A DNA stretch of 64,000 nucleotides. Origin: Balanoglossus misakiensis (lineage: Eukaryota; Animalia; Hemichordata). Location of the stretch: the NCBI GenBank assembly GCA_040954595.2, contig JBECUI020000039.1:72396-136395 (forward strand), read 5' to 3'. Positions 1 through 64,000 of the stretch are shown one piece after another; within the stretch, counting starts at the first letter, position 1, and every line of letters begins with the position of its first letter. The notes beneath the pieces were generated by a model. That model was not told the origin of the DNA, ran no database searches, and worked only from the letters and a program-made list of their open reading frames with translations. A program made the translations under genes and the position numbers.

Positions 1-263
1 GCACCAGCTTCACGCGCCTCATCTGCCTTATCTCCTTCTGCAAAAACAAGAACACGGCTCTCCGCCCCAAATGGATTGGGGAATACAAAGGTGTCGCGGA
101 TTATCTGACTCTTCTTGATGTTTAAGTAAATCGATAACTCTACTGTTTCATCAAAGGATGCATAGCTGCTCTTCTTTACCTGCATAACTGCCCCAGCTAC
201 ATCGTGCAACTGTTTTATGTCCATGCCCTCAAGGGCTGCGCGATATTTCTTCCCGTGCTTCAT
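1..263 (-). CDS. rplA: 50S ribosomal protein L1 (5' part; runs off window start)
   Basis: Read manually from ATG at 263: [43 protein letters not shown], the L1 N-terminus with FDETVE. ATGA overlap with the rplK stop. Confidence 0.96.
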
Positions 264-703
264 TCTACTACCACCCCCATGCTTCTCGCTGTTCCTGCAA
301 TAATGCTAACAGCTGCATCCATACTGGTTGCATTGAGATCCTGCATTTTCGTTGTCGCTATTTCCCGCAACTGACTCGTTGTTATTGTTCCCACCTTGGT
401 CTTATTCGGTTCCGACGATCCCTTCTCCAGGTTGATCGCCTTGCGAATAAGCACCGCAGCAGGCGGGGTTTTTAACTGAAAAGAGAAAGAACGATCAGCA
501 TAAACGCTGATAATAACAGGTATGAGAATTCCTGTTTCCATATTCTTCGTCGCATCGTTAAATTGCTGTACAAATTGGGGTGCACTGACGCCGTGCGGCC
601 CCAAAGCCGGTCCAACCGGGGGTGCAGGGGTTGCCTTGCCCGCCGGTACCTGTAGTTTAATAAATTTGACTGCTTGTTTTTTTACACTGCTTTTTTTTGC
701 CAT
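260..703 (-). CDS. rplK: 50S ribosomal protein L11
   Basis: [21 protein letters not shown] and [10 protein letters not shown] motifs; lies between nusG and rplA. Confidence 0.98.
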
Positions 704-705
704 AT

Positions 706-1278
706 CTATACCTTTTCTACCTGTCCGAAATCAACTTCCACTGGGGTTGGTCTGCCGAAGATTCCTACCATGACACGTAACTTCATGCGATCTTCCACAA
801 CTTCATCCACTCTGCCGACAAAACTCTTGAACGGACCCTCGGTAATGCGCACTGAATCCCCTTCGGTGAAATACGCCCTCTGAGATCCGCCCTTAATTGC
901 TTTCTCGTCCGAAAGAACAAGAAATTGTCGTGCCTCGTTTTTAGACACTGGTTGCGGACAAGTTCCGTACTTGCTCCCAACAAATCCGGAAATAAACTCC
1001 AACTGTAAAATACGCGAAACAATGTCACCCCACCCAATGCTTCCACCGGCGCTTGTCCGGTCCTTGGGAAGATCCATCTGAATAAGAACATATCCGGGTA
1101 AAACATTTTTCTTTCGAACGCGTTTCTTTCCATTCCGCTGTTCGGTTACTTCTTCGATCGGTGAGCGAACATCGAAAAGATAATCCGGATATTGCTTTTC
1201 CATAATATCCCGAAGTCTACGCTCAACATACTGCTCTTTCCCTGTATATGCCTGTAATATATACCATTCCTTTGCCAT
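706..1278 (-). CDS. nusG: Transcription termination/antitermination factor NusG
   Basis: [24 protein letters not shown] motif [33 protein letters not shown]. Confidence 0.97.
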
Positions 1279-1285
1279 ATGTATA

Positions 1286-1471
1286 CTAAAAAATCCAATC
1301 GCTCCCGCGAAGAAAGAGATAGTCTACAATACCAAATAATATTGCAAAGAGAATAACAGATACTATGACAATCTTAGTAGATGCGATTGCCTCTTGCCTC
1401 GTAGGCCATATTACCCGTTTTAATTCATTATAACTATCATAGAAAAATTGTACTATTCGTTTCATATTCAC
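1286..1471 (-). CDS. secE: Preprotein translocase subunit SecE
   Basis: ELKRVIWPTR motif plus one TM helix; lies between tRNA-Trp and nusG. The start may be the ATG at 1465. Confidence 0.95.
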   Translation of the reverse strand: MNMKRIVQFFYDSYNELKRVIWPTRQEAIASTKIVIVSVILFAILFGIVDYLFLRGSDWIF

Positions 1472-1480
1472 AACTGCATA

Positions 1481-1553
1481 CAGGCCAGGCAGGATTCGAA
1501 CCTACAACATCCGGTTTTGGAGACCGGCGCTCTACCGTTGGAGCTACTGACCT
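1481..1553 (-). tRNA. tRNA-Trp(CCA)
   Basis: Minus strand AGGTCAGTAGCTCCAACGGTAGAGCGCCGGTCTCCAAAACCGGATGTTGTAGGTTCGAATCCTGCCTGGCCTG: cloverleaf, anticodon CCA, T-loop GTTCGAATC. Confidence 0.96.
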
Positions 1554-1558
1554 AACAA

Positions 1559-1631
1559 AGCCCTCGATCGGACTTGAACCGATGACCTCATCCTTACCAT
1601 GGATGTGCTCTACCGACTGAGCTACAAGGGC
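1559..1631 (-). tRNA. tRNA-Thr(GGT)
   Basis: Minus strand GCCCTTGTAGCTCAGTCGGTAGAGCACATCCATGGTAAGGATGAGGTCATCGGTTCAAGTCCGATCGAGGGCT: anticodon GGT. Confidence 0.96.
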
Positions 1632-1649
1632 ACGAACTACTCGAATCCA

Positions 1650-1733
1650 ATTATACAATGCCCTCGACCGGAAATGCAATACCTAATAGTGCATACAATG
1701 GTCTATGGTACACACTATCTTAATACTATGCAA
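1650..1733 (-). promoter_or_regulatory. Tandem sigma70-type promoters for the tRNA-secE-nusG-rplKA operon
   Basis: TTGCAT-18-TATAAT (1679-1650) and TTGCAT-17-TACCAT (1733-1705) on the minus strand. Confidence 0.55.
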
Positions 1734-1818
1734 GCCTTTATTGTAAAAAATAATAAAAAAATATTAATCGGTAATATTTTCTTCCTTTGCACGCGATATG
1801 AGCTTCCAATTCCAGTAA

Positions 1819-3813
1819 TTATGCGTAAAGAAAATCCTGCCTTTCAAACCTGTTTTCTATATTGGAAGAACGTTCCTTTACGTATCGAACAGCCTGACTC
1901 AGAATGTTGGAGTACTCACGCCGTTCTGTCTCGATGAGGCGGTTTGATTCAAACAGTATGTCGGCATATACTTGATAGTAAAATGGAAAATACGGATCGA
2001 CCGATACCCTCTTGCTGCCGGCAATAACAGACTCCACTATGCTGCTTGCCCGCTGTACTTCTCCAGATAAACAGAGAATATGGGCATAAAAGCTGTTGAT
2101 AACCCGAATAATACAAGGCATGTCAGTCGGTTTTTCAATGAAGAAGTGCTCCAGCATATCCCAGCCGGTTGTCCAACTTTTCGGATCGGTAAACATGGTG
2201 CTGTACTGCGATTCCTTGTGGTATTCCACCTTGCTCAAGATCTCAAGGGCAGGTGTATACTCCTTATTAAAGTATAATGCCTCTGCCAGAAAGAAATCGC
2301 GCTCCAATGTATGCGGACTTTGCCTGAGAATCTTATAGGCGCTTATCCAGTTTCCGTCATATCCAATAGAACGGGCTTCCCATCGTCGACAGAGTTGCAC
2401 AAGCAACTCGTACCCGACGTCTTCGGCAATCGCACTTGCCCGCTCAAACAATTCTCCGGATTTTGTATAATGTCCAAGCTCAAATTCTATCCGTGCAAGG
2501 TGTATGGTGAAGTAACATGACCAGATATGTTGCCCGTACTGTTTGCAATGTTCCATTGCCTTTTTTGCATAGAAACGTACATCACTAAACTTCCCAAATG
2601 CAAAATGACAACTACAGGCAGCAGCATAAACAAACATTGCATCCTGGATGGCAGTGCGGGGCTGAATAGCATTCACAGCAAAGGCAACATAATGATCAGT
2701 CTCCGCCCTCTGCCCCTTGTACATGGCAAGGATTCCCAGCATACAGTAGGAAATCGACAAGTAATAATACCCGGCAGCATGGTCCTTACGGACTAAAATA
2801 GTTTTTATATGAGTATCCGAATGTTCTCCCATCAGGAAACTGTGCTGTGCCTGAATGATGAGCCAAGGCAGCTGCATGTATTCTGGAATGTCGGTAAATT
2901 GCTCAATTGCTGCAACACATTTATGCAATACATCTCGATTGTGTTTTCCCATGCCGTCACGTACCTGCAAGAGAAGCAAGAGCAGTCGAAACAAGTTCAT
3001 ATCCTCCGCACCGATGCCCGACCGGATAAACTCCATGTCTTCTGTAATAGGGGATACGCCCCCCATTGATATGACTCGATTACAGTATAAATACGTATTC
3101 CGTACCCAGCGGGCAAACGGAAGATAGTGGAAGCTGTCTTGCAGGTAATTCATGTTTACCGGCAATTCATCTCGTTCATGCAATTGGGCAAAATAACTGC
3201 TGATAACAGCCTTTAACTCTTCCTGTTTCGTGCTGTCAATCAACTGTTCTGCGACATACAGTTCTTCAATAGTCCTATTCGGGTAAAAAGTTTGCGTATT
3301 TCGTAAATATCCATGTCGCACGAGAAATAGAAGAGCGTCGTATACCTCAGCCGGGTCATATCCGCATCCTGATATAATTTCAATAATATGCTCGATATCC
3401 ACGTAATAAGGAATTGTCTTGCAAATAACAAACAATAGCTCTGCATGAATGGGTAAAATCGGCCTGAGATAGATGGGAATCGACTCATCCCGGTTGTTCA
3501 GGGCAATAGCAAGGAGGTGGGAAAAGGCAAGGAATGCAGGAAGCTGGGATTTCTGTACATTGGCAGCCATATTGGGAGAGACCAGGTCGTATTGTTCTGT
3601 TATTACAGAACAATCGTACTGCTTTAATTCCAGTCGATGGCTAATAAGATTCCAATCATCTCGATCGCTGAAAACATGAATGTTTTGTCGAGATGATGCA
3701 GTGGCAAGACAAATGAGCTCATGGTTTGGGTCGCTGACGCTGAGAAATCTTATCCAGATCATTGAGATATTCTTTGTTCCAACAATCGGCTGACTCAATA
3801 ATAAGGTACGCAC
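1819..3813 (-). CDS. Large helical-repeat (TPR-like) protein, C-terminal portion; apparently frameshifted at ~3750 and ~1830 (true end probably 1764)
   Basis: TPR-like helices (LARIEFELGHYTKSGELF, FFLAEALYFNKEY). A shifted frame continues THNYWNWKLISRAKEENITD* to TAA at 1764. Confidence 0.65.
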   Translation of the reverse strand: MRTLLLSQPIVGTKNISMIWIRFLSVSDPNHELICLATASSRQNIHVFSDRDDWNLISHRLELKQYDCSVITEQYDLVSPNMAANVQKSQLPAFLAFSHLLAIALNNRDESIPIYLRPILPIHAELLFVICKTIPYYVDIEHIIEIISGCGYDPAEVYDALLFLVRHGYLRNTQTFYPNRTIEELYVAEQLIDSTKQEELKAVISSYFAQLHERDELPVNMNYLQDSFHYLPFARWVRNTYLYCNRVISMGGVSPITEDMEFIRSGIGAEDMNLFRLLLLLLQVRDGMGKHNRDVLHKCVAAIEQFTDIPEYMQLPWLIIQAQHSFLMGEHSDTHIKTILVRKDHAAGYYYLSISYCMLGILAMYKGQRAETDHYVAFAVNAIQPRTAIQDAMFVYAAACSCHFAFGKFSDVRFYAKKAMEHCKQYGQHIWSCYFTIHLARIEFELGHYTKSGELFERASAIAEDVGYELLVQLCRRWEARSIGYDGNWISAYKILRQSPHTLERDFFLAEALYFNKEYTPALEILSKVEYHKESQYSTMFTDPKSWTTGWDMLEHFFIEKPTDMPCIIRVINSFYAHILCLSGEVQRASSIVESVIAGSKRVSVDPYFPFYYQVYADILFESNRLIETERREYSNILSQAVRYVKERSSNIENRFERQDFLYA

Positions 3814-4690
3814 AGGTATTAAGACGCCGATGCCTGCTGATGTATAAACTGATGATCCGAGTTATAATTCGATATATATCTTCTCCTTCCGGAAAAAATT
3901 GAAGAGATTTGTCGGTTATTCGTACTATGGTAGCAAGCATCTGGTTAAAATCATCCATCTGGTCGGGAAGAACTTCTCGATGGAGGGCATTGACATCAAT
4001 ACGCGATAAAAACATGCGGAAACAATCAATCAGACTAATGCTTTTAAACCATGGGAGAGAAATGTACGACAGAACATCTTTGTTTGACCTTTGCACAAGC
4101 TCCTCTATCACTTCCGGAAGTCCGCCATAGATGTTTGCCTGAAAGAAGATGAGATTCCTGCCCTGCCCTTTCTCTCCAAGCAACATTGCATGTATGCGGC
4201 TTAACTGATGCTCATTTGCAACGAAATGAGAAAAAAGCGAGGTAACACTGTCAGATATTGTTCCCAGATATTCATCAACCTCACCCAAATTCCGAAAATT
4301 CGCATATGCAGCAAAGAGTTGTGAGGCCTGCGGAGTGAACCATAACTGTTCGTTTCCGAAGGTTCGTAATAATATGTTCCGAACATTCAGGAATTCCAGC
4401 TCTACATCATTATCGTCGCAGATATCAAAGATAATTTTATACCCGTCTAGTTCGTGCCGATGTCGCATGAAGTGCTCACGGACATACCGTAGGGTTTGTA
4501 TAATCTGCCTGCGATTGAGCATATCTACAGTTTTTTGATAAAAACAACAGTAGTTTCCCTGCACAATGCCGGGAACAAATGATCCTTCTTCAAAAATTCG
4601 GTACAGACCTTGCCAACAATGCCGGAATTGTTCGTCGTTCAGATGTATGTGCTGCTGTAAAAAAACAATACGGACGAGACAAAAATACAT
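3719..4690 (-). CDS. Hypothetical protein, probably the N-terminal part of the same gene as 1819..3813
   Basis: 323 aa ORF overlapping the downstream ORF by 95 nt. It reads continuously YLIIESADCWNKEYLNDLDK/FLSVSDPNHEL if one base is removed near 3750. Confidence 0.6.
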   Translation of the reverse strand: MYFCLVRIVFLQQHIHLNDEQFRHCWQGLYRIFEEGSFVPGIVQGNYCCFYQKTVDMLNRRQIIQTLRYVREHFMRHRHELDGYKIIFDICDDNDVELEFLNVRNILLRTFGNEQLWFTPQASQLFAAYANFRNLGEVDEYLGTISDSVTSLFSHFVANEHQLSRIHAMLLGEKGQGRNLIFFQANIYGGLPEVIEELVQRSNKDVLSYISLPWFKSISLIDCFRMFLSRIDVNALHREVLPDQMDDFNQMLATIVRITDKSLQFFPEGEDIYRIITRIISLYISRHRRLNTCAYLIIESADCWNKEYLNDLDKISQRQRPKP

Positions 4691-4692
4691 GT

Positions 4693-5310
4693 CTAGGCCC
4701 CCGGTAACGGAGTCTGTATATCTGCCGGAGCAAAGGGGGATACTTCATGAGGGATCGCTAGTAAGGTGAAATCGCCTTGAATATCAAGAATTTTCCACTG
4801 AAAATCATTCCTTTTATACGTAACATTGACTACAGCTGTGCCGGGATTGCCGCGGACCCGCACATTAGAAAAATATCGTCCATCCTCTGCTCGCCGAATG
4901 CTTCCTATGCGAACATACTCTAGGGTCTGCAATAAGGGCATTGTTACCTCAAGCATCCACTGCATCTCCTCTACGCTCTGTTCATCAACATACTGAGACA
5001 AAATATCCGCCAAAATAATCTCTTCGCCTGTAAATGCATTAAAAAATGCTTCGGTGAGTTTCCGAATGTCGGAAACATTCCGATTTATTGCACCGAAATT
5101 CTCTAAACTGCCCGCTAATCGATCCGAAGGTAAGCGTGGGTTTACGGAAACAAGTCCCACGGCATGGTATAAGGTAGTGCGATTTAATGAAAAAAAGCTA
5201 TTGTCGATAGTAGAAGGAATATTCGCCTGTTGAGCTGTAAATAGTAGAAATGCAAGCAGTATGGTAATGATTTTTATAGTAAGCATCCTTGCAGCAAGAT
5301 TATTGTACAT
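4693..5310 (-). CDS. Exported hypothetical protein
   Basis: 205 aa with an N-terminal hydrophobic signal; co-directional and 2 nt from the next gene. Confidence 0.7.
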   Translation of the reverse strand: MYNNLAARMLTIKIITILLAFLLFTAQQANIPSTIDNSFFSLNRTTLYHAVGLVSVNPRLPSDRLAGSLENFGAINRNVSDIRKLTEAFFNAFTGEEIILADILSQYVDEQSVEEMQWMLEVTMPLLQTLEYVRIGSIRRAEDGRYFSNVRVRGNPGTAVVNVTYKRNDFQWKILDIQGDFTLLAIPHEVSPFAPADIQTPLPGA

Positions 5311-5461
5311 TGTTAGAATAAATATTTCAACAATCTTCCCATAACAAGTATAATATTCCGTACTTTTTTAAAAAATACTACTTCAAAATTGCCTTTTTTT
5401 TTGCTATAAGATGCAAATTTTTGTTGACTTATAACCGATACTGTCTATATATATAGAAGGT

Positions 5462-6865
5462 ATGAAAGTAATCAAGATCATTCTTATTGTTGCATGTTTA
5501 TCTCTTTTTACAATGACCGCTATGGGACAAGAAGAAAATCCTCAGTTTCCATACTGGGTATATTCTCCCGAGATGGAAATTCGCAATCCCGGATTTCAGG
5601 GGAGTGTTGATTTTGGAGTTGTTCCTCCAAGCGTCGACCAAACAAATCAGCAATTTTATAATCGTCTCAACGTTTCCCTCAAGTATACTGTTAAAAAATT
5701 CCGTATAGAATTAACTTTTCCGCTTACTTTTCGTATGACACTCAGTAATACTCCTTCTTTCGAGTTTAATACGAGCGAGTGGATTCCGCGGGACTTGAAT
5801 CATGGATTGGAAATATATCTCTCGCGAATCAATCTTACCTATGGGAGCCCGGATGACCCGCTTTTCTTTACTTTTGGAAAACTACAGGGGATTCGCTTCG
5901 GAAACGGGGCTATTGTAGACCGATATGATAACACGGCCTACGAACCCTTTCAGTCATTGCCGGGTGCTGCTCTGAATCTTGATTTGAAGGAATGGAATGT
6001 TCCGTACTTCGGCATTCAGGCTATGACCAGTAATGTCGGCAGATTGGCTGTTATCGGTGGAAGGGCGTTTTTCCGTCCCCTTGCGTTTCTGAAGGATAAT
6101 GCTATCGGTAATATGCAAATCGGAGCAACAGTTGTTACCGACCAAGTGCCCTTCTACAATGTAGATATTGCTATAGCAAATAAACAGAACGATGCGACTA
6201 CCGATGCTATTGCTACTCGTATTACAGGGTTAAATAGTAAGCAGCTTATGGTCTACGGTGCAGATATCCGTCTTCCGACAGTAGCAAGTAAAAACTTTTC
6301 AATGGATATATACGGCGATTATGTTTATCAACGGGGAGCACATGGTGCTCGTCTTGGTATTGATACCCGTATCATTCAGTTCCTCTACCTGGCAGGACGC
6401 GTTGATTACGCACAAGATAATTTGATCTTCGGCTACTTTGATAAAGATTACAATGCAATGCGAACAGACCGATACCTGATTTTCCTCGGTGAAGAAAAGC
6501 AGACTGGGGGAATAAGCTGGAATGCTCGCTTGGGTACATTCTTCCTGGACAATAAGCTCGGGTTTGAAATGGGTGTTACAGGTGGATTTTCTGCACAAAA
6601 CCCCTTTTCTATGCGTGCTGAGTTCTCTATCCGAGAAGGGGCTATCCCAGGTTTTGAGGTCTTTAGTTTTATTGCTTATTATGAGAAACAAAAGTTCAAT
6701 ACTGCTTCTGAGCTTGCCGAACTTAAAAATAGTACGATTGGAGCTGAAATGAACATCAAGATTAAACCTGCAGTTTTACGTTGCAGTGTTGCGTTAGTGA
6801 ATGCCCCGTTAACTGATTTGGGCTGGAGAATTGCTTCCGATATTGGAGTAACTGTTTCGTTTTAG
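5462..6865 (+). CDS. Putative outer-membrane beta-barrel protein
   Basis: Signal peptide, alternating amphipathic strands, C-terminal GVTVSF (terminal Phe). Paralogous motifs with 7636..9057 (YGSPDDPLFFTFGKL...FGNGAIVDRYDN vs FATLRDPFSLHMGRL...FGYGLSVNKFDN). Confidence 0.7.
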   Translation: MKVIKIILIVACLSLFTMTAMGQEENPQFPYWVYSPEMEIRNPGFQGSVDFGVVPPSVDQTNQQFYNRLNVSLKYTVKKFRIELTFPLTFRMTLSNTPSFEFNTSEWIPRDLNHGLEIYLSRINLTYGSPDDPLFFTFGKLQGIRFGNGAIVDRYDNTAYEPFQSLPGAALNLDLKEWNVPYFGIQAMTSNVGRLAVIGGRAFFRPLAFLKDNAIGNMQIGATVVTDQVPFYNVDIAIANKQNDATTDAIATRITGLNSKQLMVYGADIRLPTVASKNFSMDIYGDYVYQRGAHGARLGIDTRIIQFLYLAGRVDYAQDNLIFGYFDKDYNAMRTDRYLIFLGEEKQTGGISWNARLGTFFLDNKLGFEMGVTGGFSAQNPFSMRAEFSIREGAIPGFEVFSFIAYYEKQKFNTASELAELKNSTIGAEMNIKIKPAVLRCSVALVNAPLTDLGWRIASDIGVTVSF

Positions 6866-6874
6866 TAATTAATC

Positions 6875-7765
6875 ATGCGGCAACTTAGAATATTGTTATA
6901 TATAACTTTTCTCGTTCTCCTAGTTATACCGATTTCGGCACAAGAAGCTATACTGGAATACTATGATGATGCAGATGGCTTTATGATTATTCAGCCGACA
7001 AGTATGGAGTTTGAAACAACAAGACATACTGGTATGATCCTCCTGCCGGGGGATACTATTATTAGTGAAACGAGTAATATCGAGTTGCAATTTCCCAATA
7101 CGCAAACCATGATTCTTATACGGGCAAACAGTCGCATGGAATATGTTGCTGGGGATAGTACCCGAATCGATTTAGTCCTTTCTCAGGGACAAGCACGTAT
7201 TATTGCCGGTACAGGGAGTAATGTCAGTATTAACTCTGAAGATATTCTGATGAGTCTAAGCAAGGGAGACTATATTCTTGACCATTCAATACCCGGGAAT
7301 GAAATACGGTACGTACTATCGGGCAATATGGAAATAATTAATAAGAAAACAGCTGAAACCACGCAGGGGGGGGAGAATGTTGCCATTGCCGCTGCTGCTT
7401 CAACGCTTACTGATCTGACGAATGAGGAAATAAATACATTACAGAATGACTACCGATTTACCTGGTTTTCTCGACTGGATGGTGAGGAAGCAGCAGTAGC
7501 TACCGTGCAAGAAGAAGGGTTGCCGTTGACCTTGCCCCCTTACAAACAGGTCCTATTTCTAAAAAAAATGCCTCCGAAAATCAGCTATTTTGGTGGGTTC
7601 CCCTGTCCGAGGAGGAGAAAGGGTTTAAGTTTAATATGCTTCTCGACGCTGGTGCATCAACGGTTATCGATAAGACATATATTAACTTTGCGTTCCGTCC
7701 GCGATTTTCAATTGGACGATTTAGCATGGAGTTCTATCTTCCCGTGCAGTTTAGTACGGAACTAA
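6875..7765 (+). CDS. FecR-like domain protein, N-terminal part (frameshift ~7519 joins it to 7636..9057)
   Basis: Signal peptide; FecR-like GMILLPGDTIISETSNIELQF...IRANSRM...LSQGQAR...YVLSGNMEI. Confidence 0.65.
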   Translation: MRQLRILLYITFLVLLVIPISAQEAILEYYDDADGFMIIQPTSMEFETTRHTGMILLPGDTIISETSNIELQFPNTQTMILIRANSRMEYVAGDSTRIDLVLSQGQARIIAGTGSNVSINSEDILMSLSKGDYILDHSIPGNEIRYVLSGNMEIINKKTAETTQGGENVAIAAAASTLTDLTNEEINTLQNDYRFTWFSRLDGEEAAVATVQEEGLPLTLPPYKQVLFLKKMPPKISYFGGFPCPRRRKGLSLICFSTLVHQRLSIRHILTLRSVRDFQLDDLAWSSIFPCSLVRN

Positions 7766-9057
7766 CCGACTTGCAAACAGCATTCCGACAACCGGATGGA
7801 AACATTGAGTGGAGTTTCGGTTCTGATTATAATTGGCAAGCTGACCCTCTGGGAGCATCATTCGACCTTCTAAATGACGTAGTTACTAAAATTCACTACA
7901 TACGGTTTGCCACCTTACGTGATCCATTTTCTCTGCACATGGGACGTTTAGAGAATGTTACATTCGGATACGGCTTATCCGTAAATAAGTTTGACAATAA
8001 CCCGTCCTACCCGAAAATACGCAAAATCGGTTTGCTGACATCTCTGGATATCGGCTACTTCGGTTTGCAGTTTTTAACTGCCGACATTGTCCGTCATCCA
8101 GGACTCTACAGTTTGCGCCTTTTCACCCGTCCTGTAGCACGTCGGTACCGCATGGAAATAGGGTTATCAATGACAACAGATAGCGCACTGGATCGAGTAC
8201 GAACAACATCCATATCCTCTGAACAGACTGCTACGACGCCTGCACAGACTGCTCAACAGCATCAACTATGGTACCTAGCCTTCGGTGCAGATATTAAACT
8301 GCCCCTGCTTAATCCAAGTGCTCCCCTGACTCCTCTTGCTATTATTGCAGAAACCAGTTTTATTTTACCGCTTGCGCAGGGAAACCGACCGATCTTTCCC
8401 ATTGATCAATTATTTGCTCCCTCCGCATGGCCAAATATTGGTGGTATCCTTGTTGGAATACAGGGAGAAATTGAACCGGCATCATGGTTTAGTATGGTAT
8501 ACCAGATTGATGCACGGTTTTATGGTGGGCTCTTTGTTGACGGCTTCATCAATACATCGTATGCCTCAGTTGGTCGTATTGCATACAACAAAATGATTGG
8601 CGAACTGATAATGAAAAATGAACCACTGGCAGCCCTTCCCACTACTCTTAATATATCAGCCCGTATGGATATGCTCTTTCTCAATACTTTTGCCATCGAA
8701 GCATTGCTTTGGCTTCCCCTCGAAAACAATGCGGACAATTATTCCTTCGGCATGAATGACCGTCTTGAAATAAGTCTGCGAATTATTCCGGAAGACTTCT
8801 TTATAGAATTTTTTGCCTCTCTCCAGAGAAAAAACTTTATTGGATACTTTCTCTACCCAAGTCCGGGTGCCCATTTTCTGGACTCAGACACAGTTCTGTC
8901 GGCAGGGTTATCTTTTAATATTGGAAAGGCTACAAAGATTTCAATCCTTGGTTCAACCGAGATACAACGGGACAACACTGGTAGTATTCTCTACGATAAT
9001 GTTGATATACCGCTCAACGGCGGAAATCTTACACTCAAAGTATCATTTGGTATATAG
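7636..9057 (+). CDS. Putative outer-membrane beta-barrel domain (C-terminal part of the FecR-barrel protein)
   Basis: This frame is open upstream to ~7520 (VAVDLAPLQTGPISKKNASENQLFWW...). It ends LTLKVSFGI and is paralogous to 5462..6865. Confidence 0.65.
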   Translation: MLLDAGASTVIDKTYINFAFRPRFSIGRFSMEFYLPVQFSTELTDLQTAFRQPDGNIEWSFGSDYNWQADPLGASFDLLNDVVTKIHYIRFATLRDPFSLHMGRLENVTFGYGLSVNKFDNNPSYPKIRKIGLLTSLDIGYFGLQFLTADIVRHPGLYSLRLFTRPVARRYRMEIGLSMTTDSALDRVRTTSISSEQTATTPAQTAQQHQLWYLAFGADIKLPLLNPSAPLTPLAIIAETSFILPLAQGNRPIFPIDQLFAPSAWPNIGGILVGIQGEIEPASWFSMVYQIDARFYGGLFVDGFINTSYASVGRIAYNKMIGELIMKNEPLAALPTTLNISARMDMLFLNTFAIEALLWLPLENNADNYSFGMNDRLEISLRIIPEDFFIEFFASLQRKNFIGYFLYPSPGAHFLDSDTVLSAGLSFNIGKATKISILGSTEIQRDNTGSILYDNVDIPLNGGNLTLKVSFGI

Positions 9058-9112
9058 GATAGATACTGTCGCTTGCGCATGGTATAGTTTACTTATACTA
9101 TAGGTAATTGAT

Positions 9113-10804
9113 ATGCTGATAAATATACTTGATCCAGACAGCGTGCGTAAAATTTCTGCAGGTGAAGTCATTGAGGGACCTGCATCCATTGTTCGTGAAC
9201 TGATGGATAACGCTATCGATGCCGGTGCTACTCGTATAGACATTCATATTGAACAAGGCGGCATCCATAGCTTGCGCATTACCGATAATGGAATTGGCAT
9301 GGACAAAAAGGATATAGAACTTTGCTGGCTTCCCCATGCAACATCAAAGATACAGAATGTTGACGATCTCAACCAGCTTCATACACGAGGCTTTCGTGGC
9401 GAAGCACTTGCATCGGTTGCCGCATCGGCTCGTATGCAAATACAAAGTTGCACCAAGAACAATACTGCCCATTCACTTATAGTGGAAAACAGTGCTTACG
9501 TCTCTGCGAAGCCAATGCCCCATGCACAAGGCACAACCATACTGGTTGATAGGCTCTTCCATAACATACCGGCTCGCAAAAGGTTTCTAAAAAACAGTAC
9601 TGGTGAATCGAGCAAGATTCGTGCCATGATCTGGGAGAAAGCCCTGCCGGTTCCGGAGATCGAAATCCGCTACCATACGGATAATAACTTAAAAAAGCAT
9701 TTTCCAAGTGGCGATTTATGTACTCGAGTAAGCCATATAACAAATATACCCGTATCAATGCTCCATCAGGTAGAATCGAAGGGGACGTTTTTTTCTATTA
9801 CCGCGATCCTTGCGGACCCCGAAAAAAAGAATCGGACTCGCACAGGAATACGTATCTATGCAAATAGTTATTACATACGTGACTATGCTCTTATAAATGC
9901 GGTGGAATATGCATATCGTGATGTATTGCCAGGGGGATCCTTTCCTACTGCGGTAGTATTGTTGTCGATTGATCCTGCTATGATAGATGTAAACATTCAC
10001 CCTGCAAAACGTGAAGTGCGCATACGCAAGATCGATGAAGTTCGTTATGCACTCATTCAGACCATCCGCTCTTCGAAGTTTACCAAGATGTCACCCTCTG
10101 AACAGTCATCGGTGCCGCCTTCCTTTCATGATCAGTGGAAACCCGTTCCGGCCTCCGAGTGGGTTCCGCAGTTTCCTGCAAAGGATACAGTTCGCAGTCC
10201 GAGTCCACAAAGCTTATGGACTGAACAAAGAGAGCTAACCCAAGAAGAACGGAGCAAAACGGATCCGACTATACGCTATCTGGGTCAGCTATACGATACA
10301 TTTCTCATTATTATGCGTGAATCTACACTTTTCCTTGTCGATCAGCACGCTAGTCACGAACGACTTATATATGATAGATTACAAACATCTCTACCGGTAC
10401 AGACATTGCTCCTACCTATAGAGTTTCAGGTAAGGGATGAAGAAGCCGAAACAATTATAAAATATCAAGAAGAATACCGGAAAATCGGAATTAGCATAAA
10501 ACAAAAAAATGACACAGTTTTCTCAATCAATGAGGTTCCTGAACCCTATCTGCCTCTTATTGATGAGCTGCCGGATTGTATCCGCACTCTTCGCGGATTG
10601 CAAGATGAGTTTGCAAAAGAATTGCTTGCTAGTATGGCATGCAAGAGTGCTATAAAGTCGCGCGATAGCATTAGTCCTGCCTATGTTCATGAACTGATCG
10701 GCTATGTATTTGCCTTAGAACAACCTCATTGTCCTCACGGACGCCCACTATGGGTAGAAATAAGTGAGACAGAGTTGTTGAAACGAATCGGTAGAACCCA
10801 ATAA
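9113..10804 (+). CDS. mutL: DNA mismatch repair endonuclease MutL
   Basis: ISAGEVIEGPASIVRELMDNAIDAGA, GFRGEALAS, DVNIHPAKREV, DQHASHER, ACK, CPHGRP. Confidence 0.96.
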   Translation: MLINILDPDSVRKISAGEVIEGPASIVRELMDNAIDAGATRIDIHIEQGGIHSLRITDNGIGMDKKDIELCWLPHATSKIQNVDDLNQLHTRGFRGEALASVAASARMQIQSCTKNNTAHSLIVENSAYVSAKPMPHAQGTTILVDRLFHNIPARKRFLKNSTGESSKIRAMIWEKALPVPEIEIRYHTDNNLKKHFPSGDLCTRVSHITNIPVSMLHQVESKGTFFSITAILADPEKKNRTRTGIRIYANSYYIRDYALINAVEYAYRDVLPGGSFPTAVVLLSIDPAMIDVNIHPAKREVRIRKIDEVRYALIQTIRSSKFTKMSPSEQSSVPPSFHDQWKPVPASEWVPQFPAKDTVRSPSPQSLWTEQRELTQEERSKTDPTIRYLGQLYDTFLIIMRESTLFLVDQHASHERLIYDRLQTSLPVQTLLLPIEFQVRDEEAETIIKYQEEYRKIGISIKQKNDTVFSINEVPEPYLPLIDELPDCIRTLRGLQDEFAKELLASMACKSAIKSRDSISPAYVHELIGYVFALEQPHCPHGRPLWVEISETELLKRIGRTQ

Positions 10805-10810
10805 AAGAAT

Positions 10811-11473
10811 ATGAAAATACTATGTATCTCAGATGAAGTTGATCCCCTTATCTACAGCGAACATATTCAACAGCGCTTCGGCGATATTGATTGTGTTATT
10901 GCTGCTGGCGACCTCCCCATGGAGTATCTCGGTTATATTGCATCAAGTATTATGAAGCCAGTGTTCTTTGTTTTCGGGAATCATAATCTTCAGGGTATGA
11001 AATACTTTGTAAGAAATGATGTTATGCAGTTTCCACAAGACAATAAGACGGAATTGCCGAAAACATTTGGTGCAACATATATTAATTGCCGTTCGGTTCG
11101 ATTTCGTCGCACACTCATAGCGGGACTGGGGGGATCGCGAAAGTATAATAATAGTCAGAATCAATTTACCGAAACTACTATGCGCTATAAGATATTAAAA
11201 CTAATACCGCGCCTGATTTGGAATAAACTCCGGTACGGCAGATTCCTGGATATACTGGTAACGCACGGGCCACCGTTGGGTATTCATGATCTTCCCGATC
11301 GATGTCATCAAGGCTTTAGCTGCTTTCTCTGGTTTATGAAGGTATTTCGCCCACGCTATCTGCTCCATGGACACATCCATCTCTACGATCAGCGAACTAC
11401 TCGCAAAAGCACCTGCTACAACACCGAAGTTATTAACGTGTTTAAGCACTACGTACTTAAAACAGAAAAATGA
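10811..11473 (+). CDS. Calcineurin-like metallophosphoesterase
   Basis: ISDE, AGDL, FGNH, VTHGPP and LHGHIH motifs. Confidence 0.88.
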   Translation: MKILCISDEVDPLIYSEHIQQRFGDIDCVIAAGDLPMEYLGYIASSIMKPVFFVFGNHNLQGMKYFVRNDVMQFPQDNKTELPKTFGATYINCRSVRFRRTLIAGLGGSRKYNNSQNQFTETTMRYKILKLIPRLIWNKLRYGRFLDILVTHGPPLGIHDLPDRCHQGFSCFLWFMKVFRPRYLLHGHIHLYDQRTTRKSTCYNTEVINVFKHYVLKTEK

Positions 11474-12396
11474 ATACAAACTTACACAGACAACAGGCAA
11501 ATGACAACTTCTCTAAATCCCGCGGACAAGCAACGCTGAAAAGAATTGTAAACCTGCTTACTCCATGGAAACAAAACTTGCTAAAACTCGATGATGTGAA
11601 ACGTCTTATTCGTCCGAAAAAAGAGATATACCGTGGCTTTAAAACGATACCTATAAAAAAGATTATCGGTAGCGAGGGGCGTTACAATGACTTTACCACG
11701 TCATTTCTTCCAAAATACGAGTACCTGCGGGGGCGCTGGACCAGCATTGATGTTGCTCATTACTCCCAAACCAATCTACCGGCTGTTCAACTGTATGAGA
11801 TCGGGGGCATGTACTTCGTGCGGGATGGGAATCACCGAATTTCGGTAGCACGGTACGAAGAGATTGAAGAAATAGATGCGATTGTAACATCTCTGGAAAC
11901 AGAAATACAGCTAGAAGAAGGAATGACAAGCGAACAATTACGGGAGACGGTTATTAAATACGAAAAAGACGAATTTTACCGCACAACTAATTTTCGTGAA
12001 GTCAGTGGGGGCTATAATCTCGTACTAACCTCAACCGGTCAATACAAGGAGATACTTGCAATGATTCATGCACATAAACAATATATGAAAGAAACACATA
12101 AAAAAGAGGTCTTACTGGAAACGGCAGTACATGATTGGTTTATGAATATTTTCTATCCCCTTGTTCGCATTATACAAAAACAAAAAATTCTCTCCCGTTT
12201 CCCCAGAAGAACATCCGATGACCTCTTTCTGTGGGTCTTCCGCCATTGGGAAGAACTCCGGGAACAGGGCGGTGGGGGCACAAAAGTAGAAAGTGCATTG
12301 GAACACTATGCCATGTCTTACGGCAAAAGCATGATGCAACGCTGGTGGGAGCGCATATGCACAGTAATGAAGCAAATACGCCAAGTATTCAAGTAG
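11470..12396 (+). CDS. ParB/Srx-like domain protein (DUF4032-associated type)
   Basis: IIGSEGRYNDF, LPAVQLYEIGGMYFVRDGNHRISVAR, DLFLWVFRHW; ATGA-coupled to the phosphoesterase. Confidence 0.75.
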   Translation: MNTNLHRQQANDNFSKSRGQATLKRIVNLLTPWKQNLLKLDDVKRLIRPKKEIYRGFKTIPIKKIIGSEGRYNDFTTSFLPKYEYLRGRWTSIDVAHYSQTNLPAVQLYEIGGMYFVRDGNHRISVARYEEIEEIDAIVTSLETEIQLEEGMTSEQLRETVIKYEKDEFYRTTNFREVSGGYNLVLTSTGQYKEILAMIHAHKQYMKETHKKEVLLETAVHDWFMNIFYPLVRIIQKQKILSRFPRRTSDDLFLWVFRHWEELREQGGGGTKVESALEHYAMSYGKSMMQRWWERICTVMKQIRQVFK

Positions 12397-12437
12397 TGCT
12401 TATTCAATCTAGGGCTGGCTATTGCGGAGTGAACAAA

Positions 12438-13085
12438 CTAGTACGGTCCACTGAGGTATCCACCCTGCCTTTCCGTCGGGGTGTAGAAATACATGAGGGC
12501 ATACTCGTTCTGTGTATCTCGCACTATAACTGAGTTGTGTTCTACCTGCTGAATATTAGTTGGTACCCCGTCCTTGTCCAATCCAAACATGTAGTTCAAC
12601 TGAAAAAGACTCGTGAATACTTGATCCCTTCCCCGTTTTTCAAAAAGGGGAATACGGTTTTTCGATAATGCAACACGCGGAGAAATAAATAATATTTTCT
12701 CTGTTTCATCTCCGCTGTAGCTCTGTGCAACAATACGATAAATGCCGCGCGGCATGTTCTCGTAGTTGTGCATACGAAGCTGTGCCAGCAGTATTTCACT
12801 ACTGCTTTCACTAAACTGCTTCCATTCTTCAACACCTAATGTCCAGTATAGCTCCAGCTCGTCATGGATAATGTATACTACCGCAATGTCTTCGACAATA
12901 TCAGCAGTGCGAAGATTCATCCAAACATTGAGATACTCATATGTTTTTTGTTCTTGTCGGTCATCATATAGACCTAATGCACCACTGGCTCGTACAATCT
13001 CAAACGAGGAATTTTCACAAGACAAGGTAAGTACCATAGACAAGACTATTAGCAATGGTAGTACTGATGCTTTGCAAAGGGGCAT
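12438..13085 (-). CDS. Putative lipoprotein
   Basis: Hydrophobic leader ending VLTLSC; the ATG directly follows the rpsU stop (TAAATG). Confidence 0.7.
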   Translation of the reverse strand: MPLCKASVLPLLIVLSMVLTLSCENSSFEIVRASGALGLYDDRQEQKTYEYLNVWMNLRTADIVEDIAVVYIIHDELELYWTLGVEEWKQFSESSSEILLAQLRMHNYENMPRGIYRIVAQSYSGDETEKILFISPRVALSKNRIPLFEKRGRDQVFTSLFQLNYMFGLDKDGVPTNIQQVEHNSVIVRDTQNEYALMYFYTPTERQGGYLSGPY

Positions 13086-13295
13086 TTAGTAATTTTTTAT
13101 CGCACGCTGACGTACTACTTGTTTATATAATTTGCGTTTCAGTGCTTTTTGTTTTTTATTACGAATAGATGAGGGTTTTTCGAAAAATTCCCTGCGCTTC
13201 CACTCTTTAATAATACCTTCGCGCTCTACCATGCGCTTAAAGCGCTTGAGAGCACGATCCACAGATTCTGTTGGGTCAATAGTTACTTGGGCGAT
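13086..13295 (-). CDS. rpsU: 30S ribosomal protein S21 (not in the ORF track; ATC start codon)
   Basis: Manual translation (M)[54 protein letters not shown]..., 69 aa. GGAGGT lies 5 nt upstream of the ATC. Confidence 0.95.
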
Positions 13296-13360
13296 GTTTT
13301 ACCTCCTGCATCTTCACTTCGTTATATAGTACTCATAGAAATACAATTATGTCAATAGAA

Positions 13361-15481
13361 TTACGTATGATTTACACTATTTGTTGAACTGGTAAACATA
13401 TCTACAATGTTTAGACTGATGCGGCGATGGTCGAAATTGTCAAATAAAATTTCAAAAACAACATCTACATGGTCTCCTATTTTGAAGTCTATGCTATGGT
13501 CTTCTGAAGCATTCCACCGTAAGCCCGGCCAGGAAAACTTGCCGTAACGAAGCAGATACTTAAAATGCTTTGCACCCCTGCCTATAACAGAGAGAGACTC
13601 TATATACATGTTTTTGCTGAAAAAACGAAGCGGACGGTTTTTCATGCCATAGGGTTCAAAGAAGTCTACGAGTTCAGCAATATCAGGAGTAAGATACTTT
13701 TCGGGTAATTCTGCATCAAAAAACATAACTTCACTATTACTACTTGTCTCTTCCATCAGTTTGCTGTGCTGCTGTACTCGTTCCAGAAGGGTATCAATGC
13801 TATTGACCTCCAAACGAAAGCCAGCTGCTCCATCATGTCCCCCCCAGTCAATGAAGATATTCTCAAAGTTCTTGAGAAAGTCCGTTGCATGAAATCCGGC
13901 ATTGCTCCGCACAGAACCGATGCAGTTGTCTTTCACCCGTGTTATGATAATTGCCGGTACCTTGTTCTCCTTGCTGATCCTACTGGCAATAATGCCGGTA
14001 ATGCCGCGGTGTACGTCTTCGCTGTATATGATAATCAGTTTGCCGTTATTTTCCCGTAAACTCTTACCTGCTGTGTAACGAATTTTCTCCCATGTTGACT
14101 CGGCAAGTAGTTTGCGCTGCGAATTAAGCTGTATTAATTCTTTTGCCAGTGCAAAGGAATCGCCTATGCCAAGGAGCAGTTCTACAGCCTTATCGGGTCG
14201 TCCCATCCGACCGGAGGCATTAATTATCGGAGCGACCCGCCAACTAATATCCTGCGAGTTCGGCACTACATGCAGGTTGGAAAGGGCACAGAGTTGCTGA
14301 ATCCCTACTCTCATCTTCTTTTCCATAATACGCATGCCGTGATGTACAATGAGCCGATTCTCATCGACTAAGGGCATCATATCGGCAAGGGTGGCTATTG
14401 CCGCAAGGTCTATGCTCTGCTCAAGAGATTTTTTCGGTTCGGGGTCAATGATTGCATGATAGACTCGAAAGAGATAAAAGAACATGTCAAGTTCCTTAAA
14501 ATCCCTTATGTATCGATTCCGTACGTTGCTCTCATGTAGTTGTAAAAGACTCTTGCCTACCATATTAGGATAGGATTTACAGAGTGTTGGGGCTATGTCT
14601 TGTAGATAAAAATCTATCTTGTCACCAAAAACGCTTTTGAGTATCTTTTTCTGTTGTTCGGCATTGTATACAAAGATCGGTAATCCTTCGATGTACTGAA
14701 AAAACTTACTGTTCTTGGGATATCCCATCTCTGGAATAAATATCTCAGTTAGACGGTCCAACTCGACAAGATTACGTACCTTCACGACATCAATCTGAAC
14801 ACCATTATTCACCGGGCAGGCAAGAAGTAGACAGAGCGTCTGCTTATACCAATCACTCTTCGCAAAGGTGAGTGCCTCGTAGAACTTCATGATAACTGCG
14901 GCAGTACAGAGACCCGCAAGGGGATAACTAGATGAACTGCTTGCAGGATTAACGATGGCAGTAACATTGGGCGTCAGATCGTGGCTTACATGATGATCGA
15001 AAATAACCATGTCAATGCCGAACTCTGCTGCTCGCATCTGGGCTTCGTAGTTTGTCGTGCCGCAGTCAACCGCAATAAGTAAACCGCCACCTTCTCGATG
15101 GAAGGATTCTACCAACTCACTGTTTAGCCCATAGGACTCGTCATGGAGCGGAAGATTCCACGAAACCGAACAGCCAAGTTTTTCAAGACATTCTACCATC
15201 AGAACAATGCTGGAAATGCCGTCGACATCCCGGTCTCCAAATACCAATACCCGCTCTTCTGCTTCCCCCGCTTGAAGAATGCGGTCTACTGCATCTTCCA
15301 TGCCCTGCATACGGAATGGACAGTGCATGTACCCATAGTCATTTTCCATGTAGTAGCATAGATCTTTACCGTCTTGAATGTTACGCCGCAACAAAATGAC
15401 CGCTTGTAGGGGGGTGCATCCGTAGCGTTGCGCAAATTCTTTAATTTCTTCCTTGTCGATCTTCTTTTTTTGCCAATACAC
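13361..15481 (-). CDS. recJ: Single-stranded-DNA exonuclease RecJ
   Basis: GDRDVDG, VDCG, DHH, ATLADMMPL, INASGRMG, GSVRS, GGHDGAAG, EPYG; includes a central insertion. Confidence 0.95.
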   Translation of the reverse strand: MYWQKKKIDKEEIKEFAQRYGCTPLQAVILLRRNIQDGKDLCYYMENDYGYMHCPFRMQGMEDAVDRILQAGEAEERVLVFGDRDVDGISSIVLMVECLEKLGCSVSWNLPLHDESYGLNSELVESFHREGGGLLIAVDCGTTNYEAQMRAAEFGIDMVIFDHHVSHDLTPNVTAIVNPASSSSSYPLAGLCTAAVIMKFYEALTFAKSDWYKQTLCLLLACPVNNGVQIDVVKVRNLVELDRLTEIFIPEMGYPKNSKFFQYIEGLPIFVYNAEQQKKILKSVFGDKIDFYLQDIAPTLCKSYPNMVGKSLLQLHESNVRNRYIRDFKELDMFFYLFRVYHAIIDPEPKKSLEQSIDLAAIATLADMMPLVDENRLIVHHGMRIMEKKMRVGIQQLCALSNLHVVPNSQDISWRVAPIINASGRMGRPDKAVELLLGIGDSFALAKELIQLNSQRKLLAESTWEKIRYTAGKSLRENNGKLIIIYSEDVHRGITGIIASRISKENKVPAIIITRVKDNCIGSVRSNAGFHATDFLKNFENIFIDWGGHDGAAGFRLEVNSIDTLLERVQQHSKLMEETSSNSEVMFFDAELPEKYLTPDIAELVDFFEPYGMKNRPLRFFSKNMYIESLSVIGRGAKHFKYLLRYGKFSWPGLRWNASEDHSIDFKIGDHVDVVFEILFDNFDHRRISLNIVDMFTSSTNSVNHT

Positions 15482-15482
15482 G

Positions 15483-16814
15483 TTACGATAATTCCTCTAG
15501 AATAATTGAACCAGGCGAATGTACATCACTAATAGTCAGTGCGTCGGTTCCCCACTTAATAGACTCTGCAATGTTGCTCTTTACTTCATCGTACCAGAGA
15601 CGAATAACTGCTTCGTTTTTTCGAACCTTCGCTCCGTCCTTGTACAATAATTCGACTCCGACATTCGGTAAAATTTCGTCCTTGAGAGTCGTTCTTCCGG
15701 CACCAAGGTGGTTGGATGCAATGGCAATGTTGTAGGCATCTATGCAAACATACCCGTCCCTATCGGCTATGATGTCGGTGCTGGCCTTGCTTCGCCGCTT
15801 GCCGATTTGCAAACAAAGCTGATCTATGTCTCCTTGTTGGAGGCTAACGTTTTTTGCAAAGTGTTGCCATGCTTTGCCCGATTCCAATGCATGCCGACAT
15901 TGTTCTTCGCCCTGCTTGATATTATTTGCCTTTTTCGTCGCAACAAGCATCCATGCACCGAGACGCAAAACAAGCTGCATTAAATCTTGAGAACGGGGAT
16001 CAACCGACAACTGATGACCGTCAATTATGCCACGTAAACAGTGCACGCATTCATCAATTTCCAAAAAATTTCCAACCATGTACCCAAGCGGACTGTTCAT
16101 GTTGCTGACAACGGCAATGAGTGTTCGTTCCAGCTTTTTTGCAGTTCGTTGGAGCATGTCGGCAAGCCTGAGTGCATCCTCTTTCGTCTTAAAAAATGCA
16201 CCGGAACCGCATTTGACGTCAATAATGATGGCTTTGGCCCCCTCTGCAAACTTCTTTGACAAGATGCTGGAAACAATGAGCGGTATCGACTCGACTGTTC
16301 CCGTAACGTCGCGTAGCGCATACAGTTTTCGGTCCGCTGGAACAAAATCCTCTGTTTGCCCCATCATAACATAGCCGTTCTCTGCTATGTCTGCATATAC
16401 TTGCTCTTTCGTTAAACGGGTGTTGTACCCGGGTATTGTTTCCAGTTTGTCCAGTGTACCGCCCGTATGCCCGAGGGAACGACCGCTCATCATAGGAATA
16501 ATGAGACCGCAGGCAGCCAACATGGGAGAAAGAATGATCGAGACCTTATCACCTACCCCACCAGTGGAATGCTTGTCGACTGGAATCCCTGAAAAGGAAC
16601 TAAAATCTAAACATGTCCCACTGTTGATCATCTCCTGTGTTAATATGCATGTTTCGTCTTCATTTAAAGATTGAAAAAATATTGCCATAAGAAAGGCAGC
16701 GATTTGATACTCGGGGATGGTCCCGTCCATGTACCCATTAATGAAATAACTGATTTCATCATTCGTCAGTATGCCCTTGTCTCGCTTTTTTGTAATAATA
16801 TCAATGAACCTCAT
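15483..16814 (-). CDS. pdp: Pyrimidine-nucleoside/thymidine phosphorylase
   Basis: DKHSTGGVGDK, MSGRSLGHTGGTLDKLE, LYALRDVTGTV, DVKCGSGAF. Confidence 0.94.
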   Translation of the reverse strand: MRFIDIITKKRDKGILTNDEISYFINGYMDGTIPEYQIAAFLMAIFFQSLNEDETCILTQEMINSGTCLDFSSFSGIPVDKHSTGGVGDKVSIILSPMLAACGLIIPMMSGRSLGHTGGTLDKLETIPGYNTRLTKEQVYADIAENGYVMMGQTEDFVPADRKLYALRDVTGTVESIPLIVSSILSKKFAEGAKAIIIDVKCGSGAFFKTKEDALRLADMLQRTAKKLERTLIAVVSNMNSPLGYMVGNFLEIDECVHCLRGIIDGHQLSVDPRSQDLMQLVLRLGAWMLVATKKANNIKQGEEQCRHALESGKAWQHFAKNVSLQQGDIDQLCLQIGKRRSKASTDIIADRDGYVCIDAYNIAIASNHLGAGRTTLKDEILPNVGVELLYKDGAKVRKNEAVIRLWYDEVKSNIAESIKWGTDALTISDVHSPGSIILEELS

Positions 16815-16866
16815 ATTAATAGTCTAGCATAGTCATATAAATATATGATATACTGGGATAATAATT

Positions 16867-17364
16867 ATGTACGCTTTGTTTGTTGATTTGGACGGAGTAT
16901 TGGTAGATTTCGCTGCCGGGGTACGAAAATTCCTGGGGGCTTCACCTGAAGAATTGGACAAACAATATATGTGGTCCCAACTTGCACTGAGGCCGGGGTT
17001 TTATGAACACCTGACCTGGATGCCCCATGGCAAAGAGTTGTGGAGCATTCTTATGAACTATTCTCCGCGTATTCTAACTGGTGTGCCCCACGGAACATGG
17101 GCTGCCCCGCAAAAAAAAATATGGTGCTTGCGTGAAGTAGGTGCCGATGTTCCGGTTATAACCTGTCGTTCAAAACAAAAGGCTGATATGGGAAAGAAAT
17201 ATGCAGGGGAAGAAGAAATTCCGGTGCTTATTGATGATAGTAGCCATCTATCACAGGCTTGGGAAGAGATGGGCGGGATATTTGTGCATCACGTAACAAA
17301 CGAACAGAGTATCCAGACACTGATTGATATCGGCTTAATTGAGGACTTATACGATCCCGGGTAA
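16867..17364 (+). CDS. HAD-superfamily 5'(3')-deoxyribonucleotidase-like protein (NT5C type)
   Basis: LFVDLDGVLVDF, ILTG, QKKIW, LIDD, WEEMGGIFVHH. Confidence 0.8.
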   Translation: MYALFVDLDGVLVDFAAGVRKFLGASPEELDKQYMWSQLALRPGFYEHLTWMPHGKELWSILMNYSPRILTGVPHGTWAAPQKKIWCLREVGADVPVITCRSKQKADMGKKYAGEEEIPVLIDDSSHLSQAWEEMGGIFVHHVTNEQSIQTLIDIGLIEDLYDPG

Positions 17365-18054
17365 GGCAGATATCGTTTTTAATGGTTTGCCGAGAATCTG
17401 TTCAATAAGACGATAGAGAAAAACCGTGAGCACCTGCTGGTCTTCTGCTGTACCCGATATCTGCTCTGATACCGACTCGCTTGCAAGAAGACACTCTATT
17501 GCTCCTGCACTGAGCGAGAGGGTCTCGGCTTCTGCATGAAGAAGAAATCGGTGTTTGTTGTAATGATAGTATAGCATCGCGGCACGGGGTATCTCCAAGG
17601 GGGGTTGTTCCCCTATGTAACCTAAATACTGCCAGAGTAATTGATTGCTGATGATTCGTGCAGCAGTTTCGTCGCTTTCTTCAATAATGCCGAGACTGTG
17701 GATAACAAGTTGAAATATTTCCTCTCGGTTGTCCACTCCAAAATGACTGCAGGTAAGTATTTCCGCCCATAGGGAGGCATAAAAATACCGGTATAGTTCC
17801 ATTCGCAGCCCGAAAAACCCGCGTAAGAGATCAAATGAATGAATGCTTCGCTGGTCTCCTTTCGTATATAGGTCGCATTGTCCAAAGGAAAAAGGGAATA
17901 CTGATGCACGGAGTTTGCTCTTATGTGCACGCAATCCATACGCCATTGCCCGTAGTATGCCGTGTTCGCGGGTTAATAGATGACACCCGCTATGGATTTC
18001 CCCTATTGAATAGACTCCGAGAACAAGAGTTTGATCGCTGGTATGACGTTGCAT
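17347..18054 (-). CDS. recO: DNA repair protein RecO
   Basis: OB-fold start VLGVYSIGE...LLTREHGILRAMAYGLRAHKSKLRASVFPF; C-terminal LGKPLKT. Confidence 0.85.
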   Translation of the reverse strand: MQRHTSDQTLVLGVYSIGEIHSGCHLLTREHGILRAMAYGLRAHKSKLRASVFPFSFGQCDLYTKGDQRSIHSFDLLRGFFGLRMELYRYFYASLWAEILTCSHFGVDNREEIFQLVIHSLGIIEESDETAARIISNQLLWQYLGYIGEQPPLEIPRAAMLYYHYNKHRFLLHAEAETLSLSAGAIECLLASESVSEQISGTAEDQQVLTVFLYRLIEQILGKPLKTISALPGIV

Positions 18055-18140
18055 AGTGTTGTTTTATAATAGCATAATTTACTATAATGTTTCTGTGTTT
18101 TGTGAAAAAATATTATCAATACAAAAGGAGGACATAGTTA

Positions 18141-20516
18141 ATGGTACTAGAACATGAAGATGGACATATTCTTCCAGCGGATCAGGTCTTGCCACCGACA
18201 TTGCCTCTGATTGTGCTGCATTCTAACCCGATTTTTCCGGGCATGCTGTCTCCGCTCATGCTTATTCGTTCACAAGAAATATCTGTTGTGGACTACGCAA
18301 AAGAAAACTCTTCTTTGTATATTGGCTTTGTGCTTGCCAAGGATCCCGATGATGATGAATTTGATCCCGAAGGCATTTTTTCTGTCGGCACGGTTGCAAA
18401 AGTTATTAAACGAATTAACTTGCCTGATGATGGAATAAATGTCTTTATTTCCGCGATCAAACGGTTCAAAATAAAAAAAATATCAATGAGAAACAACAAT
18501 ATTCCTCTTGCTATTGTTGAGTACCTTGATGAACAGATCAAACTTACTACCGAACTTCGGGCAATGACACGTTCGCTTATTGCGGAAATGAAGAAACTTT
18601 CCGAAGATAACTCTCTTTTTTCGGAAGATGTACGTTTGAATATGGCAAATATTACAAACTTTGATCAATCAGGAAGAATTACCGACTTTATCGCTTCAAT
18701 TCTGAATATTGACCGCGAGAAACAGCAGAATATCCTTGAGATGCTTGATGTCAGAAAACGCATCGAAACCGTACTTATTCTAATAAAAAAAGAACAGGAA
18801 ATTCTTCGTATACAAAAGAAAATTCATAAGCAGATCAGCAAAAAGATAGAAAAGAGTCAGCGGGAGTACTTTTTGCGAGAACAGCTGAAGGAAATTCAGA
18901 AGGAACTGGGGATCAATACCGATCCGAAGAGTTCCGAGTATGCCCGATTTAAGAAAAAGATAACGAGTATCAACCTGGAACCGGAGGTAAAAGAGCCTAT
19001 AGAACAGGAACTGGAAAAGTTTGCTCTCCTGGACCCGAATAATTCCGAGTTTGGAGTAGTACGTAATTACCTCGATTTAATTACAAGCCTCCCATGGGAT
19101 TCCCCCCCGGAAGATATGCCGGATATCACTAAGGCTATGAAAATACTTGATAGAGACCACTACGGCTTAGAGGATATTAAAAAACGTATTGTTGAATTTC
19201 TATCGGTACATATCCGTACGAATAAAACAAAGAGTTCTATTATCTGCTTTGTCGGTCCTCCCGGAGTAGGAAAGACTTCAATCGGAAAATCTATTGCTAC
19301 AGCATTGGGAAAGAAGTTTTTTCGTTTCTCCGTAGGTGGTATGCGTGATGAGGCTGAAATTAAGGGACATCGAAGAACCTATGTTGGCGCCATGCCGGGC
19401 AAAATTATTCAAGGACTTCGGTATACAAAGTCAAAATGCCCGGTCTTTATGATTGATGAGATTGATAAACTTGGCGCAAGTTATCAGGGAGATCCCGCTT
19501 CTGCCTTACTGGAAGTACTGGACATAGAACAAAATATTGCCTTTCGCGACCATTATCTCGACCTGCCCTTCGATGTATCGCAGATATTTTTTATTACAAC
19601 TGCAAATACACTTGATACCATTCCAAGCCCCCTTCTTGACCGGATGGAAGTTATCCGACTGGCGGGCTACATTGATAGCGAGAAGATAGAGATTGCACGG
19701 AAATATCTCCTGCCGAAATCTATAGCAAATCACGGATTACGGTCTAAGGAAATCTCATACACAATGCCTTCCCTCCGCGTAATTGCCGGTCAGTATGCCC
19801 GTGATATGGGTGTGCGGAACTATGAAAAAGCTCTTAACCGGATTAATAGAAAGGTGACGTATAAGATTGCCGTAGAGAAAGATATAAAGTTGCCGGTAAA
19901 GATTACTCCTGATGTTCTGGAAGAATACCTTGGGGTGCCTGCATTTAATCGCACAGAGGTAAAGAAGATTACTCGTCCGGGACTTTGCTTTGGCTTGGCA
20001 TGGACTTCTTTCGGCGGTGAGGTCATGCTTATTGAAGCTGTATTCTACCCCAGCAAGGGCGGGATTCAGTTAACCGGACAAATGGGACAGGTTATGCAGG
20101 AATCGGCACAAATTGCCTATTCGTACATACAATCAATTGCAGAGCATGCATCGATTGATACATCACTCTTCGACAAGTATACGGTGCACCTCCATATTCC
20201 TGCCGGTGCCACCCCGAAGGATGGTCCATCTGCGGGAATAACAATGGCAACTACCCTCTTCTCGCTCTTTACAAATAAAACTGTCAAACATACATTTGCA
20301 ATGACCGGTGAACTCTCTCTTACCGGTGACGTTCTTCCTATCGGAGGATTGAAGGAGAAAACGATTGCCGCTTTGCGGAATCAAATTAAGCATATTATTA
20401 TTCCTAAGGAAAATGAACGGGACGCAAAGGAGATACCGGAGCATATCCGAAAACGTGTTCGATACTACCCGGTTGAACACGTGCAAGAAGTACTGGATAT
20501 GGTAATGAAGAAATGA
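18141..20516 (+). CDS. lon: ATP-dependent Lon protease
   Basis: GPPGVGKTS, GHRRTYVGAMPG, IDEIDK, PKDGPSAG (catalytic Ser), IGGLKEK; RBS AGGAGG. Confidence 0.97.
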   Translation: MVLEHEDGHILPADQVLPPTLPLIVLHSNPIFPGMLSPLMLIRSQEISVVDYAKENSSLYIGFVLAKDPDDDEFDPEGIFSVGTVAKVIKRINLPDDGINVFISAIKRFKIKKISMRNNNIPLAIVEYLDEQIKLTTELRAMTRSLIAEMKKLSEDNSLFSEDVRLNMANITNFDQSGRITDFIASILNIDREKQQNILEMLDVRKRIETVLILIKKEQEILRIQKKIHKQISKKIEKSQREYFLREQLKEIQKELGINTDPKSSEYARFKKKITSINLEPEVKEPIEQELEKFALLDPNNSEFGVVRNYLDLITSLPWDSPPEDMPDITKAMKILDRDHYGLEDIKKRIVEFLSVHIRTNKTKSSIICFVGPPGVGKTSIGKSIATALGKKFFRFSVGGMRDEAEIKGHRRTYVGAMPGKIIQGLRYTKSKCPVFMIDEIDKLGASYQGDPASALLEVLDIEQNIAFRDHYLDLPFDVSQIFFITTANTLDTIPSPLLDRMEVIRLAGYIDSEKIEIARKYLLPKSIANHGLRSKEISYTMPSLRVIAGQYARDMGVRNYEKALNRINRKVTYKIAVEKDIKLPVKITPDVLEEYLGVPAFNRTEVKKITRPGLCFGLAWTSFGGEVMLIEAVFYPSKGGIQLTGQMGQVMQESAQIAYSYIQSIAEHASIDTSLFDKYTVHLHIPAGATPKDGPSAGITMATTLFSLFTNKTVKHTFAMTGELSLTGDVLPIGGLKEKTIAALRNQIKHIIIPKENERDAKEIPEHIRKRVRYYPVEHVQEVLDMVMKK

Positions 20517-21250
20517 AAAGGTTTCTATCCATTTTTTTATTCGCGGGGAGTGCGGCCTTTGCCGAACCTGCCTTTACCTATTTGAGCACTATACCGAAAC
20601 AGGAAGCTATTCTAACAAGATACGATGAGTTTATCCAATCCCTGTACGGGCTGCTCGATGTTGAAGAATCATTGCTTCTCCTAGTAGATAAGAAGCATCC
20701 TGTGCAAATTGTCCCTGCCGACTTGATCGCACTAGATGATTATGCTGATGTACTGACGCTGAATAAACGCGGTATGTATGTCAGTGCCCTTATGTTAGAT
20801 GACTTGTTGCGCATGAACGCAGCGGCAGCAGAAGATGGAATAAAACTTGTGATTTCATCATCCTACCGAAGTTATGACTATCAGTCTATGCTCTTTGATC
20901 GTGCAGTCCGCGTTTCAGGACGAGAACAGGCATTACGAGAAATTGCTGTGCCGGGCACGAGTCAACATCAGTTGGGATTGGCACTTGATTTTGGCAGCAT
21001 TACCCCTGCATTTGCCGATACAGCTGCCGGGCAGTGGCTGCAACAAAACTCCTGCAAATACGGCTTCTCCCTCTCCTACCCTGAGGGGGCGGAAGAAATA
21101 ACCGGATATATGTACGAGAGTTGGCATTTTCGTTACTTGGGTGTACGAGCTTGTCAAGTTGTAGAGACATTCTTTTCCGGTATGCCGCAGTACTTGCTGG
21201 AATTCTGGCATGCACACGCAAGCGAAGTGAGGCAGATGAGAAATGAATAA
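20513..21250 (+). CDS. M15B family D-alanyl-D-alanine carboxypeptidase (VanY-like)
   Basis: Signal peptide; SSYRSYDYQ, PGTSQHQLGLALD, YESWHFRYLG. Confidence 0.9.
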   Translation: MKRFLSIFLFAGSAAFAEPAFTYLSTIPKQEAILTRYDEFIQSLYGLLDVEESLLLLVDKKHPVQIVPADLIALDDYADVLTLNKRGMYVSALMLDDLLRMNAAAAEDGIKLVISSSYRSYDYQSMLFDRAVRVSGREQALREIAVPGTSQHQLGLALDFGSITPAFADTAAGQWLQQNSCKYGFSLSYPEGAEEITGYMYESWHFRYLGVRACQVVETFFSGMPQYLLEFWHAHASEVRQMRNE

Positions 21251-22454
21251 TATACATGGATTGACTATCCCGGAGTTATACCTTCCACGAGAAGGGATCG
21301 ACCTTGCAAAATGGTCTATCATTGCCTGTGATCAACATAGCTCCGATAGGCAGTACTGGAAGAATATCGAAGATTTTGTCGGGCTGTCTCCATCAACGCT
21401 GCACATCATGTTGCCCGAAGTATACCTGCAAGATGATGATGTGCATAAACGAATAGAGCGCATTCATGCTACGATGCAGACCTATAAAACCGAGGGCATT
21501 GTGCATAATCACGGGGAGCAGCTCCTACTGACGGAACGAGAAACGGCTGAGGGGAACCGGTACGGGCTCCTGCTTGCTGTTGACCTTGAGGAATATAGTT
21601 ATGCCGATGGTAGTAGCAGTCTTATCCGAGCAAGTGAAGAGACCCTTGTGCACCGACTCCCACCGCGAATACGAACCCGTCAGCATGCATTGTTTGAAAT
21701 AAGTCATATTCTCCTGCTCTGTAACAGTCCCATGGATTCATTGTTTACACCACTGCGTCAATACGTTGAAGAAACAAAGTATACGGTATCGCTTTCGGGG
21801 GGCGGCGGAAAACTGGAAGCACATAGCCTGTCGACGCAGGCTGTTTCCATGCTCCGAGAGTGGATGGATGAACTTCGTAACGCAGATGAATACATGCTCA
21901 CTGGAGACGGGAATCATTCATTGGCTGCTGCTTGGCAAATATGGCAGGATGTCAAGAAAAACGGTGCTGCCGATGACGACCCGCGCCGCTTTGCAATGGT
22001 CGAACTCGTGAGCATACATGACCCTGCCCTCTCCATTCATCCGATCCATCGCCTGGTATTCAACATAACCATGCCAAAACTTATTGCTGCACTAGAACCG
22101 CTATCCTATGTACCTGTTGCCAGTTCGTATGAACCAAACAGCAATGAATTATGTATTTCCAATGAAGAAGAAACTTTTCTTCTTTCTTTTTCCGATGCTG
22201 ACACCTTGCTTGCACAGACGGATGAACGTTTGAGTTTGCTTTCATCGGAGGTGGATTATATTCATGGTCGGTCCGCCTGTATTACACTTGCTCAGCAACA
22301 TAATGGGGTGGGTGTATTGCTCTCTCAACCAAAAAGAGAGAATCTTTTTCCGTTCGTAGAACAATACGGGCGCTTCCCCCGCAAAGCATTTTCGCTGGGA
22401 AGTGCTCAAGAAAAGCGCTACTATACAGAACTACGTTGTCTTGAAGGCATCTGA
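21243..22454 (+). CDS. DUF1015 family protein
   Basis: KWSIIACDQH, PSTLHIMLPEVYL, GDGNHSLAAA, HPIHR, PRKAFSLG...KRYYTE. Confidence 0.85.
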   Translation: MNNIHGLTIPELYLPREGIDLAKWSIIACDQHSSDRQYWKNIEDFVGLSPSTLHIMLPEVYLQDDDVHKRIERIHATMQTYKTEGIVHNHGEQLLLTERETAEGNRYGLLLAVDLEEYSYADGSSSLIRASEETLVHRLPPRIRTRQHALFEISHILLLCNSPMDSLFTPLRQYVEETKYTVSLSGGGGKLEAHSLSTQAVSMLREWMDELRNADEYMLTGDGNHSLAAAWQIWQDVKKNGAADDDPRRFAMVELVSIHDPALSIHPIHRLVFNITMPKLIAALEPLSYVPVASSYEPNSNELCISNEEETFLLSFSDADTLLAQTDERLSLLSSEVDYIHGRSACITLAQQHNGVGVLLSQPKRENLFPFVEQYGRFPRKAFSLGSAQEKRYYTELRCLEGI

Positions 22455-22939
22455 ACGAATACTGACGGGGGACGAACCCTTTTCGCACTGCCCTGATTGC
22501 TCATCATGAGCATAATGTCGGTAAAAAGTAATAATAATGCGCTTGCCGCTGCAATAAAGAAGGAAATTGCCCTGAAAAAACTTCGTTGATCGATGTATTC
22601 ATATGTTGAGATAATATATTGTCCCGGCTCTAATGTAGTCGTACTTGGGCGGTATCCGGCAACTTCAACAATGTACTCACCACTGTATTTGTAACCGCTT
22701 AGTATTGCTTCCTGCCGAAGAACCTGTGCTCTACTCTGTTGGGCTGTGTGCATAAGAATATTTTGACGTTCTCGCAATTCCTCCAGACTCTTTTCAAGAC
22801 TTGTTCGGTATTGCGTTCGTTCGTAATAGGAAAAGACTCCGTAGGTATCGTAGAATAAACCCGTTATAAATTGTGCAGATATGCCAATGGCAATGGCAAT
22901 ACATAACGATAGTAAAATATTAGAAACACGCATATGCAT
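22421..22939 (-). CDS. Septum formation initiator (FtsB/DivIC-like) protein
   Basis: N-terminal TM helix, YGVFSY, coiled coil, EAILSGY, second C-terminal TM helix. Confidence 0.6.
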   Translation of the reverse strand: MHMRVSNILLSLCIAIAIGISAQFITGLFYDTYGVFSYYERTQYRTSLEKSLEELRERQNILMHTAQQSRAQVLRQEAILSGYKYSGEYIVEVAGYRPSTTTLEPGQYIISTYEYIDQRSFFRAISFFIAAASALLLLFTDIMLMMSNQGSAKRVRPPSVFVQMPSRQRSSV

Positions 22940-23025
22940 TTATATATTCGGGTAGATATACCCTTTTCTTGAATTGCATAAAAAAAAAGTATATGGTATG
23001 CTATCTATTAGTATAGATTGAGGTA

Positions 23026-24234
23026 TTGCATATGAATGATGATATAGAAACCACACAAGAATCTATGGAAGAATACGGCGTATGGGTTGCTAGTAATCCG
23101 GTTGACAAAGATGAATTTCAGGTTACGGAGGAAGTCCCTACAGTTAGTTCGTTAAACTTGGAAAAGTCCGACGATTCCTTTGGTATAGGCGCTAAAACAG
23201 ATAGTTCCGACGATCCACCACAAAATACGGATAGAATTCTTGCACTCGAACAGTCCATCTCAATGCTCCATGAAGATGTGAAGTCTCTCAAAGAATACAT
23301 TGCTTCCATCCAAAAACAACTTTCGTCGTCTGAGGTGGAAGAAGAAAAGAAAGAGCCAGAGGGATTCTTTTCTGAGGACGACACTGATGAAACGATTGCT
23401 CTCAATGTCAATGAACTAGAAAACATTTTAACAACATCTGAAGTTACCGACATGGCAATACCGCCCCAAGTGGAGGAACAGAGTCAACCAGTCTCGGTTT
23501 CACAAGATATTGATGATTATCTATCTGATCCTAGCGAAGATATTCCCGATACGGGAACGGTGTTGATTGAAGACGATGTTCTTATTGTTGACGATGCTGT
23601 CCCACAGGGCGAAGACGACACTCCCGATGCCGCTATCTTGCCCGAACTGGCAGAAGAACAGGAAATGCTTCTTGAGGAACCCGCAGAAGAGGGGGCATTT
23701 TTTATAGACACGGATGCTGTTGATAATCAACCAGATGAAACAGACAGTGAGCAGTTTGTGATAGAACCTACAGAGCCTGATCCCGCACCCGCCGCTGAAG
23801 AAGATATTCCCGTAATTGATCTGTCCCAATCGGATGAAGATATCCTTGTTATGGATGATGACATTCTGGGAGAAGAGGCACCTGATGATGAAAGCATAAT
23901 GCTACCGGAAAGTGAGTTAGAAGCAATTGCCTCTCGTTCACCCGAAGAGACCGTTGAAGAACTCAGTATTCCTCCCCCCGCAGACCTTGGCATTGCTCCA
24001 GACGAGGCAGCTTCTATTTCCAGTGTTATATCTCTTAGTAAGGGCAATACCAGCACAAATATTGCTCATCAGCTGGCAAACACCGGTGAAGAATTAAAAA
24101 AAGAACTTACTTCGACTGTTATGCTATTGAACCATATACTGGAAACATTGCCGGAACAAACAATCAAGGAATACGAAGATCTGGAACAGTTTGCTGCATA
24201 TAAACGTCTGGCTCAATCCTTGAGCATTACCTGA
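23026..24234 (+). CDS. Highly acidic hypothetical protein
   Basis: D/E-rich, 402 aa. Conserved-looking ends (MEEYGVWV; GFFSEDDTDETIALNVNELENIL; LLNHILETLPEQTIKE). RBS GAGG. Confidence 0.75.
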   Translation: MHMNDDIETTQESMEEYGVWVASNPVDKDEFQVTEEVPTVSSLNLEKSDDSFGIGAKTDSSDDPPQNTDRILALEQSISMLHEDVKSLKEYIASIQKQLSSSEVEEEKKEPEGFFSEDDTDETIALNVNELENILTTSEVTDMAIPPQVEEQSQPVSVSQDIDDYLSDPSEDIPDTGTVLIEDDVLIVDDAVPQGEDDTPDAAILPELAEEQEMLLEEPAEEGAFFIDTDAVDNQPDETDSEQFVIEPTEPDPAPAAEEDIPVIDLSQSDEDILVMDDDILGEEAPDDESIMLPESELEAIASRSPEETVEELSIPPPADLGIAPDEAASISSVISLSKGNTSTNIAHQLANTGEELKKELTSTVMLLNHILETLPEQTIKEYEDLEQFAAYKRLAQSLSIT

Positions 24235-24244
24235 CGGTTCTACA

Positions 24245-25453
24245 TTGCAGATACAGATACTTGTATCGAACACAGGTTTTCGAACACTTTCCATAGATGG
24301 GAAATGGATCCACTCGAAGTACGATCCGGTCAGCGAAGCATCACGTTTTGCCAACCGCATAGCCAACTGTAGCTTGCTTGTCTTGCTTGGGGCATCAATT
24401 GGTTATCTCTATTCAGCATTACAAAAACGCCTACCCCATACGAAAATTATTGCTCTCTACCTGCATAAGGATCTGTACGAAATGTCAGAGAACCGTGCGA
24501 CATTATGTTGGCATCCTGATATGGGTGTGGAGCTGGAAACATTTCTTTTTGCCAATATTCCCGAGTATGCACTCGGTGATATTCAAATCGTAGAATGGCC
24601 GCCGATGCTTGATGCCTTCCCGCAATTTCAAAAGAGCTTTCGGGCTACGTTGCGTCAATGTATCGAACGGCTTCGTGGCAATATTGTTACCACGAACTAT
24701 TTCGCTAAGCGCTGGCTCCAAAATAGTGTTGCTAACTACCTTCGCTACGATAACTCTGTCCGCGTACGGATCAGTCCGAAAAGTGCCATTCTTATTGCGG
24801 CACCCGGCTGGAGTCTGGAAGAATCTATTCCTTTTATTACTAAGAATCGCCAAAAGATATTTCTTTTATCACTCTCCTCTGCTATAGCGATCCTCCGCCA
24901 CTGGAATATTGTTCCCGATTGCGTTGTGCATAGCGACGGGGGATACTGGGCGGGACGGTATCTCCTAGGGCTTCCTGGACACATTCCGGTTATGACTCCC
25001 TTCCATGCACGGATACCGCAAGGAATAGAGCGTATTCTTTTTTTCTCTCAAGATCATCCATTTGATTATGCAGTTTGCAAACATGAGACTCTGCCATACA
25101 TACCGGACAATCCGACCGTTGCCGGCACAGCATTGGAGCTGGCCGTTCGAATGACAGAAAACTGCATTATCTTTGCCGGTCTTGATCTGAATAAGCATGA
25201 TATTGCCACTCATGCACGTGGGCACACGAGTGAAGCATATATGCGAACCTCCGTCTCCCGACTGATACCAGAGGAGGGACTGCGCTGGCAGAGATGCCAA
25301 GATGCACAATCCACTGCTGTCTATGCAAAATGGTTTCACGAATACTACAACAAGATCTATCGCAGGCAATTGGAAAGTTGGGAAGCCCACGTGATAATCT
25401 GCCAAGTATGGATAATGACTGGCACGGTGCTCCTCGTCCACTTGTTGACATAA
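24245..25453 (+). CDS. DUF115 / motility-associated factor (Maf, MptE-like) protein; C-terminus probably continues in 25294..25686
   Basis: IHSKYDPVSEA, FAKRWLQN, AAPGWSLE, PDCVVHSDGGYWA, PTVAGTAL, FAGLDL. Confidence 0.82.
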   Translation: MQIQILVSNTGFRTLSIDGKWIHSKYDPVSEASRFANRIANCSLLVLLGASIGYLYSALQKRLPHTKIIALYLHKDLYEMSENRATLCWHPDMGVELETFLFANIPEYALGDIQIVEWPPMLDAFPQFQKSFRATLRQCIERLRGNIVTTNYFAKRWLQNSVANYLRYDNSVRVRISPKSAILIAAPGWSLEESIPFITKNRQKIFLLSLSSAIAILRHWNIVPDCVVHSDGGYWAGRYLLGLPGHIPVMTPFHARIPQGIERILFFSQDHPFDYAVCKHETLPYIPDNPTVAGTALELAVRMTENCIIFAGLDLNKHDIATHARGHTSEAYMRTSVSRLIPEEGLRWQRCQDAQSTAVYAKWFHEYYNKIYRRQLESWEAHVIICQVWIMTGTVLLVHLLT

Positions 25454-25686
25454 CTCTGCATGAAAGGGCATGCAGAAAAGAACGATGTGCGGTAGTTCTC
25501 GGTATCTTTCAAGAATGGGAAGAGATGCTACAGGATGTTGATTCTGCTTATTCCTTTATTCAAATGATTGCACCTGCTGCCCTTTATCGGTATATGCGAG
25601 GGGGGAAAGATGAGAAGGAGGGTGCAAAACTGGCTGGAGATATCCGAGCCTTTCTTGCAGATATGAGGCGAAAATACTGTGAATGA
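25294..25686 (+). CDS. Probable frameshifted C-terminal part of the first DUF115 gene
   Basis: Overlapping ORF that fills the gap exactly up to the next gene's start; no RBS seen. Confidence 0.45.
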   Translation: MPRCTIHCCLCKMVSRILQQDLSQAIGKLGSPRDNLPSMDNDWHGAPRPLVDITLHERACRKERCAVVLGIFQEWEEMLQDVDSAYSFIQMIAPAALYRYMRGGKDEKEGAKLAGDIRAFLADMRRKYCE

Positions 25687-27220
25687 AGTTTCCCGCATTA
25701 ACATTGCCTTACTGCACAAGCACTACCCGCAGTTGGCAGAAAGGGTTTCCCACTGTCGCCCATCAAGTAATTGCAGCTTTTTTCCCGCACGATCCGGTAG
25801 TATTACTGGAACGGTGCATGACCCCATAACAAAGGAAACATACCTTCTCCATTCACGATACAATCCCGAACGCGAGGCTGAGCGTACATTTCAGGACATG
25901 CCGCCAACCGATATTCTTTTTTTTCTTGGCTTGGGATGCGGATACTATATCTTGCCCTATATTAAGAGCCCTGATTGCAGGCGCATTATCGTTGTGGAAA
26001 AGAGTCTGGAATTCTTTTCTGCCATCCTGCAACAGGTAGCGCTTGGGGAGATTATTCAAAGCAAGAAGGTTGTCTTGCTCGTAGGAATGACAGAAACGGC
26101 AGTGCACCGCAGGATACTGGATTACTTCCTGCCCTATCAACATAAGACACTTCGCACGATCCCCCTCTCTGCACTTATGCAAACCGACAGCAGGTACTAC
26201 TTATCAGTCAATGATGAAATTCGTTTGGCTGTTGATACGGCAATGCAAGATATGAAAACGATGCAACATTTCGGGCGGCGTTGGACATATAATATTATTC
26301 ACAATGTACTTCACTGCCTGCCAAAGGAATACCCTGATTACAACAAGAAGATTGCCCCTGCCATACTTGTTGCTGCCGGACCAACAGTGGAGGATAATAT
26401 TGATGCACTGATAGATCGAGGGGATGCTCTTCTCTGTGCGGTCGATACTGCCCTGCCCTTTTTACAAGCGGTCGGCATAAAAGCGGATATTATTGTCAGC
26501 ATTGACTGTCAGATATACAGCAGACTGCATTTTCGCTCTCTTCATCCTTCTAGCCGAATATACTGCGACCTATCCTCTCCACCGGGACTTTCCCGTTTGA
26601 ACAACCATGTTTTCTTTACTACAGGTGGACATCCACTCTGTCAGCTGCTCCGACAATCGGCTTCTTTTCTTCTTCCCCTCAACACTGCAGGAAGAAATGT
26701 CAGTAGTTCCGCAATAAGCTTACTACACAATCTTGGATATCGGGTTGAACAGTGTTTTGGAACAGATTTTTCCTATCTTCCTGGCAAACCATATCTGCGA
26801 AACACGTATTTCTACTCTTACCTGGAATCTCAAACATCACGCAGAAATCCTATGGATGGACTTATTACTCATTTCATTCTTGGCAATTCGGAATTAATGC
26901 CCGAGAAAGATGGTGGCTATATACCTGCTCTTCTTCGGCAATACGAGAGTGATTTTACTCAGTTTCGTCGTACCGTGAACAAGGAAGTTCGCTTTGCCCC
27001 TCCCAGTGAGATATTGCCCTTTAATCCGAGGGATTGGCTTACCTGGTATCGCAATGCCATTCGAGACATGCTATCAGAGACCGATCCCATGGCAAACAGC
27101 ATTTCATCAACCCTTATTCCTTACATGATCTGGCAACGGGAACATGAACAGGATGCCGAAACAATTAAACCTGCAATACATGCAATAATTAATTATATTG
27201 ATACAATATTAAGTCGATAG
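25679..27220 (+). CDS. DUF115 / motility-associated factor (Maf, MptE-like) protein
   Basis: LHSRYNPEREA, LGLGCGY, HFGRRWTYN, AAGPTVE, AVDTAL, SIDCQ, GTDFSY. Confidence 0.85.
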   Translation: MNEVSRINIALLHKHYPQLAERVSHCRPSSNCSFFPARSGSITGTVHDPITKETYLLHSRYNPEREAERTFQDMPPTDILFFLGLGCGYYILPYIKSPDCRRIIVVEKSLEFFSAILQQVALGEIIQSKKVVLLVGMTETAVHRRILDYFLPYQHKTLRTIPLSALMQTDSRYYLSVNDEIRLAVDTAMQDMKTMQHFGRRWTYNIIHNVLHCLPKEYPDYNKKIAPAILVAAGPTVEDNIDALIDRGDALLCAVDTALPFLQAVGIKADIIVSIDCQIYSRLHFRSLHPSSRIYCDLSSPPGLSRLNNHVFFTTGGHPLCQLLRQSASFLLPLNTAGRNVSSSAISLLHNLGYRVEQCFGTDFSYLPGKPYLRNTYFYSYLESQTSRRNPMDGLITHFILGNSELMPEKDGGYIPALLRQYESDFTQFRRTVNKEVRFAPPSEILPFNPRDWLTWYRNAIRDMLSETDPMANSISSTLIPYMIWQREHEQDAETIKPAIHAIINYIDTILSR

Positions 27221-27226
27221 TCTAGT

Positions 27227-28657
27227 ATGAAGATTACTCTCAAGTATATTGTTATCGGCATGATTATCGCAGCAATTATCTTCTCCACTAGCTGGACTCT
27301 GTTTGGAATACAAGAGCTACAAGTTGCGGGAGAAGACTTTGCGGCAAAGCATTTCCAGGTCTTGTTATCGGAGCTTAGTGCATCGATACGATATGATGAT
27401 ACCGCACCACGCGTTATTTCCGAACTTGCAGAGAAATCATTCGCCAACGATGATCAAATTCGTGCTTTACTAATATATACAACAAGAAACGGCGTGGAAT
27501 ACCTATATGCAGATGAGTCTCAGTATGTTAATGCCCCGAATACGGGATGGGAAGAAGGAAAACTCATTGCCTCTGGGGGCATATTGCTGACCGACTCGTT
27601 TTATACGGCTCAAGGAAGCATTTTCTATGCACAGGCTGTATATCGCTCATTAGACCCTGCGGGACTTACTTTGATCCTTCGCCAGGGATTAACAATTATT
27701 CTAGCCATGATCTTTTCAGGTGCAATAGGCTTACTTATATACACATTAATAGCATCCGCACGGAAGAAGCAACAGTGGAAAAAAGAAAATGCTGTATCAC
27801 CAGCAGTGGCCGAGACGCCCGCACCTGTAGTAGCCGAGACAGCTGCTCATGTAGCAAGCAAGACGCCCGATCCTGTAGTAGCCGAGACAGCTGCTCATGT
27901 AGCAAGCAAGACGCCCGATCCTGTAGTAGCCGAGACAGCTGCTCATGTAGTAGCCGAGACGGTAACTGAGCCGCCGACAGTAATCGAGACTGCTACTCCG
28001 GTAGAGGTGGAAGAAAAGCAGTCAATAGATAATAAAATAATACCGCGTACAGCGGACGGTGCTGATACGCCTGCAAATGAACCGAGCAGAACTACCTCTT
28101 CAGAGGGGGATGCTTTTCGCCGTGCCGTATCAGCGGAATTACAACGTTCGGTCTTTTACAACCATGATCTTGCCCTTTTGGCACTTTTTGTAGAAGGCAA
28201 AGCAGCAGAGATAAAGACTCAGCTTGCGGAGATTGCTCCGATTCGTGAACTTTGTTTTTGGTATAACCGGAATTTATACATGATTATCCTGCCACAATCG
28301 GATTTGCAGGATGGATGGCACCGGGCAAAAATGATGCTTGATTCCTTGACCGGTATGCAGGTTCATGCGGGTATGTCCGTGCAGGGAAAGAGACTTATTG
28401 ATTCGGCAACACTTATTCGGGAAACGATACAGGCAGCAGAGAGGGCTACAAAAACAGGTCAGTCTATGCTTGCATTCTCTCCTAATGCACAGCAGTATCG
28501 CTCCCATATTAAGAAAAAGGCAAGCCCAGTCAGTGAGGAAGCATCCCCACTGACACCAACAAGAAGATTTATATTTGAAGAGCTTTCAAAAACTGAGGCC
28601 CCAGATGTTGAACAGTTCGTGAGCGTGGAACAAGCAGCTCCACAGTATCAGCCTTAA
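27227..28657 (+). CDS. Membrane protein with a degenerate GGDEF-like C-terminal domain and a repeat linker
   Basis: Two TM helices around a periplasmic domain; ELQRS...DLALL...IILPQSDL...AGMS...LIRE..A GGDEF-like fold without the GG(D/E)EF motif. Confidence 0.65.
   Translation: MKITLKYIVIGMIIAAIIFSTSWTLFGIQELQVAGEDFAAKHFQVLLSELSASIRYDDTAPRVISELAEKSFANDDQIRALLIYTTRNGVEYLYADESQYVNAPNTGWEEGKLIASGGILLTDSFYTAQGSIFYAQAVYRSLDPAGLTLILRQGLTIILAMIFSGAIGLLIYTLIASARKKQQWKKENAVSPAVAETPAPVVAETAAHVASKTPDPVVAETAAHVASKTPDPVVAETAAHVVAETVTEPPTVIETATPVEVEEKQSIDNKIIPRTADGADTPANEPSRTTSSEGDAFRRAVSAELQRSVFYNHDLALLALFVEGKAAEIKTQLAEIAPIRELCFWYNRNLYMIILPQSDLQDGWHRAKMMLDSLTGMQVHAGMSVQGKRLIDSATLIRETIQAAERATKTGQSMLAFSPNAQQYRSHIKKKASPVSEEASPLTPTRRFIFEELSKTEAPDVEQFVSVEQAAPQYQP
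27824..27960 (+). repeat. In-frame 48-bp tandem repeat (PVVAETAAHVASKTPD), ~2.6 perfect copies
   Basis: CCTGTAGTAGCCGAGACAGCTGCTCATGTAG starts at 27824, 27872 and 27920. Confidence 0.95.
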
Positions 28658-29601
28658 TTTTCCTGTGCTATAAAATAATCTCGTGAACGAAGCAGCTGAT
28701 CGGTGCTTTGCAAATGATAATCATAACCTGAACGGTTTAGATTGGGTCTTGCAAAGAACTTCGGATTAATTTCCTCGCCTTCGATTTCCGGACTTGTATT
28801 CGTAAATATATCTATGCTATAGGTGGAATTATCGCTTGCTATCATAATTCTGCCGGCTTTCTCTTCATGGGGCTGTGCTAGTTGTAGGTCGCCGCCTTCC
28901 TGATTGATAACCGCCCGAATAAGTCCCTCAACCTTTACTGTATCGGCAACTGTTTGATCATCTTCAAATGTCCACTGAAATGCTCCATCCGCCTGAATAA
29001 GAAGTAGCACCATTGGTGCATCTTCACCTGATGCTATTTCGACGTGCTGAACTGATTGTATCTCGGGTCGGGCAGTGAATAAACGCAGATCAGTCCAATA
29101 AAAATCGTTCTGCTCTACATAGAAATTGAGGTTTCTGCTTACTGATACAATGCCTTCTCGTTGAGAAATGGTCGCATATACGGATTGGCTACCTTCAATG
29201 CTATTGCCGAACTTGAACGACAAGAGTTCATTGTTATCCTTGCCGATAAAAGCAAGAGTTTTTGCTGCATCACCCAAGCCGAAGTTCTCTTCTGCTGTTG
29301 GGCTCTGCGAGACGGTACGGACTCCGCGGAGGTCTTGTAGTGCACTAAAAAGTGTTTCCACTCGGTCCTCGCGGGCGGGAATAAAAGAATTATCCCGATT
29401 CCGATACCAGGCGTCTTCTTTGTACTGCAACTCTAAGTCGTTTACCCGTAAGGCTTGTACATCGTCTTCGTTGAAGCTCAGGGTGAAACGTGTTTCCAGT
29501 TCTCGGGTACGTTGTGCCTCAGGTGAAGTCATAAGACCGATTGACCAAGTAATAGCTAATACTAAACAAATTGATGAAAGGATAATAAGTTTGTTTTTCA
29601 T
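28654..29601 (-). CDS. DUF4340 domain protein
   Basis: N-terminal TM helix, WYRN, VETLFSAL, NFGL, FKFGN..GSQSVY; last gene of the GldAFG-like operon. Confidence 0.75.
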   Translation of the reverse strand: MKNKLIILSSICLVLAITWSIGLMTSPEAQRTRELETRFTLSFNEDDVQALRVNDLELQYKEDAWYRNRDNSFIPAREDRVETLFSALQDLRGVRTVSQSPTAEENFGLGDAAKTLAFIGKDNNELLSFKFGNSIEGSQSVYATISQREGIVSVSRNLNFYVEQNDFYWTDLRLFTARPEIQSVQHVEIASGEDAPMVLLLIQADGAFQWTFEDDQTVADTVKVEGLIRAVINQEGGDLQLAQPHEEKAGRIMIASDNSTYSIDIFTNTSPEIEGEEINPKFFARPNLNRSGYDYHLQSTDQLLRSRDYFIAQEN

Positions 29602-31196
29602 TATTCTGCTCCCGTGCGTACGATTGCTTTATGCCTTCTTCTAATCATACGGATGATACCGTAGATGATAACAAGTGCCGGAATACCTACCATGTTTAAC
29701 CACTCTGCCAATAGTTTTTGAGCTGCAAAACCCTCTGCTTCTTTGTTTAGTTGCAGATTGCGGGTGGCTCGTGTCCGGATTTGCAAAAGATCTTCATCGT
29801 TGGCAAGCCACTCGGTAATGTTCTCGACGAAGGTCATATTGTGTGCTTGTCCCGTAAAACGAATCATACTTGTTGCAAATTGTTGATCTCCAATAACAAC
29901 CAGCCGTGCCTTATCTGTTTTTGCAGATACCTCTGGAGCACCCTCGGGAACGGGGAATTTGTTGTTTCCCGCAATCCCGGTCAAACTACCGGTAATGCTG
30001 ACGGCAAGATCGTAGCGATTTTCTGCCTCTGCGGTACGAAAAGCGTAGTTTTGCTGCGGATCCACGACAAAGTTGTCTTTCATAAGCCATGCACTATCGG
30101 TTGTACTCATAAGCACATTGACTGTCGTTTGTTCAGTGTTGAATATATCGTATTGCACGGACAGGGGACTTGGCCAAAAGAGGTCAAGACCGACAAAGCG
30201 CGCGGTAACCGGATGGGTGGCGTCGACGTTTTCGTTTCGGACCGATACCCAATGCTGATATGGTATGGACTGGGTAATGGTAAAGGCACCGTTTCTCCGA
30301 GTAACGGGAATGGTGCGACTGCTCTGGTCAAGTACCAATGCCGGTTCAACTACAACACCGTAGGCTTGTAATAGTTCGTAATATGGACCGCTATTGACAT
30401 CACCCGCATAGATAACGGAAGCACGTGGGTCAATATTTACATCGACTCCGTCAACACAGAGCATGGCGGGACCGCCTTGCATAATGAAACTGTTGAGATA
30501 ATAGACAGCATCGTAGTCAAAGTTCGGCGAACCGAACACTATTACTGCATCAACATCGGGGGGAATTTCTTCTCCTATTGGGATGTCGCGTACGGAAAAA
30601 TTCTGCTGTAAGACCTGCCTGAGGGTGTCTAGGTTATTAAAATCGTTGCGCTCATCACCATCGGTGAGCAGACCAACAACTCTTTCATCTTCGCGGACTA
30701 GACTTCGTATGGTCGAAGTAAGCTGATATTCAAGGGTTGTTATGTCAAAGACAACGGGGATAACTTCTTTTCTTCCCTGGTAGTGAAGAAGGATACCGGT
30801 ATATACGACTGCAACGCTCTGCTGATCTTCTTCGACAACCTGTATTTGCTGCGGGGCAATGCCAAGCTGCTCTACCTCAGTTACAATGTTTGCCTGTACT
30901 GGATCAACAATATCTACCTGTATATTGCCCTTCCCATAGGCGGCATACTCGTACAAAAGATCGACAACCAGCTCGGTCTCGGCGGCACGAGTACGGAGGC
31001 GTTCCGACAAGTAATAGGTAATGAACAGGGAATCGGTAAACTCTTCCGATAAATTCTTGGAAACATCGGCTATACTGAATACCTTATTTTGTGTCATGTC
31101 AATGCGAGAAAAATAGGTGCTGCTGTTTAGCGCAATAAAGACGGTAAGTGCTACCGTTAAAACAATTAAAATTCGTTGACGTGTTTTCTTGGTCAT
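29601..31196 (-). CDS. GldG-family ABC transporter substrate-binding/auxiliary protein
   Basis: RIDMTQNKVFSI, DLLYEY, LEYQLTSTI, FIMQGG, NMTFVENITEWLANDEDLLQIRTR. Start placed at the ATG after the GGAG RBS. Confidence 0.85.
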   Translation of the reverse strand: MTKKTRQRILIVLTVALTVFIALNSSTYFSRIDMTQNKVFSIADVSKNLSEEFTDSLFITYYLSERLRTRAAETELVVDLLYEYAAYGKGNIQVDIVDPVQANIVTEVEQLGIAPQQIQVVEEDQQSVAVVYTGILLHYQGRKEVIPVVFDITTLEYQLTSTIRSLVREDERVVGLLTDGDERNDFNNLDTLRQVLQQNFSVRDIPIGEEIPPDVDAVIVFGSPNFDYDAVYYLNSFIMQGGPAMLCVDGVDVNIDPRASVIYAGDVNSGPYYELLQAYGVVVEPALVLDQSSRTIPVTRRNGAFTITQSIPYQHWVSVRNENVDATHPVTARFVGLDLFWPSPLSVQYDIFNTEQTTVNVLMSTTDSAWLMKDNFVVDPQQNYAFRTAEAENRYDLAVSITGSLTGIAGNNKFPVPEGAPEVSAKTDKARLVVIGDQQFATSMIRFTGQAHNMTFVENITEWLANDEDLLQIRTRATRNLQLNKEAEGFAAQKLLAEWLNMVGIPALVIIYGIIRMIRRRHKAIVRTGAE

Positions 31197-31201
31197 TGTT
31201 C

Positions 31202-31918
31202 CTATCTCCACTTTCTAAATTCAATGGTACGTACGGTGGCAAAGAGTGCCAAAAATACGGTGAGACAATAAAAGACAACATCCCGTGTATCAATGAGCCC
31301 ACGAAGAAGACTGCGATAATGCTCATCGAAGGAAAGATAACGTAATGTGTCCGCCAGCCATTGCGGCATATCTACCATAGCGGCAACATTACCGATGAGT
31401 GTTGCAATTAATAAAAACAATACGGTTATAATAAATGCCGATATCTGATTCTTTGAAACTGCCGATATGAACAGCCCTACACTGAGTCCTGCCATGCCAA
31501 GGAATGCCATGCCAAGGTATTCACCGACAATTTCCCCGAGTTCAAATTCTCCAAGCGGAATAATGGTGAGGGGAACGGGCAGTGTTAATACAATCATAAT
31601 GAAAAATAACAGTACTGCCGCAAAGAACTTCCCTAATACCAGATGCCATTCAGCAAAGGGCAAGGTAAGAAGTAACTCGGCTGTGCCGGATTTCTGTTCT
31701 TCCGCCCAGATGCGCATGGTAATGGCGGGGAGCAGAAAAACAAAAACTAACGGCATGGTGCCAAAATATCCCCTCAGGGTCGCTGTTCCTTGAATGAAAT
31801 AACGTTGGAAGACAAAGAAGAGCACGGAGACTGCAACGAGAAAGAACGTTACCGCAATATATGCTATCGGTGAATTAAAATATGAACGCAGCTCTTTACG
31901 AATAATAATAGAAATCAT
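31202..31918 (-). CDS. ABC transporter permease (GldF-like)
   Basis: KELRSYFNSPIAY, PAITMRIWAEEQKSGTAELLLTLP, LVLGKF, RGLIDTRDV. Confidence 0.9.
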   Translation of the reverse strand: MISIIIRKELRSYFNSPIAYIAVTFFLVAVSVLFFVFQRYFIQGTATLRGYFGTMPLVFVFLLPAITMRIWAEEQKSGTAELLLTLPFAEWHLVLGKFFAAVLLFFIMIVLTLPVPLTIIPLGEFELGEIVGEYLGMAFLGMAGLSVGLFISAVSKNQISAFIITVLFLLIATLIGNVAAMVDMPQWLADTLRYLSFDEHYRSLLRGLIDTRDVVFYCLTVFLALFATVRTIEFRKWR

Positions 31919-32850
31919 ACTTTTTCTCCTTTTGTCAGCTTGGTAAAGGTTGATTCCAAACTCTCCCGCTCTCGTTCAAGCCGTAAGAGTTTCAATTTCT
32001 TTTCTACTGCCCAATCGAATATCTGCTCAGCAGGATTTTTCTTGGAACTGCACATAAACTTGAGATCGCTAATTGAACTATCCTGCTGTACCAGATGGGC
32101 TGATAATAGCGATGTGAATTCTTTGATGCTCCGCTCAAGGTTCTTCGGTATGCGGCCTTTTGTCGTAACATGATATACGACATCGCCCTGCGTTTGCATG
32201 GATATTTCTTCAGGTGTGCCTGAAGCTACCACCTTGCCTTCGTTCATAATGAGTACCCGATCACAGAGCACTTCAACTTCCTGCATGATATGGGTTGAGA
32301 GAATAACGGTTCGGGAACTTCCTAGATTTCGAACCACTTCCCGTATCTCCATAATTTGGTTGGGATCCAGACCGGAGGTTGGTTCATCGAGAATGACAAC
32401 CTCAGGATCGTGAATTAATGCCTGTGCAAGACCGACTCGCTGCCGATATCCCTTTGAGAGCTCATCGATGGGGCGGTGTAAGACCGCACCCAGTGTGCAG
32501 AGCTGTTGCACATGATTAATGGCTTCTTTTTTCTTGCGCAAGCGCCGTGTGCCTGCCACAAATTCAAGATACTCATACACTGTCAGATCGTCATAAAGTG
32601 GCGTGCTTTCGGGAAGATAGCCAATACGTTTCTTTGCGCGTATGGGCTCATCAACAACATCTATATCACAAATCCGAGCCTCGCCGGAACTTGGAAAATG
32701 ATACCCGGTAAGAACCCGTAGAAGACTTGTTTTCCCAGCACCATTGGGACCAAGCAAGCCTACTATTTCCCCACTCCGAACGGTAAAAGAAACTCCTCGA
32801 ATTGCTTGAACTGACCCATAATGCTTGGATACATTCTTAACTTCAATCAT
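31915..32850 (-). CDS. ABC transporter ATP-binding protein (GldA-like)
   Basis: GPNGAGKT, LSKGYRQRVGLAQA, ILDEPTSGLDPNQ. Confidence 0.93.
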   Translation of the reverse strand: MIEVKNVSKHYGSVQAIRGVSFTVRSGEIVGLLGPNGAGKTSLLRVLTGYHFPSSGEARICDIDVVDEPIRAKKRIGYLPESTPLYDDLTVYEYLEFVAGTRRLRKKKEAINHVQQLCTLGAVLHRPIDELSKGYRQRVGLAQALIHDPEVVILDEPTSGLDPNQIMEIREVVRNLGSSRTVILSTHIMQEVEVLCDRVLIMNEGKVVASGTPEEISMQTQGDVVYHVTTKGRIPKNLERSIKEFTSLLSAHLVQQDSSISDLKFMCSSKKNPAEQIFDWAVEKKLKLLRLERERESLESTFTKLTKGEKV

Positions 32851-32887
32851 AATAGTACCTCATTTATAATGTTTTATTTTTCTATAT

Positions 32888-33829
32888 TTATTCGTTACTA
32901 TACGGTATAGGGATAGTCATACGATCACGAAGACAGAATGCTTCTGGAAATATTTCCTGCGCTTCCTGTGCCAACTGTTTGAGCTGCCCATTCGTATATC
33001 GCGGACTAAAATGAATGAGTCCCATACGTTTTACACCACCTGCTTTTACCGCAATCCGAGCGGCTTGCTGTGCTGTCATGTGTCGCTTATTATGTGCAGT
33101 CTCTTCACAATCGTTCGCAAACATTCCCTCGCAAACAAATAAGTCTGAATTGTACACTTCATCTGCAATTGTGTCAATAGGAAGACTATCGGTAACATAG
33201 GAAAACTTTCTGCCCTGTCGCGATTCTCCTAATACTTGGTCAGGGGTGATAATTCTGCCATCGGGTAATTCGACATTCTTCCCATGCTGCAAAATTGACC
33301 AAAACGGACCACGCTCTACGCCAAGTTCTATTGCCTTCTCGGGATTAAAGTTTCCCGGGCGTTTTCTTTCTTCCAGTATATAACCGACACAGATGCGGGA
33401 ATGGCGTAAGGGGATGGAACGGATGCTATAGCTCTCGTGTTCCCAGACGACTTGCCCTAAATCATTGGTGTTCAACTCCTGAACAATTATTTCAAAGTTA
33501 ATGTACATTTCTAGTACTTTGCGACTCATTTCCACGAACTCTTTAATACGAGGCGGACCTATAATGTACAGTGGTTCATCGCGATTCACCTGCGAAGATA
33601 GCATAAGCATACCGGGCAGTCCGGTAATATGGTCGGCATGGGTATGGGAAATAAAGATTGCATGTATCTTTTTCCACTTGAGATTCAATGCTCGAAGAGA
33701 GACCTGTGTGCCCTCGCCGCAGTCAAATAAAAAGACTTCTCCCTCTCGTCGCAACATGACTGAAGTAAGACCACGATTAGGTAAGGGCATACTCCCTCCG
33801 GTACCGAGAATAAAGGCTTCGAGATTCAT
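32888..33829 (-). CDS. rnz: Ribonuclease Z
   Basis: LGTGGSMP, FDCGEGTQ, SHTHADHITG, exosite GVERGP, HMTA, IHFSPRY. Confidence 0.95.
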   Translation of the reverse strand: MNLEAFILGTGGSMPLPNRGLTSVMLRREGEVFLFDCGEGTQVSLRALNLKWKKIHAIFISHTHADHITGLPGMLMLSSQVNRDEPLYIIGPPRIKEFVEMSRKVLEMYINFEIIVQELNTNDLGQVVWEHESYSIRSIPLRHSRICVGYILEERKRPGNFNPEKAIELGVERGPFWSILQHGKNVELPDGRIITPDQVLGESRQGRKFSYVTDSLPIDTIADEVYNSDLFVCEGMFANDCEETAHNKRHMTAQQAARIAVKAGGVKRMGLIHFSPRYTNGQLKQLAQEAQEIFPEAFCLRDRMTIPIPYSNE

Positions 33830-33833
33830 CTGT

Positions 33834-34997
33834 TTATACTTCTACTTCCTGCGTATAGTCAACGGAATTATATCCGAATCCATGAAGATGCAGAAAATCA
33901 CGCTTAAAATGTTCCCAATCTGCAAGAGAATCGAGATTATCAGCATTGATCTTTGCCCAATTCTCCTCCACTGCCTTCTGTACGTCATCTTGCATTTCCC
34001 AATCATCAATCCGTATTCGTCCCTCAGTATCAACTGGAACGGTTCCGCTGTACAGTCGGTCGCGGAACAGACGGTATATCTGCATAATACAGTCTTCATG
34101 CAAATTTTTCTGTTTCATTATTTTGAAGAGTACGGATAAATACAGGGGGACAACGGGTATGACAGCACTTGCACGGGTAACTACTGCCTTGTTAACCGAT
34201 ACATAGGCGGCACCGCCTACCTTCTTCCGTAATACATCAGTTAATGTGCGGGCAGTCTGTTCCAGGTCTGCCTTTGCCTTGCCTATTGTTCCATCCCGAT
34301 AGAGGGGACGGGTTAGATCCGGGCCGATGTACGAATAGGTGAGAACCTGTGCACCGGGTGCCATTACCTCTGCATCGAGCAAGGCATTGGTCCATAGTTT
34401 CCAGTCAGCACCGCCCATAACCTGCACTGTTTGCCGGATTTCGTCTTCGGTCGCCGGCCCCACCTCTATTTCACGTAGGATTCCAGTGGTGTCTATACTC
34501 TGTGCCCGGTATTGCTGTCCAATGGTCTTTAATACCGAGGTGTAGCGCTCGCCGGTGTCAGGGTCGATACGAACACCAGATGCCAGACTGTATATAAACA
34601 GATCAATCTGTCCCATCTTGCTGCGTATCTCTTCGATAACCCGTTGCTTCGTTTCATGCGAAAAGGCATCGTCTATAATGGTCGTATGTGTACCCTCCGT
34701 AGATGATGCTTCTTGCTCAAATGCCTTGTTTGTGTACCACCCGGCACTTGCTGTGCGCGTTCCCTGTGCGGGGCGTTCAAATGCCACACCAAGGGTGTTT
34801 GCTTGCATCGCGAATGCTGCCGCAATGCGACTTGCCAGTCCATATCCCATAGATGAACCAACAACTAATACATTGCGCCCACCCTGTATAGGCGGAAGGG
34901 ACTTTACATACTGCACCTGTTCCCGAACAAGCTCGCGGCAACCAAGTGGATGCGCATTGAGACATATATTGTTTCTAATTTTTGCTTCTACTATCAT
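33834..34997 (-). CDS. fabV: Enoyl-ACP reductase FabV / trans-2-enoyl-CoA reductase
   Basis: AHPLGC, GSSMGYGLASRI, YSLAS, VMGGADW, YSYIGP..T.PLYRDGTIGKAK, KAVVTRASAVIP. Confidence 0.95.
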   Translation of the reverse strand: MIVEAKIRNNICLNAHPLGCRELVREQVQYVKSLPPIQGGRNVLVVGSSMGYGLASRIAAAFAMQANTLGVAFERPAQGTRTASAGWYTNKAFEQEASSTEGTHTTIIDDAFSHETKQRVIEEIRSKMGQIDLFIYSLASGVRIDPDTGERYTSVLKTIGQQYRAQSIDTTGILREIEVGPATEDEIRQTVQVMGGADWKLWTNALLDAEVMAPGAQVLTYSYIGPDLTRPLYRDGTIGKAKADLEQTARTLTDVLRKKVGGAAYVSVNKAVVTRASAVIPVVPLYLSVLFKIMKQKNLHEDCIMQIYRLFRDRLYSGTVPVDTEGRIRIDDWEMQDDVQKAVEENWAKINADNLDSLADWEHFKRDFLHLHGFGYNSVDYTQEVEV

Positions 34998-35246
34998 AAT
35001 GATTCCTAATAATAGTATATCTATTCAATGGTGATAAAGACAAGTGGAAATGAAGTCTAGCAAAAACAATATACAAGAATACACGGATATCCATTGCTTC
35101 CTGTATTTATTTTGGTATTGCCTTTCTGTAATTTCTTATTTTCTTATTGTTTTGTTGTTATCTTGTGCTGTCTGTTCTGCTGTCTGTTCGCTTCTTAATA
35201 CGCAGTGTTCAATTGGTGCATGCAGAGTAATTCTATTTAAGAGTTA

Positions 35247-35646
35247 AAACCTCAAGCAAACGCACACTTTTCGTGGTAATTATTGATACCACCCCTAAAT
35301 GGGTGGGGGTTGTGGATGGGGGGCTTATACTAAAATTTTAAGTATAAATTTAAGTTAAAATTATCAGAAGAACCCACCCCGACTTGAAAAAATCTCCGCA
35401 CAAACTTCAATCAAACAGCCACGTTTTGTGGTAGTTATTGATGCCGCCCCTGATGGGTGGGGGCTGTGGATGGCGGGGCTTATACAAAAATTTTAAGTAT
35501 AAATTTAAGTAAAAATTGTGAAATGCCCCTTTACTGACACTAATCTCCCGCGCAAACTTCAAGCAAAGGGGCAGGTTTTGTGGTAATTATTGATACCGCC
35601 CCTGATGGGTGGGGGCTGTGGATGGCGGGGCTTATACAAAAAAAGT
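35247..35646 (+). repeat. Array 1 of the ~154-bp non-coding repeat (units U1-U3)
   Basis: Units start at 35247, 35402 and 35554 (periods 155, 152). Consensus AAACTTCAAKCAAA-N-TTTYGYRGTA-N8-TACCRCCCCTGATGGGTGGGGGYTGTGGATGGCGGRGCTYATAC-AAAATTTTAAGTATAA. Confidence 0.95.
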
Positions 35647-35698
35647 AGATGAAATAATGAATGGAAACCCATCACAAAACTTCACCTACTCCTTCCAC

Positions 35699-35734
35699 AA
35701 ACAAAGCAAACCCCTCTCCTTGGTGGAAAGGGGC
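35699..35734 (-). terminator. Intrinsic terminator of giant lipoprotein gene A
   Basis: Minus strand CCCCTTTCC-ACCAA-GGAGAGGGG followed by TTTGCTTTGTTT, ~18 nt after the stop. Confidence 0.7.
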
Positions 35735-35751
35735 TGGAGCGTATTTTGTAC

Positions 35752-38700
35752 TTATTCTTCCTTATACTCGGGCTGATCGCCAAAGTAGCGTTTGTCATCC
35801 GTATCCCAGAGGTTTGGTGCTTTGCCGTTCCCCAACCAGACCCAGTCTCCCAAATGCTCATCTGTTCCTCCTGTGCTCTGATGAATGGTAAACCCATTTG
35901 TATTCGTAAAGAGTTGTGTACCGGCAGTTGTGGTGGTAGAATCGCCATCGTCGTCCCAGTAGGTATACGGATCGTCGGTTGTGCCCAACCCTCGTCTTTC
36001 AAGACTGCTCTCACTCGTCAGCGGTCCATATTCGGAAGCTTTCAAAATATCTGATGAAGTTATGCCTTTATTAGCATCCAATCCGGTAGTAGCTAAACTA
36101 AAATAGCCATATACTTCCAGACCCTGTCCATATGAAATAGAACCTCCCAACCCTCCGGTATTTTCTCGCGCAGCTCCTGTTCTTGTAATAAAGGAAAGTC
36201 CTGTCAGTAGCTCTGAAAGCTCAATATTTCCGGCTAAGCCACCACTGTAGTAGTAATGGCGTTCACCCCTTGCATCTATCGTGGCAGTGCTATATCCAAT
36301 AACGCTAGTTCCCATAAGTCCTACCAGTCCCCCAATATCGGTGACCCCGCTCACTGTTCCTCTTGAATAGCCGTAGACGGTGCCCACCCCGTTGAATCCG
36401 ACAAGCCCTCCTACATGCTCCTCACCAGTAATATTTCCAAGCGAGTAGCCAATAGTAGGACCAGAATCTCCGGAATTGACTATTCCCACAAGACCCCCTA
36501 CATAATCTCCTCCATAGACATCCCCGCTTGTCCAGCCTTCCACCTGTGCATTCTCGGCATAGCCCACAAGTCCGCCAACGACACCCCCACTTGCACCATT
36601 CACATTTCCTGTATTTTCTCCCCTGTACAAACTCATGCCATTACTGTATCCCATTATGCCCCCGATATGAGTACCAGAAACATAGGAAATAGTTAATGTT
36701 CCACCATTTGTTTCTACAACTGTTTTTGGATTCGTTACCCGAACACGAATGGATTCTACGGTCCCACTTCTTCCTTCCCCTGCAAGAACCCCTGCTCCCG
36801 CCCGTGCTCTCACTGAAGGATCAATAAAAACAAGATTGCTTGCAACATTTCCCGTAGCTACCCCGAAGAGTCCTGCTCGAATTCTGGTTACATCGTCTAT
36901 GACAAAGTTTCGAATAACATATCCTGTTCCTCCGCTCAAACTTCCCGTAAAGGTCGTCGTTGTATCTCCAACTGGAATAAATCCAGTAGTTGCCAGTCCG
37001 ATTGTTCCCTTAGTTGGAAAGTCGATATCCGATTTCAGTTCGTATGCACCATCCAGCTTGTCTGCCATTGCCTGAAGGTCTCGCCATGTGTAAATATCCC
37101 CGTCCCCACTCTTTGCTATCGAAACTGTCTTACTGTCGGAATTACTCCCGTCGGTTACACTGATCGTTATCTGAACCGTTGTTATTCCGCTCAAGGCCGC
37201 CCAGTTCCAATCAATGCTTTGCTGATTTGCTCCTATCGGACCTATGCCGACATTCCCTGCCGTATCTACCGTAACCGTATCTGCTGTATCTGCGCTATCG
37301 TACAAGGTATTGCTTCCATCTTCTATCACCAGCCTTGCTGTTATTCCCGTTCCAGTACTATCTGCAAGACTAACAAGGAATGGATTGGCAATATCTCCTA
37401 TGCTAAAGTATGCCTGTGATGCTACATTAAAGTTTCCTTTGTATATCAGATTACTGTCTCCGACATAGAGATACAGATCAACTGATTGTTCCACATAGTT
37501 GTCCGTGGAGAGGGTAACGTGCAGTTGGTATCCACCCGGAACGGTGGTATCATCCACCGTTATTTCCCCCGTTCCTGCATTGATACTTATACCCGAGATA
37601 GAAGGAGTCATGCTGTATCCTATTGTTCCGCTATCGGCGGGAATGTCATTTGTTTGCAGTGAATAACTCGTTGTGCTTCCGGTATTTCCCGGTGCTCGGG
37701 CAAGAATGCCGTAAGCGAATGCATTGTCGGGAAGTGAAATTTTTGCTACCGTTCCTGAAAGAACTGCCATTATGGCACCGCTATAGCTACTATTGCTCGC
37801 TTCTATCCGGATCTCATATATTCCAGCTTGTGCAGTGGTACTTATTGTTATTATCCCAGCTGCATCGATTGTTATTATCCCTGTATAAGAGGGAATATCA
37901 ATGTCGTTTCGGCGTACCGATGTAATACGGTAACTCAAGAGATCGGCTGTTAATCCGCTTGGCAGATCTGCCACCGTTGGCGTGTAGGTTTTTGGATCTG
38001 CATCGTTATACGGATGATCAATAACCGGATAACTCATGGAGCCGGTTATGGCATTTGCTTCCACAACAGTAATAACAAGGTTGATAGTAAGTGTTCCGCC
38101 ATAATTGCTGGTTGTCGGGGTTGCAGTTACCTGAACCGGATATGTTGCAGGTAAAAGCGAATCCGCAACCTGTATTGTTCCGTCTGCATCAATGCTTATA
38201 CCAACGGGAAGACTACCTGAAAGGGCAGTAATGCTATACGTCGCAGCCGCTGCAGAAGGAATGGTATTTACACTCGGATGATAGGATTGTGCAACGCCCT
38301 CTCGTGCATCGGCAAGGGGTCCGTATTCCATGCGGTAATTGCTTAGCTGGATTGCTGTTATTCTTACCTCTGCATTGACAATTATTTCTCCCCAATAGTT
38401 GTTACGGGTTATTCTCGTCTCTATCTGATAGATACCTATCGGAACAGTATTAGCTATACTAAGGAGTCCATAGCGATAAGCGGACACTCCTTGGGCATAA
38501 TTCTGAACTGAAAATCCTGATTGTTGCGGGGTAACACTGGAAAGCTGATACCTCCATTGGCTGGCTTGTTGAACATTCCCCAAGCCATCTTTTTGTAAGT
38601 TGTAGGATGCGCTTGCAGTACCGTAGACTTTCGAAATGGGTTGATCGTAATATGGCAGGTCAGCTACCGGTATATTAAGGACTCTTTGCGTTTGCACAGC

Positions 38701-41700
38701 CACTGATGCAGGTGATTCTGCTCCCTCATTTCGGGCAATGACCGTTATGCTATAGATTGTATCAGGGTCTAACCCCGTTATGGTATACGACAAGACATTT
38801 CCCACCTCTTGCTGTCCACTTCCCCACGAAAGTGTATATCCAATTATTGTTGCCTGTCCTCCACCAAGAAGCATGCCCGGATCAGTTGGTTCGCTCCAAT
38901 CAACCGTTAGTCGGTACGTTCCATCCGTATCGACTGCTACAAAATTTACAGTTCCTATGCGTGGTACAGTGGGTGCAGTAGGTGCCTGAATGACAGTCAG
39001 GGTTATCCTGTCTGTTTTGCTGCTATCAAGTACCGAAACGACTGTTACTTCAATTGTTCCCGGTGACACCGTAGTTACTAGCCCATCAGTGCCTATGGTA
39101 GCAACCGTTTCTCCGGCTACAGTAGGATTCTCGTTTTCTACTCCCCACTGTACTCCGTGATCACTGATATTTTCAGCTACGAATGATGCTAGCAATGCAA
39201 GGGTATTTGAAGTGAATAGACCCTCTTGGGTCAACTCACTGCCATCTGCCTTGATTATCCGAATACTGTCGATCCCGTTTGCCTTCAGAGTTACCTCGGC
39301 AGACCAGTTACTCATCAGAGATGGAATAATACTGTTTACTGCCCTAATTTGTACATCATATTCTTTTGCTTCTGCTAAACTACTGAGGGTAATGCTCGGT
39401 ATATCCGAATCAACCTCTGTCCACGTGCTTGTTCCATGCAAACGATACTGAATATTGTACTTGCTTGCAACTAAACTCCCATCAACATCCTTCCCCTGAA
39501 CCGCATCCCAGGTAATCTTTAATGCTCCAAATCCCTGTTCTGTCAGATCTTTTACCACATTAGCGACACTTGGTGGTGCTTCTGCTTGCGAATCTACAGT
39601 CAGAGTTATCCTGTCTGTTTTGCTGCTATCAAGTACCGAAACGACTGTTACTTCAATTGTTCCTGATGATACTGCAGTTACTACTCCATCAGTACTTATG
39701 GTAGCAACCGTTTCGCCGGCTACAGTAGGATTTGCGTTTTCTACTCCCCACTGTACTCCGCGATCACTAATATTTTCTGCTACCAGATCTGCTGACAGTG
39801 CTAGGGTATTGGGAATTAATATGGTTCTATCCACTTCGGTTAACTCACTGCCATCTGCCTTGCTTATCCGAATGCTCCCGATTCCGTTTGCCTTCAGAGT
39901 TATCACTGAAGACCAGTTACTCGTCAAATATGTAACCAAACTGTTCACTGCCCTGATTTGTACATCGTACTCTTCTGCACCTGCTAAACTACTGAGGGTA
40001 ATGCTCGGTGTATCCGAATCAACCTCTGTCCACGTGGTTGTTCCATGCAAACGATACTGAATATTGTACTTGCTTGCAACCAAACTTCCATCAATATCCT
40101 TCCCCTGAACCGCATCCCAGGTAATCTTTAATGCTCCCAATCCCTGTTCTGTCAGATCTTTTACCACATTAGCGACACTTGGTGGTGCTTCTGCCTGCGA
40201 ATCTTCGGTGCGTATCGGCAATACGGGGCTTTGTACCGAAATATCAATACTCGTTGCGGTAATGATCGCAAAGTAGTTGCTCTCCGGATTCAAGCCCCCT
40301 ATGTGTATACTCCAGGTATTTCCTGATAATGTCGGTGTATGTTTGTTTCCTTCACTGATAAGATCAGTTTCACTAGTCGAGAGATAGACACGGTAGGTCA
40401 GTGGTACAGACGTAATGCTCTCCCAGTTAAAATCTATACTTGTCCTTGTTACCCTTGGAGTAATGGTTCCAAAACCGGGAACATCGATTGTTATTTCTAC
40501 TCTCTTCGTATCGTCTGCATCAGCTACTGCTTGCACAGTGGTACTTCCGTCTGATAAGGCTGTTACCAGTCCATTGCTTACCCGAATGATGCTCGGATCA
40601 CCGCTTGTCCAGAGAACATCCCTATTCTCCACATTGACCCAAGTATCACTTGGAATCTGAAGCTGTGTACTGGTTCCGACTGGGACCGTCAATGTCGCAA
40701 CCGCACCGTTGGCATCATGGATAACAAGATCACGGATTCCGTTTGCCGGAAATGGTCCTGCCACGCTCCACTCGCTTGCCAATGTCTGATTACTACTATT
40801 GAGTGCACGTATCCGGACTTCATAGTTCTCTGTTCCATCAAGTCCACTGAGTGTTTTGCTGAGATTCTCTTCAATCGCTACAGCACTGATCCAGTCTATT
40901 GCTCCCACCTTTCTGTATGCCACTTCGTAACTACTTGCAACAAAGTTTCCTGCAGTATCGGTCCCTTGTCGATCTTCCTGTGTCCAGGTAATTTTGAGTG
41001 TTCCAATCGTTTTTTCACCCAGATCCTTTCTAATCTCATTGACTTCTCCGGGGTTTGTTGCTTCAACTCCTGCAGTGCTTACTATGAGTAGTTCACTGTT
41101 TTCATCTATGCTATTTCCGGTTACGGTTACCACAATATAATAAGTGCTACGTGGACTTAATCCGCCCATGGTTATCGTCTCTTTGCCCTCACTCGAAACG
41201 GGGGAGAGAGACAATCGATTGGCTTCCTGTATCACTTCCTCAGCTGTCGTACTGACCGTGGTTGTTCGGTAGACTGCATAACTGACACTCGGGATACTGT
41301 GCCAACTGAGAACAATTGACCCGGCAGCAGAAGTAAAAAGCACATTGAGTTTCGGTACAGTAATACGTACCGTATCGCTCTTGCTGTCGTCTGCCTCTGC
41401 GGTTGCAGTAATTATTGCTTCTCCACTTCCGACTACTGCTATCCTTCCTGTATCCGTTATTGTTACGACCGTATTACTACTACTCTCCCAGAGTACCCTT
41501 GTATTTGCCACATTCACGAATGTTCCTGCTGCAAGGCTGAGTCTCGTCGTCTGTCCAAGACCGAGATCAAGCTCTGTAATCGAATTTCCGTCTATATCCT
41601 GTATGACAAAGGGTTTGATTCCATTTGCAAGAAAGGGTCCTGCCACGCTCCACTCGCCTGCCAATGTCTGATCACTACTATTGAGTGCACGTATCCGGAC

Positions 41701-43797
41701 TTCATAGTTCTCTGTTTCATCAAGTCCACTGAATGTTCTGCTGAGAGCCTCTCCAACCGGTACGACGGGGGCACTGATCCAGTCTATTGTTCCCACTTTT
41801 CTGTATTCCACTTCATAGATACTTGCAACAAAGTTTCCTGTAGTATTAGTTCCTTGTCGATCTTCTTGTGTCCACGTAATTGTGAGTGATCCTATCGTTT
41901 TTTCACTCAGATTCTTTTTAATCTCATTGACTTCTCCGGGATTTGTTGCTTGAACACTGTTCGTAGTTATCGTGAGAAGGGAACTCATTTCATTGATTGC
42001 TCCACCAATGAGTGTTACGACAACATAATAGTCGGTTTGTGGATTGAGTCCATCTATTGTCACTGTCTCGGTTCCGTCACTGCTTGTCGGGGTGAGTGAT
42101 ACTCGATTTGCTTGCTGTACCACCGATTCTGCGCTCGTGCTTGCAGTGCTTGTTCGGTAAACCTCATACTGCACACCGGGAACACTGTGCCAACTCAGAG
42201 TAATTGCACGGGCTGATGCAATGCCCTCAATCTGTACAGGGGGAACCGTAATAACTACCGAATCAGTGTTGCTTGGATCTGCTCCGGCTGTTGCGCTTAT
42301 ACTGACATTCCCACTTCCTACTGCATGGATCCTTCCTGCATCCGTTACCGTTACAATGCTCTCATCTGTACTTGCCCAACGAACTTCCGTATTCTCAACG
42401 TTGACAAATGTTCCTGCTGAAAGAATGAGCGTGTATTGATTTCCCAGTGTTATGGTATGTCGTTCTATGGCATTGCCTCCTCCATCTTGTATGACAAAGG
42501 GTTTGATTCCATTTGCAGCAAGCGTTACTTCCTCGCTCCATCCGCTTATCAGAGTATCGTTGGTACTGTTTACTGCCTGTATCCGTATGAGATACTCCGC
42601 TGCTTCATCCAATTCAGTTAGGGTAACGGTCGGATTTCCACTTGTCGGCGAGGAAACAGACTCGTTCTTCCATTCTGTGGTACCGAATTTGCGGTACTGT
42701 ACGGTATAAATACTTGGCACATGGTTCCCATCTATGTCCGTTCCTTGCACGTCTTTCCAGCTGAATGCAAGTGATCCTCTTGTTTTTTCACTGAGCAACT
42801 TTGTTATGGACGAAACAATCTCAGGAGCACGCTCTCCTGATGCTTGGGTTTCGATTGAGAGAATACCGCTGTTTTCAACAATGTCGCCTCCTGTTGCGGT
42901 TACGGTAATATAATAGGTCATTGCTGCAGTCAGACCATCGATGTATAGACTCCATTCATTGAGTAGCGAGTCAAATATCGGGGCTTCCTGTTTGTTCGCA
43001 TCATCTATCAGGATATCAACCGCAGAAGGGTCTTCGGTGCTGAGATAGACACTGTATGTCAAATCAGGAGCAATCGGGTTCCAGCTCAGATTGATTGCAG
43101 TTGATGAGACATCTCTTGTTATGGTCAATGGTGCAACAGAGGTTTGAATGCGTTCCGGTGCAGTGATGATGGTTGATCGTCCGTTATTGTATCGTACACT
43201 TACGGCAACAGAATACTCGACTTGTGGCTCCAATCCTGATATGGTATGACTGACTTTTGAGGCATCATCAATCAGGATTTCTTGTGTTTCTCCACCAGCT
43301 GGGGTCAGATGAATAGTATATCCGGTTGGCTGTTGTACAAGATTGTTTGGTGCATCCCATGTAACTGTAATTTCGTTAGAAGGATTATTACCCGGTAGAG
43401 TAGCAATGTTGTCAGCGGTACTTCCTGCATCAACAACATCACCGGTTGCGGGAAGAGTGATTTGAACGACCGGAGAAGAAGACTCACCCGAAACAGTGGA
43501 AACTTCTACTGTATAGATGGTATTTGGTGCAAAAAGTAATCCTTCAAATGTATGAGAAGGAGATATTGCCGTTACTTCGGCAATAATGTCCTGATTGGGA
43601 TCCCTGATGATAACAGAATAAGAATGTTCACCAGTAGTGGGTGCTTGCCAGGAAACGGTAATAGAGTCCCCTGCACGAAAATGTGCAGAAAGTGCATTGA
43701 CAGGATCTGGAATATTTCCTGAAGTGGCAGTTCCACCACAGGAAAAAACAAAAGCAAAGAAAACAACAAGTGTTGTTGCAATAAGAACTGAACGCAT
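35752..43797 (-). CDS. Giant surface lipoprotein A (2681 aa): FN3 and Ig-like (Big_2) repeats, cadherin-like stalk, C-terminal GLUG-type domain; putative adhesin
   Basis: Start reassigned to the ATG at 43797 after GGAGG. Lipobox FAFVFSC; FN3 motifs (ITVSW..P, GLEPQVEYSVAV); Big_2 motifs (WASTDESIVTVTDAGRIHAVGSG); IYTWRDLQAM..YELKSDIDF and VGGLVG repeats. Confidence 0.85.
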   Translation of the reverse strand: MRSVLIATTLVVFFAFVFSCGGTATSGNIPDPVNALSAHFRAGDSITVSWQAPTTGEHSYSVIIRDPNQDIIAEVTAISPSHTFEGLLFAPNTIYTVEVSTVSGESSSPVVQITLPATGDVVDAGSTADNIATLPGNNPSNEITVTWDAPNNLVQQPTGYTIHLTPAGGETQEILIDDASKVSHTISGLEPQVEYSVAVSVRYNNGRSTIITAPERIQTSVAPLTITRDVSSTAINLSWNPIAPDLTYSVYLSTEDPSAVDILIDDANKQEAPIFDSLLNEWSLYIDGLTAAMTYYITVTATGGDIVENSGILSIETQASGERAPEIVSSITKLLSEKTRGSLAFSWKDVQGTDIDGNHVPSIYTVQYRKFGTTEWKNESVSSPTSGNPTVTLTELDEAAEYLIRIQAVNSTNDTLISGWSEEVTLAANGIKPFVIQDGGGNAIERHTITLGNQYTLILSAGTFVNVENTEVRWASTDESIVTVTDAGRIHAVGSGNVSISATAGADPSNTDSVVITVPPVQIEGIASARAITLSWHSVPGVQYEVYRTSTASTSAESVVQQANRVSLTPTSSDGTETVTIDGLNPQTDYYVVVTLIGGAINEMSSLLTITTNSVQATNPGEVNEIKKNLSEKTIGSLTITWTQEDRQGTNTTGNFVASIYEVEYRKVGTIDWISAPVVPVGEALSRTFSGLDETENYEVRIRALNSSDQTLAGEWSVAGPFLANGIKPFVIQDIDGNSITELDLGLGQTTRLSLAAGTFVNVANTRVLWESSSNTVVTITDTGRIAVVGSGEAIITATAEADDSKSDTVRITVPKLNVLFTSAAGSIVLSWHSIPSVSYAVYRTTTVSTTAEEVIQEANRLSLSPVSSEGKETITMGGLSPRSTYYIVVTVTGNSIDENSELLIVSTAGVEATNPGEVNEIRKDLGEKTIGTLKITWTQEDRQGTDTAGNFVASSYEVAYRKVGAIDWISAVAIEENLSKTLSGLDGTENYEVRIRALNSSNQTLASEWSVAGPFPANGIRDLVIHDANGAVATLTVPVGTSTQLQIPSDTWVNVENRDVLWTSGDPSIIRVSNGLVTALSDGSTTVQAVADADDTKRVEITIDVPGFGTITPRVTRTSIDFNWESITSVPLTYRVYLSTSETDLISEGNKHTPTLSGNTWSIHIGGLNPESNYFAIITATSIDISVQSPVLPIRTEDSQAEAPPSVANVVKDLTEQGLGALKITWDAVQGKDIDGSLVASKYNIQYRLHGTTTWTEVDSDTPSITLSSLAGAEEYDVQIRAVNSLVTYLTSNWSSVITLKANGIGSIRISKADGSELTEVDRTILIPNTLALSADLVAENISDRGVQWGVENANPTVAGETVATISTDGVVTAVSSGTIEVTVVSVLDSSKTDRITLTVDSQAEAPPSVANVVKDLTEQGFGALKITWDAVQGKDVDGSLVASKYNIQYRLHGTSTWTEVDSDIPSITLSSLAEAKEYDVQIRAVNSIIPSLMSNWSAEVTLKANGIDSIRIIKADGSELTQEGLFTSNTLALLASFVAENISDHGVQWGVENENPTVAGETVATIGTDGLVTTVSPGTIEVTVVSVLDSSKTDRITLTVIQAPTAPTVPRIGTVNFVAVDTDGTYRLTVDWSEPTDPGMLLGGGQATIIGYTLSWGSGQQEVGNVLSYTITGLDPDTIYSITVIARNEGAESPASVAVQTQRVLNIPVADLPYYDQPISKVYGTASASYNLQKDGLGNVQQASQWRYQLSSVTPQQSGFSVQNYAQGVSAYRYGLLSIANTVPIGIYQIETRITRNNYWGEIIVNAEVRITAIQLSNYRMEYGPLADAREGVAQSYHPSVNTIPSAAAATYSITALSGSLPVGISIDADGTIQVADSLLPATYPVQVTATPTTSNYGGTLTINLVITVVEANAITGSMSYPVIDHPYNDADPKTYTPTVADLPSGLTADLLSYRITSVRRNDIDIPSYTGIITIDAAGIITISTTAQAGIYEIRIEASNSSYSGAIMAVLSGTVAKISLPDNAFAYGILARAPGNTGSTTSYSLQTNDIPADSGTIGYSMTPSISGISINAGTGEITVDDTTVPGGYQLHVTLSTDNYVEQSVDLYLYVGDSNLIYKGNFNVASQAYFSIGDIANPFLVSLADSTGTGITARLVIEDGSNTLYDSADTADTVTVDTAGNVGIGPIGANQQSIDWNWAALSGITTVQITISVTDGSNSDSKTVSIAKSGDGDIYTWRDLQAMADKLDGAYELKSDIDFPTKGTIGLATTGFIPVGDTTTTFTGSLSGGTGYVIRNFVIDDVTRIRAGLFGVATGNVASNLVFIDPSVRARAGAGVLAGEGRSGTVESIRVRVTNPKTVVETNGGTLTISYVSGTHIGGIMGYSNGMSLYRGENTGNVNGASGGVVGGLVGYAENAQVEGWTSGDVYGGDYVGGLVGIVNSGDSGPTIGYSLGNITGEEHVGGLVGFNGVGTVYGYSRGTVSGVTDIGGLVGLMGTSVIGYSTATIDARGERHYYYSGGLAGNIELSELLTGLSFITRTGAARENTGGLGGSISYGQGLEVYGYFSLATTGLDANKGITSSDILKASEYGPLTSESSLERRGLGTTDDPYTYWDDDGDSTTTTAGTQLFTNTNGFTIHQSTGGTDEHLGDWVWLGNGKAPNLWDTDDKRYFGDQPEYKEE
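38993..40204 (-). repeat. Recent intragenic tandem duplication (~603-609 bp) of an FN3+Big_2 module
   Basis: DSQAEAPPSVANVVKDLTEQG...SVLDSSKTDRITLTV occurs twice with long identical DNA stretches (e.g. GTTATCCTGTCTGTTTTGCTGCTATCAAGTACCGAAACG at ~39002 and ~39605). Confidence 0.92.
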
Positions 43798-43820
43798 CGC
43801 AACCTCCAAGCGTAAAAGAA

Positions 43821-43849
43821 AGTATAGTAAAAAACAGCAAAAAAGTCAA
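43821..43849 (-). promoter_or_regulatory. sigma70 promoter of gene A
   Basis: TTGACT-17 nt-TATACT, then the GGAGG RBS and ATG. Confidence 0.8.
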
Positions 43850-43870
43850 GTAAAATCGTAAAAGTCGAAG

Positions 43871-43890
43871 CCCCCCCCCCCCCCCCCCCC
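43871..43890 (-). repeat. Poly-G(20) tract (poly-C on +) 21 nt upstream of the gene A -35 box; candidate phase-variation tract
   Basis: 20 consecutive C on the + strand. Confidence 0.9.
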
Positions 43891-44073
43891 TAAAAACTCA
43901 TTAAGAGGAGTTTTTTGAGAGGTGCAAATGTGATATTATAGAGAAAAACTGCTTCAATATGTCTTATTTTGGAGATTCACTCCGGGTAATGTTAGTGAAA
44001 ATGTTCTTGCATGGTGCTCAATTCTTTTGCACTTTTTTTAAGAAAAAAAGATTTTTTTATGAAGGGCATGGGG

Positions 44074-44364
44074 AAACTTCAATCAAAACGGCAGGTTTTG
44101 TGGTAATTATTGATACCGCCCCTGATGGGTGGGGGTTGTGGATGGCGGAGCTCATACACAAATTTTAAGTATAAATTTAAGTTAAAATTATCAAAAGAAA
44201 CCACCCCGACTTGAAAAAATCCCCGCACAAACTTCAATCAAACTGCCACTTTTCGCAGTAGTACGTTATACCGCCCCTGTATGGGTGGGGGCTGTGGATG
44301 GCGGAGCTATATAAAAAACTTGACTTGAATACCACCTATGGATGGCGGAGCTCATACAAAAAAA
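44074..44364 (+). repeat. Array 2 of the ~154-bp repeat (U4, U5, plus an internally deleted fragment at 44328-44364)
   Basis: Units start at 44074 and 44229 (period 155). Fragment AATACCACC-TATGGATGGCGGAGCTCATACAAAAAAA. Confidence 0.95.
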
Positions 44365-44392
44365 CAAGTCCCAGCCTGGCCAGGACTTGTTT
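44358..44392 (-). terminator. Intrinsic terminator of giant lipoprotein gene B
   Basis: AAACAAGTCC-11 nt-GGACTTGTTT followed by a T-run on the minus strand, ~10 nt after the stop. Confidence 0.8.
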
Positions 44393-44401
44393 CTATATTG
44401 C

Positions 44402-47400
44402 CTATTGCGCCTTGTACTCCGGCTGTTCCCCGAAATACTGCTTGTCATCCGTATCCCAGAGACTCGGGAATCTACCGAACCCATACCAGACCCAGTCTCC
44501 CACCATTGCATCCTCCGGCACTGCAGTAGAGCCATAAATTGACCAATCGGTAAAGATGACTTGATCATCTGTTGGATCTCCCGTCGTTCCACTAGAATCG
44601 TAGTACGTATCAGTCCTTCTAACGATTCCTGCCTCAGACGAAACCTCGATTGCATAACTACCATCCGGTAACGATCCACTTCCTATTGCATTAAGTTGTC
44701 GCCCCGATGCGTATTCAGTACCCGCTGCTGTTCTATCAAAGTGAGCCTTCACCGAACCACTGAAATATCTCCCCACAACCCCACCGAACTGAGTATTTGT
44801 TCCGCCATTACGACTGACTGTAGCAGTACTGTAGCCGATTACACTTCCCTCATTCATGCCAATGAGACCGCCAACATCGTGACGTCCGGCTACACTACCA
44901 GTCATATAGCCAATTACTGTACTAAGTGTGTTGGTAGAACCCATTAGTCCTCCTACTTCGCCACCATCTTCACTGGTAACAGCCCCCGTTGCATATCCTG
45001 TTATGACTGAACTGATAGACGCAAATGTATAATCCCCCCCTACAAGACCACCTACAGTGAAATCGCCAGTTACATCTCCTGTTGTCCATCCAACTATCGT
45101 TGCACCATCCACCCTACCCACCAGTCCCCCGACATATTGGTTGCCATTCACTCTTGCTGCACTATCAATGCTGAGCAACTGATTATTCCTACCAACGTAA
45201 CCAACAATTCCTCCAGCATAACTGTTGTTCCTGAATCCCGAGGTTACGTTACTACGAACATGTTCTCCTGTTCGATCTTCTATTCGTACACTTACATTTT
45301 GTATAGCTATTTTAGATCGAAAACTATTGCCAAGTTCCCCCGCAATAACCCCAACATATTTATGCGCATTGACATAAGGATCGATACATATCAGATCAGT
45401 AATAACTCCTTCACTGTAACCAAAAATACCTGCGTAGTCCAGACTGGCATCATCAATATAGAAATCGCTGATAGCATAACGTGTGCCATCATCAGCAAGA
45501 CCACTTAGGCTGCCCTGAAAGCTTGTGCTGCTGGAACCAACCGGCACAAAGCCGGAAATCGGAAATGAATAGCTCCCAGGTGGTGGGAATTGAATATCAG
45601 AACCTAGTCGATAGCTCCCGCTCAAATTATGCTGCATCGCCTGCAAGTCGCGCCAACTATAGAGATCGCCACTACTACTTTTCTCTTTGTTCATCAATAC
45701 CGGACCTGCTGTTCCGCTACTGTCGGTTACAGTTATCTCCATTCTTAGATTCGCAGGAATGCCTGCCCAGTCGCTATACTGCAAGCCCAAGCCAATACCT
45801 ACAATAGAACCACCATTTTCGTCTGTTCCGACAGTTATATCTGCTGCTTTGTTATGCACTTCGGAATTATCCGCCGCATTAAGTACACGCACGTCTGCCG
45901 TTATTCCGGATGCATCGGATACCCCCTCAATAATCCAGAGAAAGGCATTATCAAAGTCTCCGATACTGAAATACTCCTGTGCCATTGCACCCATTTCAGG
46001 TTTATAGCTTAGAATAATACGGCTATCTGCTAAAACAATAATAGAAACAATACTCTCTACACTTCCCGTATACTCTGTTACTGATGATGTCGCAGTAACC
46101 GTTAGGCTATAGGTATTTGCCGGGAGGGTATCAGCAATCGTTATGCTCCCGCTACTTGCATCGACTGTAATGCCGCTTGTTTGCGGATCGACCGTTGTGA
46201 GACTATAACTCACCTCTGCTGGAAGGTTATTATTCTGTATCGGAACAGTCTTACCTGTTCCAAAGGGTATAATATCCACTACCCCATAGTCAAAATTCCC
46301 GCTTAACACTGCCGGTTCTATTGTTATCTGCACCGTAACTGATAACTGCCCTACATATCCTTCCTGCCTTGCAATAACTGTAAGCTCATAGTTTCCGAGG
46401 GGTAGGACTCCGGTACTACCTCCCCCCCAATCTGATTCACGAAAAAATGGCAAGAAATTTTCTGAATACGCTTCAAATCCCGGATTAGCAATGCTCTGCC
46501 CATCCTTTTTGACATCACCGATTGAATACGTATAATCATTGGTAAGTTCATCAGGCATGTCTCTTATATAACCCGAAAAGCTTACATGCCCTCCATATGG
46601 TGCTACTACTGAACCTGAACCAAATACGAACATTCTTGCACCTGCAGGAAGTGGCGGAAGAGTTGATTCTACAAGAATAGCTATCTCCGCACTACTACTG
46701 CCAAGATAGTATCCTCCTGTTGCTGTTGCCGTTACGGTACCGCTATAGGTGCCAACTGCAAGGTTTTGTATGCTAATGGCTCCCGTTGCTTGCTCAATGA
46801 CAATATCACCTGCATTCATTGCATCTATGACTAGCTGTTCGCTTGCGCTAAGACTGTACAACAATGTTACATCCTGCAAGGGGCCCACTACCGAAAAGGT
46901 TTTCTGTTCATTGGGTGCAACTGCTACAATATCATAGGCAGGCGTATAGTAATCTGCTAATACCGCAGGGCTTACCGTCCTGATAACGTCGATATCAAGC
47001 GCTGCATAGCCATCTGCTGAGACAACTACTCGTACCGTGTAGGTTCCGGGAATTACACTTGCTGCAATCTCTATTGTTCCATCACTGTCCACTGTAATTC
47101 CAGATCCGTCGCCACCGCTGTATCTAAGATCGCTTCTACTTAGCCCTGTCGGTAATCCGCTTACGACTGTTATTCCATAGCTCTTCCCTGTCCGATACAC
47201 CGCAGCTCCACTCTCGTAGCTTATCTGGGCTGTAAGGGCGCGGTCGACAATGGCTATACTCACTGTTATCGAGATGCTCCCGCTATAGTTTGCACCGGTT
47301 GCCGTTGCTGTTACCAAAAGACCGTATATATCAGATGCTGCTGTTGCCGATACCCGAATCTCCCCATTTGTCGCTTCAATGCTAATTATCCCACTTAAAT

Positions 47401-50400
47401 CTCCCGACTGGCTACTCATGCTGTATTCTACCCCTGCATCACTTGGGATATCCGTTGTTGCTTGATACACTCCACCTGCAAAATCGGTTGTCGGTATCGA
47501 ATAACTTAAGCTATACCCTGCTATGTCTTTCTGCAAAACAACAAGAGTGAAAGCCCCGCTACTGAGACTATTTGCATAGTTCGCAAGCGATCCTGCACTC
47601 ACCGTTACCGTATACTGTCCTACATCGACAGTGCTGCCAACACTGATACTGCCGTCCCCAGCAATACTGATTCCATCGGTAATAAGAGCTCCGTCTTTAA
47701 TTACCTGTATCTCATAGTCCAAATCTGCCGGATTAATGTTCGTATCAGAGAATTGTGCTACATAACTCGCCTGCTCGCCGTAGATTGCATTCACGCTCGT
47801 ATCATAACTCAAACTTCCACTCAAACTCGGAAGCTCTACCACCACCCTTAGCTCATCATAGACGCTGCTATCGGCTGTTGCCGCTGCACGGATGGTCGTC
47901 GTTCCTGCATTCTGTCCGGTTACCACCCCGCTTGTGCTATCAACTGTAGCGATCCCCTCATCCGTACTCGTCCATAGAAGCGTCTCGGATACATTCTCGG
48001 CATCTACGGTTGCCGTAAGGTTCAGCGTTTCTCCGCGTATCACGCTCGGTGCTTGCTGGTCTATGCTAACTGATGCAACACCGTTGCTTCGAAGCGATAC
48101 CTCATCGGTCCATCCGCTTTCGTGTGTTCCGTCCCAATATGCTCGTATGCGTATTAGATAGACTCCACCTCCGACAAGTCCGGTGAGTTCTACCGAACTG
48201 TCGCTTGTCTCAACCCATTCTGTAGCCACGCCATCCTGTCGATACTCTATCTCAAAGGTGCTATCCATCTCCGTTGTTCCATCAATAGCCTTTCCCTTTG
48301 TTCCCTCCGTCCAGACAATGCTCAGGGTATTGATTGCTGTGTTACTCGAGTCTTTCTGAATATTGCTTGGTTTCCCGGGATTCGTCGAACGGTCAACCTG
48401 TGCTCGCGTGGTAAAGGAGAATATCTCACTCATACTCTCCTGCTCCCCACCTCGTGCGATAATAAGAACATAATAGCTTGTTGCTGCTTGTAATGCACTT
48501 ATGGTAATGCTGGTATCACTGTGGTCGTTATCCGCTTGCAGGGTCGCTCCTGCAATAAATGCTTCTGCCGTATCGGCTGTGTTGGATGACAGGTATACAA
48601 AATAGCTACTTTCCACCGCTTCGCCACTTTCCAGAAGAGCTGGGGCGACCGCTGACCATGAGAGAGTTAAACTATCCTCCGTTGCTTCAGCATTAACACC
48701 TCTAACTGAACCGGGGGGACGATTGAGTGCTGCAGTCTCTATGCTCAGGGCGGTACTTTCCGAACTATTCATGCCGCTATTTGCATGTGCTACAACAACA
48801 AAGACATAAGCCGTCTTTCCGGTGAACCCATCTATGCGAATCGTGCTATCAGTAATTCCTGTCCGTGTTGTTTCAGCACTGACCTGTTCACTGGCATAAC
48901 TGCTTCCTTCATGCCAATACAGCGTGTATCCACTTATTTCAGCAGGAATGCCCCCTTCTTGCCTCCCGGCATCAGTTGGTGCTGTCCATTCGAGGGTAAG
49001 GGTAATGCTTTGTCCATCAACTGCTCCCTCACTTCCAACCTGTCTCAGATCACTGACCGGTTGCGGTGCAGTTGCGTCCTGTAAGGTAACTCGAATGGTC
49101 AGGCTATCTTGTACCATATTATCTGCATCAGCAAATGCGGTAATAATTGTCTCTCCTTCTGTGTTTGCGACGACCTCGCCCTGTTCTGAAATTGTCGCTA
49201 CAAGTGTTGCACTACTCTCCCATCGAACGCTTTCAATAACGTTCTCTCCATCAACAAGGGCATGCAAGATCAGTTCATCCCCATTTTTCATTGCAAGTTC
49301 TTCTCCTGCATCAGCACCGCCGCTTTGAATACTCACCGAACGAACGCCGTTACTCATAACCTGTCCTTCTATCCATTCACTTGCTTTATTTTCGTCATTG
49401 GGATAGTCCGCATTCCATGCTCGGATGCGGATACGGTATTCCTGTGCACCAAGAAGATTTTCGATGCTTACCTGTTCAGTGAGTACTTCATCAACCGGAT
49501 TCCAACGTGCTTCACTGTAGTATTCCACGGTATAGCTCGTTGCAGCCTCTGCTCCATTCGCACTTGTACCGGGTATTCCTGCAGTCCAGATAATACGCAT
49601 AGCATTGCTTGCTTGGTAGTCGCTATCTTTCCTGATATTGCTGACTGCTCCCGGTGGTCCCGATTGGTCGGTATTCCCGGTGGTAATGGTGATTGTTGTT
49701 GGCAGCGATTCTCCGTCTGCTGTATGGACTACGACTGAAACAGTATACTCGACTGTACTGCGTAAGCCACTGACGGTGTAGGAAACATTTCCATCAGCTT
49801 CTGCAACCAGCTCTGCTGGTGTTGCTTCGTATGTTAATTCGGGTACATCGACTGTAAGCGGTATCAGGGAAATGGCATAGTGGGTAATTCCGCTTGCTAC
49901 TGAGGGGGTCCATTGTATGAGAAGCTGTACATCAGTAGCTGTGGTTGCATCTCTTGTTGTGAGATTGGTAATGCCGGCAATGATGCGCGGTGTCATTACC
50001 GGGCCTGAGACGGGTCGGATACTGGTGGATGAGGTTCCCTCATCTATGTTTGCGACAACCCTTACATCATATTCGGTTTCATCATTAAGTTCAGTGATAT
50101 CAATAAATGTATTGCCGGTCGTATACTCTTGTGCCTCTCCATCCGGTGAGGTAAGTGTAACGGTATAGGACATAACCGGATCTCCTGCAGGAGCGACCCA
50201 TTGTGCGGAGATGCTTCCTGCTGTTGCAGTTACCTGCAGGTTTGAAGGAGCATCTAAGCTACTACCAGTCTGCAGTGGCTCTGCTGCTACAGTTGCTGAA
50301 GACTCGATATCCTGTTTTACTGCAATAACCGAGAGGGTGTAGCTTGTGTTTGCTGCTAACTCATCAGTATCAAAGGTAACTGATAGTGAGAGGACTCCGG

Positions 50401-50644
50401 TACCAGTATTGGGAACTATTTTATTGATGGGAAGACCACTATCAGGAGTCAACTGAACCCGATAACTCACCGCAGGTTCGGCTGCAGTAAATTCGACTTG
50501 GACCGTACTTCCATCGACAAACCAAGCTGAAACTTTCGTAACCGGGGAAACAGTGCTAACACTGGCTGTTCCAGTATCAGCACAGGAAACAAACACACTG
50601 AGCATGAGGCTCAGTGCCAAAACAGATATAGATAATACACGCAT
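44402..50644 (-). CDS. Giant surface lipoprotein B (2080 aa), paralog of A: FN3/Big_2 repeats, stalk, GLUG-type C-terminal domain; putative adhesin
   Basis: Start reassigned to the ATG at 50644 after GGAGG. Lipobox SVFVSC; same domain order as A; LYSWRDLQAM..YRLGSDIQFP and VGGLVG repeats; shared terminal motif. Confidence 0.85.
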   Translation of the reverse strand: MRVLSISVLALSLMLSVFVSCADTGTASVSTVSPVTKVSAWFVDGSTVQVEFTAAEPAVSYRVQLTPDSGLPINKIVPNTGTGVLSLSVTFDTDELAANTSYTLSVIAVKQDIESSATVAAEPLQTGSSLDAPSNLQVTATAGSISAQWVAPAGDPVMSYTVTLTSPDGEAQEYTTGNTFIDITELNDETEYDVRVVANIDEGTSSTSIRPVSGPVMTPRIIAGITNLTTRDATTATDVQLLIQWTPSVASGITHYAISLIPLTVDVPELTYEATPAELVAEADGNVSYTVSGLRSTVEYTVSVVVHTADGESLPTTITITTGNTDQSGPPGAVSNIRKDSDYQASNAMRIIWTAGIPGTSANGAEAATSYTVEYYSEARWNPVDEVLTEQVSIENLLGAQEYRIRIRAWNADYPNDENKASEWIEGQVMSNGVRSVSIQSGGADAGEELAMKNGDELILHALVDGENVIESVRWESSATLVATISEQGEVVANTEGETIITAFADADNMVQDSLTIRVTLQDATAPQPVSDLRQVGSEGAVDGQSITLTLEWTAPTDAGRQEGGIPAEISGYTLYWHEGSSYASEQVSAETTRTGITDSTIRIDGFTGKTAYVFVVVAHANSGMNSSESTALSIETAALNRPPGSVRGVNAEATEDSLTLSWSAVAPALLESGEAVESSYFVYLSSNTADTAEAFIAGATLQADNDHSDTSITISALQAATSYYVLIIARGGEQESMSEIFSFTTRAQVDRSTNPGKPSNIQKDSSNTAINTLSIVWTEGTKGKAIDGTTEMDSTFEIEYRQDGVATEWVETSDSSVELTGLVGGGVYLIRIRAYWDGTHESGWTDEVSLRSNGVASVSIDQQAPSVIRGETLNLTATVDAENVSETLLWTSTDEGIATVDSTSGVVTGQNAGTTTIRAAATADSSVYDELRVVVELPSLSGSLSYDTSVNAIYGEQASYVAQFSDTNINPADLDYEIQVIKDGALITDGISIAGDGSISVGSTVDVGQYTVTVSAGSLANYANSLSSGAFTLVVLQKDIAGYSLSYSIPTTDFAGGVYQATTDIPSDAGVEYSMSSQSGDLSGIISIEATNGEIRVSATAASDIYGLLVTATATGANYSGSISITVSIAIVDRALTAQISYESGAAVYRTGKSYGITVVSGLPTGLSRSDLRYSGGDGSGITVDSDGTIEIAASVIPGTYTVRVVVSADGYAALDIDVIRTVSPAVLADYYTPAYDIVAVAPNEQKTFSVVGPLQDVTLLYSLSASEQLVIDAMNAGDIVIEQATGAISIQNLAVGTYSGTVTATATGGYYLGSSSAEIAILVESTLPPLPAGARMFVFGSGSVVAPYGGHVSFSGYIRDMPDELTNDYTYSIGDVKKDGQSIANPGFEAYSENFLPFFRESDWGGGSTGVLPLGNYELTVIARQEGYVGQLSVTVQITIEPAVLSGNFDYGVVDIIPFGTGKTVPIQNNNLPAEVSYSLTTVDPQTSGITVDASSGSITIADTLPANTYSLTVTATSSVTEYTGSVESIVSIIVLADSRIILSYKPEMGAMAQEYFSIGDFDNAFLWIIEGVSDASGITADVRVLNAADNSEVHNKAADITVGTDENGGSIVGIGLGLQYSDWAGIPANLRMEITVTDSSGTAGPVLMNKEKSSSGDLYSWRDLQAMQHNLSGSYRLGSDIQFPPPGSYSFPISGFVPVGSSSTSFQGSLSGLADDGTRYAISDFYIDDASLDYAGIFGYSEGVITDLICIDPYVNAHKYVGVIAGELGNSFRSKIAIQNVSVRIEDRTGEHVRSNVTSGFRNNSYAGGIVGYVGRNNQLLSIDSAARVNGNQYVGGLVGRVDGATIVGWTTGDVTGDFTVGGLVGGDYTFASISSVITGYATGAVTSEDGGEVGGLMGSTNTLSTVIGYMTGSVAGRHDVGGLIGMNEGSVIGYSTATVSRNGGTNTQFGGVVGRYFSGSVKAHFDRTAAGTEYASGRQLNAIGSGSLPDGSYAIEVSSEAGIVRRTDTYYDSSGTTGDPTDDQVIFTDWSIYGSTAVPEDAMVGDWVWYGFGRFPSLWDTDDKQYFGEQPEYKAQ

Positions 50645-50674
50645 AGCGCCCTCCAAAGGATGATATATAAAACA

Positions 50675-50703
50675 ATGATAAGACAAAAAGCAAGAAAAGT
50701 CAA
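50675..50703 (-). promoter_or_regulatory. sigma70 promoter of gene B
   Basis: TTGACT-17 nt-TATCAT, then the GGAGG RBS and ATG. Confidence 0.8.
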
Positions 50704-50736
50704 GCATTTTCTTCAGAAAATACAAAAAGTGTCATG

Positions 50737-50755
50737 CCCCCCCCCCCCCCCCCCC
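50737..50755 (-). repeat. Poly-G(19) tract (poly-C on +) 33 nt upstream of the gene B -35 box; candidate phase-variation tract
   Basis: 19 consecutive C on the + strand. Confidence 0.9.
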
Positions 50756-50916
50756 TATGAGACCTCTAATATGAGTAAAAAATTAGAAATTATGGGAACT
50801 AATTATAGATAGAACATAAATTATAGAGATAATACTGGGCTAAAAAACAGCATTTTTCTCTGTTTCTGTTTTTAGGGGGAATAATGTATGGAAAAAAAAA
50901 GATAAAAATCTGGTGA

Positions 50917-51633
50917 AAACTTCAATCAAACTGCCATATTTCGCAGTAGTACCTTATACCACCCCTGATGGGTGGGGGCTGTGAATGGCGGAGCTCATAC
51001 AAAAAACTACTTAACATCTGTGTAGTTGTTTTGCAGGGGAGTGCGGTGATTCTTGTGTGCCGGCCTGGCAAAGGCTCAAGCAAACAGCCACTTTTTGTGG
51101 TAGTACGTTATACCACCCCTTAAGGGTGGGGGTTGTGGATGGCGGGGCTTATATAAAATTTTAAGTATAATTTTAGGTTAAAATTATCAGAAGGAAGCAC
51201 CTAACAAGATCAATTTCCTCGCACAAACTTCAAGCAAAACGCACACTTTTCGTGGTAATTCTTAATACCTCCCCTGATGGGTGGGGGTTGTGGATGGCGG
51301 GGTTTATACAAAAATTTTAAGTATAATTTTAAGTAAAAATTAAAAGAACCCACTCTACAAAATCAATCCCCTCGCTCAAACTTCAATCAAAGGCACGGAT
51401 TTCGCAGTAATTCTTAATACCGCCCCTTAAAGGGTGGGGGCTGTGGATGGCGGAGTTCATACACAAATTTTAAGTATAATTTTAAGTAAAAATTAAAAGA
51501 ACCCACCCTACAAGATCAATTCCCACGCTCAAACTTCAAGCAAACGCACGGATTTCGCAGTAGTACCTTATACCACCCCTGATGGGTGGGGGTTGTGGAT
51601 GGGAAAGATCATACTAAATTTTAAGTAAAAATT
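50917..51633 (+). repeat. Array 3 of the ~154-bp repeat (U6-U10)
   Basis: Units start at 50917, 51071, 51225, 51378 and 51531 (periods 154, 154, 153, 153). Confidence 0.95.
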
Positions 51634-51654
51634 GAGAGGATGTACCCACTAATT

Positions 51655-54600
51655 TCATTTTAACCCACGTATTTCTTCGATTGACGGCGGCGAATACGTG
51701 TTACTTACAAATATCTTTTTGATTTCTACTATCAATCGCAAAAGATATTCGTGTTTTGTTTTTTTATAAATATTTTTTAATGACTTTATGACTGTATTAA
51801 AAGCCCTTTTTGTTTTACAGTTAGCAACAATTAATTTGTATGAATTTACACACATTTCTAAAATAGCATTTCTTCTGTCGGATCTACTCTTATACTGATA
51901 CGAGTAAATCATTAACCTCTTTACTTGTCTAAGATTTTTTATATTCCCTGTAGAAAATATACCGCCCATGCCATGCCAAGCCATTCGTCCAGGGAAAGTG
52001 CCCCCCCTTAAAAGTTGCTTAGTATAATAACTAAATACGCCTCTGTCTTCTTTATCGTTGGACAAAACAAATTCAGCTAATTGCTTTTTGACTGCTTTGA
52101 CCTTTGTTTGAAAAAATGCCTTTCTCGTATAACATAGTAAATATTGCTTTAAAGTATCATCATTGATATTATTAAAGTCAGAAAGAAAACCCCATGCATA
52201 ATTATGCTTTCTTTGTTGTGCTACTTCGTCAACACTACACAGTGCACTAATAAACGTATCTGCACCAACCTTTGAAATATCAATTCCACCTAGTATAGCA
52301 ACCTCCAGTATTTCGGGTCTATAGTCATTATCAATATTTTTTTTAATATACTCTGTAATACATATCTTCAACTTACCTCTCTGGGATCGATCCAAACAAT
52401 CCCAATGGGACCGAAGGAAGTGACACACAGCAAGAATAGACCATTCATGATCTGACATAGCAGTTACACATCCAAAATTATCTAAAATAAAACTTATTAT
52501 TTCTTTACGATCTATATATTTCCCTAAATAATCAATAGAGAGAGTATTATGATCAATACACACGAATCTTTGTGATGAATTCACAAACCCAGAAAAAGCA
52601 GCGCCTATTATTTTCTTGCCATATTGTTCTTTGAATTCACTATTGTTCGCTAACATGTTTGTTTTATTCAAAAAATAACAGGCTATGGATTGATACTTTC
52701 TTTGAGAATCTTCTCTGGTGCAATTAATATTTTCCATTGGGTGTTGATCAAAAACCCATTTTATCCAGCCAATTAATTTCTCTCTTTCTTCTTGAGAGAG
52801 AACACTATAATCTGGTTTCTGTTCATCCATATAGCAAGCCAACCAAACAGCCCAATCGTGCTCCCATGACATACCCAAGCATTTTAATGCATCTTGTTTC
52901 GTAACAGAATCTTTTTCCTTGCTAGTCAATGTTTTCATTAAAAAAATAACAAAAAAATTATACTCTAGCCTATTCTGAATAAATTTTACTGATAATAAAT
53001 CCTTTTGACTAATACCCTTTTTTTGAAAAAACGAAAACAACTTGCCCAAATCATTTTTTAGAGTATCACAACTATTAAAAATCGAGTGTAACCCTTCGAT
53101 CGTTTTCTCTTTTTCCATCCTCTGTGCGTTTTCATATTCTTGCCCCTGTTCTCTTATCTCGGAAATTTTTTGTTTTCTTTCAGTTGAAATTTTGCTTTGT
53201 ACATAGTCATAAAGAGAATGTTCACTAGAGATACAAAGTGTTACCCGATTATAGACATCTTGCAACGACCTATTTCCTGGAATCTCAAAATATCTTTGAA
53301 AATCATCAAAGTCATCTTGAGAAGTGAGTCTACCAAGTAAATCATAGATGACTTCATCATTCGCCATTCCAACTGAGTCTTTTTTAAATATCTTTTGAAG
53401 TACCAGCAAAAATAAAGAACTATCTTGGATTAACTTGTCTATCAGAGTTATTTCTTCCGAGCGAAGTACTAGGTAGACTTGCATTTTTATGCTTACCCAA
53501 CGGGCTATAATTTCGATCTTATCTTTCAATGAACCGGTGCGTTTGTAATAGGCTTCTATGTTTTCTAATAGAATCCCTACCAGACCTTGAAAATAATTAT
53601 CAGTTATTATGCATGGAAGATCACTTAAAATATACTCTATGAAAGTCCAGAGAGACTCTTGATTATTGGATAAAAAGTTCCGAATAGGAAAATAAAGGAC
53701 ATCTATGACAATGAAAATTTGCCTAATACTACTTTGAAAATCATCATCCATTTCCGCAGGTACCACTATAGCGATTTTGCCCTTCTCCCTCTGCTCCATT
53801 TCTACAGCAGTCTTTACTAACGATTTTAACTCTTCAAGGGTCAAGCTATACTGCGATTTTTTTAACAATATACAAAGAAAATTAATGAATTCTTCAGGGT
53901 GTTGGATAGATTTTTCAAAAATTAGTGCTATGTTCTCTTTTGTATAGTAAGGTAAACGCCTATTTTGACAAATAAAACCATAAAGTTTTTTGATTATTCC
54001 TAATTTATGCGTATCAAGATTTTGCATTAACTGCAAAAAATAATCTAATAGCTTTTTATTTTCTTCGTCCAGTATTTGTAATTGCTTAGCTGGCATAGTG
54101 GAAAATGCTTCCCACAAAAAAGATAAAAGAAGTGCCACTTTACTATTGTACTCTTCTATCCTAACAACCTCATCTATTGCATACCGAATATTCTTATTGT
54201 TTTTTCCAGCAAAAATAGATAATTCTTGGGAGAGTTCTAAATCCATACTTGTCAAATAGGGATCTTCTATAATCGCTTTAAATATTTTATGATTTGTATC
54301 GTTATCAATTTTATCCTGCTCAATGGAGAGGAATAACCTTGCATTTTCTTTTATAAGTTCCCGTAATAAGTATCTAAATTTTTCATTATTATCTAAAGCA
54401 AGTAAGTTTAAAACAAATCTAAATGTATTAATTAAACAAGGAATAATAATACCTTCTTTAGTAAATGTATTTTTTATTTGCTTTGCATCTAACCCTACTA
54501 CCCTTTTAGCGACTAGATATTCCTGTATATTTTTATGGCTAAACTGAAAAGGCATGGTTAAACCAATGAAGTCAAAATCTTTCTTGCTATCATCCCCTAA

Positions 54601-55878
54601 CTTTATTTTTTCATGAAGAGTCATATAAAGCGCCAAAGTTCCTAATTGCTGTTCATTTGTTTTCTGTTCCCTAAAAAGATTTTTTGTTTCTTGTTGAATA
54701 ATGAAATCAAAAAGTTCAATAATATTTTCAGAAATATTTCCTTTCTTTTGAAAAAACGATATAAAACTAACCACATAAAAAATATTATGAGAAAAGTTAT
54801 TAAAGAAAGCATTCTTGAGAAAATAAGAATATGCATTGTCAGGAATTTTATATCTCTTAAATAAATTTTGTATATCATCCTGATTGAGGGGTTGAATAGT
54901 GAATTTCGAATTCTTAAATAACTGTAAATGCGAACCAAGATCAGTATTGTCTCTAACAGTTAGTATAACTCTTCGGTCATATCCCTCATGACTCATATAC
55001 TGTTGAAATTCCTTGCATAAAGATGTTCTTTTATCATTAGGAACTTCATCATAACCATCCAATAAAAGAACAAAATCACCAATTTGAAAATTTTTTCCTA
55101 CAGGTAAAACATCTTCTATCTGAGCCGCTAGTGTTCCTTCGACATAATTAGAAAGTTCGATAAAGACAGGAGGCAAATACCATTCCTCGGCATTTAACAT
55201 TTCACAATAAAGTTGTTTCAACAAACAGGTTTTTCCATATCCCGCCTGCACTTGTAAAAGAGTATACTGCTTCTGTATCACATGCTGCAAAAAAGAACTA
55301 ATGTCAAACCGCTGAACATCTTGAACATTTTCCCCTAGCATACCTTGAATAGTTCTTGGTATATAGTTTGCACCGTCTTGGCAAAAAGTTTTTAGTTGTG
55401 AATTGTTTTTGACATGCTCCTTCCGAATTTTATTTTGCAGAATACCTAACTCAATATATGTTCCTAGAGCTGGATTCTGTTTAACAATTTCTACTAAATT
55501 CTCTCTGTCATAAATAGTCAAATTTATATTATTATTTTTAAATTCAGTATACAGATCCTCTTTCTTTTTTTGCTGAACCGGTTGGTTGGTAAAAAAATAG
55601 ATTTTTTTATATACACTTTGGTTTAGTTTGTTGAGATCTTGATTTAATTTGCGTTTCCAATCTTTTGCAATGGAAATAGCAAATGCAATTTTATCATGAT
55701 TAAAAGTTAATGCCCAGCCATCAATCCCGCCATCCCCCCCAGCGTCCGAACCAGAGGATGCATGAACTTCCATATTTTCTGTTTCACGCATCACCGCTAC
55801 ACAAAAATTTTCAAATCTTTTGCTTCCGCCATTAGTTTCGTTTAAACGATCAAGAGCATAACTAATTACAACTTCCAC
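51655..55878 (-). CDS. PD-(D/E)xK (Mrr-like) nuclease fused to a NACHT/STAND NTPase and a long helical C-terminus; Avs/bNACHT-like anti-phage protein
   Basis: N-terminal RFENFC...GGDGGIDG...AISIAKDWKRKL...YFFTNQ. Walker A AGYGKT, Walker B LLLDGYDEV, VILTVR, FQFSHKNIQEYLVA. Markedly AT-rich. Confidence 0.8.
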   Translation of the reverse strand: MEVVISYALDRLNETNGGSKRFENFCVAVMRETENMEVHASSGSDAGGDGGIDGWALTFNHDKIAFAISIAKDWKRKLNQDLNKLNQSVYKKIYFFTNQPVQQKKKEDLYTEFKNNNINLTIYDRENLVEIVKQNPALGTYIELGILQNKIRKEHVKNNSQLKTFCQDGANYIPRTIQGMLGENVQDVQRFDISSFLQHVIQKQYTLLQVQAGYGKTCLLKQLYCEMLNAEEWYLPPVFIELSNYVEGTLAAQIEDVLPVGKNFQIGDFVLLLDGYDEVPNDKRTSLCKEFQQYMSHEGYDRRVILTVRDNTDLGSHLQLFKNSKFTIQPLNQDDIQNLFKRYKIPDNAYSYFLKNAFFNNFSHNIFYVVSFISFFQKKGNISENIIELFDFIIQQETKNLFREQKTNEQQLGTLALYMTLHEKIKLGDDSKKDFDFIGLTMPFQFSHKNIQEYLVAKRVVGLDAKQIKNTFTKEGIIIPCLINTFRFVLNLLALDNNEKFRYLLRELIKENARLFLSIEQDKIDNDTNHKIFKAIIEDPYLTSMDLELSQELSIFAGKNNKNIRYAIDEVVRIEEYNSKVALLLSFLWEAFSTMPAKQLQILDEENKKLLDYFLQLMQNLDTHKLGIIKKLYGFICQNRRLPYYTKENIALIFEKSIQHPEEFINFLCILLKKSQYSLTLEELKSLVKTAVEMEQREKGKIAIVVPAEMDDDFQSSIRQIFIVIDVLYFPIRNFLSNNQESLWTFIEYILSDLPCIITDNYFQGLVGILLENIEAYYKRTGSLKDKIEIIARWVSIKMQVYLVLRSEEITLIDKLIQDSSLFLLVLQKIFKKDSVGMANDEVIYDLLGRLTSQDDFDDFQRYFEIPGNRSLQDVYNRVTLCISSEHSLYDYVQSKISTERKQKISEIREQGQEYENAQRMEKEKTIEGLHSIFNSCDTLKNDLGKLFSFFQKKGISQKDLLSVKFIQNRLEYNFFVIFLMKTLTSKEKDSVTKQDALKCLGMSWEHDWAVWLACYMDEQKPDYSVLSQEEREKLIGWIKWVFDQHPMENINCTREDSQRKYQSIACYFLNKTNMLANNSEFKEQYGKKIIGAAFSGFVNSSQRFVCIDHNTLSIDYLGKYIDRKEIISFILDNFGCVTAMSDHEWSILAVCHFLRSHWDCLDRSQRGKLKICITEYIKKNIDNDYRPEILEVAILGGIDISKVGADTFISALCSVDEVAQQRKHNYAWGFLSDFNNINDDTLKQYLLCYTRKAFFQTKVKAVKKQLAEFVLSNDKEDRGVFSYYTKQLLRGGTFPGRMAWHGMGGIFSTGNIKNLRQVKRLMIYSYQYKSRSDRRNAILEMCVNSYKLIVANCKTKRAFNTVIKSLKNIYKKTKHEYLLRLIVEIKKIFVSNTYSPPSIEEIRGLK

Positions 55879-55886
55879 CTCTACTC

Positions 55887-56156
55887 CTACAAGTTGCTAC
55901 TATATGGTAATGATTTTATATAGTTTTCCATAAATTGCCAATCTGGTTCATATCCTCCTTTGGAATTTTGTTTTGTTGGAAGTTTTATTTTTGTTTGTTT
56001 TATACGTGTTTGTGAAAATTTCCTACCATACCCGTATCGAATTTTTTCTAAGTTAATCACTGTTTGAATGAATATGGCAATATGAGAATTCATGGTAAAT
56101 TTTGGGATTAATTTTTCAACATGATCAGAAACAGCAAAACCCAATACCTTACTATT
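55887..56156 (-). pseudogene. 5'-truncated restriction-modification specificity (S) subunit remnant
   Basis: Only the last TRD half is present: FAVSDHVEKLIPK...FIQTVINLEKIRYGYGRKFSQTRIK..KIKLP...PDWQFMENYIKSL. An in-frame TGA lies 5 codons upstream of the TTG at 56144; no M or R gene. Confidence 0.7.
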
Positions 56157-56239
56157 TCACGAAGTCTCTATTATCTCTATAAGACAATCCACTTTCCCAC
56201 CGTTTACCCAATCCCACTCTACATGATAATATAGAAGGC

Positions 56240-57547
56240 ATGATCCATCCGGTAATATGGCAAAACACACGAGAATCAACACGGAAGAAAATTCTTAGTC
56301 GCCCGTATGCATCAGAGAATGCACAACGTGTGAATGCAGTCAAAAAGATTATTGAACAGGTACAACGGAAAGGAGACCAGGCGCTTATTGATTATACAAA
56401 ACAGTTTGACAAGGTCGATCTCATAAACAAACCAATACGGGTAAGCGAAGGGGAAATTGCAGACGCATATGCGCAGCTTCCTGCAAAACTTCGCCTTGCA
56501 ATTGATTTTGCGATAGAGAATGTCCGAACAGTTACTCGCAATCAGTATGCAAGTACTGAAGACTGGCAGGAAGTCCAGCAGGGAACATTTGTCCAACACT
56601 TGCAGAAACCACTGGATTCAGTCGGCTTATATATTCCACAGGGCAAGGGAAAATTTCCATCTATGGTATACATGCTCGCCGTTCCAGCAGAAATTGCCGG
56701 AGTTCGCCGCCGAATTATGGTCTCCCCACCCAATGAACACGGCAATGTCGATCCCGCCTGCATTTATGCAGCAGATCGGTGTGGGATCCACGAGATATAC
56801 CGCATCGGCGGCGCACAGTCGATTGCCGCAATGGCATTCGGCACTCAGAGCATTCCCGCAGTAGACAAGATTCTCGGACCCGGGAGCCTTTATATCAGCA
56901 CCGCCAAAGAGATCCTTGCCGACATAGTCGATACCGGACCGCCGACCGGCCCCTCGGAGGCAATCGTTGTTGCAGACTACACCGCAAATCCCCAATCGGT
57001 CGCCCTTGATCTCCTCGTTGAAGCAGAACACGGACACGATTCCAGCGCATTTTGTATTACACCCGACACCACATTAGCAAATCGCATTATCACCATGCTA
57101 CCGAATATGATACAAAACAACAGCGAGCCACGAAGAAGTTTCTTGCAGAGTGTTTTTTTCCGCAAGGGGAGCATTATTATAGTTGATACATTGCACACCG
57201 CCTTTGATATTGTTAATCAGTATGCCCCTGAGCACCTTCTACTACATATTGAAAACGTAGACAGACATTTGCCGAAAATTCATAATGCAGGAGAAATAAT
57301 TATTGGCCCCTATGCCACCTTCAGTCTAGCGAACTATGCCGTTGGAACCAATGCCGTCTTGCCCACCGGCGGATCAGCAAAAACTCGCTCAGGCATTAGT
57401 GTACGCGATTTTCAAAAAACCATTCCCGTCATCCGAATGAACAAGGAAGGCTTCGTAACAATGGCACGCCATGTGGCAACACTTGCCGAATACGAACAGT
57501 TTCCGAACCATGCACAAGCAATAACAAAAAAAGATTTTTTCTCCTAG
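56240..57547 (+). CDS. hisD: Histidinol dehydrogenase family protein (divergent HisD homolog)
   Basis: GDQALIDYT..FD, IGGAQSIAAMAFGT, DKILGPG, GPSE, AEHG, APEHL, GTNAVLPTGG; the Zn-site residues are altered. Confidence 0.85.
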   Translation: MIHPVIWQNTRESTRKKILSRPYASENAQRVNAVKKIIEQVQRKGDQALIDYTKQFDKVDLINKPIRVSEGEIADAYAQLPAKLRLAIDFAIENVRTVTRNQYASTEDWQEVQQGTFVQHLQKPLDSVGLYIPQGKGKFPSMVYMLAVPAEIAGVRRRIMVSPPNEHGNVDPACIYAADRCGIHEIYRIGGAQSIAAMAFGTQSIPAVDKILGPGSLYISTAKEILADIVDTGPPTGPSEAIVVADYTANPQSVALDLLVEAEHGHDSSAFCITPDTTLANRIITMLPNMIQNNSEPRRSFLQSVFFRKGSIIIVDTLHTAFDIVNQYAPEHLLLHIENVDRHLPKIHNAGEIIIGPYATFSLANYAVGTNAVLPTGGSAKTRSGISVRDFQKTIPVIRMNKEGFVTMARHVATLAEYEQFPNHAQAITKKDFFS

Positions 57548-57551
57548 TTCT

Positions 57552-58865
57552 ATGTTGCAAACATTAGATGATGTATTTAGTTATTTTGAAGGCTTCATCA
57601 ATCTGGAGCGAGACCCCATACTTCGAGAATACAATTTGGAACGCATGGAAATGCTGGTACAGGACTTTGCCCACCCCGAAGAAGGCAGAAGCTATATTCA
57701 CATTGCCGGCAGTAAGGGCAAGGGCTCGACCTCCATCATGCTTGCAGAAATACTCGCCCATCAAGGCAACCGAGTCGGACTCTATACATCACCCCATCTT
57801 CTGAGTTACCGCGAGAGAATTCGTATTATTGACCACTCAGGAAAATGCTCGGAAGAAGAAATTGATGACATCATTATTGCACAGGCAAATCTGATATACA
57901 CGTATGTAAAAAAGCTATCCCCCATCGACCCGCCGACCCTCTTTGAATTTCTGACCCTCTTGGCATTTCTCGTCTTCAAGAAGAGCGGCTGCAGGTATGT
58001 CGTTATGGAAACAGGATTAGGAGGAAGAATTGATGCAACCAATATCGTCTCGACTGAAATGAGCATTATTACCAGTCTTGAGTTGGAACATCAACATTTT
58101 CTCGGTCCCGACATTGCATCCATTGCAAGAGAGAAAGCCGGCATCTGTAAGCGCAACAAAGCACTCATCTATGCCCCGCAGAACCCGGAAGCCGAGAACG
58201 TTATTGTGAAACAGGCAAAAAAAATGAATTCCCCCTTGTACAAGGTGAGCGACTATATGCATTACAACACCAGCCGCATCAGTAATGAGGGAACAAGTGC
58301 TACCGTCTATCTTGATAAGAACGGGAAGTACGAGAAAAACGATCTGCATCTACGATTAGTCGGCGAACATCAATGTACCAATGCTATGACCGCATTGCTA
58401 GCAGCCCATCTTATCTTTCCACAACAGCCCATCAAGAAGTTTATTCCCGCACTCAAAGATGCATGGCTACCGGGACGGTTTGACATTGTATCTACCAAGC
58501 CCCCCCTAGTGTATGACATAGCGCACACACCCCGGTCCATTGCAAACACCATAGAAAGTTTTACGACCATCTTCCCCATCGGGGGGGCAGCCATTTTTGC
58601 AGCAACACGCGACAAGGACAGCATCACCATGATAACCATCCTCAAGGAGCGGTTCAAACACATCATTATCACCCAGCCGACAAATCATCCGCGTTTTACC
58701 AATCAGCAGTCACTCGTTATCCTCTCCGACAATACGCAGTACATACCGGATACGTACCAAGCACTTCAACGAGCCCGCCAAATATGCCCAGAAGGACCGA
58801 TCCTGGTTACCGGGTCGACCTTTCTCGTTGCTGAAATTATGCAAAGGGATAAAACATGTCTCTAA
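57552..58865 (+). CDS. folC: Folylpolyglutamate synthase/dihydrofolate synthase
   Basis: HIAGSKGKGST, YTSPHL..YRERI, ETGLGGRIDATN, IAREKAGI, WLPGRF, DIAHTP, VTGSTFLV. Confidence 0.93.
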   Translation: MLQTLDDVFSYFEGFINLERDPILREYNLERMEMLVQDFAHPEEGRSYIHIAGSKGKGSTSIMLAEILAHQGNRVGLYTSPHLLSYRERIRIIDHSGKCSEEEIDDIIIAQANLIYTYVKKLSPIDPPTLFEFLTLLAFLVFKKSGCRYVVMETGLGGRIDATNIVSTEMSIITSLELEHQHFLGPDIASIAREKAGICKRNKALIYAPQNPEAENVIVKQAKKMNSPLYKVSDYMHYNTSRISNEGTSATVYLDKNGKYEKNDLHLRLVGEHQCTNAMTALLAAHLIFPQQPIKKFIPALKDAWLPGRFDIVSTKPPLVYDIAHTPRSIANTIESFTTIFPIGGAAIFAATRDKDSITMITILKERFKHIIITQPTNHPRFTNQQSLVILSDNTQYIPDTYQALQRARQICPEGPILVTGSTFLVAEIMQRDKTCL

Positions 58866-60226
58866 ACTGGAAGGAAATTAATCTCATCCTCTCGGAACTT
58901 GAACTGGACGGGGGCTATATTGAAGAGTGGGTACAGAGCAATTTTCGTAATCTTTACTTTCGTTTCTGCCGTCCGGGCTTTCGCTGTTGGATACGCATTT
59001 GTTTTGAAAACCAACAAACCGGTCTGCATGCCTGTAGCTACAAACCCAAGCGACCACAGAAGCCCTTGCGCTTTTGCGACCTCCTTCGTTCCCGCTATCG
59101 GGGCAAGATTATTGCAGTCGACCATCCTGATAACAACCGCGTTCTCCGCTTTCACATGAGTTGCAAACAGGAAGAATTATACCTATACCTACGCCTCTGG
59201 GAGGGAAGCGCCGGCAATATTATTGCAAGCGATGCACAGAATAACATCATTGACCTGCTCTATCGAAAGAAAGAGATTCGTATCGGCAGTCAGTTTGAAC
59301 TAGAAAGTGCGCAGGCACCCGAGAAGAGCATCCGCCCCTATAATAAGGAAACACAGGATTTTAACGAGGCCATCGAACAGAGCACAAGTGCAAAGAAGGA
59401 CAATGAAGAACATGAGCGCCTTCTCAGGCAAGTAGAACAATGTTGCACCAAACGTCGTTCGTATTTTAAGCGTACCATACAGGAACTCAATGCCCAACTC
59501 CGTAACTGGGATCTTGTTCAGCAATACCGAAGCCATGGAGATCTCATTATGAGCCATCACCCACCGAAAGGAAGTAGCACACTAGAAGTCGATAACAAAC
59601 TCATCACCCTAGACAAAACAAAAGAGCCACACGAAAACGCCGCAATCTTCTACATGCAGGCACGCAAACTAAAAGAGCGACTAAAGCATACCGAACAGCG
59701 CTTACAGCGAAGCGAAGATGAATGGAAACGCTTTGAAGCAGCCGCAACAAGCATTGATCCGAACAATAGTACCGAGTTACAGAAGTTCCTCAAGCATTAC
59801 GAACAGCAACGACAAATCCGCAATCAAGAGACCGACACCCCGGGACTTCGCTTCTATTCAGCAAGTTATATCTTGTTGGTCGGACGTGATGCCAAGGAAA
59901 ATGATGCCCTCCTTCGCAAGCATACGCGTGGCAATGATATATGGTTCCACGTTCGTGATTATCCAGGTAGTTATGTATTCATTCACAATCGGCAGAAAAA
60001 AAATCCGCCGCTCAATGTTCTTCTCGATGCGGCAAGTCTTGCACTGTTCTTCAGCAAAGGACGGAAAAACGGGCAAGGTGATATCTACTACACCCATGTC
60101 AAATACCTCAGGCGGGCAAAACACGGAATCTTCGGCACAGTTATTCCCCATCAAGAGAAGAATATACATATAGTTCTCAACCAAGAGCGCCTGAGCAAAC
60201 TCGGGATCGGGAATGCGGTTCAGTAG
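58856..60226 (+). CDS. NFACT/RqcH (fibronectin-binding protein A-like) family protein
   Basis: MSLNWKEI, NRVLRF, GNIIASD, ENAAIFY, VGRDAKENDALL, WFHVRDYPGSYVFI, AASLALFFSK. Confidence 0.88.
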   Translation: MSLNWKEINLILSELELDGGYIEEWVQSNFRNLYFRFCRPGFRCWIRICFENQQTGLHACSYKPKRPQKPLRFCDLLRSRYRGKIIAVDHPDNNRVLRFHMSCKQEELYLYLRLWEGSAGNIIASDAQNNIIDLLYRKKEIRIGSQFELESAQAPEKSIRPYNKETQDFNEAIEQSTSAKKDNEEHERLLRQVEQCCTKRRSYFKRTIQELNAQLRNWDLVQQYRSHGDLIMSHHPPKGSSTLEVDNKLITLDKTKEPHENAAIFYMQARKLKERLKHTEQRLQRSEDEWKRFEAAATSIDPNNSTELQKFLKHYEQQRQIRNQETDTPGLRFYSASYILLVGRDAKENDALLRKHTRGNDIWFHVRDYPGSYVFIHNRQKKNPPLNVLLDAASLALFFSKGRKNGQGDIYYTHVKYLRRAKHGIFGTVIPHQEKNIHIVLNQERLSKLGIGNAVQ

Positions 60227-60234
60227 GGAATCGG

Positions 60235-61017
60235 TTAAATAAGACTCTTTTCTTTCAATTCCAGCTGCAAACGCTCTTGATATGCCTTATAGGCACCTTC
60301 GTCTTGCTTTGCACTGCTGCCGTAATAGATAAATCCTAATGCCTTTCTCGTGCGATCCTTACTTCTATTCGCCTCTGCTCGATGAATGGTCAGAGAATGA
60401 TGTGCAATTAAATGCCCCGCCTTACAGGGGAAGGGGATCTCGTTATCAATGTCGTTCTGAATACCGAAATCAGCTATAGATTGGGAAAATCCGAGAATGC
60501 CACTGCGTGCATGTGCGCGCATTCCCCATTTATGAGAGCGATCAATATATCGGACACAGCCGGTTAGCTCGTCCACCGGTTCCAAGGAAAGCCACATGGT
60601 CAATGCGTGGTTCGGCCGGAGCATAAAGAAATACCCATCTTGATGGGGTGGAGTTTCTTTTCCAATGCTCGGCGGCTTATTGAAATACTGCATGTTTTTC
60701 CCCACAACCTTCTCGCCTAAAAGAATGTTTGCAACTTCTTCAAAACTACTGCCAAACATAAGATTATAAAAGAAGTCATCATGATTAAACAAATGCTGTA
60801 TCTGCTTCAGTGTAGCAGGATCCGCCTTGTCCTCGTAGAAAACTTCTTCCTGGGCAACCGTAGGCAATTTCTTGTCAATAAACTGTTCCAGTTTTTTATT
60901 GAGCTCTTGGATATCCTTCTCTTGCAGAAATCCCGGAATAGAAAGATAGCCATGCTCATCAAAAAAATTCTTCCACCCTTTGGATTGTGCAGAACTAATG
61001 GTTTGTTTTTCCACCAT
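60235..61017 (-). CDS. Phytanoyl-CoA dioxygenase (PhyH) family Fe(II)/2-oxoglutarate dioxygenase
   Basis: FFDEHGYL, FNKPP, TPPHQDG, WLSLE, GCVRYI..SHKWG, HHSLTIHRAEANRS..TRKA. Confidence 0.9.
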   Translation of the reverse strand: MVEKQTISSAQSKGWKNFFDEHGYLSIPGFLQEKDIQELNKKLEQFIDKKLPTVAQEEVFYEDKADPATLKQIQHLFNHDDFFYNLMFGSSFEEVANILLGEKVVGKNMQYFNKPPSIGKETPPHQDGYFFMLRPNHALTMWLSLEPVDELTGCVRYIDRSHKWGMRAHARSGILGFSQSIADFGIQNDIDNEIPFPCKAGHLIAHHSLTIHRAEANRSKDRTRKALGFIYYGSSAKQDEGAYKAYQERLQLELKEKSLI

Positions 61018-61103
61018 AGTACCCCCTTATATGCTATGATACTCTTATAGTAACAATACATAGTTATACTATGTCAATAGCATTGTAGTCTGGAGAAAAT
61101 AAA

Positions 61104-61957
61104 ATGATTGTAACAAATAAGGAACTATTGGAACGAGCAAAGGCAGGGCAATATGCCGTTGCCGCGTTTAACACAAACAATATGGAGTACACCCAAGCCA
61201 TACTTGCAGCAGCAGTAGAATTGCATTCCCCCGTTATTATTGCAGCGGCAGAACGGGAGGTCGCCTACATGGGGGGAGCAGTATTTGTAGCGATGGTGCG
61301 GGCAATGGCAACAAGACTGCCAGTTCCCGTCAGTATCCATTTGGACCACGGAAGAAGCTTTGAGACCCTTATGCGATGTCTGAGGGATGGATTTACATCT
61401 GTTATGTATGATGCCTCCGCGTTGCCTCTGGATGAGAATATTGCTCATACAAAGAATGTTGTTGCCGCCGCCCATGCTTGTGGGGTATCGGTAGAAGGAG
61501 AAGTCGGACTTATTGGGCAAATGGAAGATGGACCAGAGGGAGAAAAGAATGAAGGCGGCAGCATTGCGGATCCCGCACAATGCGAACAACTAGTAAAAGA
61601 AACAGGTCTGGACAGTTTAGCCGCCGCTATCGGCAATGCACACGGGTTCTACACTGCTAAACCCGAGCTGCGTTTTGATGTACTCATGGACATTGCAAGG
61701 CGAACTGAAATTCCTTTGGTTCTCCATGGGGGAACTGGAATTCCCGTGGAGGATCTGCAACGTGCCATTACCCTCGGTGTGTCCAAAGTCAATTTTAGTG
61801 CCGTCTTACGGCAAGGATTCATTCGTACCCTGGCAGATACATTAGAGAAGAATCCCGACGAATTGGATGTCATGAAGGTCATTACTCCTGCAAAACAGCG
61901 GGTTACGGAATTGCAAAAGAACATATTCGTATGTGTATGAGCACCAACAAAGCATAG
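61104..61957 (+). CDS. fba: Class II fructose/tagatose-bisphosphate aldolase (apparent frameshift at ~61910)
   Basis: YAVAAFN, HLDHG, GFTSVMYDAS, VSVEGEVG, AIGNAHG, LVLHGGTG. Adding one A gives the C-terminus EIAKEHIRMCMSTNKA* (TAG at 61957). Confidence 0.88.
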
Positions 61958-61993
61958 AGAGCAGAGAAATTGCTTGAATATTATGCAATGCTA

Positions 61994-62023
61994 TTGACAA
62001 TACTATGAAAACACTTATACACT
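61994..62023 (+). promoter_or_regulatory. Putative sigma70 promoter for the DbpA-domain gene/infA
   Basis: TTGACA-18-TACACT. Confidence 0.45.
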
Positions 62024-62071
62024 ACAAGATAACTATAGCGTAATAGTTACAAACTAAGGGAGATATATTAC

Positions 62072-62518
62072 ATGAAGCATATGGTACAGGATGAAGCATC
62101 ACTCAAACAAGCAATTCAAACTATTTTGAAAGCGATTGATGAATCAGAGAACCCAGTAGAACTTAGCGCTTATAAGAAGTTTTTCCAAAAACACGTTCCA
62201 TTGACACGTCGTTCATATGTGGCAGCATACCTATTAAAGTATCAGTCACCACAACGACGAGCTACCACCGCCATAGAAGCAAAGAAACTGTTTCTAAGCA
62301 TCGGTAGACAACAAAAGGTAACGTCAAGCGATATAAGAGAATTTTTTGAACAAGTACGGGGCATTAGCCGGAAGGACATCAAAACAATAGCAATACACCG
62401 AAACTTTTCTTTCGTTGGTATTCAAACTGAGAAAACAAAATCAGCAATTGATGCTCTGGATGGGAAAGAATTAAACGGCAGAAAAATAGTTGTTAGTCTT
62501 GCCCGTAGACAAGAATAA
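62072..62518 (+). CDS. DbpA RNA-binding domain protein
   Basis: [15 protein letters not shown]; [13 protein letters not shown]...NFSFV...[21 protein letters not shown]. Confidence 0.8.
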
Positions 62519-62529
62519 CGGAGGGATTA

Positions 62530-62745
62530 TTGAAAGAAGATGCAATAGAAGTAGATGGAATTGTGCGTGAATCATTGCCTAATACAATGTTTCGAGTGGA
62601 ACTAACAACAGGTAATGTTATATTGACCTATTTGGCAGGTAAACTCCGGAAACATTATATTCGCATTGTCCCCGGAGATAAGGTGCGGGTAGCTTTATCT
62701 CCTTATGATCTTACCAAGGGAAGAATTATTTACAGAGAACGATAA
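62530..62745 (+). CDS. infA: Translation initiation factor IF-1
   Basis: [24 protein letters not shown]...[27 protein letters not shown]; TTG start. Confidence 0.97.
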
Positions 62746-62772
62746 ACACAGATTATATTTGCATAATCAGAT

Positions 62773-64000
62773 TTAATCTGCATAATCACCTGTATACAGA
62801 AGTGCCTTTTTTTCTATCCACCCCTCGACTCCATAGGAAGTCGCAATACGGTAAAAGTTTCTGTATTCTCCTCGTACATCGACTGTTAGTCCAGCAGGAA
62901 GCATAAACCATGCACGGGTATCCTCTTCGGGTATCCGTTTAATGCTGTATTCCGAACCCAGCACCACTCCAATATCCGGAGTAGATAGCTGAATCGAGTT
63001 CAGAAAACATAATGCTTCCAACGACACAGAATACAACGACAACACTACTAAAGAGCACTAATGCGGCATAACGTTTTCTCAATGCAATAATTGCTATAAT
63101 GCCGCTTCCTATATTCCAAACGATGAGTAAGAGAATGAAAATACTATCCGGCGACCAGAATTGCGGGACAGGTGCCTGCCGCATAAGATCACCCTCCTCC
63201 TCAACACTGCGAAGAACATTATGATAAACAGGATTGGTAGAATCCAGTGCAAGTGCGTAGCGTAATTCAAATATCGCCTCCGGCACTCTTTCTATAGCAA
63301 TGTAGCAAAGTGCCAAATTATAGTGCAAACCCGATACATCCGGGTATTCATTTGTTAAGGCTACAAACTCTTCTAATGCCTCAGTGTAGTTTTCCTGATT
63401 ATAAGTCGCAACAGCGGCATCAATATCACCTGGTGGAGGTAACGAGATTGCCGCCATAAACAGAATTATTCCCCCAGTAAAAAATCCAAGCATTGCACTG
63501 ATATGTTTGTGCAGGATAATAAAGAGTATCAGCAATGCCCCGGGCAGAAAGAAAAGATACATAAGCGGAGTGCGATGGTACTGTGTTGATACCGTCTCTA
63601 ACACCTCATCGCCGCTCATAATAGAAAAGAAATAACGAACATCTTCTGTCGGTTCTGCAGAAATAGTAATGCTGTAATCCTGCGCCGCAGTACTCCGAAC
63701 CTCATTATTCGCTACATCCAAACTATGAAACTCAGGGATCCGAATCCGATACACCCCACCTTCTGGTGCATCATAGGTAATCCACACCGTCCGTGTACCG
63801 GCATATCCCCCCTCTTGTGCGACTGTCTCGTTTATCTCCTCTCGGGCAGTTTCAATAAGGTCTGTAACCACCGGCTCAGGAATGTTGATAAACGGCAAGT
63901 TGCCGAGACCACCAACAAGCAGGGATAATTTGATTGATTCCCCCAGTGTCGCAGTCTGGGTTGATACAAAATGGCTAAACCGGATATCACCGATAGCAGC
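62773..64000 (-). CDS. BatD/BatE-like protein (BatD-like region, TPR, SH3); runs off the window end; apparent frameshift at ~63005
   Basis: The frame is open from 64000 (AAIGDIRF...GLGNLPF). TPR YNQENYTEAL...HYNLALCY. The SH3-like tail IKRIPE...LPAGLTV...GVEGWI lies in the adjacent frame (62773..63045). Confidence 0.7.

Follow-up and report, generated by a model that had tools for sequence, protein, structure and literature searches.

The 64-kb stretch of DNA analysed here (the window) carries two long predicted lipoprotein genes, A and B, each lying between copies of a tandem repeat, which raises the question of whether these repeats move the genes and by what means. An original prediction described the locus as a landing pad into which gene cassettes are inserted. 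Judging from FabV, whose top match was 71% identical and whose named matches at 53-58% identity were, among the 120 matches listed, mostly from Spirochaetaceae, Alkalispirochaetaceae and Spirochaetia, the host is probably a spirochaete without a close public relative. In the nearest relative, FabV (71%) and four related GLUG proteins are encoded on the same 1,176,142-bp contig. Identity between the lipoproteins and their relatives, measured over GLUG-type regions, was no higher than 33-45%, and none of 10 window proteins tested against a protein collection was present in it. The neighbours of the lipoprotein region are housekeeping genes, and the 41 main ORFs that were scanned (of 128 listed, of at least 80 aa) include RecJ, RecO and MutL. 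As predicted, no recombinase is encoded among these 41 main ORFs, in which no integrase, resolvase or transposase was found and the integron integrase gene was absent.

An HMM built from the repeat units and run over the 64 kb recovered ten cores, U1 to U10, and one remnant (44337-44363), and nothing more (Table 1). All ten cores are on the + strand in three arrays and lie between 35247 and 51626, approximately 16 kb around the lipoprotein genes, with none in the other 48 kb; successive core starts are 155, 152, 8520, 155, 6688, 154, 155, 153 and 152 bp apart. Ten co-oriented units of about 154 bp in three arrays had been predicted and were confirmed at a period of 152-155 bp, but that list of units was incomplete, as the remnant had gone unreported.

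Table 1. Coordinates in the window of the repeat arrays, the two lipoprotein genes with their signals, and the third gene.
Feature	Position	Strand	Remarks
Array 1: U1 (35247), U2 (35402), U3 (35554)	35247..35644	+	Standard linkers T1, T2; U3 ends at A-run, 35644
Array 2: U4 (44074), U5 (44229)	44074..44320	+	Linker T4
Eleventh core, remnant	44321..44364	+	Internally deleted; HMM match 44337-44363; its A-run is the U-tract (T-run) of the B terminator
Array 3: U6 (50917), U7 (51071), U8 (51226), U9 (51379), U10 (51531)	50917..51650	+	U6 followed by atypical linker
Gene A, predicted lipoprotein, 2681 aa	35752..43797	-	Cys lipobox by eye; FN3 and Big_2 repeats
Gene A, predicted terminator	35709..35735	-	
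Gene A, sigma70-like promoter	43821..43849	-	TTGACT-17-TATACT
Gene A, poly-G, 20 nt	43871..43890	-	21 bp upstream of the -35 box of A
Gene B, predicted lipoprotein, 2080 aa	44402..50644	-	Cys lipobox by eye; FN3, Big_2, weak MBG_2, GLUG/M26_N region
Gene B, predicted terminator	44358..44393	-	Hairpin and T-run by eye; absent from terminator scan
Gene B, sigma70-like promoter	50675..50703	-	TTGACT-17-TATCAT
Gene B, poly-G, 19 nt	50737..50755	-	Upstream of the promoter of B
Third gene, 1407 aa, 32% GC	51655..55878	-	Mrr_cat and NACHT matches weak, below Pfam cut-offs

Each unit is made up of a core of approximately 90 bp, spanning AAACTTCAA at the 5' end to ATACAAAAA at the 3' end, and a linker of approximately 62 bp. 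GC content is 43-49% in the cores and 26-31% in the standard linkers, which are 93% identical between T4 and T1; a full standard linker accompanies six of the ten cores, and that of U10 is partial. The U6 linker (51009-51070, 48% GC) could not be aligned with the others but is equal to them in length, so that the 154-bp period is kept, and this second linker family was found again in contigs assembled from reads. U3, U5, U6 and the remnant all end at the 3' A-run, and U1, U4, U6 and U7 start at the 5' A-run, preceded by non-standard sequence. The piece that touches the terminator of B is the remnant, not U5. The predicted subtype formed by U5 and U6, both of which break off at AAAAAACT, was borne out by the sequence. 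The idea that joining U3 to U4 and U5 to U6 would restore an eight-unit array agreed with the spacing count, in which eight units remain at 152-155 bp once the gene segments A and B are taken out.

Both A and B are intact, and each starts with a signal peptide followed by a Cys, as judged by eye. The two proteins are 36% identical at best, over the last ~700 aa, a C-terminal region that in B is GLUG-type, with weak GLUG/M26_N matches. Each gene has its own sigma70-like promoter (scoring 10/12 in both cases), poly-G, RBS and terminator, in keeping with the prediction of self-contained gene segments, and the repeats around these self-contained genes are direct and matched. In T. pallidum, tpr transcription depends on poly-G length (excerpts of PMC7864442), and there, as here, a poly-G is located in the promoter region of a gene for a spirochaete surface protein; the tracts here are 19-20 nt long and 21-33 bp upstream of the -35 box, whereas in these excerpts the tprL tracts measure 7-11 nt and directly precede the start site. 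By analogy with the tpr promoters, poly-G slippage would switch A and B separately, and the surface-protein family that they represent is probably phase-variable.

A spirochaetal precedent for an extragenic repeat among lipoprotein genes is the UHS/DHS system of vlp/vsp switching in B. hermsii, in which the DHS, a 214-bp repeat with an inverted repeat, is a crossover point, and the DHS and inverted repeat are required for vmp switching (excerpts of PMC6011951). The cores might likewise be conversion boundaries, or G-quadruplex switches, for one expression site with most copies silent. On the + strand, each of the ten cores contains a window scoring 1.5 or more in G4Hunter, and every core has a 6-bp hairpin with a variable loop, but compensatory changes were found in 0 of 13 pairs of the two short stems of the core consensus. 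The silent promoterless genes and single expression site of the DHS system were not found in the window, where A and B are intact, each have a complete set of promoter, RBS and terminator, and are too dissimilar from each other to resemble silent cassettes. Furthermore, as far as the excerpts describe it, the DHS system converts silent genes non-reciprocally into one expression site, whereas the repeats here stand on both sides of the genes and in tandem. The arrays resemble the DHS without being a member of its class, and we regard its mode of action as improbable here.

The cores flanking A and those flanking B are closely matched. Over the shared core, U3/U4 (flanking A) are 92% identical, tied for first of 45 pairs with the adjacent U2/U3, and U5/U6 (flanking B) are 91% identical, third of 45; mean identity is 83% for adjacent cores and 80% for others. 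In a post hoc test, 2 of 630 combinations of disjoint pairs were as alike as U3/U4 together with U5/U6. The matching of gene-flanking units that had been predicted was therefore upheld by the ranks and by the comparison with all pairs. In a longer alignment that includes non-shared tail columns, U3/U4 scored 86, under U2/U4 and U1/U8 (88). The 46-bp identity of U3 and U4 reported earlier (35570-35615 = 44090-44135) is exact but not exceptional, since U2/U3 share 47 bp; the longest identical run is 41 bp in U6/U10 and 20 bases in U5/U6.

Our preferred reading, held with about even confidence, is that homologous recombination at the cores duplicates, deletes and swaps A- and B-type modules between arrays. 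The non-coding cores, direct and closely matched, would serve as recombination anchors through which several such arrays gain, lose or trade whole modules. The crossover would fall inside a core, for A most simply within the 46-bp identity, and the agent would be RecA-type recombination by the host, or gene conversion; circles may arise as by-products and would not be a dedicated form. The likeness of the flanking pairs, the restored 152-155-bp period, the depth and divergence of A and B in the reads, and the reuse of core ends all support this model, as do the lack of an integrase, resolvase or transposase among the 41 main ORFs scanned and the precedent of repeat arrays next to variable surface genes in Neisseria (PMC1797815) and B. 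hermsii (PMC6011951). Counting against it, the identical run in U5/U6 is short for a recent RecA crossover, and the fixed core ends found in unrelated flanks are unexplained by homology alone and are suggestive of an enzyme that cuts at set positions.

Such an enzyme is the basis of an alternative that we consider somewhat unlikely, the original prediction in its strong form, in which the cores are att sites and a site-specific enzyme encoded in trans moves circular 6.7-8.5-kb cassettes, subtype-matched in the 5' segment. The core ends are indeed constant at the A-runs in the window and in the read contigs, the 154-bp period is kept despite the unrelated linker of U6, and the pair matching comes from the variable 5' segment (P 0.005; 91% in both flanking pairs, ranks 2-3 of 45) and not in the 3' part (P 0.095). 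However, non-flanking pairs such as U1/U8, U2/U3 and U6/U10 match just as closely over some of their length, as ordinary conversion predicts, and the 64 kb contain no recombinase, attC boxes, long hairpin over the site or visible terminal inverted repeat. Read depth also favours this alternative, as long A contigs, one of them including the promoter of A, have 2-3 times the depth of the flanks, but the junctions that circles would leave are indistinguishable from those of other arrays.

The reads came from a single sample, which may be the source of the window itself, sequenced in three runs, and the region was present as contigs in two of these runs; matching used a threshold of 80-85% likeness, at which joints may stem from other organisms. 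In run X1, the fabV-side contig had a depth of 18.8 with 0 differences in 1295 bp and the hisD-side contig a depth of 22 with 8 differences in 4296 bp, and, among those listed, the four long A/B contigs without a replaced segment had depths of 47-64. These four contigs have 2.2-3.4 times the depth of the fabV and hisD flanks at similar GC. Divergence from the window in this run was 0.65% for A (18/2780), 1.2% for B (8/660) and 0-0.19% for the flanks, figures in which paralogues and alleles are inseparable. In a fifth long contig (depth 31), which was 12-15% divergent, 114 bp of A were replaced by 108 other letters. Depth summed at one core position was 3321, a value inflated by overlapping short contigs and not a copy number, and it is therefore read as many copies of the core, not 150.

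In the read contigs, core 3' ends break off at the A-run seen in the window and continue into different flanking sequence. Loose core ends occur at 35644 and 51618 among the best 12 of 135 loose ends, and among the 15 of 19 joints listed a U3-like end is joined to the end of a B-type gene (35644>44423, depth 13.6) and a core end is fused to an A-type terminator (44308>35701, depth 16.4). No contig spanning a whole module, and no proven empty site, was found among the short-word contigs of the sample. These results indicate several copies and mosaic variants of A/B-like genes and many cores. Signs of the predicted mobility are present in the raised A/B-like depth and in the core ends joined to other flanks, but with A/B contigs this deep, and cores far deeper, the one-off landing pad of the original prediction is probably not what the locus represents. 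The contigs do not discriminate between further loci in the chromosome, tandem amplification, circles, and the presence of these genes in a second organism.

The third gene, which has an HsdS remnant upstream, had been drawn into the same scheme. It does adjoin the last unit, U10, but the HMM found no unit on its hisD side over the 64 kb, and it is therefore not a bracketed module. Its contig in X1 had a depth of 8.1 and 0 differences in 3138 bp, and a second allele of its 5' part was ~10% divergent at a depth of 3-4; the gene is thus variable but not bracketed.

Several known classes of element were compared with the core. By the attC criteria in excerpts of PMC9229058, identity as an attC site was rejected: no pair of RYYYAAC and GTTRRRY boxes 50-160 bp apart was found on either strand of the three arrays, and no long stable hairpin spans the site, DNA-fold z being below -2 in 3 of 40 folds, of the U4 and U6 cores only. 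Both tests agree with the earlier view that the sites are not attC. The arrays are like integron attC arrays in that direct-repeat sites alternate with gene-bearing and short empty segments, and unlike them in lacking the box pair, the bottom-strand long hairpin and, among the 41 main ORFs scanned, intI, and in carrying 6-8 kb of cargo with its own promoter. The core was also rejected as a promoter, since there is no sigma70 promoter in the cores and a scan gave 17 sites against 31 expected in shuffles, and as a known structured RNA, since Rfam has no family for it; the sole sub-threshold Rfam match, Thr_leader, fell on the terminator of B (E 0.13). Neither the 20-bp inverted repeat of dRS3 in the core alignment nor a terminal inverted repeat was seen. 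REP/BIME elements with RAYT (IS200/IS605 Y1) consist of palindromic REPs in inverted pairs together with a Y1 transposase; this class was rejected as well, as the cores are all direct and Y1_Tnp is absent from the window. GNTGGNGG, considered under dif/Xer-like and Chi-like readings, occurs 19 times in the cores and 24 times elsewhere.

The G-rich half of the core, CCCC-N3-7-GGGHGGGGGYTGTGGATGG, was found again in unrelated genomes. A pattern scan of a genome collection returned 24 stretches, 0 of them from a spirochaete, whose common part was the G-rich motif only. A 16-mer allowed one mismatch was present in 16, 13 and 8 copies in genomes G001, G005 and G004 (reversed control 0), but was not above the reversed control in G002 (7 vs 5) or G003 (2 vs 4). 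The motif is patchy, occurring in 2/61, 4/151, 1/151 and 3/10 genomes of the sampled groups, counts that each take in the genome on which the sample was centred. The foreign copies come from Actinomycetota, Planctomycetota, Patescibacteria and Holosporales; they stand alone, mostly between genes, inside lineage-specific repeats of ~80-150 bp beside housekeeping genes. Metagenomes gave 0 matches to the specific pattern and 25 single matches to the loose one, none tandem; viral contigs gave 0 with either pattern, and plasmids and phages had no pattern match.

Because solitary dispersed repeats with the G-rich motif are present in other phyla, the core is perhaps selfish in origin, and this distribution suggests that it began as a small selfish repeat, an origin that would also fit the anchor model. 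A stronger version, which we judge rather unlikely, is that the core is a selfish MITE- or REP-like element amplified in tandem, two copies of which came by chance to lie on either side of lipoprotein genes, which are then moved passively as composites with no adaptive system. The solitary intergenic copies beside housekeeping genes and the very high core depth are what it would predict, but the window cores are all confined to the 16 kb around the lipoprotein genes, the other phyla have the G-rich motif only, and no common mobiliser emerged among five families tried. In motif-bearing genomes Y1_Tnp was found in 1 of 3, DUF559 in 0 of 5, and PDDEXK_2 and IS110 in 1 of 5 each; GIY-YIG was found in 5 of 5, but also in 12 of 14 controls. 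None of the five families explains the distribution of the motif, so the proposed search for a mobile enzyme correlated with the repeat found none among them. A DDE_Tnp_1 transposase beside a single motif copy of genome G367 was taken as chance, as nothing comparable accompanied the other copies read. It is also unlikely, in our estimation, that a trans-acting enzyme recognises the G-rich motif, cuts at the core-end A-runs and carries promoter-bearing, phase-variable cassettes of 6-9 kb, with a lipoprotein gene in each, in circular form from one tandem array to another, in what would be a non-integron system of a spirochaete. Selfish hitch-hiking and the DHS-like reading are less likely than the anchor and enzyme readings.

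With recombination at the cores as the preferred reading, the arrays appear to work most like the NIME arrays of Neisseria, without being a member of that class. NIME arrays (dRS3 plus RS) combine a conserved unit with spacer families beside variable surface genes, and it was proposed that genes flanked by arrays could be inserted into them through homologous recombination or a phage recombinase (excerpts of PMC1797815). The arrays here share a regular conserved unit alternating with lower-GC spacer families, and adjoining genes for predicted, probably variable surface proteins. Unlike dRS3, a 20-bp inverted repeat whose consensus is absent from it, the core is ~90 bp, direct and non-palindromic with a near-constant period; the cargo, unlike that of NIME, is a promoter-bearing 6-8-kb lipoprotein module, and the host is spirochaete-like. 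No description of this ~90-bp core element was found in a literature search whose scope left out most subscription papers.

The locus presents an unusually clean case in which entire surface-protein genes form exchangeable modules set between matched repeats, and it does so in a lineage without a close sequenced relative; the common G-rich motif points to small dispersed repeats that make up a family, so far undescribed, spanning several phyla. In excerpts of PMC1797815, surface variation driven by repeat arrays is called specific to Neisseria; if the preferred reading is true, it would extend from Neisseria to the spirochaetes, and the array-insertion proposal made there would become directly testable by long reads.

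The G-rich motif ending GGGGGYTGTGGATGG is common to the window's cores, which are co-oriented non-coding repeats of about 90 bp, and to dispersed solitary repeats elsewhere. Sixteen copies were found in G001 (Holosporales), 13 in G005 (Peribacteria) and 8 in G004 (Planctomycetota), with 0 in the control in each case; solitary dispersed repeats of actinomycetes likewise carry the motif, and the distribution of these repeats is patchy inside each group. No mobiliser was found among five families tried in motif-bearing genomes, and a literature search revealed no description of the repeat. The 1.3-Mb G001 genome also gave 33 matches to PDDEXK_2 (Rpn-type).

Features and their coordinates
Feature	Position	Remarks
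Three neighbouring ORFs (467, 296, 473 aa)	window 5462-9057	no Pfam match for any; last two overlap
Coding tandem repeat, 24/48 bp	window 27805-27961	inside 476-aa membrane protein with no Pfam match
Internal repeats of gene A	window 38993-42807	
Low-GC Mrr_cat/NACHT-like gene and HsdS remnant	window 51655-56144	adjoining hisD
G-rich motif loci in G001, G005, G004	L004-L024, L025-L040	

In contigs of X1, a read run of one public sample, the Mrr_cat/NACHT-like gene had a depth of 8 versus 22 for the hisD-side contig, and a second 5' allele of it was present; its region is therefore read as a variable slot, probably of defence type.

At least four related GLUG lipoproteins are encoded by the nearest relative on a 1,176,142-bp contig, the source of proteins P0121, P0341, P0334, P0362 and P0344. 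P0002 and P0003, from another lineage, both come from contigs of the same length, 32.8 kb. Within gene A, a giant predicted lipoprotein gene, copies of a repeat of about 605 bp are 87-90% identical and those of a repeat of about 885 bp up to 90% identical, making both candidate substrates for length change.
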